Positions 1-64,000 of a stretch of 64,000 bases of DNA are shown in pieces. Position numbers and translations under genes: made by a program. Source of the stretch: the human T2T-CHM13v2.0 reference genome, Homo sapiens; assembly GCF_009914755.1 (NCBI RefSeq), contig NC_060931.1; one strand, 5' to 3'. The notes under the pieces were generated by a model. It worked only from the letters and a program-made list of their open reading frames with translations, ran no database searches and had not been told where the DNA came from. Each line of letters begins with the position of its first letter. The stretch's first letter is position 1.

Positions 1-2142
1 CATTAATGTGTACAAGTCAATGGCTTTCAGTATATGCACAGATAAGTGGAGCCATCATCACAATGAATTTTGTAGCATTTTCATCACTTCAAAAAGAAAC
101 CCCACCTTCTTTAGCTGTTAACCTCCTATGCGCCCATCCCCTACTCAATCCTAAGCAATCACAAATCTGTTTTCTGTCTCTATAGCTTTTCCTATTCTAT
201 TTTCATGTAAATAGAATCATATAATAGGTGGCCTTTTGTGCCTGGCTTCTTTCAGTTAGCATAATGCTATCAAGGTTCATATATGTATTGGTACTTTATT
301 TCTTTATATAACTGTATAACATTCAATTTCATGGATATAACATTTTGTTTATCCAATAATATTTTTATTGACATCTGAGTTGTGTTCAGCCTTTGGCTAT
401 TTTAAATACTGCTGCTAAAATACTTGTGTATGATTTGTGTTTGAACACCTCTTTCCAATAATCTGGGTGTATGCCTAGGAATAAATTTCTAGGTCATATG
501 ACAATTCTATGTTTAATATATTTAGAAGCCATCAAACTATTTTCCAAAATGGCAAGTTCTAGCCATTGAGTATCTAACTGTGGTTTTGATTGGTAACTGC
601 CTGATGAGTAATGCAATTGAGTATCTTTTTATGGGATTATTGACCGTTTGTGTATCTTCTTGGGAAACATATCTATTCCTATCCTTTATCGGTTTTAAGT
701 TGGGATATTTGTTACTGAGTTAAAACAATTTTTCTATATTCAAGATACATATATATACAGACATATAGATACGTGTTTTTCAAATATCTTCTCACAATTT
801 TTGAGCTGCCTTTTGACTTGCTTGGTTGTCCTTTGAAACACCAATGTCTTTAATTTTCAAGAAATTTTAAATATCTAATTTTTATTTTGTTGCTCATGTT
901 TTTGGTGTTATAGCTATTTCTTTGCTAGATCCAAAATCCTGAAGATTTCCCCATATGCTTTATTCTAGTTTTTGCATGTATGTCTTTAATTCATTTGAGT
1001 TAATATTTTTGTATGCTTTGGGGTAAGGGTTTGAATTTATTATTTTGCAAGTGGTGATCCACATGTACGTTGTGGACCCAAAGTTTGTTCAAAGACTGTC
1101 TCTTCCTCATTGAATTGCACATGGCACCACTGTAAGAATCCACTGACTATAGATACATAGTTTTATATATGGACTGTCAATTCTCTTCCATCAATCTATA
1201 TATTTTTCCTTCATCAGTATCATGTTGTCTTGATTATTGATGATTTACAGTAAGGTTTGGAGCACAGGGGTGTGAATTATCCTAACATGTTTTATTTTTT
1301 CAAGATTATTTTGGCTATTTTGAGTCCCTTACAATTCCATATGTACTTTAGAATCAGCTTGTCAGTTTCTAGACAGAAGTCTGTTGGGATACTTGCAGGG
1401 ATTTCATCAAATCTGTAGTTCAAATTGTAAAGTACTACAATATTAAATCTTCCAATTCATGGCTGTAAGATGTTTGCTAATTATTTAGATCTTCTTTAAA
1501 CAATAATTTTTAATTTTCAGAGTAAAATATTGTATTACATTTTCCAAATTAATTATTACTTCATTTTTTGATGCTATTGTAAATTGAAGTATTTTCTTAA
1601 TTTCATTTTGGGGTTTTCATTGTAGATGTGTGCAACTGATTTTTGTATATTTATCTTGTATGTTGTAATATTGCTGAAATAATTTACTAGTTCTATCATT
1701 CAGTGGATTCCTTAAAATTTCTATATACGAGAATATGTTATTTGCAAATAAAGTTTTATTTCTTCCTGTTCAATAAGGGTGACTCTTATTTCTTTACTTG
1801 CTGATTTGCCCTGCATAAAATCTTTATTACAATGTTGACTAGAAGAGGTCAAAGTATATATCCTATTCTTATCTCTGACCATAACAGGAAAGTATCCTTT
1901 CTTTCACCATTAAGTTGAATGTTTGCTGTTGGCTTTTCACAGGTGCCATGTATCTGGTGTAGAAAGTTCTCTTCTATTCATGGCTCAATGAGTTTTTATT
2001 TTCATTTTTATTTTTAATCATTAAAACATTTGGATTTTGTTAAATGCCTTTGCTGAATCTATTGAGATGATCATGCAAATCTTGTTTCTTATTCTATGGA
2101 TAAGATGTATTACCGTAATGGATTTTGGGCTGTTAAACCAAA
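1..2142 (-). mobile_element. Old L1 (L1MB7/8-like), 3' UTR plus ORF2 fragment
   Basis: Starts with the L1MB-type 3' end on the minus strand (tgtacaagtcaatggctttcagtatat...cattttcatcacttcaaaaagaaaccc), followed by degenerate ORF2 antisense text. Confidence 0.75.
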
Positions 2143-4550
2143 TGCATCCTAACATTTACCCTTACCTACAAGATTTCCAAGATTCATTTATTATCTTTAG
2201 ATGATGTGCATTTAAAGATTTACCAAATAAAACTATAATAGAGGAAAATATCAAGATGTTATTAAATTCATCTTGTGCACATAATTTTGTTTCCCTTAAA
2301 TTTATGTTTCTTGCAAAACTTACAGTAATGCTCATGCACAAAATAATTTTATAAATAAAAAATAAAAACAGTTTCTCAGTCATTAATTCTTAATAATTTC
2401 TCCCCAATAATTAATGTGAATTCTTAACTCTTAATTATAGAATAATGTTCCCCTTCAGAGTTCTGAATCTTTTGCACGTTGTATACATTTTACTAACTAG
2501 AACAACTTCTGAAATATTGGCATTAATTAATGTCACTCAGCAATTATTGATTTCAAAGAAATTAAATACCATTCATATTCTGAATCACAAGGGTACTTTG
2601 GCATCTAATTTAATCAAGATCTTTGTATCATCATCTACACTTTAATTACTTAACAAACATTTCTCTGTGTGAGAAAGATTGAGCAGGTTATTGTGCTTTT
2701 TTCAAGATGCAACTTTTGCTCAATCTAGAGATAGGCAATGCTCCCTATAAGGGAAAAAGAGAAAAATGAATGAGCAATAGAGATGTGACAGGCATGGAAA
2801 AAGACAATACATTTATAAAACAAATAGAGCCACAGATGATGATAATGGGGATCAAATCTTGAGATACTGACACAGTTTATAACCGCACTGTATAATAGAG
2901 CAAATCATTTGTTAATTTTTTTACAAATGGAAACACCTTGATTTAATTAAGATGAATACAGTGTTTTAAACAAGGCAGGTCATCTTAAAATGAAATCGTG
3001 GAATAAAGTGATAAAACCAATGTTAAAATCATAAACATTTTATAAAGAACTTTTTGTCATGTAATTTAATATTTTTATTTAAAATCACCCAAATCAAAAT
3101 AATTATATCTTAATTAACAAATAATCATCAGAAGTTAACTAATTTTTACTTTATAATACTAGGCTTAAAAATTCTTAACTATACCTTTAATCATATATGC
3201 TTATATATAAAATAGACATAGGATATATATTTACATTTTCACAATATTATATTGTAATTGTTCCTATGGATGTGGTTTTTCAATAGAATTAATAAGTACT
3301 TTTAAAAATTTTCAATTTCAATGATATATATGTTTGATTTTTCTTTGACAAAGCATACATATATTGATAGGTAATAATATGAAAATATTCTAAAGACATT
3401 ACAGGAACACGAAAATGTAATTAAGTACTCACTGATTTGTAATGTTTTATGTAACCAGAACACATTTAACTGAAAATTGTTTTTATATAATATTCGAATG
3501 AGACTAAAAACATATTAACTAGTGGAGTAAGTCTTCAAATTGATAATCTGAACTATATAAGAGGAGAAATTTCAGTCACTAAAATATTTGAAATGCTATA
3601 AAATATTTACATAAATTATTATTTAACAATTTCTGTTTGTAGAGTGCTATACAGTAATCAATATAGATGACATCTCAAGTCTTTCTATGGCTTTGACCAC
3701 ATTTACCTCCTAATTTTAATTATTAATATGTTGGAGCAGTGCATACAACTAGATTCCGATCTTCTTTTTTAATGAGTAAAAATATGTCCTTTGAGACAGC
3801 ATTAAAGAAAGAGCACCTTGTATGAATTCAATGCCAAGAGACAAGATACTCTTGATTCTGAAGTCTTGTTCTTTTATACAGCAATGTAATTAATAATAAG
3901 AAAAGCAGGACATAAGTGTGGAGTCTATTTTAATCAAAAATTGTCTATAGATTTTGATGATAAAATTTAAAACTCTACTATATTTAGTTAGTTACAAAAA
4001 ACTAGGTTGTGGGAACATATTTGGTCAATAAAACACCCCTACCAAATGCTGACAAGAAAAAAAGTTAGGTACCACCTTTCTTCTCTGCAGGTGGCCTGAC
4101 ATGGGTTAATTTGAAAGAATGCTTCCACACCTGAGGTGACCCCTGAGAACAGCATAATTCACTACTGTCTCCTACATTCAGTTTCTCAGTTTGTGCTCTT
4201 TTAATTTTGGGGGGAAGGAAACCAGTCCTTTAAACTGATCTTCAGCATGATGGCAGAGCCAAGGAGTGTGGACAGGTGGCACGGTGTCTGACTTTGTTCC
4301 AGCAGCCACTTGGGCTTTCTCCGGGTCTTCTCTGCCCTAGGGATAGCACCACTATTGAAAACATGTCTTTGTGACATTCTCTATGCCAGGAAGCCCCAGT
4401 GCATTTTCCTTGAAACTGATGAAATGAATAAAAATAAACCAAGAGGTGTGCTGTTCGTTTCTGTTTCTTCCTTTCCGCAGCCCTTCTTGATCATCTAATA
4501 TTTTAATTACATTGTCGATCACCAAAAGGAGCATAAGGGGTATACTGATT

Positions 4551-4945
4551 TGTAGCAGATGTATTAATAGCCCAGCCCCTATCCCTTACCTGTAGCTGCT
4601 GGGAAGAAAACCATTCTTAACACTCTACAAGGTCTCATCTCCAGAATTTGCACCTGTTTCTAGCTGAGGACTTTCTCTAGCAGCACGGGAGCTTGTTACT
4701 GGGCATGAAGTGGGAAGAAAAGGTGATGGTAACTAAGAAGATTCTCCCTGGATTCAGTGATGTAATTCTGAGGCATGTTCCACATAGCTTCCCACAGAAT
4801 TAAGTCCAGATATCTAACACAGGAACTTGCCTCTTAACACGTGTGGCATTGGCTTTTCTATCTTTCCTGTTTTGTTTTGTTCTCTCTTCCTTGTCTCACT
4901 TTCACTGTGTCCTCACTCCTGCTTTAAGAATACCCAAATAAATAT
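4551..4945 (+). mobile_element. ERVL solo LTR, LTR16-like
   Basis: TGTAGCAGA start, aattctgaggcatgttccacat, tgtctcacttt...cctcactcctgctt and cccaaataaa match remembered LTR16 motifs. Confidence 0.55.
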
Positions 4946-7900
4946 ATTCATTTATTTTTTTACACTCTCAGAACACAGTTGATAGTTGAACTTGTAATCT
5001 ATGATAATCAGCTTGGATGCTATACTGACAGGAAGATGGTGAACTCACAATGTCTAATTAAGTTAAGATAAAATTTAAAAAATATTGACTCATGTCCAAA
5101 GATTTTAAAAAACCTAACCAGGCAGTGTCATAATTTCTTCTTTTTAGTTTACCAGGTTTCTTAAATGCCTACAATTATTTTAAAGGAAGCCGTGTGTCCA
5201 GGAAAAATTGAGACATATGGAATAAATTACTAACCCATTTCTCCTTGAAATCCATTAGATGCTTAATGATTTTTTACATATATTTCTGAATTGAAAAGCT
5301 ACTTGTGAATTATTTTTATAAGCATATCCTTATGTAATGTTTTGTTTTTAACAGTGAATTGAAGGTTTAAAGATTCTATCCAGAGAATAAAAAGCAATTA
5401 TTTCACAAGGAGAACATGTATATGTTGAGATGACATTTTAAAATCTAGATTTTAAAATAGGTCCCATATATTTTTGAGTCAATTAGAATATGTTTGTATC
5501 AGTCTGTCTACAGTTTTAAACCTGTCAAAATGTACTTGAACTACAAGTACCTTGAACAATTTTGAAATTTATTATTCCTCTGAAACTGATTAAAAGAATT
5601 ATGGTATAGTGAAATTCTGATTGGCATAATTTGGGAGAGGAATTATTCCTTGGAGATCAACCCCTGCCAAGATAGTTTATAATGACATTGAGACTTTTTG
5701 ATTTACAAAATTTGTTATATAAAAAATACTAAGATGATGGCATAATACACAGACTTTAATTAAGATTGTACTAAAATTAAATGTCTAAATAAATTAGAAG
5801 GGTACGTGGTACATCTAATTGTATGTTTATATATTTTATTTCTGCATTTATTCCTAGGGTTGTTTTTGCTTTAGTTTGTAAAACGTTCTTATTTTCACGA
5901 TAATGTATTATATACAAAATAAAGAAAAATCAGGAAATAGAAAATGAAGAAGAAAACACTAGCTATTGTCAACCAAATAAAAATTGTGCAATCTCTAAGC
6001 ACATGAACTATGTATTATTTGTACAACATGTACAATGTTTATGCTTCACAGGGTGAGGTAGGGACTGCAAAACATTTAACCTGGGACAAATAAGAAAGTA
6101 AGGACATTTTCACAATATATTAATATTATAGAAAATGTTGAACTTAACAGTTAAGATAAAAGTAGTGAAAAATGATAGTATTTAAGGAGATCTAGAAAAT
6201 TTAATCTGTATCTCTAGTGTGTGAGAAGCATTAGAATAATGCTTGTATTTCTGGATTGGCATTGATTTCTATTGGGACTGGAAACATAATAGAAGTGAGG
6301 GAAAAAGAATTTAAATTGTGGATATTTGAGTTTTATACCTAGGAGTTCGAGAAATATATTTTGTTACTATCAAAGCAGTTGGCACAAGAGTGTACAGAAT
6401 TCCCTAATTGAGGCTATGTGGAGACATAGACAAACAGAATAGCAAAACAGAAATAGCAAAAAGGCAGAAATAAGTTTTACCTGTATGTAAAAGCCAATTA
6501 GAGTAGGAAAACATGAAATTTGTGTTTTATCAAAATTTTTCTCTTTCTTATAATATAGTTGATTACTGGAAAAAAATTGAAGCATTGGTATGTTAACAAA
6601 AAAAAGTAAAATATAAGGTCAAAACCATGGGAATGCAGGGAGCAGACAAAATATACCTGAACACTGAAACTGATTTTGACCTACGGACATGTACCAAAAT
6701 GAATGAGTGCAGATTCCTCCTGTCATACATCACATAGGACAGTAAAGAAATACATAGTTTTTCCCAAGATAGGGCATCACACAGGAGCTCCTCCCTAAAG
6801 CTAGGACCAAAATTTATATCCTCAGTATAAAGAAGAATCAGAGGTAAATTAGTCCCATTTCACATTCCCTGCAAATGCCAATGAAAATGACTTGAGATTG
6901 GACAGATTTAAAGAAACTCAATCATTAATGATTTACAGCAATTAATTTAAAAAGTGTTTAATTGTGCAGTCCAAACATACGTCCAAACACCTTTAGGCCA
7001 AGAATTAACATAAGGTGGTCCCAGAATGGTGGTGCCTTTAGTAGACTCACAAAAAAATTCAAATTCTCTTTGGCAAATTTTCTTCCAACTAATCCTCAAA
7101 AGTGCACAAAAATAATTTTCAAAGAAAAATAAATATTTGTCATTCAAAGGCATCTAAGTACACAAGGAAATGATATTCCACCATTTGAAAGGGAAGCAGA
7201 AAAAGAGTACAAACAGATCCACAAAGGTTCATTAGTAGAAATATCATTGTTAGATTATAAAGCACATTTGCTTTAAAAAAATTTTAAAAAATGAACATAT
7301 TTTTAGGAGACTAAAAAAATTGATGTAGCAAATTCAAAAAGTAGTTTGTATAAAAATATAGTATTTTAAATTAAAAACTCAAAAATGAACTCATCAGATT
7401 AGACATGGCCATGATGAGAGTTAATAAATATTTCAGAATGCATTACAGATAATTTGAAAAAATGCAAAATGTGGACAGAATCATTAAGAGACATGGAAGA
7501 TGCAGTGAGAAAGTGTAGCATGTGTTTAGTGAGTGTTCTCATAGAAGAAAGGAACTGGGAAGGGACAATATGTGATGGTATTTTGGCTGAAAGTTCTCTA
7601 GACTTTTGTAAGACACTAATCTGCATATTCAAGAATTCAATGCTTGCTAAGCAAGCTACAATGGAGATAAACCTACACCTATGTATATCCTAGAGAAATA
7701 GTAAACAATCAGGAAGGGAAAAATATTTCAATTAGCACTAGAAAAATCAAATTACCTTTAGTCATATTGAAATCTGAAAGAGTGAAAGGTAAAATAAACA
7801 ATATTATTTGTTAAGAATAATAATGCCATTCTGAGATTCTCAACTAAGAAAAATATTCATCAACCTATGGCTAAATAAAATATTTAGAGACAAAAACCAA

Positions 7901-8135
7901 AATGCCACCAGCAGAATTCCACTAAAGAAACTAAAAAGGAACTCTGAAAAGATGCTTCAGAACGGTTGAAGTTCTGAAATCAAAGAATGAACAAAGAGCA
8001 AAATCTATTGTAAACATACAGATAGATCTAAATAATTAGGTGTTGAAACAAAAAGATATTTAAAATTAGATAAGCACTGCAATATGTATATTGGGAAGCA
8101 AATAATTAGTGCTGAAGTATTCAAAAACCCCTTAA

Positions 8136-8571
<436 letters not shown>

Positions 8572-9000
8572 TAAAAACAAGAAGACAGAAACTGATAGGA
8601 GAAAATGAGACATAATATATATATATATATACAACAAATTAAAAAACAAATTAAGTACAAATGATCAAAGATTAACTTAAACATAAGTAGACAATGTTTT
8701 TGTTAAAATAGAAAGATAGGCAAAATTAAAAAAATCCCTCTCTATCGTAGTTACAAGAGAGGCAACTAATATATAAATTTACAGAAACTTTGAAGTTCAA
8801 ACAATACAGATACTGTGTATATATGATATACATACAAATATACTACATGAATATAATTTTTAAAAAAGTTGCTATGTAGACAAAATAGAATGTGAGTTAG
8901 AAACATTTATTAAAATAAGTTAGGCTAACCAGTGTGATAAAAGTTTTAAGTTATTAAGAAGATGTGATGACTTAAATGTGCATTAGCCTGATACATATAT

Positions 9001-9003
<3 letters not shown>

Positions 9004-9039
<36 letters not shown>
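9004..9039. repeat. (CA)n microsatellite
   Basis: About 17 CA units read directly. Confidence 0.95.
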
Positions 9040-9042
<3 letters not shown>

Positions 9043-9665
9043 TTAGAGAGAGAGTCAAATTATATAAAGCAAAAATATCAGAAAGTAAGTAGAAATGGAT
9101 AAGCCCCCAAATCATTACAGACATTTCAAACACACATCTTTCAGTAATAGATAAAAGAAAAAATTAAAAGAGTAAGTTTTAAAAGAAGCTAGTGGATTTT
9201 AAAAAGGGCAAATGTTATATATGGAACACGAATATTATAATTCGTGTTATCTTCATGTTCATACAGAATACTTACAAAAATTAACATTTTCTAGACCATA
9301 GCACAAATTCAAACAATTTTCATGGAAATAACGTGACACAGAATATATTTCCTAAACAAACAGCAATCAAGGTAGATATCAATACAAAAAAGAAAGCGAG
9401 AGACATAAGTCTAATAATATTGGTTGGAAGCTATTTTAATGAATATTGAAATATTTTAAAGGTGAATAGTCAATACAAATGAACCAAACACTTTTGTAAG
9501 GCCACTAAGATGTATGTGTAATGTGTAATGCTTCCTTTTATAAGGAGTAAATCTGTAACATCACCTGGGCTATATGACAACTGCAAAGTGAATGTGAGAA
9601 GGAGAGAAACAGTGAGAGAGAGAGAGATAAAACCATTAAAATAAACATAAAGAATGAAGGAAATA

Positions 9666-10042
<377 letters not shown>

Positions 10043-12193
10043 TTAAAATATTAAATCTAACAAATATCTAGGTAGACTGATGGAGAAAAATACAGAAAAT
10101 GTACAAAAAACCAATTACCTGGAATGCGAAGGATACAAAATGTCAGCAGTTGTAGATTTTAAATAAGGAGTGACTTTGAGTTCAACCATGATGGGGTATA
10201 TTGAAAAGAATGTCTCAGAAAAAAAGAAAAAGAAAACTGTTATAAAGCTACGTACAAAATGTTAAGCACTATTAAAATCTTCCAATTCTACCAGTTATGG
10301 AGTTATTGGTCTTGTACTAACTCTCCTGAAAAGAAAAACAAACAAACAAACAAACAAAAAACAAACCTAAAAGCCTGGATAAAATAGCCTACCGTGGGCA
10401 CTGGCAATGCAACCAAGCAGGTAGGATATGGGTGCTACATTCTCTTTGTCAGAACACGAAGCATTCATACACTCTTCTCACCCTCACTCTCACCTTTTAA
10501 TCTTAGATCTACTATTAAATGTATTCAACATTACTATCAATCCTTTGGTCAAAATTTCTTTACTCACATTTTGCTTGATGCACTTGGATAGACTATTCAA
10601 GAAAGTGTGAGTAGTGAATTCCTCAAACTCTTGCATATTTAAAATTACATTTTTGAACCTTGATGCTTGAAGTGTAGCTTGGGTAACAGGTTGGCTTTAA
10701 GCCAATTTTGGCATGCAAGGGGTTGAATTTATTAAGCATCAGACCTCTGAAAATCGTGGGGATGCAGGATTAATTTCAACACTATTCTAAATACTTGAAA
10801 GATATTACATAATTCTTTAATAAACTCCTGTGTCTACAAATGGTTCAGATTAACTCACTATCCATGATTAAACATCCATAAAATCAAGGCATTGTTATTT
10901 AGTGGAGACTTGCTGGCTATTCTATGAGAGGAGGTATTGTTATTGTAATCTCATCCTCTCTTAAAAGTGTATCATATTACTCATAATCAGCCCTTCATAT
11001 TCTATTCCTATTTTGGTATTTCAACATAAGACATCTTTGAAACACTTGAATTCAAAGAGAGAATCTGAATAGTTTTTAAAATGTCAATGAAATGCCATTT
11101 CTTCATGCTTGAACAACTAGAAATTGACTAAAGTGCTTCTCTTCAAACTTTCTGGAACATTTTTTATCAAAATTCTAAGAACAATCACAATAGGTTTTAA
11201 CTACAAATGTGAGGATATTCTAAATGTCAGGGTGGAAAAATTTTTAAAATAATTTTATAGTAATTTTTTTCATCATAGTGACAGTGTGCTAAATTTTTTA
11301 AGTCAAATATTACTGTAGACATTTAAGTCAAGATTCTAGGAAGTTGTTCTAAAGTCCAAAATTTAGTTTCATATACAATGATATTATATATATATTTGTA
11401 TATAAAATTAATATATGTGACCCATGTTTGAAATAGTTGAGAGATTATTATATCAAAGATTCTTGATTATATAAAAGGCCAATTACTTATAGGCACACAT
11501 GCTTTAAATAATTACAAAGGCAGTTGTGGTTGATTCAACTCTTGCTACTGGCATTTATATGGATATAATATTATGGTCTGAACAATATTTAGGTAAATTT
11601 ATCCCTCATATGATCAGAAGAACAATGCAAGATAGTTTATATCTGAAAGGAAAAAAAATCTTTATATGGTTCTGAAAGTCTAAATCATTAACAACTTGGA
11701 TAATAATTAGAATAAAAATACACAAATATGCCCTCTTCCTAGCAATAAGTACACAGTGACAACAGAATCAAAGCATGTGGCTATGTGCATGTTTATATTT
11801 CAAGACGCAGAGCACTCTATTCCTCTTCTCTGTCCTTTCTAGATGGCACAATTCCTCATGAATCTAAGTGCAGTCATAGGTTGGATTAGGGTGACCTGCC
11901 GTTTGTATGCAACTGATCTCTATTTTGGAAGTAATTAAAGTAAAAATATATTTTTAAAAGATAATTTCAAATTTCAGTGCAAACTAGCATGGTTTCACAC
12001 CTTTTCTTTGTAACATTTTTACTAAGGTTGGAAAAGTAAGGTAGGCTTTAGTACGATTTTTAATAATAAGTTTTCAAAGTGAGATGCAAAATCGTGGCGC
12101 CAACACATTTCAAGTCTGCTACATTTTGAATACACTTACTGGAGAAAAGAGCTTCTCATCATTTTTCTCTTACAGGAAAGGAAATAGCATGTA

Positions 12194-12567
12194 CAGTTGA
12201 CCCTTAAGCAACACGGAGGTTAGGGGTGCTGGCCCCCCTGCACAGCAGAAAATCCACTATAACTTTGACTCCCCCAAAACTTAACTATTAATAGCCTACT
12301 GTAAGCCTTACAAATAACACAAGCAGTCAATTAACACATATTTAATATGTTATATATCTTATATACTGTATTCTTACAAACATGTCAGAGAAAAGAAAAA
12401 GAAAATCATAAGGAAAATGTATTTACTAGTTATTAAATGGAAGTAAATGATCAAAAAGGTCTTCATCCTCATCCTTTCATGGGCAGGGTGTGGAGAAAGA
12501 TGTAGAATTGTTGGTTTTGCTAAGTGGACCTGCACAGTTCAAACCCCTGTTGTGCAACGGCCAACTG
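12194..12567 (+). mobile_element. Tigger2a (MER28) Tc1/mariner-type non-autonomous element
   Basis: TIRs cagttgaccctt...aacggccaactg flanked by TA on both sides; the internal sequence matches the remembered Tigger2a consensus. Confidence 0.85.
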
Positions 12568-15431
12568 TATATCCATTGAACAGCAATTTATTTTTAGAAA
12601 TTAACCTCACTAAAATACTCTTAGAAGGATGCCAAGAAAAAAATGAATAAGTATTTTTGGTTCATCCATGGTGTCAGTAAAAAACAGACCCTACTATAGG
12701 TTTTGGTCATACAGTAAAATTTACATAATACTATGTAGTTAATGCAATTAATAATAATGTGTATTTTTACATGAATCAAAGGAAAGATGCCTATGATATA
12801 TATTAAATGTATATTGAGATTTACTTAAACAGTTTTCTGGTTAAAAATTACAGTATAGTATTTAAATGAATTATAAGAAGTTATGATAATATAAAAATTA
12901 TTGTTATTTTCAGATTCCATTATACACATACAATCAATGTAAATGTATTTGTATTTTTTCATTTTATTGTTTACTTGTATATTCCCACATGAATGTGAAC
13001 TTCTTAAAAATGAAATCTTACTCTTTTTTAATTCAGAGTTTATACCTGCAATATTTTACTGAAAAATATTGCAGTGCTATTTTTAAGTAAATAATAGAGA
13101 TCCTTGTTTTAATTTTAATCATAGTGTATAGCATGTTAATTTCCATGCATTCTACTCTATGATTATCGTATCACAAACTCAAACAAGCCACTACTGCTAG
13201 ACACTCAAAATTATGTAATTTTGTTTTCTGTGAATGACATAAAAATAAAAACCTTGCATATAAATATCTGCAATTATTCACTTATTTGCGTTAGATATAT
13301 TTCTGTAAGTAGAATGTCTGAACAAACATAGTAATATTTTTCTTTCATGATATTATTAGAAAATACATTGACATGGTATTCCTTTTATAATTTATGAAAA
13401 TGTTAAAATGCCCTATACATTTGTTATTCTCCAAATGTTTATGAAAATTTCTACTCCTATCAGCTCTGTATGAGATGGCTCTTGTTCCATGTTTCTACAA
13501 AAACATAATCGTTTGATTTTTTGAATTTTTGAAAAATTTGTGATTGTAAAATAGTGTCATTTACTTAATTTTCATTGAAATTTTTAATGTTCGTGCAGGT
13601 GTCTATTGTGAGATTCCTACGCAATCTGGATATATTTCTGTGAGAGGAATCTCTGAGCTCATACAGTATATCTTATCTTATGGTACTATTGAAAATACAT
13701 TGACATAATATTTCCTTTTAAGATTATGAAGACTGAAACAACCTACACATTATTCTGTGTCTTCACTTCTATGTCTTTCATTATGTTTTGGCTCCATATA
13801 GAAAGGTCTTCATGAAATAATTACATATTGTTTATTTATATGGGTGGTGTTATTTATATGGGTGGTGATATATCACATGCATTCTTATGTGATGTTATTT
13901 CTTTTACTTCTTTTTGTGTAGTTTGGATCATTTGTCTCTTGTTTCTACTTAATATTATGTTTGTGAGATATATTCAGGTTGAAATATGTTACTCAGTCCT
14001 TAATATTTAATTTTAAATATCACTCTATTTTATTAATGTGCTTTTATTGTGTACAATTATTTATAAATGGGCCCATGAGGTCCCAAAGTTTTGGTATTTT
14101 GCTATTTGAACAGTGCATCAATGAATTTTTTTCAAGGATCCTGGTGTATATGTGCAAGGTATGCCGTACCACTGAAGGTACCATCTGCAGACTAAGGAGA
14201 GTCTGAAATGGTGATCAGTCTACAACAGTGTGAATACATAAAGTGAGAGTAATCATTTAGAAAAGCTTGTAGCAACCTATTAGAATGATTTTATGACTTT
14301 TGGCTATTTAGTGATATATTTTTAATTTTCAGTATCAAGGAATTCTTTTCATTGCATTTTATAAAAGTATTTTCTCCTGAAAGACTGGAAAATAAATAGT
14401 CCTTCACTAAAGTTAATTTAAGAATCACTGCTTAAATTTATATATCCAGGAGTAGCATTGTTATATTACAAGATATGTCTATTTAAAATTTATTTTATGG
14501 CGAGAACGTGTTTCCAATGGTGCATACAAATTAGTACTTTTACCAGCTCTTTTTAAGTGGGTTTTTCTTCCACTTTTCGTAAAAACAAAATAGTGTCATT
14601 TTTAAAATGTTTAAATAATTTAGGATGGTGAAGTCCTGTCATTCTTTCATTTTTCCTGGCACTTTACTATGTTTGTTTGCTCAGTTTTCTATTGTGAGAT
14701 TCCTACTTATGTTTTTCACTGTGTATCTATTGGCTTGCTTGCAGAGTTAAATTTATCAATGCTTCTAATTAAAACAAATTATCCTATAATATAGTTGTAA
14801 CCGTTATACTCTGACCAAGAGTGCCTGGCTCCCCATATCAGAACCCAAACTAATTGTGGTCAGATGTATGTTTTATTTTAAACATTTAAAAAAATTATAG
14901 GCAGTAAAATATAATGTAATGCAATAAAATACGTATATAATTATTTATTTATTTATTTATTTATTTGTAGTGAACATCTTTTAAAAACTTTTTTATTCTC
15001 ATATATCTTCTAGTATAAATTTCTGATTTATGACTGTTACTCAAGTTAAAACTTTTAATTTCTTTTCCTAATTTATTAATAAAATAATAAAATTTTTCTC
15101 ACATATTATTAACCATTGTTTTTACTATGTAATGCGTATTCTACGAGCTAGTCATTTACCTTTTTACATTATTTAGAATAAACACTAGTATAATATTAGA
15201 AATTTTACAATCTATGACTATACAGTTTTAAAAAATTTTTTCAAACTTAGTCTTTTCAACCTCTAGGATTATAAAATATGGTAAATATAATACTTGCAAA
15301 TTTGTGATTTTACTTCTATATTCAATCTTTAATAAATTTGATACTCCTCTGAATTGTAGCTCTCAATTGTTTCAAATGAATGTTGTATCCCAGTTGTTCT
15401 TATAATTTTTAAGCCATTAAAGCACAAATGA

Positions 15432-17036
15432 AGCCATACAGTTTTAATTACTGTGAGTCTGTAATATATTCTGAAATCAGAAAATGTAATACCCCCAGCT
15501 TTATTCCTTCTCAATATTGCTTTGGCTACTAGAGGTTCTTTTGTTGCTTTGCACGAATTTTAGAACTATTCTTTCTACTTATGTAAAAAACAATGCCATT
15601 GAGATTTTCTTAGCGATTGCATTGAATCTTTAGATCACTTTTGGTAATATGGACATTTTAACAATACAAAGTTTTCCAGTCTATGAACATAAAATATATT
15701 TTTTATTTGTTTGCATATTTAATTTCCTTCATCGATGTGTTGTAGTTTTCAGTATATGTCTTTTACCTATTTGGTTAAGTTTATTCCTGAGTATTTTACT
15801 GTTTGTAATGCTGTTATAAATAGGATTGCCTCTCTACTTTCTTTTCTGGATAGTTCACTATTAATGTATAGAAATGTAATTGATTTTGATGTCCTGAGAG
15901 TTTCCTGGATTTGATTTAATTATTAGTTCTAACAATTTCTTTGTGTAATTTTTAAGGTTTCTCCATATAAGATAATATCATCTGTAAGCAAAGCTATAAT
16001 ATTTCTTTTTTTCTGATTCAAATGTGTTTTTCTATTTTTATTATCTAATTTCTCTGGATAGATCTTCTAGTACTTTGATGAATAGAAGCGGAGAGAGTGT
16101 GCAACATTTATCTTATTTCTGATATTGGAGGAAAAGTTGAAGATTTTCACCTTTGAATACCATGTGGACTTTTCATAAATAGTCTTTATTATGTTGAGAT
16201 AAATTTCTTCTGCAATCAGTTTGTTAAGACTTTATTATGAAAGAGTGTTGAATTTTATCAAACGTTTTTCTGCATTTATTGAAATAATCATGTGATTTTT
16301 ATCCTTTATTCTGTTAATGTGATATATCATATCAATTAATATTTATATGTTGAGTCATCCTTGCTTCCAGAAATAAATCTCATTTGGTGGTCAAGCATTA
16401 TCCTTTTAATGTGGTATTGAACTTGGTTTGCTAGCATTTTGTTGATAATTTTTGCATCTACGTTCACTAGGGATATTGCCTTGCAGTTTATTTCCTTGTA
16501 GTGTCTTGTGTGACTTCAGAGTAATGATACCAGGGTAATGATTAATGATGGCCTCATAAAATGAATCTAGAAGTTTTCTTCATTTTGTGCAAGAGTTAGG
16601 AAAAAATATTGTTCATTCTTTGAATGTTTGGTATAATTCACTAGTGAAGTCACCTGACATGGCTTTTCTTTTTTGAACAGTTTTTAATTACAGATTCAGT
16701 CTCTACTCACTGTTGGTCTATTTATATTTTCTTTTTTTCTCAATTTAGTTTTGGTAGGTTGCATATTTTTAGGTATTTATTCATTTTTTCTAAGTTATTT
16801 AATTTTTAGTGTATAATTGTTCATAATACTCTCTTATGATCCTTTTTACTTCCATGTTATAAAGATTTTTCTTTCATTTTTGACTTTATTTTTTGGGTCT
16901 TTTCCATTTTTCTTAGTAATCCCAGCTAAATATTTGTCAACTTCATTGATTTTTATTAAAAAACCAACCTTCAGATTTGTTGATTTTTTCCTATTGTTTT
17001 TATATTCTCTATTTTATTTATTTCTGCTCTAATATT
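15432..17036 (-). mobile_element. L1MB1/2-like element, inverted 5' part (ORF2)
   Basis: Antisense ORF2 from gccatacagttttaattactgt to tttctgctctaatattta. Confidence 0.8.
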
Positions 17037-18575
17037 TAGGAAATCCAGAGATCAATGCATGCATATATGGCCAGCTAATCTTCAACAAGAATACTAAAAA
17101 AACACAATACAGAAAAAGTAGTCTCTTCCTGGCTGGGTGTGGCGGCTCATGCCTGTAATCCTAGCAGTCTGGAAAGCCAAGGTAGATGGATCACCTGAGG
17201 TCAGGAGCTCAAGACCAGCCTGGCCAATATGGTGAAATCCCGTCTCTACTAAAAATACAAAAATTAGCTGGGCATGGTGGTGGATTCCAGTAATCCTAAC
17301 TACTCAGGAGGCTGAGGCAGGAGAATCGCCTGAACCTGGGAAGCCATGGTTGCAGTGAGCTGAGACTGTGCCACTGCACCCCAGCCTGGGTGACAGAGTG
17401 AGACTCTGTCTCAAAAAAAAAAAAAAAAAAAAAAGGTAGTCTCTTCCACAAATGGTGTTGGGAAAACTGGATATCCACATGCAAAGTAATGAAGTTAAAC
17501 CTTTATCTTGCACCACGCACAAAAACTAACACAAAAAATTAAAAACTTAAATGTAAGAGCCAAAATTATAAAACTCTTTGAAGAAAACATTGAAAGCAAA
17601 CTTCATGACATTGGTCTTGGAAGTGACTTTTTGGATTTTACACCAAAAGCACAAGCAGGAAAACAAAAATAGACAAAGGGGATTACATCAAATGAAAAAG
17701 CTTCTGCACATCAAAGGAAACAATAGGCAGAGGGAAGTCAACCCAGACAATATTTGCAAATCATATATCTATTATGGGGTTAATATATAAAATACACAAG
17801 ATATTCTTACAACATAGTTGCAATAATAACAATAATATGATAATAATAACCTGATTTTAAAATGGGTCATGGACTTGAAAAGACAGTTTTCCAAAAAATC
17901 CATGAAAATGGCCAGTAGATATACAGACAAATATTCAACACCACTGATCAACAAGCGTTGGCAAAGATGTAAGTTAATTGGAACCTTTGCACACTATGTA
18001 GAAGTTTAAAATGTTTCAGCTGCAATGGAAAACAGTATGAATATTCCCTAAAAATTAAAAATAGATCTACTTTATGATCCACCGATCCTACTATAGGGTA
18101 TATGTCCATAAGATATGTCCATATCTCAAGGAGATAACTGCACTCTCCTGTCCATTGTAAGAGTATTCAAGATAGCCAAGTTATGACAATAACCTACATT
18201 TCCATGAGGGGTGAATACATTTTTGAAATGCATCATATACATACAATGGAATAAGCATCACCCTAAAAAGGAATGATATCTTGCCATTTGCAAAAACATG
18301 GATGAACCTGGAAGATGTTACGCTAATGAAAAAGCCAGATATAGAAGAACAAATACTTCATGATTCCACTTAGATGAGATTTCCAAAATAGTCGAACTCA
18401 TAGAAATAAGGAGTAGAATGGTGGTGGCCAGGGGCTGGGGGAGTAGAGAATGAAGAGTTGCTGTTCAAGGATATAAAGTTTCAGTTACAAAAGATCAAAA
18501 TATTTGGGAGCTCTGCTGTACAACTTTGTACCTGTGGTGAACAATACTGTATTGTGCACCAGAAGAAAAGGTTTA
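17037..18575 (+). mobile_element. L1MB1/2-like element, sense 3' part (ORF2 end plus 3' UTR)
   Basis: aatccagagatcaatgcatgcatatatggcc... through ggtggccaggggctggggg...tgctgtacaactttgtacctg. Confidence 0.8.
17131..17434 (+). mobile_element. Alu (AluSx-like) inserted in L1
   Basis: Full Alu with A tail; TSD core gtagtctcttcc on both sides. Confidence 0.95.
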
Positions 18576-18589
18576 AAAATAAAGATCAT

Positions 18590-18940
<351 letters not shown>

Positions 18941-20780
18941 TCAGAAAAGACTTTTGAGTTTGTATCCCAGCATAGAACTGAATGTGTAGTTCAAATCTCT
19001 GAACATGCTAATTTAACTCTCAGTTGAAGGAGGAAGAAACTGCCCACCTTCATCCTCAAGATTCATGAATATAGAAGAGGAAAATAAATCCCACAGACAG
19101 TATTAGAAAGTTGGATGACTTCTTGAAATGAAATGAGATTGAAAATAATTTTCGGACAGTATTTTATTTCTGAAAGGTGGCTAATGATAATGCAGAAGCC
19201 AGATTAGTTGAAACAATAGTTGGAAAGTTGATTAGTCTTCTTTGTGCTTTCTAATTGCTGAAAAAGGTAAATTTCTTCAAAAGTTCTTTGATTCTTTGAA
19301 GCTGACTAATAGGAACTAAAATACATAGTTTTGTTAAGTGGTCAAAGGAGGAAATTGGTTCTATACTTTTAGAAATAGTCATATATTATAGGTGACATCA
19401 ATTTTCAGCATATACAAATATGACCAAGAAGCTAGCTACCTTGTAATTAAAATGTTCAGACTCATATTTTTAACTTGTCTAAAAAATTTCATTAACTAAC
19501 ATTAATAGAAGAGCCACAAATATGTATTTACTTAAATAGAGATCTTCAATGTGTATTAAATAAAAAATTGAAAATAAAAGAAAAAAGGACAAATTTATAA
19601 TGAGATTTTGAATTTCAACAGTCCACTCATACTAATTTACATCAGTAGGAATATTTGTCAAGATATACAAGACTTGAACAAAACTGTCAGTCAGCTTGAA
19701 CATTTTACATTCCACACACAAAAGGCTCAATACACCTGAATTTGAAGTGCATATGAAAATGTCCCCAAATAGAATGCATTTTTGGGTTTAAGTCTATTCT
19801 CAATAAACTTAAAATAATTAAACACATAAAGCTATATTCTTTGATTTTAATACAATTAAACTAAGTATCAATAACAGAAAGACACCTTTAAAATCACTAA
19901 GTATAAAATACACAACACATTTCTATGTTTTGTTGTGGGTCAAAGAAGAAATCAAAAGGGAAATTAGAAAAAAAAATAACAAAGTCTAAGGGAATAAGGT
20001 CACAAATTATCTATAGAAGGTACAAAAAAGAGGAACATCATGACTGATCCTACAGACATTAAAAGAATAACAAGTAAATTCTGAGGAAACAATTACAATA
20101 AATTATAAACTTTTGATGTAATAGAAACATTCCTTGAAAGACAAAATTCACCAAAACTTACAAAATAGATAACCTGAATAACTCTTTAACATAAATATAT
20201 TAAACCTGTAATTAAAAACTTTTCATAAAGCCAAACTTATGATCTTTGCTTTTGGATTCTTTCAAAATATGTATAAGAAATAATATCAATTCTACACAAT
20301 CTCTTCCAGAAAACAGAAAACATTTCCCAATGCATCTGGAAGCCCGCGTTACCTTGATACCAAACCAAAGAAATTTAAAAAATGAAAACTACTGATCAAT
20401 ATCTGTTACAAACATAGATTTAAAAATCATCACAAAATTTAATATGACAGGTCCAACAATACATAAAGGGATGATATATGATGCTCAAGTGTGGTTCAAC
20501 CCTGAAATGCAAGTTTGGAGTGGCATTAAAAAGTCAGTCAGTTAAATGTAATGTCCATATTAGTAACCTAAAAGGAAATAAGAGTATTTTAACAAATACA
20601 AGAAAACTATTAGCCAAAAATTAACATCATTATATATACATATATATGAACTCAGTAAAATGGATATATAAAGGAATTTCCTCAATGTAAAAAGAGCATC
20701 TATAAAAACCTATAGATTACTTCGTAATTAATAATGAAAGACAAAATGTTTTCTTTCTAAGATAAGAAACGAGGTAAGTA

Positions 20781-20861
20781 TTAGGTTGGTGCAAAAGTAA
20801 TTGTGGTTCTTGCAATTACTTCCAATTGAAAAAAACAGCAATTACTTTAGCACCAACCTAA
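20781..20861. mobile_element. MADE1 (Hsmar1-derived MITE)
   Basis: ttaggttggtgcaaaagtaattg...caattactttagcaccaacctaa, near-palindromic, TA on both flanks. Confidence 0.95.
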
Positions 20862-21001
20862 TATGTCTTCTTTTATCACTTATATTTAATGTTGCAATTT
20901 CAGTTCTAGCCACTGTGAAAAAATAAGAAATGGCTTATTTTTAAAAGATATATGATTGTGTATGTAACAAATCCTATGTGATCTAGGAAAATAAGCTATT
21001 A

Positions 21002-21449
<448 letters not shown>

Positions 21450-22283
21450 TTAATTTAATAGATGGAAAGATATACCATACTCATGGATTAAAGTGTTTAA
21501 TACCTTTAAGATTCCTTAATTTTCCTCAAATTTATCTATAATTTCAAGGTGAGGCCAACTAAAATCTCAGTATGCATTTTTTATATAGACAAGCAGATAA
21601 CAACATTTATATATATAAAAAGAGACCTAAAATATCCAAAACAACTTTGATAAATAACAATGATGAGGAGCATACACTACCATATTTTAATACTTATTGT
21701 AAAAGTACAGTAAGCACAACGGTATGGTTTTGTTATACAGATAGTCATGCTGATAAGCGAACAGAATAAAGAATTCAGAAATAGACTCCAACACAGATTT
21801 CCAATTAATTTTCAACAAAGATGACAAGGCAATTTAATAAGTAAAATTATATTTTTATCAACAAATCCTGCTGTGACAATGTATACCAAATAAAAAGCTT
21901 GTTTTTCATCAAAATGCATCACAGACTAAACTCAAGAGCAGAAATATACTAAAAAGAAACTAAAGAGAAAACATTAGTGACATTTGACTATGCAAAGATT
22001 TCTCAAATGGGCCAAAATGTAATGAAACACAAGTGGAACAACATAGAGAAATTGAATTTGTCAAAAGGCATAGTCAAAAAAGTGAAAAGGTAAACACAGT
22101 TTGTGAGAAAATATTTTTAACATATATATCCAAATAAGACTCTTTATCTAGAACATATTAGAAACACATATATCTCAAAAATACAAAGTGAAATCACCCA
22201 ATTGACAAAAAAGGAAACAGTTGAACAGACATTTCACAAAATAAAATATATGGATGGCAACAAAGCACATTAAAAGATGTTCA

Positions 22284-22600
22284 GGCTGGGTGTGGTGGCT
22301 CACCCCTGTAATCCTAACACTTTGGCAGGCTGAGATTTGGGGATCACTTGAGCCCAAGACTTCAAGACCAGCCTGGGCAACATTATGAGACTCTGTCTCT
22401 ACAAAAAAAAAATAAATAAATAAAATAAAATAAAATAAAATTCAGCCAAGCATGGTGGTGCATGTCTCTGGTCCCAGCTAATTGGGAGGTTGAGGTGGGC
22501 GGACCACCTGGGCCCAAGGAGGTTGAGGCTGCACCTCAGCCATGATCCTGCCACTGCACTTGAGCCTGGGTGACAGAGAAAGACCCTGTGTCAAAAAAAA
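22284..22600 (+). mobile_element. AluJ
   Basis: cacttgagccca and cctgggcaacat J diagnostics; expanded (TAAAA)n linker. Confidence 0.92.
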
Positions 22601-22943
22601 ATGTTTAAACATCATTCATTATTAAGAAACTGCAAAATAAAACTAAGTGGTCTTCAACTACACACCTACTAGAATGGTTAGATTTAAAAGTTTGGACATA
22701 GCAAGGGTTGCTAAGAATATAGAACAACTTGAACTAGTCTACACAAAATGGTAGAACTACTGTTGCAAAGGGTTTGATGACTTGTTAAAAAAGTTAAACA
22801 TACATCTACCATGTAACCTCTGCATTCCACTCGTAGGAGAAATCCAAGAGATACGAAAGTGTATAAGCAGGGAACAACTAGTACATGAACTCACAACAGC
22901 TACATTTTCAAGAGTCAAATACTTTCAACAAATTAAATGTTCA

Positions 22944-23442
<499 letters not shown>

Positions 23443-24399
23443 TCATTTATACAAAATTTCATTAAATACAAAATAATCTGTAGTGACAAAAGGCAGAGCA
23501 ATGGTTGTTTCAGAGTAGGAGCTGGGTGGGGGCAGGTAAGGAAGAAATGCAGAAGAGAGGGAGAAAACTTTTGGGAGTGAAAGAAATATTTATTATCTTT
23601 ATTGTGATGGTATTATAGGTTTACACATATTAATATTCATCAAATTGTACATATTAATTATATGCATTTAATGATGTTATGATAAGTCAAGTTATAAAAA
23701 GTTGATACAGGATGGGGACAAAAGTAGGTACCATAAATTGACCAGCACTAGTTGTGAGTTCATAATTGTTTCTTGTAAGTTACGGGTGCTGAATTAGTTG
23801 GGTTTTTTTGTCATCGTTTGTTTGTTTCTGTTTTTTACCACTTAGCTATTCTGTCCAATAAGACATGAGTTACCTTATTGATGATCACCTAGATGACATT
23901 TGGGGAAATCAAGAATCTAGGGTAGGCCTCAGATTGTGTCAAATACTGAAATAAATATTTTTCTCCACATTTCCTTTTTCTGGCAATATTACCCAAAGTT
24001 ACAGTTTGGTGAATTATTTTAGTTCCCTATGTTGGTTCAGAAGACCAGAGATTGAAGCTACATATGAGATCCTTTGTGGTTACTGGGTTTAAATACCTTC
24101 CAACTCCTACTGAGAAAGACATCAGAGATGTTTATGGTTCTCCTGCAGAAAATTTCTCTGTTGTCAGAGAAGACCTTCAAAAGTTTTCAGGGACTTCCCA
24201 GAAAGCTTTCAGTTCTGAAACAATGTGCGCCCATTTTGGCAGCCATCTACGTCTGAGGCAGCAGACAAATTAACCAACGCATTAAAGAGAGAGTTAATTA
24301 GATAGTTGAGAAATGGATTTAAAATCTTTATTTCTATTATAGATAACATGTTACTTGAGCGGTGCCATCCTACTAGCTAATGTTTGGGGATTATCTCCT

Positions 24400-24610
24400 C
24401 TGTAACAAGCTGAAAATTCTGTACTTTATAAATGCTTATGTTACCTAACTTAAACCTCTCTAGTAACCTAGGATTTAGGTCATTTTCTTATCTCATTTTA
24501 CAAGTAGGGCAATGGCCAACTTATAACAGTCAAGTGAATGTCCTAAATTGATGGATAGTAAAATAATGCTAGCCTTTGAGCCCAGGAATCTGGGTCAAAG
24601 CTCCCTTTTT
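24400..24610 (-). mobile_element. MIR fragment
   Basis: Degenerate MIR core (tctcattttacaagtagggcaa...tttgagcccaggaatctgg). Confidence 0.45.
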
Positions 24611-24924
24611 CTTAACCTTTATTTTTTGGTCTTCCTATGAAGAGACAAATTGGATTCTCTCTCCACTAGACCAAATGGACTATCTTTATGGAGGCCAGGC
24701 TCTGTCTTTGGTGGTCCTGGGGTGATGAAACACACTTCCAAATAGGCTGGTGCTGGTGGATAACTGCTCCTAAAGAAACATGACCCTGTTTATAAAACCC
24801 TGAGGGTCCCTTCATTCAAGTAGTTATGTACAGAGGAGTTTCCATGTGAATCTGCATTTTGTAGCAAGTTATAAGTAACTTCCTGGAGGTTTGATATTGG
24901 TAATATTTCTTAAGAAATGAACCT

Positions 24925-25040
24925 GAGAAGACCTGCATCAGAATCACAGGCAGTGCTTGTTAAATCTAGAGATATGAAATCTACACTTCAGCATCATGAC
25001 TCGATATCTCTGGCATTGGGGCTGGAATTTGCTTAATGAC
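24925..25040. mobile_element. MER5A-like hAT fragment
   Basis: cctgcatcagaatcacaggcagtgcttgttaaa motif. Confidence 0.45.
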
Positions 25041-25457
25041 AGGAGAAAACTTTTGTGTAGATTAATTAAAATACAAAAATGTAATAGGTTTTAAGGCAAC
25101 AAACAACAATGTATCATGCATATGAAGTATAAATTTCTTAGATTATTTCAAATCCATGCACCAAATGACTCAAATTTTCACTCATACTAGAGATGTCCCA
25201 TAGAACTAAGATAGGTGGTGAAAACTTGCTCCAACAAGAAGATTCATTGCACATTGTTAAAAATAAATTCTGAGGTACTGATGTGTAGAATGTTTTGGTC
25301 AACATGACAGCAAGGCCATATGAAATCATCACCAGAAGAATAACAGTAAGTCGTGAGAGGAAAATATGATACAGCAAAGAAGACAATAAAATGATTAACC
25401 AAATTACTCTCCAACAAAATAACAAATAGCTATAAGTCGTGGAAGATGCAGTTTAAT

Positions 25458-25731
25458 TGTGTTTTAATCTACTTGGGCATGCTATAACAAAATAGTATAA
25501 ACTGTGTAGACTATAAAGAACAGAAATTTGTTTTTCACAGTTCTGGAGACTGGTGAGTACAAGATCAAGTCACGGAAGATTCAGTGTCTGGTGAGAACCC
25601 ATTTCCTTTTTAAAGCCGGCCATCTTCTCACTATGTCCTTACATGGCAGAAGGGCCAGGTCCCTCTCTGCAGTCTGTTCTCGAGGGTTTTAATACATGGC
25701 TTTTGGAGGATGCAAACATTCAGGCCATAGC
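25458..25731 (-). mobile_element. MaLR LTR (MSTD/MLT1A-like), internally deleted
   Basis: gctataacaaaata...cacagttctggagactgg...caagatcaag...aacattcaggccatagca. Confidence 0.7.
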
Positions 25732-26130
25732 AAATAGCAATATATGAAAAAATATTTAATAATTTTAGTCAGCAAAATAAAGACCTTCCTACAGATTGTC
25801 AACAAAAGCTAAAAAAGATCCTAGAAGTACTACATCTGGCAGTTAGGCAGAGGAAATCATTGGAAATATTGCCTGCTATGAAACTACAGAAATACTAAAT
25901 ATTCTATCATAAACTTAAGATTAAATGCATTGTTGACCTCATGAGAAAGTGCCAATATTTGCCAAGGAACAAATAAAGTAAGTTCGGAGATCAGAAGAGC
26001 AAGGAAAGGAAGACTGAAGTTTAAGGGCTGCTTCAGAGCAAACACTGCATCCAGATCCAACAATCTTTGGGACTAATGACCACAGACATGTGGATGGGAA
26101 ACAAAGCCTTGCCAAGGTGTCCCTAAGGTA

Positions 26131-26497
26131 GTGACATAGAGACAGGAGGCAAATAAATTCTAGGCAGAAAAGGGCGGGTCTCGGACAAAACCCCACTCTC
26201 GAGCCTGAAACTGTGGCCCAAAGTGAAAACTTCCATCCCTGTTTTCCTGTGCCAATATTGCCTTTTCCAAAACACCCATGGCCCCACCCCACCCCATCCC
26301 ATCCTATTTCTATAAAAACCTCAGACTCAGCTGGCAGAGAGGGGAGAAGCAGCTGGATGTCAGAGAGAAGGGGCTTGACTTCAAAGGCACAACTTGATGA
26401 CATAACTTCAGAGAAGAATCTGACTGGAGCTGGCCGGACTTCAGGGGAAGATTGCCTTCCTGTCGTGTACCGTTTTCAGCTTCCCTTCCCTCTGAGA
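26131..26497 (+). mobile_element. ERV1 LTR (LTR27/LTR28-like), truncated before its poly(A) signal
   Basis: TGA start, aaattctaggcagaaaagggcgggtc, TATA-like ctataaaaacc, gacttcaggggaagatt; homology stops abruptly at cccttccctctgaga. Confidence 0.65.
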
Positions 26498-26509
26498 ATA
26501 AGGGTATAA

Positions 26510-27550
26510 GGGACTCCCATCTCACCCTTATTCCTCACAGACGTGGAAAAAAAAATATGTCCTCTGGATCCTTCCAGGGCAAGTAACCAGGCATCACATG
26601 AGAAATCTACTCTTCTAATCTCACTAAGCCTTTCAATACCTTCCTCTACAGTATACCAAGACAGTTCTGGCATTTAATGTCATTTAGTGTTGGCCACCTT
26701 TTAGTCCATGTTTTAGCCAATCAAGCAAACAAATTAATTGAGTTATTTCTGACCTCGAAAGCTACAACATTAAATCCAGAATCTCTGCTTCGTGGGCTCA
26801 TATCAATAAGTTTGGCCTGATTCAACTTTGTGTTCTTTCCACCACTATTCTACACCCTTGATTTCCATTCCCACACCTATTCCCTAGATTTCTGCTTGGG
26901 TAAATTGCAAAAGCCATGCAGTTATTTTGGAGTGTAGCAAATCTTTTCATGAGTCTTTTTAGGACTTACTGGGACTGAGTCCAGTTGTAGGTCTAGAAGC
27001 AAAGCAGCATGGTATGGATGGGTCCTGAGGAGAATCGCACTGTCTTGCATGGAAAATCCTCCAGCAAAGGCCATTATAGGCTCATCAGGCACAGAAGGAT
27101 TAACCTTTACAGGAGTGGAGTGGTAGCTTCTACTGGCAAAGAAGACTTGGGTGAATTTAAAGGATAGTTGTCCTCTCCTTCATCTGGATCTACACACATG
27201 TCACAATGTCAATTTTCAGGATTTCATCACTTTACAATCAATGCAACCACTTTAAGAGCAGATACCTTGAGAGGCTGGGGATTCTATTTCCATTGTAATT
27301 CTGCCACTCACAGGATGAGACTGTGGGTTTGTTTTTCCAAGATCTCAGCTGTGTGACTGCAGGAGATAAAAATTTCTTTCAAAACATACATAGAAACTTT
27401 CAGGTCATCTGTGCAGTTCTTGAGCTAAGAATTTGAATTTCTAAGCCCATCCTTTTCTTTCTCAACTTTGTGCATCAGAAATAAGAATAACTGGCTAATC
27501 ATGTCACACTCATGAGCTTGACCTAAACAGAGTGAGATGTTAAATGCATG
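26510..27550 (-). mobile_element. ERVL internal sequence (gag, 5' half)
   Basis: Minus-strand ORF MPELSWYTVEEGIERLSEI resembles ERVL Gag; DNA reads aaggtggccaacactaaatga...tggtatactgtagaggaaggtat. Confidence 0.8.
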
Positions 27551-27599
27551 GTCTCAACAGAAAATTTCTCATTATACCAAGAACAGCATGACCTTAAAC

Positions 27600-29013
27600 A
27601 GAATGAAAAATGACAGTTACAGATGCCACCACCAAAATTACAAAGATGCTGGAAATATGTCTCAAGAATTTTAAAGCAGATATCATAAAATCTTTAGTAA
27701 GAAATTATGAATACATTTTAAATCAATGAGAAAATAGAAATTATCTTCTAACACATTGAATACTTTGACCAAAAAAGGAGATCTAAAAATATAGAAATTT
27801 TAGTCAAAATAAAATGACTGAAAAAAATCTTCAGTGGATGAAGTCAAGAGCAGAGTGGAGAGGACAGAAGAAAAAATCAGTAGACCAGAAGAAAGAGCAA
27901 TTAAAATGACCAATCTGAACAATAGAGATCTGTGAGACATACAGAGACCTAGAAATTCATGGCATTGGAATTTTAGAACATCCACAAAGACATACCATAT
28001 CCTGGGTTATACAGCAAACCTCAATGAATTTTTAAGAATGAAAATAATAGACATTATGATCTCTGATCCCAATTAATTCAAATTAGAAATCAATAACAGA
28101 AAGATAAAAGAAAAATCTCTAAACATTTGAAAAGTAAACAAATTTCGAAATAATCCGTGGGTGAAAGAGAAAATCTCAAGGAAAATAAAAATGTACATTG
28201 CACTAAAAAAGAATGAAAATACAACATTTCCAAATTATAACACAGCTAAAGCAGTTTGAGAGGAAAATTTCCAGCACTAAATACGTACATTAAAATAGAG
28301 AACAAATGTTTAATCAGTAACTTAAGATCTCACCCAAAAATTGTAGAAAGGAAAAAATAAAAGATGGATGGAAATAATAAAGATAAATCAACAGATTTGA
28401 ATACAGAAAACAATAAAGGAAAGTCAATGAAACAGAGAGCTTTTGCTAAAAAGATCAATACATTTGGCAAATCTCTAGATAGGTCAACAAAGTTAAAGAA
28501 AGAGAGAAGACACAAATTACAGATTTATAAATTCAGAATGAAAGAAACGGTATCACTATTGGCTCTGCAGACTTAAAAAGGATAGGGAATACTACAAAGA
28601 ACTCTACATATATAACTTTTACAACTTCGTTTAATTCCTCAAAAAACTACAAGCTATCACAACTTGTTCAATATGAAATAGAAAATTTGAGTAACCATGT
28701 GAATATTAAAGAAATAAATTTCTTGGTAAAAAATTCCCTAATATCAGTTATTGTAATTGTAGTACATTTGTAAACACTTAAGAAAATGACAATTCTACAA
28801 TGCTTTAGAAAATAGAAGAAAACACATAGAAATTCATATTATGAAACTGGTATTAGGCAGATGCCAAAATCAGACAATGACAGTCCAAAGTATAAAATTA
28901 TGGACTAATATAATTCATAAATATAGATGGAAAAAGTCTTAATAAAATATTAGTAGAATTCAGCATCATATGAAGATTTTTTGATACAAAATAACAAAGT
29001 AAGATTTCTTCCA
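27600..29013 (+). mobile_element. Old L1M fragment (ORF1 piece joined to ORF2 piece)
   Basis: ORF1-like agtggatgaagtcaagagcagagtggagaggacagaagaaa, then ORF2 endonuclease-to-RT text ending at aaagtaagatttcttcca. Confidence 0.75.
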
Positions 29014-29014
29014 A

Positions 29015-30815
29015 GGGCGGGAGTCTCGGTTTGTAGTGGCTTCGCTGAGGCAGTGGTGGCCGCACTGTACCGTTAGAAACTCAGTTTCCCGGAGGTTGTA
29101 AGGCCCTTTGAGGTGAAATGGCTCTGGGCGTGAAAGGAGCAGGCGTTGGCAATGGAAGGACCACCGCGACCTCAGGCTGACCGTAGGGAGGGATCTTGAG
29201 GGCCCTCCGAGTCCCCTGGGCTTGCGCTTTTTTTCTTTGTAGCCACCGTGCCTACCGCGAGGATGAGCTCGGCCTCGGTCACCGCTTTCGAGAAGGAGCA
29301 TCTCTGGATGTATCTGCAGGCGCTCGGCTTCGAGCCAGGCCCAGCAACCATTGCCTGCGGAAAGATCGTGTCGCACACGCACCTCGGAGTTTCTGGACCA
29401 GTCACTCGCCAAAGAAGTTTTCAAATTTTGTTGGCCCCCATTTGACCAAAAAAGTGATACTGAATTCCGAAAACATTGCTGTGAATGGATAAAAAGGATT
29501 TCTGGTGAATGTGGAAGTAGCTTTCCTCAAGTTGTTGGTTCACTATTTCTTTCTCCTGGTGGTCCTAAGTTTATTCATCTGATGTATCATTTTGCAAGAT
29601 TTGTTGCAATGGAATATATTAAATCCAATTCTAAAAATTATCAGTTAAGCAGATACGAAACTTGACATCTGAATGTATAGGATTGGAAAACCAAATAAAG
29701 AAAATGGAACCCTATGATGACCACAGTAACATAGAAGAAAAAATTCAAAAGGTTCGGTCTTTGTGGGCTTCAGTGAATGAAACGCTCATGTTTTTGGAAA
29801 AAGAGAGAGAAGTTGTTAGTTCGGTCCTTAGTCTTGTTAACCAATATGCTTTAGATGGAACTAATGTTGCTATTAATATTCCAAGGCTCTTACTTGACAA
29901 AATTGAGAAACAAATGTTTCAGTTGCACAAAGGAAATGTTTATGAGGCTGGAAAACTGAACCTCTTAACAGTTATTCAGTTATTAAATGAAGTCTTGAAG
30001 GTGATGAAATATGAACGTTGTCAGGCTGATCAAGCAAGATTGACGGTAGACCTTCACTACCTTGAAAAAGAGACCAAATTTCAGAAGGAAAGATTGTCAG
30101 ATCTGAAACATATGAGGTATAGAATAAAAGATGATCTCACAACTATAAGACATTCTGTTGTTGAAAAGCAAGGAGAATGGCATAAAAAGTGGAAAGAATT
30201 TCTTGGTTTGTCTCCTTTCAGTCTAATTAAAGGTTGGACTCCATCTGTAGATCTTTTACCACCAATGTCTCCCCTTTCGTTTGATCCTGCCTCAGAAGAA
30301 GTGTATGCAAAGAGTATTCTTTGTCAGTATCCTGCTTCATTTCCAGATACACATAAGCAACATAACCAAGAAAATGGTTGCAGAGGAGACAGTGATACCT
30401 TGGGAGCTCTACATGATCTAGCCAACAGCCCTGCCTCTTTCTTGTCGCAGTCAGTTTCATCATCAGATAGAAACAGTGTTTCACTACTTGAAAAGGACAC
30501 AAAGATGGGAACTCCCAAAGAAAAAAATGAAGCAATTTCTAAGAAAATACCAGAATTTGAAGTGGAAAATTCTCCATTATCAGATGTTGCAAAGAATACA
30601 GAGAGTAGTGCATTTGGAGGGTCTTTACCAGCTAAAAAAAGTGATCCATTTCAAAAAGAGCAAGATCATCTGGTAGAAGAGGTTGCCAGAGCAGTTTTAT
30701 CTGATTCACCACAGCTCTCTGAAGGAAAAGAAATAAAATTAGAGGAACTAATTGACTCTCTGGGTTCTAACCCCTTCTTAACAAGGAATCAGATTCCCCG
30801 TACTCCAGAAAACTT
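29015..30815 (+). pseudogene. HAUS6P1: Processed pseudogene of HAUS6 (augmin subunit 6), 3'-truncated; probably HAUS6P1
   Basis: Intronless. About 250 nt of 5' UTR, ATG at 29263 (MSSASVTAFEKEHLWMYLQALGFEPG), then LDQSL..KFCWPPFDQKSDTEFRKHCCEW and MEPYDDHSN...NPFLTRNQIPRTPEN in different frames; premature TGA at 29443-29445. The parent gene is certain; the P1 label is from memory. Confidence 0.93.
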
Positions 30816-31620
30816 CAGGATCTTCGTGGTTGCTTTGCCCTGTAGGTCAGAAATTGCAATGGGAACTGCTATTCACTGAACTGGAATCCATAAATATAAT
30901 AAGGGTAACTGAATCCTGGAGTGGCAGGGGCCAGAGGTGACATTTAATTACCAAAGATAAGATGGGTGATTACCATAACAGAGTTTAGAATCAAAGCAGC
31001 AATCAGAAACATCTGACTTGTAGAACCCTATGGTGTCAGCTAGCTGATCATGCTGTCCCTAAAGTTAAATAGATAGGAAGCCTACTGAATTCATACTCAA
31101 TGTGTTTAAGCAAAAAAGTTACAGGTCATGGGAACATAATTCTAAGTTGAATTTTCAAATAGAGAGTTTGGCCCCTCATTAAATGCTCATATTTGAGCCA
31201 GTTTACAGGCTGAGAACCCCTTGAATGAAAGGGAGGTTGGGTCATCTTGAAAATGAATTTTGCTATACTGCTAAAAATGTATAGTGTCCATCTTATTTTC
31301 TGCAGCCTTCTCTAAAGGGTCCTATGGTCTTTTACCGGAATAACTGTGAATTAGAAGAAACGAAATAATCAGACTTTTTAGGATCTACTGATTACTGGCC
31401 CTGCCTAACACTAATTCCCAAAGACACAAAACAACCCTGTGGCCTTCTAGTGAAAGTAGGGCTCATGGAAGCAAGCGATCCATGGAGATGTAGGTCAGAT
31501 CCATTTCACGTGGTTCCAGGCCCATCCTGTGGTTACTTCCCCAGGTCCAGAATGCATAACTGAAGTACATACACTCAGCAGCTGGCAGAATCTCCCTGCT
31601 GGTTCCCTGACATATGATTG
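30813..31620 (+). mobile_element. ERVL internal sequence (gag 3' half into pro)
   Basis: gtggttgct...tgtaggtcaga...gggaactgc...gtggcaggggcca...caaagcagcaatcagaa...atagataggaagcctact match ERVL-int. Confidence 0.8.
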
Positions 31621-31796
31621 CCTCTATTTAGAAAAACAGGAAACCAAAAGCAATACCTTATTCCTGAAGTACCTATGCTCTTGTTTGATGTCATAACCCA
31701 GAAATTGTTGCCAAATCTAATGCCATGAGGTTTCCCCCTCATGTTTTTCTCTAAGAGTTTATAGTTTTCAATTTTTATTGACACATTCAATTTTTT

Positions 31797-32438
31797 AAAA
31801 CTTTTATTTGGAGTTCAAGTGCACATGTGCAGGGTGTGCAGGTTTGTTACATAGGAAAACATGTGTGATGGGAATTTGTTATATAGATTGTTTCATCACC
31901 CAACTATTACACCTAGCAACCATTAGTTATTTTTTCTGATCCTCAGTCTCTTCCCAGCCTCCGCCCTCTGACTTAGCTCAAACTTATAAGTGAGAACATG
32001 TGGTATTTGGTTTTCTGTTCTGGCATTAGTTTGCTAAGGATAATGGCCTCCAGCTTCATCCATGACTGCAAAGGACATGATCTCATTGTTTTTTATGGTT
32101 GCATAGTATTCCATGGTGTATATGTACCACATTTTCTTTACCCAGTCTATCATTGATGGGCATTTAGGTTGATTCCATGTCTTTGCTACAACATCATCAG
32201 AGAAATCCAAATCAAAACCACAATGAGATATCATCTCACACGAGTCAGAATGGCTGTTAAAAAATAAAATAAAAATAAAAAAACAGATCCTGGAAAGGTT
32301 GTGGAGAAATAGGAATGCTTATACACATTTGGGAGTGTAAATTAGTTCAATCATTGTGGAAGACAGTGTGGAGATTTCTTAAAGACCTAAAGAGAGAAAT
32401 ACCATTCTACTAGCAGTCCTATTACTGAGTATACACAC
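31797..32438 (-). mobile_element. L1PA (about PA10-13) 3' end with inverted 5' segment, nested in an older minus-strand L1
   Basis: Antisense 3' UTR/ORF2 end at 31797-32188, then sense atcatcagagaaatccaaatcaaaaccacaatgagata... at 32189-32438. Confidence 0.85.
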
Positions 32439-35400
32439 GAAGGCATTTTATGGTTTTCATTCTTAAGTCTTTGATCCATTTTGAGTATGCCCTATTTTTA
32501 ATTTCAATGGCTTGTAAAATTAATTTGAAATTTTTGAATGACAAAAGCCTATAAAATGTCCTTTAATTGATTATTCATCTTAAAATCTTGATAAAATATG
32601 ATGACATTTGCGATGAACATAATGCCAAAAAATATTAAAATTTTAATTCTGCAAAAATATTTTTAAATTAGTTTAAAAAGAAGCAGTTCACAAAAAAGAT
32701 AAACATCCAATAAATCCATGAACAAATTGAATTAAATGAGACACCATTTCAGCTTACTTATTTACAGAAAAAATTATTCCCTGCTCTTCCCTTGAAATAA
32801 GTCTGTCTTCCGACATAAGGCTAAGCTCCAAGCTAGTTATCTGGGTGCACTTATGTATTCATAAATAAACCACCAATTTTTAAAAAGTGTAAGCAAGCCT
32901 GCGAGGCAAAATCCAAAGTCCATATAACTCTTGGGTGCAGCATGAGCTTTTAGTTTGGAAACCCAGAAAAGAGGGTTGTGCACAGAAGACGTACTTCACG
33001 TTTGCTTGATGAACAGCAAAGTGCTTTACAACAGGAATTTGGAATGAAATTTGTCCAGTTGCTAAGCTAGTGAAGTCATAAAAATAAAGATAAACATATT
33101 TTGTTTTTACTCACAGAAATTCTGCCAGCCTCAACTGATATATTCCAGCCAAAGCAAAGTGGTCTCACTTTTCCTTCCTCCTCTAACACTTTGTGGCCCA
33201 CAACCACAATATCACAGAGAAGATTAAATAAACAAAATGGGAATAAAGTCACAGGAATTCAGTGAGTGCCAAATATGTGCAGTATCAGCCAGAATGATTG
33301 CTGGTAGGGATAAAACAGCACAATAAACTCCCAAGCCACGGAGCGTGTTTGGTAGTGCTGCCAAAAACCACAGTGCCGCCTTATGTGTGCACTTACAAAA
33401 TCTAAATACAGCCTCCCCATGGCACAGCAAGAGCAGAAGTGAGAGGGACAGATATGCTCCCATAAGTGCTGTCACTGGAGACTGGAGCACACCAAGAGCA
33501 TCTTAGTTTAATTTTGAGTAACCACTGGTGAGGATTTGGCAGAATATAAGAAAGAAATTAAAGACCCTTTAAAATAAAATTGATCCATTTCTAACATATA
33601 AATTATTTGATTAAGTACATACAGAGAGTTGGAGAGCAGGGCCCAGATACATGGTGATATCACCCCAGCTTAGAATGGCATGAGTGAAGAAAACATGACA
33701 CAGAAATAGCAGCTAAGTAATAATACCTTGAAAAAAAAGTAAGCCAAGGATTTCTTAACCATTAAGTATTGGAGGTCATTATTACAACCTCACTATATGT
33801 TACTTGTGTAATCATGATTGACTCTAGCAAACTAGATGGAATTCTTTTGTTAAGTACGTATTCAGCAATCCAAATAATCTTTTTCAGAATCTTCATCATA
33901 TCCAGCATGAAGCTGTGCAAACAGCTCAGGTAATTCCAGAGATAACCGCAACTGCCACAATTCTTCTCATCCCAATTCTTTCCTCCCTCACTTCTCTTAT
34001 CTAGGATTTCCTGGATGCATTGCTTATCACATTTCCTGCCTAACAAACAAAGAAAGAGAACAAAACAGGGACCTCAGTCCCATGTTTCAGAATAAAATCT
34101 CTCACTACAGCGGGGTGGCGGAGGCGGGGTGGGGTTTCAACATCTTTGAAGAAAGAACTTGTAACATTCTAACCTCTGATTTTTTAGACCTGTTTAATTC
34201 CTAGACTAACATATTTAATTCACTTTTTCATGGACCTTCATGGCCACACTTTTATGTTTTCCTTACTAGGAACGTCTTTAACACTGAAAACTAATTCTGA
34301 AATATTCCTTTCTCTTAGCATTATCTCTCCTCTTTTCCACTGCCTTACTCTTAGTCTTTCTATTTTGTAAATACAGATGTTTCCTTTTGTTAACCAAGTA
34401 CAATACCTCAACTGTGAATTTATTTACACTCATAGAAGCTTTAAGCCAATGGCCCAAGGATGCAGCCACTTTCTTGCTAACATTCAAAACTTCCACAACT
34501 CATGGTTGGATACATGTTACCATTTGCCTTTTCAGTTCTACATCTGGAATTCTGAGGGCTGAGGGAAATAGCCACATGGCTTAAGGGTAAGGCATTTTCA
34601 GATTCATGGCTAGGGTCTCAATTCGGTCTCATTCAATCCTGGCCAGCAAAATTGTTATGTAAGCTTATGTAGAAACTCTCTCTATACCCTATAGCAGTTG
34701 TTCCATCTCTCCCCATCCTCTGCAAACCAAATTCATTCCCACACCTCTTCACTCAGCAAATCATTGAAAACAGAAAATAACAAAGAAGTCTCACCATACA
34801 ATCAAATCCAATTAATTATAAATCTAGAAGAATTAATATGTGTATAATAGCATAAGGATAGACAATGAATTGATTAAGTGTAATGCAAAATCCAAAACCT
34901 AGGGCCAAATACATACAAACATAAAGATAAAGCAAGTATATATACAAATGTAAGTTTAAAACAGAAGTGGCATTTCACAGCCGTGGAGACACAGAAAGGT
35001 GATAAGGTGCGTGCTGTGAGAATGCCTGACCAGCCATGAGTTTCCATGCCACACTCAGGCCTACACCGACATAAACTTCCCTTGTCCTGGGGTCATTACA
35101 AATACTCAATTACTTGCATTTCATGGAAAACTGCTGCCTATTCCATGGCTCCAGGTTATTGAATATTACAATTCTTCCACTTCAGGTCCCACATGATCCT
35201 ATTGCAGAGTCTACCTTACTTTTTATCTTTCAAGTCATTTTCAGCTTTCTGAGATTGACGTTTCTTTCCCTTCTTTGAACTCCACTGGGACTTGTATACT
35301 ATTTCACGATTTCTTTTATTACTTTGTTTCTAAACATGCTCTGTCCGTGTCTGAAATCCCTCTAGTTGTAAAGATTGTATTTAATTATGTTTATTTCTAG

Positions 35401-35454
35401 TGCCTTTCCCAATACATGATTGGGACTAAGTGATGTACTAATTTTGATTTGGAA

Positions 35455-35585
35455 ATCTTTCATTCCACAAACATTTATTGAGTGTCTACTATAAATGTAG
35501 GTGATGGTATGAGTTGTGAGAAACAGGCTGACGATAAACAAGACCTGGTCCTTGCCCTGGAATGATTCCATAGCCCAGTGGTTGA
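35455..35585 (-). mobile_element. L2 3' fragment
   Basis: caaacatttattgagtgtctactat...ggtccttgccctgga. Confidence 0.55.
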
Positions 35586-37675
35586 GGCAGTTTGACCTGC
35601 AGGAAAAATTTATTATAAAAAAAATTCTGGATGCACTTCGCTTGAAAAACAGAACCATTAGGGATGATTTAATAACACACTGTGATCATATTAAGGTTAG
35701 AAAAGGAGATGCATTAAACTGCTCTCAATCTTTCTGAAGACCCAAAAAGACTATTAAGCACTATATGAATGATAAGTTTGTATAAATAATTGTTGTTAAA
35801 AAGTAGGTTAACATAGGGTGCACGATTTTTATTTTTGGTGCTATTTCAAAATAAGACTGAATCAACTTGTACATATATTTTTTTCAGCAAGGGATTATGT
35901 CAAAATACTCTTTTTGTTTACATGTTATTTTATGCATATTTTGTAATTTTAATTTTATTAGTGCTTGACCATAAGTTCAAGGAGATATTTATTTGGCTTA
36001 ATCTTGATATTTATGATATCAACTTGAAAGTGAATGATAATGCATATTGCAAGGTTTTCTCGTATGAAATATTTGTGGAATTATAAAATAGATCTTACAC
36101 ATTTCTAAGTATTCAAATATTCCTGTTCAGTTATTATACTAAAGATATCTGGAGAAAGTCATTTCTCTTCCAGGGGATTATATGCACACTTGTGACTGAG
36201 ATGCAAAGTCACACTTCAACAAACTAGATGAATTCAGACGTTTAGAAGTGGTGACATTTGCATATAAATTTAAACTCTGCCCCTGAGCTATAAGGATAAA
36301 TTAATAATCCAATTTAAATATTTGAAAGATATGCCTTATAAGAAATACCGCATTAAAAGATAGAGTAAGAATATAGTAGGAAAGATGTTCTTCCTAATAA
36401 CATTTAATTTTATTATCACAAAAATAAAGTATGTGGAGTCCATGCAATTTGTAAAATCTATCTAAAATACACATCTCTAATAAGGAAACTGCTTTAAGGC
36501 AGAAATAATACTCTCATGGCAGTTAAGGTTAATTTGTGAATTTAGTGATAGAGAAGGAGAATTATCCTACCTTAAAGAGAAAAATCAAAAGATAAGTCAA
36601 ATTAAAACATAAACACCGCTAGCAACAATGTCGCTTTAGGTAAAAAACTTTAAAAATGTACATGCCTTGGTACAATCTAAGTTTGGTAGAAACCTCGATG
36701 GGTCAGTAAGTTAAAGGTGAGTGTTCAAATTTACTCATTATCTCAGACAAGGGAAGCACTAAAACTCCAAAGCTATCTTACCATCCTAATTAGAGTTTTC
36801 TCACAATGAATATGCTTGCATATATGAAAATAGTGTGTTGTTTTATTGGTTATATTCAAAGAAGTGTTGAGGAGAGTCCGGAAGACATACATTACATGCA
36901 GTACTTAACTCACATATAGACATGATGGCAAATCAGTCCTCATTATCAATAAATCTGCTCTCACTGAAATTGAGTTCACTCAGTTAATGAAACAAACGTT
37001 AAGGAACCTCAATTGTATAATTAAATTAAAATATAATTGTAATCATGTTAGTTTATTGTGATTTGACTTGCAATTTAACTGACAAATTATTGTCCAGTTC
37101 TTCACATTCATAACACCTAATTGAGAAGAGGAAAGCAGAGGACAGAAAGAGTTTACACAAAATGTTTACATGGAATATGGGAATATTTGAAATTCTCCTC
37201 TAGTTTTATACTCATAATTCCCTTACATGCTTTTCCTCGTGTTTAACTCTACATGTTTACTCAACATGGTGTAACAGTGCGTTTCATGTTTGTGATTTTG
37301 TGTTTATTGAGAGGAGACTTGCCTTTGTGGGGAGAGAGTTGATTATTTGTTTGGCTATAATGCCTGTTCTGTGTTTTTCTTTATATAGGCAAGCTAGCTG
37401 TGAGATTTTTTTTAAGGAGAGTTTATTGGTATAAATTTATCCTGGGCTAAAGAAAATCACTATTCAAAATTATTCCCCAATGGCTTCTATTCAAACCTTG
37501 GGTTAATAAGTTTCCTATGAATACAAGTAAATAAGTAGGACTCATTTTCTTGTTGCTGTGAATTACTTTACCAAAGTAATCACACTGACCGCACTGCCAG
37601 CACTTAGCGAACACACCACTGGAAGGTGCAGGCTCCGGTTAATTGAGCTGAGATGGCAGGACGAGTATGGAATCG

Positions 37676-38600
37676 ATGGTGTGTGGTAGCTAACTCACCT
37701 GGGCTCACAGAAACAACTGTTACATTTTCAGAAACATTATGAGCTGGTTTAAAACATGGCGATTTTTAAAGATTAAAGAAAAATAAATATATTACAAAAA
37801 CAAGTTAATACATAGTTAAACTTCCTTTTCCAGTTATTTTATGTTTTATACTATCCTCTTCACCCTGTGGTTAGATCCCTCCAAAGAACCTGTGTGGGAG
37901 AAACCATGCACAGTAAGGTGCCACTGTGTGTCATGTTGTCCAGCTTCACATTAGCCACAGTAGGAGGAGTCACACCCAGAAATCTGAAAACTCTCCACAT
38001 CAGGGCTTGATGTATTGTTACCTTAACTATACTTAGGAAGTGATGAAGAAATGAAATTCTGCCTATACATTTTTGAAGTTTTCTACCTAAAGATAATGCA
38101 GATTAAGCTTAAAAGTGTGGTATGTGTCTGCAGCCATTACATTATGAATAGCACAAAAATGCTGAAAATTATTTAGTACTAGAAAAGTAATATCATATAT
38201 AGTTCAATAAAGTTACTCTCAACAACAATTGATGAGCAAAGCTCCAACATGTGTATGTCTTTATTATGTTCATCTTTCTTATGCAAGTGAAAAAAATCAA
38301 CCAATATTTATGTTGGAACTATAGTCATGTGTTAATTTCAGCCGTAAGTTAGCTACAAACACAAGAAAAGCTTGGCAAAAATCAATTAAACATTCTGTGA
38401 GAATCAGATGGCTAAATTAAGTTATCAAAAATATTTTATTGTTATTTGTAAATTGAGTGTTGTTACATATCTTTTATATTAGTAATAATTATAATAAACA
38501 AGTATATCTATTTATATATATGCTATATATCTGTTACATATATGTATATGCTTTTTCCATTTGCATATGTTGATTGTTAAACATTTGCCAATATACTGTA
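37676..38600 (+). mobile_element. MER63 (C-like), hAT-Blackjack DNA transposon
   Basis: atcagggcttgat, taatgcagattaagcttaaaagtgtg, cattctgtgagaatca and ttgttaaacattt are colinear with the remembered MER63C consensus. Confidence 0.75.
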
Positions 38601-39680
38601 TGTAATGCAAAAACAGTCATACCTCAGCTTATGTCCATCTCCCTGGACATAAATTGTCCTTGGGCATAAGTCCAGACAAGTACATCCAATATTATTTGTT
38701 CAAACTTATATCTCTCTGGCCAATCCAAGATCTTTCTTAAATAGAGAATCAGAAAATTACTGATAAAATAACATATATCATAAACTCCAATAAAAATCCT
38801 TATCTCAATGTATATAATGAGGCTTGCAAACAAGCTATCCAGAAGATATCTGCAATGCAATTTTGGTTAATTACATGGCATTGATTCATCTTTTTTCAAT
38901 CTTCCTGTTAAAATTAGCAAACTCCAAACAAAACAAACAAACAAGAAGAACCTATGCTGAAACAGCACGTATTGTTCAATAATGTACCAAATATCATGAA
39001 GAATTACCACTAATTCCAAAAGAATGGGCCATGAAAAGTGATAACTGGTAGCAAACTCACCCATAAATGTTTGAAAAAATAAAAAATGGCATTAGCTTCC
39101 ACCCCATGCCCACCCTCCAACCTTATATCAGACAATTAGGCCTGGTAATAAGATACAAATCATCGCATTTGTTCCCAACAGAGTTCCTTCTACAGAGAAC
39201 CTAATGATATATCTCATTTTCTACATCCACTCAGGAGATTGTAGCTTCTGGTAACAATAGTCTCAAAGGAACAAGGGAGCAGAAAGTACTATATTAAATA
39301 GTGGTGTGTAAGGTGCAATCAGGAATATGAGAAATGCGAGAGTCTTCCAGGCATAACTATTGGCAAAAACAGTAATGCAGTCTATTTAATGCCATCATAA
39401 ACAAACATAGCACAACATTCAGTGGACAAATTCGAATGAAATGTGAAAAACAGTGTTTAGCCAAAGGCATATAAAAGGAATACTTATCCCACCAATGGTG
39501 CTCACATTTAAAAGCCCAAGAATAAATGAATTACAAGTTTAACTAAGAGGGTTTAAAATTCTAAAATAAAATGAACTTTGAAAAGTCAGAAAAATAAGAA
39601 AATTAAAAGGAACTATTTTTAAATTAGGAAACTGAAATCTGGTGTAAATGAATGATCAAATCAAAGTTTAAAAAATTGCT

Positions 39681-39682
<2 letters not shown>

Positions 39683-39717
<35 letters not shown>

Positions 39718-39720
39718 ATA
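39683..39720. repeat. (TAAA)n microsatellite
   Basis: About 9 units read directly. Confidence 0.95.
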
Positions 39721-42228
39721 GGCAGAGCCAAAACACTAAATGAAAGGGAAGGAATAGAATCTTTGGAAATAAACCCATTTGTTGCTTGCAAAATTACAGC
39801 TTATTCTTTTTGTGCTTTTAGATTTTGATTTTCTGTAGTAAGTTCCCATAAAAACTAATAACTTCTAAATTTATCTCAAAATATTCGAAAAATTGAACAG
39901 ACAATAAAAAAGATAGTTGCAAAATTGTCTCTTAGAAAAGTACCAGCCAGATGGTCACATGAGCTAGAATAACATTAAAGTTTTTCATGATTAGATGATT
40001 TCCATTGAAATAAATTTTATTTTTTGAATTTTCTGGACACAGAAGATAGAAATTTTTCTCAATACATTTTACAAGACCAATAATATCCTGATGGTAACAG
40101 ATGAAAAAAATCACTATAAAACCATGAGGTCCTCAATTATGATATATGCACACCCAGTAGTGAAGTATTGAGTATATCTAAAGAAATAATTCCCCATGAT
40201 AATAAAGTTTATTAAAATACTGCAAGCTAATTACACTATGGATAAATTTTCAATAGAAAAGACTTCTTAGTATTTTACTATGCATAGAAAAAGAACTGAA
40301 ATTTAACAACCTCTCATTTTAAAGAAATAAATCTTTAAGCAAAATAATAATATAATTTCACTTCCTTAGTATGGTACACTGTCAATAGCAAGCATCATAA
40401 AAATACTGAAACATTGCAGTCTTACCAATAAAAGGCCTTAATAATGCCAGGTTGTTTGTTTTAAATATTTTCTTGGATTTTAGCCATTGAAATAGAGTAT
40501 GAATAAAGCAATTAAACATACACATAACAATCAAGTAAGTACCATTATAATTATTTGTCACTGGAGAGATTTTGTAACCAAAACCCCAAGCAAATCTGCT
40601 GAAACACACCAGGACTAAAAGGAGAATTAATTATGTTGGGAAATCAAACAAATGAAAAGTCAAAAGTATATCCTTTGTAGCATATGTGGCAAAACAATTT
40701 ACACTATTAAGAATCTCATTCAGAGTAGTAGGTGAATATTTCAGAAAACTAGGAACAACTGTTTGCTATGCAGGACCTCTAAGCAATATCACAAAATGGC
40801 GCTGGGAAATATAAATAAACATTGAGCAGGAAAAGAGACTGCCTTGTTCTTTTGTGAAAAAAAAAAAAATGCATGTTAAGAATGGGTACATTATCCCCAA
40901 ATTAATCTTTAAATAGAATACATTTTAAGTAAAAACTCTAGAAGTATTTCATGTGATTAAGTGATTTAACAATTTATCTAGTAACATAGACTCATAACAC
41001 AAATATCACAAGCAGAGCAAAAGAAAGGCCCCTGTCTTAACAAGTATTGAAATTTCTGGTATCTAAATTCACCTTTACCTGAATTTCCCAAATTTTTCTG
41101 CCCACCTAAGCAATATCTTGCTTGACTGCTAAATAGTTCTGTTTATTTCAGTGTTTTTTTTAGGAGATTTCCAGAGAACACTTACGTGTCCATGATGCCA
41201 TGTGTGACCTTTGGTCCAACCTGTGAGTTCATGCTTCTCCAGCATCCTCTCAAATAATCTCACCCTTGCATCTCAGCTAATCACCCTAGTGCACATATTC
41301 TTTCATTATCCAAAGGGAATTAATAAGCAGCTGGCATTGAGTCCATATTGTATAATACACTTAATAGAAGAATTGAGAGCTTTGGAAGGGATTTATAACA
41401 TGAAAAGGTAAACTTTAAATAGCATATTTTCTAGCACCACCAAAATGTTGCTGCTCCTTCAGTAAATGGAAACCCTATCAACATTTAATTTGCTTAGACT
41501 CAGCCTGGCCTGCTGGTTTGCTGCTGGGACCTTTTCCTCAGGTTAGATTCTGCATTATCAGCTCCTTTCTCCCTTATGTTTGGCCATAAACTCCTTACCT
41601 AAGGGCTCACCAGAAGTAACTTTAAGCTCCCAAATAATGTTTCCAGAGATGATTGTCCCTCTTTAATTTAAATTAATAATAATAATAAATTGTTTAAATT
41701 ACTTAGGTCTGTTGCTTCCTCAAATGAATCATTCAGCCTTAAAATGCAGTATTTCCATAATCACTAATTCTATACATCCTTTAAAATGTAGCAATTACTA
41801 CAGCATGGTATGTCAAAAATGATTTAGGAAGTGAACATGTAAAAATATGAAACCCAGAATAAAATGCAGATGAAACTTTATGTATTTTAACATGATTGAG
41901 GGCTTTCTAAGCCTGACTTCAAGAATAAAATTTATAAATTAAAATATTGATACATTTGACAATTTAAAATAATACTTCTCTAAAAGAAATAAGCAAAATG
42001 AGAAGAAACAAAGAAAAATAAAAAAAGGAACAAAAGGAAGGAGTGAAGGAAGGTAAGAAGAAGGGAAAAAGGGAATGAATAAAATAATAAAGATATATAA
42101 GGAAAACAAAACAAAGAATAGCAATTGTTATTAAAATATTATTTAAAATGGGAAAAAATAAATAAAAAATGTATAAAAGACTAAGAACTAATATCTGTAT
42201 ATATAAAGAGCCTCGAAAACATAATTAA

Positions 42229-42357
42229 CTCATTTATGCCTGAGGTTGCAATTTTTTGAATTTTTGCAATCAGACCTTGGCAATGACCTTGAGCAGTAGG
42301 ATATAAATAATTCCTAATGCTCAGTGTTCCAATAATGGAACACTAGGCATAAATGGG
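42229..42357. mobile_element. MER85 piggyBac (PGBD3-derived) MITE, full length
   Basis: TTAA then ctcatttatgcct...aggcataaatggg then ttttaa; internal palindrome GTTCCAATAATGGAAC at 42326-42341. Confidence 0.93.
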
Positions 42358-44575
42358 TTTTAAAAAACAGTTTGCAATGAAGTGAAAAAGCAATTCTCAA
42401 AAGAAAAAATATATGTGGCCAATAAATATATAAACTAATTAATTCAGAAATGCATAAAACACAAACACATTTTACCCTTCTTAGCAGATTATGATAAAAA
42501 TAATGATAAATCCCAGTATGAGTCTATGTCTGGGGGAGCGTGCACACTCAAATATTCTAGAAGAAAATGTAAATTTTATATTTTTCACTGGGAAAATTTT
42601 AGAAAAAGACTTCGATATATGCATTATCTTTGATACAAATAGCCTGTGAGAATAATTGAAAATATGTTTTGTTTTACCACAAAAAATTTTCAGAATCATT
42701 GTTTAGAAGAGCCAAATACAGCATGATGTAGATGTCCTGCAATTATAAGTCAAACACTAGATACTCAATGTAGTTGTCTGCATTATGAATCATTGAAGTA
42801 TTTGATTGATTCAGATGTACTTCTAATATATTTTCAATAGAAAAATTGTTTACAAAATAATTGTGTCTTATCCTATTGGTACATGTAGCTATTTTCACTT
42901 TTTGATTGTAAATTCTCTACACTTAAAATTATTTTGAAAATTAAAAGTTAAATTATTTCAATTCAAGACTATTTACACATTTACATGTGCATATGTGCAG
43001 TATGTATAAATATTCATCTCTTATCAGCTTGTTACTACTATTTTTAATTTGATTAATATCAGTTGATATATGAAACTTCACATACAGTTTTATGTATACT
43101 ACACCTTATTTAAGGAGTGTCTCTCTTTAGGTTCAGGCAGCAGTGTGTATAGTACCCCAAGGATGGTGGTCATAGTTGATTATATAATCACAGTTGTCTA
43201 AGAAATCCTCACGTGACATACAATCCCTCAAGTCTTAACTATACAAGCCCAGAGTATCAAGCATGCCATTGTATTGCTGTAACTCATGTTTTCATGCTAG
43301 CTGTCATATTACCAACAATGTTCAGAACATCCTTAAATTTAAAACAGTAAAATTAACGCAGGTTTTCATAAGCAGACTCTGAGCGAAGGTAAGTTTTGGA
43401 GGTGGAGAAGTTAGAAAGTGGGCCAGAGAAAGGAAGACATCCCACAAAGGTGTGCTAATAAGGTGCGCTGGTGACAACTAGTATCAACGGTGGTACTGTC
43501 TCACCTCTGTGTCTTTTAGTAATGTCTACTGGCTGAGCCTATCCTAAATTCTTAGACTCTGGCCTTTCCTTGAGTTGGTAAATGCCCCTGTGGATAGCTG
43601 CAGATCCTCAGCTGCCGTATAAAAGATTTTCTCCTTCTTGGGTTGCTTCTGAAGTTCTCTGAAGCCTTTAAACATATGATTTTCATAATTCATCCAGCTT
43701 ATTTGAATGAGAGCATTGGCCTGCCATATATTATACCATGCTACCCATATGCAAAAGCTTAATCAATATTTTAATCTTACTTATGCTAATTGGGAACTTG
43801 TGTCTGTCTTCTGATTTTATAAGACACGCTGAAATTGTCTTCATTTATTTTTTGCGGTGTATTCCTTAAACTAGTCTAACCATATTTATTGAATTCATGA
43901 CCACAGGTTAAATTTGCCAATTTGTAAGTAGCTTATAATAAGGATAATAAATGGATTTGTACAGTATGCTTGCTTTTTTTCCTAGCAATTTTTTTAAGTT
44001 GTTAAATTTCACTCTCTAAAATAAAGCAATTCAAAACAGATTATCACACTTCTTCATAGCTATAAACCATTGATGGCGTATTGTATTGAATGTTAGTTGT
44101 TACTTGGTGGTTTTGTTGATCATGGAATATTCATCACTGTTCTCACTACTGCATGTCAAAGCATTTTGAATCAGCCCCCGGCAATAGCACTCCTTTGTTA
44201 TGGATCATTCTCCATGCGCCATCCTGTGAGGCCTCTTATCTGTCTTCCAATATATGGAACAGGAAACCCAATTGTTGCACACTCAGTTTATCATTTGAAC
44301 CATAACAACCTTACTACCCATACCTTTAGATTTTTCCATACTAAAACTGCTTCCTCTACACATGCTAACTCTTTTTCCTGCTCTTTTATGAACACACCCC
44401 AAAGTCTCTGTTTTGTCCTACAATATTTTTTTTCCAGATCAGGCTCTGTGCACTTCAGAAATCCCTCTTGCAAACTGTTCATTCTCTGTAAGTTAAAAAA
44501 GTTACCTCTTCAGTTTTGAAAAATGAAATTATTTTACTTCCATAGGGAAGTGTGACTGCTAGTAATTGTGAAAGG

Positions 44576-45022
44576 TGTGAGAAAATTAAATTTCTTGCAG
44601 CATTTAAGCTAACAAACTAGCCTGCCATACATAGTTTCGTGGACACAAGATTCCTGAATCAAAGTCAAAGACTGTGAGACTCACAGGAAGAGCAATGGTG
44701 GAATCGCAGGCATGATGCTCAGTGTTCATGCTGGTTCCTCACTCCCCAAGTGTAACACAGAGGCCCGGCCCGGACATGTGGTGGGCAGTATTTCTGGATA
44801 GGAATGCTGAGCTGGGAGATTTACCGCCTTTACAGTGAATAAAAACAAGCATCATCTTTGTTGCCTAATCCTTCAAGTTTGCTCCGTGGAAACACAACCC
44901 TGAGGCAGGGTCCAGATAAAAACCAGCCCCATCTTGCTTTCTGGGAATAATGAGCAAGAATGAGCAGAGACACTCAAGGTTCCTGGCAGATGGCATCTTC
45001 CATGAAGTGCTTCTAGTTCCAC
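44576..45022 (-). mobile_element. ERV solo LTR (LTR47-like, family uncertain)
   Basis: TG...CA bounded; aagctaacaaactagcctgcc...gacacaagattcctgaatca...actcacag resembles remembered LTR text. Confidence 0.4.
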
Positions 45023-48000
45023 AGGCTGGAGAAGGGGAAATTAGGAAGAAGGTCCTCCCTCTGAGCTAGAGTATGCTTTTATTCTATACTTTGAGCGTAA
45101 ACAATTGGGCTTTTAAAGGAAAATCCAACAATATAAAGACATTAAGTAATTTGCCTATGACTACAAAGCTACAAGTAGTCAGGCAAGGAATAAACCCCAG
45201 CATTTCTTAACCTTTATCCTCCACTGTCTCCAAAACTAAATCTGGATGAGAGAATTAATATACAAAAAGAAGAGGCAGAAAGCCACATTAAATCATTTCT
45301 TTTTGTCTTGATTTTTACTCCAACATTACTTCTACTTTCCATATCCTCTCAAGTTCCTGACAACTTTTGACCTTGGCTGACTCCTCTCCCAAAAGAGAAA
45401 ATTATATTATGGCTCCAGAACATTTGCTGCCACCCAATAGTCACTCACAATAGATTTAGTAACTGATATTAATATCTGCTACATGTACAGATGTGGATTT
45501 GTTGGCAACATATGTATTATCAGGCTTTCAACTTTGGGAGAATCAAAATGATCTTACCGGTGCATGTGAAATATACCTGTTTTATTGTTGGGTAGTTTAT
45601 AAACATAGTGAAAACCACTTTATTTTGACATCTTACCTACTTTTAACTCCTAAAAGCAATGTTTCTAGTATTTTCTAAAAGAAATTTTGAGGGACGTAAC
45701 CAGTTATTCGGTGCAATTACCATCAAGGTCAGCACATGCTCCTATAGCACATGCTAATTATTAAGCTTATTGTAATTTTCTAAGTAAGAAAGAGTGCAAT
45801 ATATTTAGAGATATTTTCATAGTTAAAATTTTTACCTTTTGGTGAGAATTTGGTAACACAGCAATAGAACTGTGAATACCTCTTTTGTATCTGGCCATTG
45901 TTACAATGTTTTATGGAAAGATTAATGCTGCCTGTACTTTGGCAGTTACCTTCCTTGCAGTTTCATCCTTGTGAAACATCTTTCTGATGTCAACTGATTG
46001 TAGTTTTCGGTGTGTGGTTCCTGTGTTTGAGGTTCCTGGAAATCATGATCATTCTCATGACTACTGCCTTCATTCTATTATCTGGACCTCTAGTGAACCA
46101 TATATCATCTATTTAGAAATGCTGGTGGTTCCATAAGGACTTCTAATACCTCTAACTGAAAGCATTCTGAATTATATAGAGAATTTTGGGCCAGGAGTGA
46201 GATGCTGTAGACAAAGGCCCTAAAATGTAAAACAAGCTGATTTAAGGTTTTCTGTGGAGTGTCTCCTTTAACTTTGAACTGCAGTTGTCTTTACAAATGT
46301 GCTGTAACTTATAGCACATCTCAATTCCTTAATCAGATAAAATTTTTACTATCTCAAAACAAAAATAAAATATAATAAAGCTCCCTGGAACAATGATGCT
46401 GTTATTCTTGACCCTGTCAAGAGAATCTTCATGCATCTATAAAGTGAGAAGGAAATTCACTGTGTCCCTGAATCCCATGTGACTTGGCAGCTGCCATCCT
46501 CTTCTTTAAGGCAGGGGAAGAGAGCTCTGGCCATGTCTCTCCCATTGACATTCTTCCCACTGTTGTGAAAATTTAACATTCTTTCTCTTAGAATGTTTGA
46601 GCATTATGGACTAAAAATTTGTTTATCTTGAAAATGTAAATGTGAAGTTCATAAGCTCCATATAAAGTTTTTTAAAAGAATAAATGTGTTAGATCTATTT
46701 TGAGGAAGTAGTTTTCCATTTTTACAGAGGGAAACAAAACTTACAAGTTATTTAAACTGAATCGTTTAACAGAAAGAAGAGCAAACTTTTCTGAAGAAGC
46801 ATTAAAATTGTCAGTGTAACAAAATTTTCTCCAATAAAAGAATGTAATCTATTCAAAATTATGAACACGATTATGTTTACAAAAATGGTTACGAGGTGTG
46901 CCCTGGAGAAATATTCAGCTATTGAAAATTCCCTTCAGTTACCAATATCTATAAATGTAGGAGAATTAGGTCAACCAGATGTCAATGGAAATCTGTGCTT
47001 CCACAATCACTCTGATTATAGCCACAAGGCAGCTCTGTCCCGGAATCTATATTTATTAATAGTCTTAATATGTAAGCCAAGAGACTCCCACTGGAATTGG
47101 TTTTACTCAGATTTCTTGATGAAATAAGTGCTTTAAAATATTTAACTGAATATGTTTTGGAACAGTTTTTCTGTTACTAGGCATATCACCATTACCACTC
47201 GGATGACACAATTAGGTCATGGTTTAACCTGTTTTATATCCATGGACATGCCTTAGATCAGTTAGTGACCAGCTGCTACTAAGGTAGAAAACCTATCCAT
47301 CCAAAAGCCTAAACAGTGCTGAGAATTCTTTGTCTTCTATTTAAAGTTAATGTGATAAAATAGTTTTTTGCTCCCTCTTGAAATCAAATCTAGAATATCA
47401 AAAGTAACAAAAAATAATTGATTTCAGTGAAATTAGAAAGAATCAAACAATAAACTGTAGGAAACTTTCAATAACAAAAGATTATTCAAGGAGTAGCTGA
47501 AAAAAATACTGAAATACTGATCAGACAGGAAAAGCAATATATGGGCACAGAAAATAAACAGAAATGTGTTTAAAAAGAAGAAATTGATTTATCACACCAT
47601 TTTCTTCCAAGACATCAAGTAAAATAACACTATAAGTGATATTGTTGAATTTGGTAATTCAGTGAAGGGATATGAATAGATGCAGATTAAAGTGGGTTAA
47701 AGAGTCAATAATGATAGTTCAACTTCAGCAACATGAGATAAGTTTATGTAGGATTTTGGTAAATCTTTAGAAATACTGTGCAACTAGAAGTTTTTTAGGA
47801 GTACACTCTGTATCTTGTAAAAAAGAAAAGGACATACCTAGTTATTGGAAAGAGAATTGAGAGCCACACAAGAAAACGTAGACTGTGTTATGCATAGTGA
47901 TGGCTTTAAATACACCTGAAAGAAAACATGAAGGTTAAAAACCTTCATAAAAGATAGAACCACTAGCAGAATTTAGAAAAAACATCTGTCTGATGACTCA

Positions 48001-48409
48001 AAAAGACAAAGAAGATTTTTGCTACTGTCTAGGCTACAGGTTAAATACAATAAAGTTTACCATGAGAAATTCAAACTCTGATCTTGTATGTTAAATTGGT
48101 CTGAAGTTAGAGTTTATATTGCTTATCTGGAGAAAAAATTTGTAAGCTAAGGAACTTATATAAAACTTAAAGCCAGGAAATGGGAAAGCAGAAGATACTC
48201 CCTAAGCCCAGCAGTACAGGATCCCTTAACCATTCACACAAAACCGCATCACTGAATTAGTTCTAACAGTAACTAATTACAGAACAACAACAACAAAATC
48301 AAAATTCGCTGTTTTATTGCTTTTGAGAAAAATTCAAAAACAATTAAAAAAGCGAATATATCAAGTGTTGGACATATTAGAATTAGAAAAATAACTAATA
48401 AAAACGTTA

Positions 48410-48877
<468 letters not shown>

Positions 48878-48924
48878 CTATAAAACACTAATAGTATCAA
48901 CTTTTGTAGAACTCAAGAATCTAA

Positions 48925-49159
<235 letters not shown>

Positions 49160-49824
49160 CTAATCTAAAATTTAACAGCAACCAGAGAATTTACCAATAG
49201 AGAAAAGGACAACTGATTTTTGGTGAGAGAGTACTGTGGCACTTTCATCCACCTGCCTACCATCTTTCATTTTCTAGGGCAGTGGCAGCAACCAGGGGGA
49301 GGGTTTTCTGCATTTCTGGTGCTGTTCGCTGGTGCCAGGGTAGTGAAAAGGGCTTTGTTCTTAAAATGCTGTGATTATTTGACATGTCTGCTGTTTCCCT
49401 GGGGGACTAGCACAGAGGCTGATCTTTGTTTTGCTGCTCCTCCCCTCTACCTAGGGCAGTGATACTGTCTGTTGAAAGGTATAAATACATATTTTCTGCA
49501 CCCACCTGGGATAAGAGATGGCAGATGGGGCAAGTGGTATGAAGGCTCAAGCCTGTTGAGCAGGAGAAGGCAAGGAAGCAGGTCTCTTATGGAATTAAGG
49601 GCTCTGAAGAAAGAGTGTGATGCATATGCCCAGGACTGGATGCATGCTCAGAAAGGATCTGAGAAGACGTAGACCTGCATGTCTGGCAGATATGCGGGCT
49701 TTGTTCAAGCAAAGCGTGAAGGAAAAGGGAGCGCCGTAGGCAGCCTGCTTAGCATTGAGCAGTATCCCAGCTCAGCTGTATTAGAACCTAAGCTGTAATA
49801 ACATAATGACAAGCAGAGTAGTGT

Positions 49825-49848
49825 TCTCTCTCTCTCTCTCTCTCTCTC
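49825..49848. repeat. (CT)n microsatellite
   Basis: About 12 units read directly. Confidence 0.9.
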
Positions 49849-52706
49849 CAGGCATTTAAGAAAATCTGTCTCAGGTCAGGTCACTGGCTGACCACTCAGA
49901 TAATGGAGCAGACTTCTGTGACTCCAGATGACAAGAGCTATACTCTTTTCAATAAAAGTGTGGAAAAGGTATAAAACAAATGTATGACTGCAGACCTGAA
50001 TAACCAGAAACAGTAAATTTTCAGAAAGAGGGAAAATCTGATTTTCAGAGTTATGACATTATAAAATTCAAATGCTCAGTTTTCAACAATAAAAGTAATA
50101 GTCAGACAAATAAACAAAAATATGGGCAATTTAAAGGAAAAGTAGAAATTGCCAGAAACTGTTCCTGAGGATAACCAGACATTAAAATTATTAGATAAAA
50201 CTTTAAACCAACTTTCTTAAATATGCTCAAAAAATGTTAAAGAAAACTATGGACCAAAAGCAAAAAGAAATGTGTAAAATGATATATGAACACCATGAGT
50301 TTATCGATAAGAGAAAGAAATGATAAAAATGATTCAAGTGGAAATTATGGAGGTGAAAATTATAAAAAATGAATTAAAAAATGTACTAGAGGTGTTTAAC
50401 AGAAGATCTGAACAGAAAGAAAAAGGAGTCAGTGAACATGAAGACTAGATAAATGATCCAGCTTGAGGAACAGAAGGAAAAAAGAATGAAGAAAATTAAA
50501 CAGAGCCTAGGGAACCTGTAGGATGCCACCAAGGACACCAACACACGTGTTACTGGAATTTCAGAAGAAGGAAGAGAAAAAGGGGTAGAAAGAATATTTG
50601 AAAAAGTAATAGCAGAAAATGTCTCCAATTTGATAAAATACATGAATCTAGCTATCCACAAAGCTCAACAAATTTTAAGTAGGATAAATTTAAATAAATC
50701 CACACGTTTTCAGGTTAAAATAATCATACCAATTCTGGAGTTCTGTGTGCCTTCCTGCATTGTTAAGGAATGATGTTTGGCATAATTTAAAATAATACTT
50801 AAGGAAACAACATTTTAAACAAATTGATATAAAGAGGAACCAGTGATTGATCCCTCAAATTCTGCCTTTACTTCTCTGACTTCTTAAATCTGTCATGTCC
50901 TCTTGAAACCAAATTAACTAAATTCTGAGAAGAGTGGCTTGGTTGGTCTCCTGTTTATGCAAATATAAGAATTTAAAATATTCCTACACTCTTTACCTTT
51001 TGAAATAATCTTTAGTTGGAAAAAGCATTACCGTGGCGTAAATGGATTCACTGACATGAGTATCCCACTAAAACCTAACCCTTCACCCCTGAGAATAAAA
51101 ATCTGAGAAAACTTTTAGGATGGCCCTCATCAAGATCTGCTAACAGAAAAAGGATCTTGAGGTTCATAGAGAGGCACGTTTTATGCTATCATTACCACCA
51201 GGTGGGGTCCTCTTTCTCAGGTACAGTATAGCTTTACTAGGATCCCTACCTCATTTTCCTAAAGCCAGCTTTTCCTGGCTCACATCACTTCATGTCAGGA
51301 ATACCAGCATGCTATCAGAGTTTTATATTTTGTCCTCACACACAGTCTGTTAACCCATGTTCACTTATCTAAATTTACTGACTCCAAATATTGTATTTTT
51401 ACTAGTTAGAACCAATGTTTCCCTCATCCCACATACTAAATTCTTCTTTTGATTAATACTACCAATACAAGTGACCTTATCTTACTTAATGCTTCCCTGT
51501 AGACATTTGGAAATAATATACATTCTCCTTAGATTAAACGAGGTCCTGAGATTAAGGTACAATTTGGCTAAAAGGGGCAGAAAAGGCCTCACTTAACATG
51601 TGCCTACAATTATTAGACAAAACAAGAGTGGACAAAATTTGCATCCATTTTTATAAGATATTACTAAGCCATCCTACTTATTTTATTTGACAATTTCAAA
51701 AACTTCTACATTAAATATACAAATTAATATGCATATGTGCTAAGATATGTAATTATTCATAGAAAAAAGACTAAACACACCCAAATGTAAGTACTAATTG
51801 TATCTACTTCTAAGAAGTAAGTTTTAAATAATTTTTTAACATAACTGCCCCTCAATTTCTCTCTTTTACATTTTCCAAAATAACATACACATTGATAGAC
51901 AAAAGAGCCATTTAAAACTATCATATAAAATTATATATTTCTAGCATTATACTTAAGACATACATTCAATAAAATGATTAGAATGAATACTTTCAGTAGA
52001 TAGGACAATACGTGCTTCTCAATCTCCGTATCTTTTGCACATTCAATAATTTCTACATGTATTCTTTGGCAATGAAAAACATAAACTTTATTATAAAATA
52101 AAAGGTGGCAGCACTGATGCCACTTTATACTTATTATCCTGGATTCTCTGAGGTGTAGCTGCAGCAGATCATAATAATGACACGCAGAGGCCAGACAATG
52201 AGAGCTCCTTGGGAATTATGTTTTTCAGGCATATTTTTATAGCCACAAGGAATTCTTTGGCACTTACTGCCCAGAAATAAAAGATTCTCTGTCTTTATTT
52301 TGTTTAGTGATACTGTCTTACCCTACTTCTCTTGATCCAACATAAAATTTCTTATAGCCTCTTTAAATGGTTTAAGATGACATATAAAAATGAAATCACT
52401 TACTGGAAATGTCTTTAGGAAACATTAAGTAATTTAACCAACTTCATTTAAAGTCAGAATAATTATAATACTTTCTAAATATAATAAATATTTTCTGAGT
52501 TGATGCCTTTGTATGTCACTTAAATATATACATGTATATATATATATAGTCTCAATATTTAGATAAATGCATACTCCCATCACCAGAATAAAAAGACATC
52601 ATACCAGAAAATTCATACTATAAACAGGATTATCTTCCAAGTGCTCCGGCTGTCAATAATTCTCCTTCACAATCTTGCACAGAAATGATTTAATAATTCT
52701 CCAGGA

Positions 52707-52806
52707 AAAGTAAATTTTGCCTTCCATCTTCCACTGAGTATCTAATAGATTAATCCAAAGTAAATGTTGCCTTCCATCTTCTACTGAATATGTAACAGAT
52801 TAATCC
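52707..52806. repeat. 50-bp tandem duplication, 2 copies
   Basis: aaagtaaat.ttgccttccatcttc.actga.tat.taa.agattaatcc occurs twice with 5 mismatches. Confidence 0.9.
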
Positions 52807-53064
52807 AGGAGAATATTCTCACACTAACACTGAAAGGAAATCTTTGCTTACACAATGTCCTCATTCCATAAACAAATGTGGAGATCCCATTTCTCACCTG
52901 CCTCTAATGACATTATTTCCTTTTGACACTTTTGACTCTATGATATTATTTGTACTTCACCATTATTCATTCTTTGAAAACAGGTAATACATTAAAATAT
53001 GCATTTATTTTAAAATGTTATACCAAATTTATCAATATATTATGTTTTTGGATTTAGCTTCTTG

Positions 53065-53595
53065 TTGCTGAGAACTGCACGCCCAGTACAAATGGGTCCA
53101 TCTAACTGTCCCACACTAAAAGACTAGAACAAACTCTAGGATGGCTGCTGTCAGCAACAGGCCATGCCCTCAGATGATTCCAGCTCCCTTAACATGCCAG
53201 ATCTGTTCCAGCCAAAACCTGACTATAAGCCCCTGACCTTTATCTTAGAACATTTACATTAGTAAACATGCAATGTACATTCTGAAGTACTAGAATGTAC
53301 TTGTAACCTTTCTCTGCTCTTTGAGATGTAAATCTTCTGCAATCCAAAATGTTTTTTTAAGGACCTTGCAAGCATTCCTTATAAATGTCATCATCAAGAA
53401 GGATAGAACCTCTGTCCTGGAGTCTTTGTGGGAGGGTTGGAAACTGACTTTGATAAATGCCAATTAGCAGACATTGACGACCTAATCACACTGACAAACT
53501 TTTCCCCCCTTAATGTCTTTCAGTACTTTTAATTTAGTGTATCCCAGTGTTTATAAAATTCTCATCTCTTGTTTCAGTCAAGTTGAAGTTAGACA
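53065..53595 (+). mobile_element. ERV1 LTR (MER31/MER67-like)
   Basis: tttgagatgtaaatcttc, catcaagaaggatag, tgtgggaggg and gccaattagcagaca motifs. Confidence 0.55.
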
Positions 53596-53879
53596 TTGTA
53601 AGGAATAGGCTTCAACTTTTTGAAAGTGGGAATTTGAACTCTCTGAATGTGGAATCTGACATCATTTCTTTTGAAGATAATTATTTATAATTCTGGTTTC
53701 TCTCCAAGTCTTCTGAGCATCTACAAACGTATTTGCATAACAACAGCCCTGGAAGCTAGAGATAATGTCTCCCTTAAGATAGAGTCCTGACAACACTCCG
53801 GGGTAATGAAATCTCCCTCCTTTTTCAACTTACATTCCAGGGTAGTTCACTTAATTGCTCTAAAATATTGTAAGATATG

Positions 53880-54610
53880 CCCTGATAAGTTTTAGACTTG
53901 ATTGGGACCTGTAGTCCCCTTCTCCTACTGATTTCTCCCCTTTAGAATGCAAATGTTTATCATATGCCTGTCCCACCCTTGTATTTTGGAATTCACAAAT
54001 CTGTTGTCTGGTTTCACAGGTTCACAGCTAGAGAAAAATTTTGCCTCAGGATGAATAATGCCTTCATATCACTCATAATTGATTTTGACGATACTTAGAT
54101 GAGACATTCACTTAAATTTGATGTTAGAATGGGTTAAGCATCAAATGGGTCTGTTGGGAATGGGTAAACGCATTTTGCATGTGAGGACATAAACTTTGTG
54201 GGGCCAGAGGATTGAGTGGTATGGGATGAATTGTGTCCCTTAAAAATTCTTATGTTCAAGTCCTAACTCCCAATACTTCAGAATGTGACTGTATTTGGAG
54301 ATAAGGTCTTTAAAGAGGTGACTAAGTTATAATGAGTTCATTAGGGTGAACTGTAATACAATATGACTGGTGTCCTTATAAGAAGATGATATTAGGATGC
54401 AGACATATACAAAAGAAAGACCATGTGAAGATGTAGGGGGGGAAATGGCCATCTACAAGCCAAAGGGAGATAACTCAGAAGACACCAACCCTGCTGACAC
54501 CTTGATGTCAAATTTCTAGCCTCTAGAACTGTGAGAGAAAAAAAGAATTCTGCTGTTTAAGCCACCTGATCTGTGGTACATTGTCATTACAGCTATAGCA
54601 ATCTAATGCA
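53880..54610 (+). mobile_element. MaLR: MLT1 internal 3' end plus MLT1A0-like LTR (LTR at 54217-54610)
   Basis: Purine-rich ggggccagagg, then tggtatgggatgaattgtgtccc...cagaatgtgactgtatttggagataagg...ctaatgca. Confidence 0.85.
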
Positions 54611-54699
54611 ATATTTAAGAAGTTCTGATAGTTCATAAAATGTCATGTGTTAAATGAAGTCAGTAAAACATGTTTTAAATGCTGTGGGGAGAAAGGATG

Positions 54700-57130
54700 A
54701 TCTTCAAGGCGATTGAATAGGAGGTTTCAGACTCTCCCTTCCCCCAAATTACCAGCTAGACATGGATTAACTCTCTTTGAGAGAAATCCAGTAAGTATTT
54801 GAACTGCTGCACATTCAGAGAGTGAGACAATACCCATATTGAAATTGATATGAAAATCTGAGTCACAATCTCAATATAAACCCCTTCCCTAGCACAGGAC
54901 ATGCAATCAGGAGGGAAGTCACAACTTCCAGTGTTTCCCTGAGGAGTGAAAAGTTTGAACCACACATCTAGCACTGCAAATTTTCCAGCTGCTACGTGAG
55001 GGTCTGGCTTCTAATTTCCCTGTTTCTGAAAGCCAGTGGGTGCAGGATTCACTAGTTTTCCAGGGACTACGAGCCAAAGGATAGTTCTGAATGGGAATGC
55101 AAGCACTCACTGTGGCTTATCCCTTCAGTTCAGCACAGTGAACAGAGACTAAAACCCAGATTCTTGTTTCTGACTGGGTGTTATACTATACATCTAGTGC
55201 CTTATTTTTTCCATCTGCTTCCCAAGGACCTGGTTTTTAACTCTCCTGTTTCTGGGAGCTAATGGGACAGGCAATCACTTGTCCCCTGAAAGCCTGAATG
55301 AGTGTGTGGGGGCACTTCCTGTTGGTTGCTCCCAGCTTGCTCCAGCAATAAAACTAATTCTTCTTGGTTCTTTCTATAAGGCATTTTACTACACATCTGG
55401 CTTCTCTACTTTTCCAGTAGGAACTGAATGACTGGCTTCTAACCTGCCTGTCTCCAAGAACTGATGAGGCCTCGCATTGGCTAGGCCCTGAGGGCTACAA
55501 AGAGAATAGAACTGTTTTAAAAGACGGTGCACTATGAACAAGTATGTAGATGTTTGTTGCAGCTCCCCTCTCCAGCTTAGTAGAAAGTGAGTGAGCAAGA
55601 ATTGCAGCTCCCAGTTTCTCTGCAGAGAAAAGTTATTAGAACACACATCTAGTGCCCCAACTTTTCTGGCTTCTATTAAGACACTAGCTTCTATCTTGCC
55701 TGGCTCAGGGCACTCATGGGACTTGACATACCTAGACTCCAGGGGCTGCTAAAAACAAAGGTGGTGGTTGAGACCAGCACAGACATTTGAGAGGGACCAG
55801 AATCTTTACCTAGACATATTGATGAGGGTCTTCTCCTGTAAAAGGCCAGTATGTGAAAACTGAGAGAGGTCATTGTTTTATCTAATGCACTGATGCAGAC
55901 AAAGAAAATTAATTAAAAAAAGGTAAATCCTATCCAATCCTAATGAAAAGGATATATGTGATTTACCCGACGGAAAATAATGTGCATAAGTGTGTTCATT
56001 GAGGTCAGGAGAGCAATGCATAAGCAAAATAAGAATTTCAGTAAAGTGATAGAAAATATTGAAAAGTACCAAACAGAAATTATAGAGCTGAAGAATACAA
56101 TAAGTAAACTGAAGAAGTCAATAGAGGGGTTCAACAACAGAATAAATAAGTAGAAGAAAGGATTATGAACACATGGGCAGATCATAGGAAGTCATCTATT
56201 CAGTGGAATAAAGAAAATACAATGAAAAATGTGAAGAAAGCCTACGAAATTATGGGACATCATCAACTAGATCAATATATTTTGAGAGTCTCAGAAGCAG
56301 AAGAGAAAGAAATAAGAAGAAAGCTTATTTTAAAAAAAAATGGCTGAAAGCTTCCCAATCTGGAAAAGAAAAAAGCATTCAGATCTAGGAAGCCCAGAGG
56401 ACACCAAAAATCTGAACCTAAAAAACCCAAACCAAAATACATTATAATCAAACTGTCGAAACTCAGAGTCAGAGAATTTTGAAAGCAGCAAGAAAAATAT
56501 GACTTGTCCCATACAAGGGAACCTCTATAACACTATCTGTGGATTTTCCAGTAGAAACATAGTATGCCAGAAAAGAGTGGAATGAGATAAACTGTTTTCT
56601 CTAAAAAAAAAAAAAAAAAGAAAAAGAAAAAGAAAAACTTCCAAGAAAGGATACCATCCCTGGCAAAGCTGTCCTTCAAAAATGAAGGGGAGACAAAGAC
56701 TTTCTCAGACAATCAAAAGCTAAAGAAATGCCTCACTACTTGACTTGCCTTACAAAAAGTTAATTTTTCAAGTTGACATGAAAGGACAACTAAACAACAA
56801 CAAAATAGCATAAAAAATGATGAAACTTGTTTGTAAAGGTAAATATATAGACAAAATCCAACTATTTGCTTTCTACAAAAATAAAACTCAAGATTTAAAG
56901 ACAGGCTGAATGTGGAGAGATGAAAAAATACATTCCATGTGAATGGTAAACAAAAGAAGGCTGACTAGTAATACTTACATCAGACAACATAGATTTTATG
57001 TCAAGAAATGTCTCCAGAGCCAAAGTAAGTAATCTAGGTAATCATATGTGATAAAAGAGTCCATTCATCAGGAGGATTATAACAGTCATAAATATATAGG
57101 CATCTGACATAAATGTACCTAAACATATAC
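54700..57130 (+). mobile_element. Old L1 (L1M2/L1M3-like) 5' UTR, ORF1 and start of ORF2
   Basis: Repeated 5' UTR motifs, then ORF1 (accaaacagaaattatagagctgaagaatacaata; gcaaagctgtccttcaaaaatgaagggg) and an endonuclease-region fragment. Confidence 0.75.
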
Positions 57131-57541
57131 AAAATGCTGTGGGAACAAGAATAGTCTTTTAGAAGCTTAGACTTTAACACAACTTACAGAAAACATCCTG
57201 AATTGGCAAAATAATTAGTGAAATACAGATTTTGTATATTAAGGTTATGTTTGTTTAAGAATTGTATATTTTATTTATTAATCTTTTTAGTATCCATTAA
57301 TTTAATAGAAATCCCCGTTGAGTATGCTCCTTATATACTGTGATGCTGGCTTAGATTAGTTCACCAAATTCTTATCAACAGAGAGATAGTCTTACACTTT
57401 AAGATGACACAATTGCTTGACCAGTTAATGTTCCTGATACTAAAGATGAAATCCCAGTAACCGCAAGGACCTACTGTGCTTAGTGCCACAATCAGACAAA
57501 AAGCAACTTATTTAAAGACACCATCAAAGAAAGCAGTTTTT

Positions 57542-57838
57542 GGCCAGGTGTGGTGGCTCACACCTGTAATCCCAGCACTTTGGGAGGCTGAGGGGGTGGA
57601 TCACTTGAGGTCAGGAGTTTGAGATGAGCCTGGCCAACGTGGTGAAACGCTATCTATACTAAAAATACAAAATTTAACCAGGTGTGGTGGTGTGTGTCTG
57701 TAATCCCAACTACTTGGGAGGCTGAGGCACAAGAATCACTCTAACCCAGGAGGTGGAGGTTGCAGCCAGACGAGATCACATCACAGCACTCGAGCTTGGG
57801 CAACAGAGCAAGAGCGAGACTCGGTCTCAAAAAAAAAA
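57542..57838 (+). mobile_element. Alu (AluSz-like)
   Basis: Full dimer; TSD core agaaagcagtt. Confidence 0.95.
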
Positions 57839-58728
57839 GAAGCAGAAAGCAGTTCCAACTAGAAAGACATTATTCCTCATGAGAGAAAGAAAGAACTTCA
57901 GCAGTGGTAGGTTCTTTGTCTCACAAAGCATTTGTTGGTTTGAGAGGCTTACAACTTTATTGAGAAGAGAGAGGTGCTTCACTCTGTCTGAGATTTCAAG
58001 GAGCAATACCAGTTATACATGATATAAGAGCTGAGAGAAATTGGTCACTGAGACAGGAGTGTTTGGGAAGAAATTTAATGGCAGAGGAAGACCAGACAGA
58101 AGAGCCTGCTAGCTTGCCTTAAATCACACGAAATGAGAAAGGAAAGCACGTGACTTACAGAAGAAAGAAAGGGAAATAATGATCTTAATATTCAATAATT
58201 TATGTTATAATTGCAATGAGTGGTAAAATAGTAAAATAAAAATTACTTTTTAGTTTTTATTAACAGTATTATTTGCCAATCAGAGAGAAAAAATTTGAAA
58301 AGACTTGTGTAAAAAGGATGTGCAAATTTACACTCTTACAAGGTGAAAATCTAACAGATTAAGGTTTGAATAGAACCAATTATTCAAGTATGATTCTCTG
58401 CAGGCCAAAAAAAAAAAAAATGAAAGAGAGAGAAAGAAAGAGAGAAAGAAAATAGTTCAATCCTAATTCTAGTGAGAGCAATCCCAATGAACATAGATAA
58501 CTGGTAGCAACGTGGACCATGGAGCTTTGAAACTGGTGAGACAAGGAAGCTGCAGTGTAAAGTGGACAGCTCCAAAACAGGGACTCGTGCAGACCACTGG
58601 AAGGCAAATGGAAAGTGTGAAAAGGTATTGCTCTGGGAAAACCCATTACATGTATAATAAAAAATGGCACCTTCCTTCTCATCAGGCCAAAATCAGACCT
58701 CTGCTGAGCTGTAAATGTATCATCATAT

Positions 58729-59802
<1,074 letters not shown>

Positions 59803-59909
59803 TTAACTGACTAAACATTCCACCCAGAGACATTAATGGAAAAATGTATCCACTACTTATTTGGATAAATATGGATCTATTCTAAAGTTTCCTCTATTTG
59901 CCTTGTTGA

Positions 59910-60150
59910 GAAAGGCAGGGTGGAGAATAGCTGAGAGCTTCATAGCAAGGGCCTCGGGGTTAGAACGCCTTGGCTGGAATTCCACCTCTGCCAATCTTAA
60001 AAATGGCACTAGGGTATTATTTAATTTGTTAAATCTCAGAATTCATTTCTTCATCTCTACCATAAGTGTAACAATAAATGACATAATGCATTAAAAACAC
60101 CTAGCACTGGGGCTGGCATGACACTAAGTGCTGTTCAAAGGACGGCTATT
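59910..60150 (+). mobile_element. MIR
   Basis: aattccacctctgcca...tttcttcatct...cctagcactggggctggcatgacactaagtgct. Confidence 0.6.
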
Positions 60151-60929
60151 TGTGTAAATTTAAGCTGATTTTAGTTGAAGTGTCAATTGATTTGTTGAAA
60201 TGCTTACTGTAACAATTCCTATTTTATCCTCTTCTATAAAATTCAATACGGTTATGAAATGAGGTTTTATTTTAGGAACAGAGATAATTATCTAGTCCTT
60301 GAAAAAGGGTCTTCTCGACAAATTGCATTAGATTTAATTTTAAAGTGTTCTTGCTCTTGAAAAAGAATTTATTCTCTGTTCCATGAACATAGATATCAGA
60401 AATCAATTTTACTCACAGTTTGAAGCATGCTTTCTATGTCAACAAAGTTTGCCAATACATGACTTAATAGTATTCTTCAATTTTTATTACCTAATAAATT
60501 TCAGAAGCTCACATTTCACCTTTATATTTACAGATATACAGATAGATAGCTATGCTCATGTTTTAATTTTGGTATATCGTCGTTTTTATCAGTTATGTCT
60601 AAATCAGAGAATGTGGAAGAAAATGCTCCGTAGGACCAGTAACTTCGAATGCTCACTAGTAGGAAGAAGATTAAAATCTGTGGAGCTGCAGCATCTTGAA
60701 TCTGTCCTTATAACTCAGGCCATGCTCAGCTTTTGGCGGCCTCGCAAAACCTTTTCCCCGCACCAGTATTCCCGGCTTCCATTTGGCCCCAGCTGTCTCC
60801 CTTCCCGCTCTGTACTTACAATGAGTTTATTTCTGTTCTTTGTCGTGACTTTCTCCTTTCTTTTCTGAAGTCATCCCTCCCTCCCCCCATTATTACTAGA
60901 TGGCTAAAATAGAGTGGAGAGTACCCAGG

Positions 60930-61400
60930 ACGGAGAGCACTCCACGCTGCAGGGATCATCAGCGAGACCAGAAACCCCCAGGCGCTCAGGGCAGCTGGGA
61001 TCCGCGGTTTCAGGTTCCTCACTGCGGGGCGCTGCGGCCATGGCCCGGGTTTAGTTCGCGGAGCTGCGGGGCGGGACTGGGAATGCCGCACTTTCCCATG
61101 CCCGGTGGGTGGAATTCACAGAATTCTTCCTGTTTCCTTGAAAGCTGGACATGGGGGGAGAGGCGAGTACCCAGACGCCGGTTTTGCGGTGGGTTTCTCT
61201 CTGCGCTGTGTGCGGCTGAGCGGCGGTTATTGGGGCTCCACCAGAGGGGACGTGGACAGGCGAGACGGCACAGCCCCGGCGCAGCCCCGCGAGTCCTGCT
61301 AAGCCCAGCTCCCCGGACTAAGGGCCCGAGATACGGGCGTCCGATGGGACAGAGGAGTGGGGAAGAGACCGAGGGGGCCGCTAAGATTCTCTGCTGTTAA
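60930..61400. promoter_or_regulatory. CpG island-like segment with a GC box (orphan CGI)
   Basis: Abrupt GC- and CpG-rich stretch in an AT-rich, CpG-depleted background; ggggcgggac at about 61067-61077; no repeat or gene recognised. Confidence 0.75.
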
Positions 61401-63109
61401 AACTACTGAACCTGTTCTTGAAATCAGGTCTGGGCCCAAGCAGGACTAATTTCTGGGATGAGAGAAATTCACAGGAACCCACAGCAGAAGACTGGAGTCC
61501 TTCTCTCCAGGGGGTGGGCAATCGGGTCCCCGCTGCTGGAATCCCCCACGGGTGAATTTCCCTTTCATTTGCACAAACACTTCTGCACTGACTTTATGTT
61601 AATCATTACACAGCAAATGCTTTCTTTTAAAAAAAAGCATAGATTATTTGCTTATATATGAACAGTTTAAGAAATAAAGTGAAAGGAATTGAATTTTTTG
61701 GGTATTTTGATAGAATATATATTAAATTTAAACAATATCCTTAAGAATATATGACCTTTGATATTTCATTGTTGTCATCTAATAGTATATTGCCTTTTTA
61801 TAGTCTCTGCAGAGGTAAATTTCAATGCCGGATCATTATTATTTGTATTTTTAAGTTATTTTCCCCGGATAAATTTACAGAAAATATTAGCTGTGTAGTC
61901 TTTCAATTTGAAGTATTATACTGCTTAAGCAATGCCATTTTACGGATATTTAGGGATACAAATTTTTAAAAATCAATAAACTAATAAAGCATGAATTCTA
62001 GCAACCTATTTTTTAATCTATCTTCACCTCTATCCCTCACTTAACCCATTGTACTTGGCCAGTCGGGATATACTCTTCTACTTGGACAGTCAAGACATAC
62101 TATTCTCAGGCTCTTGGCCACTCCCATTGTCTGTTTCTTCAACCTTTTCTTAGCTTTATTCCTTAAGAAGTTTAATCCCTCAGAATGCCAATTTATCCAC
62201 TCTTTTGCTAAAACTCTTAAAACACCTGGCCTCCTTAACTGTATCTTGCTCTGATAGTATAAGTTGACACTACAGTATTGATCACCCATCTGCCTTTCTT
62301 GCTGTTACGATTTAGCAGCTGAGTGTGAGCAAAGAAAAGCCCATGACCAAGATAATTAGAGACTCTAAGATGTTCAGCGATCCATTAATTCACTGTGTGT
62401 CTCCTCAATGCTATTTTCATCTTCCAACCCCACAGTTATGGTTAGAAACATTCCACGCTTCCTCAAGGTTGTTACTCAATACCAGCCTGACCTCCCCTGT
62501 TGGATGTTATTGGGAGCAAAAAAGGTATTGCCAGGATCTAAGGTTTCCAGATTGTGCATTGCTGTTTCACCTCTCTGTCTTGTTACATACAGTCTTCCAT
62601 TAAGCATTTTCTGTTCTCCTCCAATCCATGTTAATATTTTAACTTTGTCACTTTTCTGTCTTGTACATTTATGATGGCATTTACAAAAATTCATCACATT
62701 AATTTCTTGCATTCCCTCCCTCTTCTACAAGCTATTTAGTCTAAAAGAACAAAAACTAGTTCTTAATCATCTTTGTTTTCCTTATTACTTAAGCACAAAT
62801 CGCTTAACATAGGCTGAAGGAGTATATTAATCACAACTTGTTTACAACTGTTCAAATTAAAACATTCAAAACAAGGTTAGGTATTGAGTTTTACTTGAAT
62901 TAATTCCAGTAGAATATTTAATTCGCTGGAATGTGTATACATTTTTTCTTTAAGACTAGAAGTTATTCAGAGATTCTTGATCCTTTCATTTAATAGTACA
63001 TCCTGAACAAATTTAGTATTAGGAGATAGTTTGAAATCCAAATAAAGACACAAATGGATTTGGAGACCTATTCAGTCCTTACATAATTCCTTTGAGAAGA
63101 AATTTTTAG

Positions 63110-63390
63110 ACTATTCACTTCCTGGGTACGATGCTTTTGTATTGGAGCTGGGTGCAGTAGGCGCTTGCTCGTAGAGACTGTGGCACTGAGTTCAGCATAG
63201 AACTCTATTGAAATTCTAGCTCCACTGCCTAAATTGTGACTTCGGGCTAGTTACTGGACTTCTGGAAGTGTAAGTTTTATTATCTGTAAAACAAAGCTAG
63301 TAGTGTCAAGCTCGTAACAGTGCTTTGACAATTAAATTTAAGAAATAAATTTAAATTGGCGGAGAATGTGTACCTGGGCTAATGATGACA
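63110..63390 (+). mobile_element. MIR
   Basis: aattctagctccactgcct...tgtgacttcgggctagttact...tatctgtaaaa core. Confidence 0.6.
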
Positions 63391-63634
63391 ACTTTATAAT
63401 GGAAACTTCATGACCTGTTTAACTTTAATTATATGTTTTCTTCCTTTGTGTCAGTTTCCCAGATTCACTCACATCCTGCCCTGAAGACCACACCTTAATA
63501 TAATAACTACCTTGACAGAGCATCTGAACATGGATGCATTGAGAGAAATACTGCACTCCTAATGACATGACAGCCAAGCCCAGTACTTTGAAATATTATA
63601 GTTAGAACTAGGAGAGTAGAGCAAGATCCCTGGA

Positions 63635-63952
63635 GCAGTTCTACATAAAAGAAATATAATGCTAACCATCGACACAATTCTGTATTTTCTGGTAGGCATA
63701 TTTAAATAAGTGAAGTGAAACAGATAAAATTAATTTTAATATATTTTATTCAGCACAAAACATCCAAAATATCATTTCAACATAAATAATATTAAAAATT
63801 GTTAATGAGATACTTTACATTTTTTTTCTGTGTGCCAAGTCTTCAAAATATGGAGTGTGCTTTACATTTATAACATATCCTTTTTCAGACTCATGACTGT
63901 CAAAATGTCACTACCCACAGGTGGCTAGGGCTTCCCAAGTGAGATAGTGCTG
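63635..63952. mobile_element. MER33 (hAT-Charlie)
   Basis: agaaatataatgc, aaattaattttaata, atccaaaatatcatttcaacat and gtggctag are colinear with the MER33 consensus. Confidence 0.8.
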
Positions 63953-64000
63953 TTGCAGTGGGTGGACCCAGGCAGCCCATGGCTTTGCCCTATCCAGAAT

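What the first reader, a model, noticed from the sequence alone, without database searches (positions are those of the whole stretch)
26494..30815. Inferred ~4.3 kb inversion/complex rearrangement that splits an ERVL gag, an ERV1 LTR and the HAUS6 retrocopy
Seen: the minus-strand ERVL piece ends near 26510 reading ...gtgaggaataagggtgagatgggagtccc, and the plus-strand piece starts at 30813 with cttcaggatcttcgtggttgctttgccctgtaggtcag. In the ERVL gag consensus as I recall it (gtgaggggagccccagcatccttgaagagctctgtggt..ctctgtagg) these are adjacent, yet here they are 4.3 kb apart in opposite orientation. The LTR27/28-like element stops abruptly at the left junction and HAUS6 homology stops abruptly at the right one. 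Inference: the block [ERVL 5' half + L1 + HAUS6 5' half] was inverted relative to the right flank. The DNA holding the rest of the LTR, L1 and retrocopy was deleted or moved, which implies at least three breaks. Because the retrocopy is young, the event should be recent in primate evolution and datable.
Basis: partly seen in the sequence, partly recalled or inferred. Interest (0 to 1): 0.8.

Follow-up and report, generated by a model that had tools for sequence, protein, structure and literature searches.

The report
Retrocopy split by 677-kb complex inversion
The 4.3-kb block is one fragment of a balanced three-break rearrangement on human chromosome 7 that flipped about 673 kb of DNA, and the pieces thought to be deleted lie intact at the far end.

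Summary
Nine genomic copies of the ERV family place the minus-strand piece (26510-~27474) and the plus-strand piece (from ~30813) next to each other, with about 5 nt missing. The LTR is truncated at 26497 and HAUS6 homology stops at 30815.

The "missing" DNA lies 673 kb downstream on the same chromosome, at C7:54.023 Mb:
- the LTR 3' remainder, in minus orientation, with the same 4-bp target-site duplication
- directly beside it, the HAUS6 retrocopy 3' half in plus orientation, followed by a 14-nt poly(A), an 11-13-bp duplication that matches window 29001-29013, and the rest of the L1

The ancestral order was A,-C,B,D and the present order is A,B,C,D, where B is 4.3 kb and C is 673 kb. There are three breaks, and about 25 bp in total was lost. 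Two of the three junctions carry 10-11-bp inverted templated inserts and the third shows microhomology. This points to end joining rather than homologous recombination.

The event is younger than the retrocopy, which differs from its parent by about 1.7%. Which lineage carries it could not be tested. This is an ordinary kind of event with an unusually clean record.

The parts
26132..26135 (.). 4-bp target-site duplication (GTAG) on the left of the solo LTR. Its partner lies beyond the LTR 3' end, 673 kb away, read on the minus strand.
26136..26497 (+). 5' part of a solo ERV LTR. It has a natural 5' end and is truncated at 26497. It corresponds to positions 1-362 of a 946-nt full-length copy (L030). 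The partner lies OUTSIDE THE WINDOW: the LTR 3' remainder (positions 382-946 of L030) is at C7:54,023,271-54,023,852 on the minus strand (window place 703271-703852). It has a natural 3' end followed by GTAG.
26498..26509 (.). Junction J1: a 12-nt filler between the LTR and the ERV piece. The stretch 26496-26505 is a perfect 10-nt inverted copy of 26524-26533, which lies inside the adjoining ERV piece. The filler also holds a 7-nt direct repeat.
26510..27474 (-). This is the start of fragment B.
27550..29012 (+). Old L1 fragment (ORF1 end and ORF2 5' part), 65-69% identical to genomic copies. It was the target of the retrocopy insertion. Its continuation lies OUTSIDE THE WINDOW, from C7:54,028,523 on the plus strand (window place 708523).
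29001..29013 (+). 5' copy of the 11-13-bp target-site duplication of the HAUS6 retrocopy. The 3' copy lies OUTSIDE THE WINDOW at C7:54,028,523-54,028,533, directly after the 14-nt poly(A).
29013..30815 (+). HAUS6 retrocopy 5' half (HAUS6P1). It is intronless and differs from the parent exons at 29 of 1847 aligned positions. This is the end of fragment B. The 3' half lies OUTSIDE THE WINDOW at C7:54,023,862-54,028,522 on the plus strand (window place 703862-708522). It is 97.1-98.5% identical to the parent, carries one later Alu insertion and ends in a 14-nt poly(A).
30813..30816 (.). Junction J2: HAUS6 5' half joined to the ERV 3'-side piece, with no filler. Up to 3 nt (30813-30815) can be read as either partner. 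The third junction, J3, lies OUTSIDE THE WINDOW at C7:54,023,853-54,023,861. It lies within an 11-nt perfect inverted repeat with a 5-nt loop (C7:54,023,849-859 and 54,023,865-875), whose right arm is the start of the HAUS6 3' half.
30816..31611 (+). 3'-side piece of the same ERV internal region (the part that was mapped). In family copies pol/RT follows about 1 kb further on.
30816..64000 (+). First 33 kb of fragment C, the 673,037-bp segment that is inverted relative to the ancestral order. It runs on beyond the window to C7:54,023,852 (window place 703852).

Best explanation
The region records a balanced rearrangement of chromosome 7p with three breakpoints.

Ancestral state. The order was A | -C | B | D. 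It held an intact solo LTR of about 950 nt at A|-C and an intact ERV internal region on the minus strand at -C|B. A complete HAUS6 processed pseudogene of about 6.1 kb sat inside an old L1 at B|D.

The event. Three double-strand breaks occurred, in the LTR, in the ERV and in the retrocopy. They freed a 673-kb fragment (C) and a 4.3-kb fragment (B). The ends were rejoined as A | B | C | D. B kept its orientation but changed sides, and C was flipped. Only about 18-19 nt of LTR and about 5 nt of ERV were lost. None of the retrocopy was lost.

How the ends were joined. The three broken elements are unrelated, so the joining was non-homologous. J2 is a direct join with up to 3 nt of microhomology. 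J1 and J3 each carry a short insert that is an inverted copy of the first bases of the adjoining fragment. This is the footprint expected of fold-back (snap-back) synthesis in polymerase-theta-type alternative end joining.

Shown: the positions, orientations and complementarity of all six broken ends, and the inverted inserts.
Inferred: that all three breaks belong to one event (my odds are about 0.7, against 0.25 for two successive inversions), and which enzymes did the joining.

The stated confidence is for the balanced three-breakpoint structure spanning 677 kb, not for the single-event sub-claim.

The event has no evident function. It is a structural mutation in a gene-poor stretch, and it is younger than the retrocopy.
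For: 1. Retrocopy halves.
- The next HAUS6 exon (L023:7828-8861) has only three places in the genome: the parent gene, an older chr20 retrocopy, and C7:54,023,871-54,024,902 on the + strand at 99% identity.
- The 5' half likewise has only the window, the parent and chr20.
- The far half runs on through the last exon and 3'UTR at 97.1-98.5% identity. It ends in 14 A's followed by an 11-13-nt string identical to window 29001-29013.
- Two natural L1 copies (L057, L058) are colinear across window 29012 and far position 10523, within about 9 nt.

2. LTR halves.
- Four of four full-length family copies map their first part (1-362 in L030) to window 26136-26497 on the + strand. They map their remainder (382-946 in L030) to far 5852-5279 on the minus strand.
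- GTAG flanks both natural ends. At least 3 of the 10 other copies examined show 4-bp duplications of the same kind.

3. ERV halves. These are adjacent and colinear in 9 of 9 copies.

4. The far LTR piece abuts the far HAUS6 half directly. The three junctions therefore pair the six ends as LTR-ERV, ERV-HAUS6 and HAUS6-LTR. This is a 3-cycle that no single inversion can produce.

5. Junction footprints.
- A 10-nt perfect inverted repeat straddles J1 and an 11-nt one straddles J3.
- Hairpins of this kind (stem at least 10 nt, loop at most 30 nt) have only 5 centres in the 64-kb window and 4 in the 16-kb far stretch.

6. The three breakpoints share no homology. They lie in an LTR, an ERV internal region and a cellular cDNA.
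Against: - No outgroup genome and no second human haplotype could be examined. The ancestral order rests wholly on rejoining broken elements within one assembly.
- The single-event claim is a parsimony argument. Two inversions that reuse one breakpoint give the same end state, and breakpoint reuse in primate inversions is reported (PMC7605249, title and passages seen).
- At about 70% identity to family copies, the ERV and LTR ends are fixed only to a few nt. The microhomology at J2 and the count of lost bases are therefore approximate.
- The J1 insert does not fit one clean round of fold-back priming. I had to suppose two rounds.
- At J3 the palindrome can also be read as 14 nt with one missing base and no loop. 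That reading would fit an opened hairpin end rather than snap-back synthesis.
- A replicative template-switch origin is not excluded.
Confidence: 0.85

Rival explanations
1. Two successive simple inversions produced the present order. One spanned about 677 kb with breaks in the LTR and the retrocopy. The other spanned 4.3 kb, with one break in the ERV and the other again at the junction made by the first inversion. They could have come in either order.
For: The end state is identical. A 3-cycle of junctions can be resolved by two reversals (my reasoning). Nested inversions and breakpoint reuse are described for primate genomes (PMC7605249, passages seen). The short palindromes at J1 and J3 could have made a first junction fragile.
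Against: The second break would have to fall within a few nt of the first junction. The retrocopy halves lose no base, and 2 nt are present in both. The LTR halves lose only about 19 nt. No trace of an earlier filler remains at the HAUS6 5' end at J2.
Confidence: 0.2
2. A replication-based template-switching event (FoSTeS/MMBIR type) copied A, then B, then C backwards, then D, using microhomology at each switch.
For: There is microhomology at J2 and there are short templated inserts at J1 and J3. Junctions of this kind are usual for such events, from general knowledge that I recall.
Against: The product is copy-neutral. B, the HAUS6 halves and the LTR halves each occur once. Template switching commonly leaves duplications or triplications. 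It would also have to copy 673 kb in one run.
Confidence: 0.1
3. One reading: a local inversion of the 4.3-kb block, with the rest of the LTR, the L1 and the retrocopy deleted.
For: Within the window alone the block is inverted relative to the ERV piece on its right, and the partners are absent. No high-identity HAUS6 3' exon is found in the 64 kb.
Against: All the supposedly deleted parts exist 673 kb downstream, in complementary coordinates, with matching target-site duplications. The block has the same orientation as the far retrocopy half.
Confidence: 0.01
4. The structure arose during the retrotransposition itself (L1 twin priming or a retrotransposition-associated rearrangement), or it is an assembly error.
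For: L1-driven insertion can invert part of the inserted copy and can cause target-site rearrangements (general knowledge that I recall). The bioRxiv preprint 10.1101/2024.12.14.628481 on L1-caused rearrangements was seen in a search listing only.
Against: The retrocopy has a full 5' end, a poly(A) and an 11-13-nt target-site duplication shared by its two halves. So it was inserted normally into an intact L1 and broken later. Both halves are on the same strand, whereas twin priming inverts one of them. As for assembly error, three separate junctions each pair complementary halves to within 0-19 nt, which a misjoin would not do.
Confidence: 0.02

Closest known systems
Evolutionary inversions of hominid chromosomes formed without segmental duplications (non-homologous end-joining type)
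   Same: It is copy-neutral. The breakpoints lie in unrelated interspersed repeats. Only a few to tens of bp are lost, and the junctions show microhomology or short fillers.
   Different: There are three breakpoints rather than two. A 4.3-kb fragment changed sides without flipping. Each broken end is identifiable through a split element with its own target-site duplication, so the ancestral state can be read from one genome.
Balanced germline complex chromosomal rearrangements (chromoplexy- or chromothripsis-like, few breaks)
   Same: Several simultaneous breaks with fragments reshuffled in order and orientation, almost no loss, and non-homologous junctions.
   Different: It is the minimal case, with two fragments on one chromosome arm. 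It is apparently part of the normal human reference sequence rather than a clinical finding. That the breaks were simultaneous is inferred, not shown.
Polymerase-theta-mediated end joining with templated (snap-back) insertions
   Same: Short inserts at two junctions are inverted copies of sequence within 30 nt of the joined end, and they are bounded by 3-4 nt of microhomology.
   Different: Only the footprint is seen. The enzyme cannot be assigned from sequence. The J3 palindrome could equally come from an opened hairpin end.
L1 twin-priming inversions
   Same: A retrotransposed sequence is involved, and a junction falls inside it.
   Different: The retrocopy halves are in the same orientation and 673 kb apart. 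The flanking ERV and LTR are rearranged too. The target-site duplication and poly(A) show an ordinary earlier insertion.

Membership tests
L1-mediated processed pseudogene (HAUS6 retrocopy) | Intronless copy of the spliced mRNA | tested here: met
   Parent exons on C9 abut one another in the window and in the far half. The exon junction next to the break was read directly.
L1-mediated processed pseudogene (HAUS6 retrocopy) | 3' poly(A) tail and flanking target-site duplication | tested here: met
   14 A's, then 11-13 nt identical to window 29001-29013. These are found only when the two halves, 673 kb apart, are taken together.
Simple two-break inversion | Un-inverting one segment restores both junctions | tested here: not met
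   Un-inverting 26510-30815 restores the ERV only. The LTR and the retrocopy need a third junction, at C7:54,023,85x.
NAHR-mediated inversion | Inverted homologous repeats at the breakpoints | tested here: not met
   The breakpoints lie in an LTR, an ERV internal region and a HAUS6 cDNA. No large inverted repeat pair flanks the block within 20000-40000. The far flank was compared with the window only through the LTR, ERV and L1 copies.
L1 twin priming | The 5' part of the inserted copy is inverted relative to its 3' part, within one pair of target-site duplications | tested here: not met
   Both halves are on the + strand.
Alternative (theta-type) end joining footprint | Microhomology and templated inserts copied from nearby flanking sequence | tested here: met
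   There are 10-nt and 11-nt perfect inverted copies at J1 and J3. Background is 5 such hairpin centres per 64 kb and 4 per 16 kb. The enzyme itself cannot be tested with these tools.
   Family copies share the same 5' and 3' ends. GTAG is found on both sides here, and 4-bp duplications in at least 3 of 10 other copies. The subfamily name was not tested because no repeat library was available.
ERVL internal region, gag | Class III ERV with a gag reading frame at the break | tested here: inconclusive
   Family copies carry RVT_1 about 1 kb downstream of the break-equivalent position (E 3e-21 and 1e-12). Of two open stretches upstream, one gave no Pfam hit and the other only a below-cutoff DivIVA match, and neither matched a gag family. 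The class L assignment was not tested.

The most novel reading that the evidence does not exclude
The rearrangement is specific to the human lineage (or to human plus Pan). It would then be a fixed, 677-kb, copy-neutral, three-break 'inverted transposition' at 7p12.1 with no segmental duplications. It would have been made in one germline event by alternative end joining, and catalogued, if at all, only as a plain inversion. That would make it one of the few large lineage-specific rearrangements whose ancestral state, break order and repair footprint can be read base by base. It would also be a natural example of a minimal chromoplexy-like event reaching fixation.
Probability: 0.3. Interest if true: 0.65.

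Novelty: new member of a known kind. Interest (0 to 1): 0.45.

Why it matters
- It corrects the annotation. HAUS6P1 is not a 3'-truncated pseudogene. It is the 5' half of a complete retrocopy whose 3' half lies 673 kb away.
- It gives a base-pair-resolved example of a large rearrangement formed without repeats. Three independent split markers (a retrocopy and a solo LTR, each with its own target-site duplication, plus an ERV internal region) let the ancestral order be reconstructed from a single genome.
- The retrocopy gives an upper age limit.
- The junction inserts bear on how germline inversions without duplications arise.
- The approach could be run genome-wide to find cryptic old rearrangements: look for the missing half of every 3'-truncated retrocopy.
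- No gene is disrupted, so a phenotypic effect is unlikely.

Tried and rejected
- The 3' half of HAUS6 is not in the window. BLAST of 18 kb of the parent gene's 3' region against the 64 kb gave only Alu matches and the known last exon.
- An RNA-level origin of the break. The break lies 2-4 nt from an exon-exon junction, so I considered a splicing intermediate, a chimeric transcript spliced into an ERV, or an intronic poly(A) site. I rejected these for three reasons. The right-hand ERV piece has no high-identity source elsewhere (best non-self match 71%). No intron sequence follows the exon. The far half begins with the last 4 nt of the same exon.
- Continuity of the DNA around the LTR insertion site could not be used as a fourth marker. 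The left flank 25700-26135 is single-copy (1 of 1 match is itself).
- I looked for the more 5' part of the ERV beyond the L1 in the far 16 kb and found only Alu matches.
I used natural open stretches of other copies instead.
- Literature. 'HAUS6P1' is in 2 papers, both association studies by their titles (listing only). 'HAUS6P2/HAUS6P3' is in 1 unrelated paper. 'inversion' + '7p12.1' + 'great ape' gave 0 papers. A search for split processed pseudogenes at inversion breakpoints gave nothing on this locus.
- Inversion tables. Those of PMC7605249 and PMC12058530 are in supplements too large to read here. PMC7415573 is not held. The main text of PMC12058530 has no passage on this region. A catalogued inversion at these coordinates therefore cannot be excluded.
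Full report
**What is in the window.**

I searched the window's own genome (the human T2T assembly, handle G000) with 30813-31500. This returned many copies of one ERV family at about 70% identity. I fetched nine of them with flanks (L002-L010).

- In all nine, the reverse complement of 26510-~27474 and the plus strand from about 30830 match colinearly on one strand.
- The left piece matches at 68-73% identity and the right piece at 67-71%.
- In the three copies I worked through (L002, L006, L007) the arithmetic gap is about 7-10 nt.
- A MAFFT alignment of the nine copies with both window pieces places the two ends about 5 family positions apart.

So one ERV internal region was cut here, and its halves now face each other across 4.3 kb. 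In family copies the reverse-transcriptase domain (Pfam RVT_1, E 3e-21 and 1e-12) begins about 1 kb downstream of the cut-equivalent position. The right piece is therefore the pol-ward side. "gag" is plausible but was not shown.

**The other two broken elements.**

The LTR:
- The family found with 25960-26560 has a natural 5' end at 26136.
- 10 of 11 copies examined continue with mutual homology for more than 150 nt beyond the point that matches 26497. The eleventh, L031, breaks off after about 55 nt.
- The window copy is therefore truncated there.

HAUS6P1:
- 29013-30815 matches the exons of the parent gene on C9 at 96-100% identity, with 29 mismatches in 1847 aligned positions.
- It is intronless and starts at the parent's first exon.
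- Homology ends 2 nt before the end of an exon, and the next exon does not follow.

The L1:
- Between the ERV piece and the retrocopy lies an old L1 fragment (about 27550-29012, plus strand, 65-69% identical to genomic copies).

**Where the missing parts are.**

The parent gene's 3' region has no high-identity match in the window. I located the next exon using the older chr20 retrocopy and searched the whole genome with it. It has exactly three homes: the parent gene, chr20, and C7:54,023,871-54,024,902 on the plus strand at 99% identity. The last of these is 673 kb downstream of the window's retrocopy half.

I fetched 16 kb there, which showed:
- The HAUS6 copy continues through the last exon and 3'UTR at 97.1-98.5% identity. 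There are 77 mismatches in 4343 aligned positions, and one later Alu insertion.
- It ends in 14 A's, followed by an 11-13-nt string identical to window 29001-29013, followed by L1 sequence.
- Two natural L1 copies are colinear from window 29012 into this far L1, within about 9 nt.
- Directly to the left of the far HAUS6 half lies the rest of the LTR in minus orientation.
- Four of four full-length LTR copies map their first part (1-362 in the numbering of copy L030) to window 26136-26497 on the plus strand. They map their remainder (382-946) to the far locus on the minus strand.
- The LTR's natural 3' end there is followed by GTAG when read on the minus strand. These are the same four bases that precede the LTR's 5' end at window 26132-26135.
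- At least 3 of 10 other copies show 4-bp duplications of this kind.

**Reconstruction.**

Call the left flank A (up to 26497). B is 26510-30815 (4,306 bp). C runs from 30816 to C7:54,023,852 (673,037 bp). D is the far right flank (from C7:54,023,862).

The present junctions pair the six broken ends as follows:
- J1: LTR 5' part with ERV 5' side
- J2: HAUS6 5' half with ERV 3' side
- J3: LTR 3' part with HAUS6 3' half

Only the order A,-C,B,D heals all three elements at once. It gives an intact LTR at A|-C, an intact minus-strand ERV at -C|B, and an intact retrocopy at B|D.

B has the same orientation as D, since both retrocopy halves are on the plus strand. So the 673-kb segment is the one that flipped, and the 4.3-kb block moved from its right to its left.

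The loss is about 19 nt of LTR, about 5 nt of ERV and none of the retrocopy. Two nt of the retrocopy are present on both sides. Every piece is single-copy, so the event is balanced.

**One event or two.**

Three junctions forming a 3-cycle cannot come from one inversion. They need either one three-break event or two inversions that share a breakpoint. In either two-step route, the second break must hit the first junction within a few nt. Almost nothing is missing and no earlier filler is left, so I prefer a single event (about 0.7 against 0.25). This is a parsimony argument, not a demonstration. Breakpoint reuse in primate inversions is reported (PMC7605249, passages seen). Every possible route involves retrocopy ends at each step, so the whole rearrangement is younger than the retrocopy.

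**How the ends were joined.**

The three breakpoints lie in unrelated sequences, so homologous recombination between repeats is excluded.

- **J2** is a direct join in which up to 3 nt can belong to either side.
- **J1** has a 12-nt filler. Window 26496-26505 is a perfect inverted copy of 26524-26533, which lies inside the adjoining ERV piece. A 7-nt motif is repeated directly.
- **J3** lies within an 11-nt perfect inverted repeat with a 5-nt loop, whose right arm is the first bases of the far HAUS6 half.

Perfect hairpins with a stem of at least 10 nt and a loop of at most 30 nt have only 5 centres in the 64-kb window and 4 in the 16-kb far stretch. Two of three junctions carrying one is therefore far beyond chance.

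Short inverted inserts of this kind, bounded by microhomology, are the footprint described for fold-back synthesis in polymerase-theta-type end joining. I recall this from general knowledge and read no paper on it here.

Two caveats apply:
- The J1 insert needs two rounds of copying to explain.
- The J3 palindrome can also be read as 14 nt with one base missing and no loop, which would fit an opened hairpin end.

A replicative template-switch origin is less likely because nothing is duplicated, but it is not excluded.

**Age.**

Retrocopy and parent differ at 106 of about 6190 aligned positions, or 1.7%. Against ape divergences as I recall them (human-chimpanzee about 1.2%, human-gorilla about 1.6-1.75%, human-orangutan above 3%), and allowing for constraint on the parent, the insertion falls roughly around or somewhat before the gorilla split. 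The rearrangement is later than that. Which lineages carry it could not be tested because no other primate or human assembly is available here.

**What is known.**

- Searches for HAUS6P1 (2 papers, both association studies by title), for HAUS6P2/P3 (1 unrelated paper), and for inversion + 7p12.1 + great ape (0 papers) found no description.
- The same is true of a search for split processed pseudogenes at inversion breakpoints.
- The inversion tables of the macaque Strand-seq paper and of the complete ape genomes paper are in supplements too large to open.
- The great-ape Strand-seq paper PMC7415573 is not held.
- A 673-kb inversion that differs between species would very likely already be listed there as a plain inversion. 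Its three-break structure and the link between the two retrocopy halves may not be.

**Verdict.**

It is wrong in scale, in which segment flipped, and in supposing a deletion. This is a member of a known kind of event, a non-homologous, balanced evolutionary rearrangement, with an unusually complete internal record.

Noticed in passing
window 30813-30817; parent L020 (C9:19,072,955 exon end): The break in the retrocopy lies only 2-4 nt before an exon-exon junction of the HAUS6 mRNA. I first took this for an RNA-level signal. The far half begins with the last 4 nt of the same exon, so it is a DNA break. By my rough estimate the closeness has a chance probability of a few percent, and I take it as coincidence.
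   Followed up: yes
G000:C20:33,065,604-33,069,268 (L013, L014, L045): A second, older HAUS6 retrocopy on chromosome 20, on the minus strand. It is 76-90% identical to the window copy or the parent and is interrupted by an Alu. It was useful as a ruler for the exon order.
   Followed up: partly
far locus L051:7414-7744 (C7:54,025,414-54,025,744): An Alu (poly-T first, so minus strand) was inserted into the 3'UTR of the far retrocopy half after retroposition. About 15 nt of the parent sequence are duplicated on both sides: parent positions 4226-4240 occur in both flanking alignments.
   Followed up: partly
L003:1491-1901 (a genomic copy of the ERV family, just downstream of the break-equivalent position): A 137-aa open stretch matches Pfam DUF5535 above its curated cut-off (29.2 bits against 25, E 1e-6). 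This suggests that this family of unknown function may be derived from this class of ERV.
   Followed up: no
window 20779-20863: A compact palindromic element: 33-nt arms, 88% complementary, 19 nt apart. It looks like a small DNA-transposon-derived inverted-repeat element. It is unrelated to the finding.
   Followed up: no
window 29391-29417: 27 nt of the retrocopy lie between the matches to parent exon 1 and the next matched exon, and have no match in the parent pieces I fetched. The chr20 retrocopy aligns across them, so they are probably a small exon lying in parent DNA that I did not fetch.
   Followed up: partly
far locus, about C7:54,033,525-54,033,990 (L052): A second L1 fragment covers the same L1 coordinates as the L1 in the window block, so it is a separate element and not part of the split L1.
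   Followed up: no
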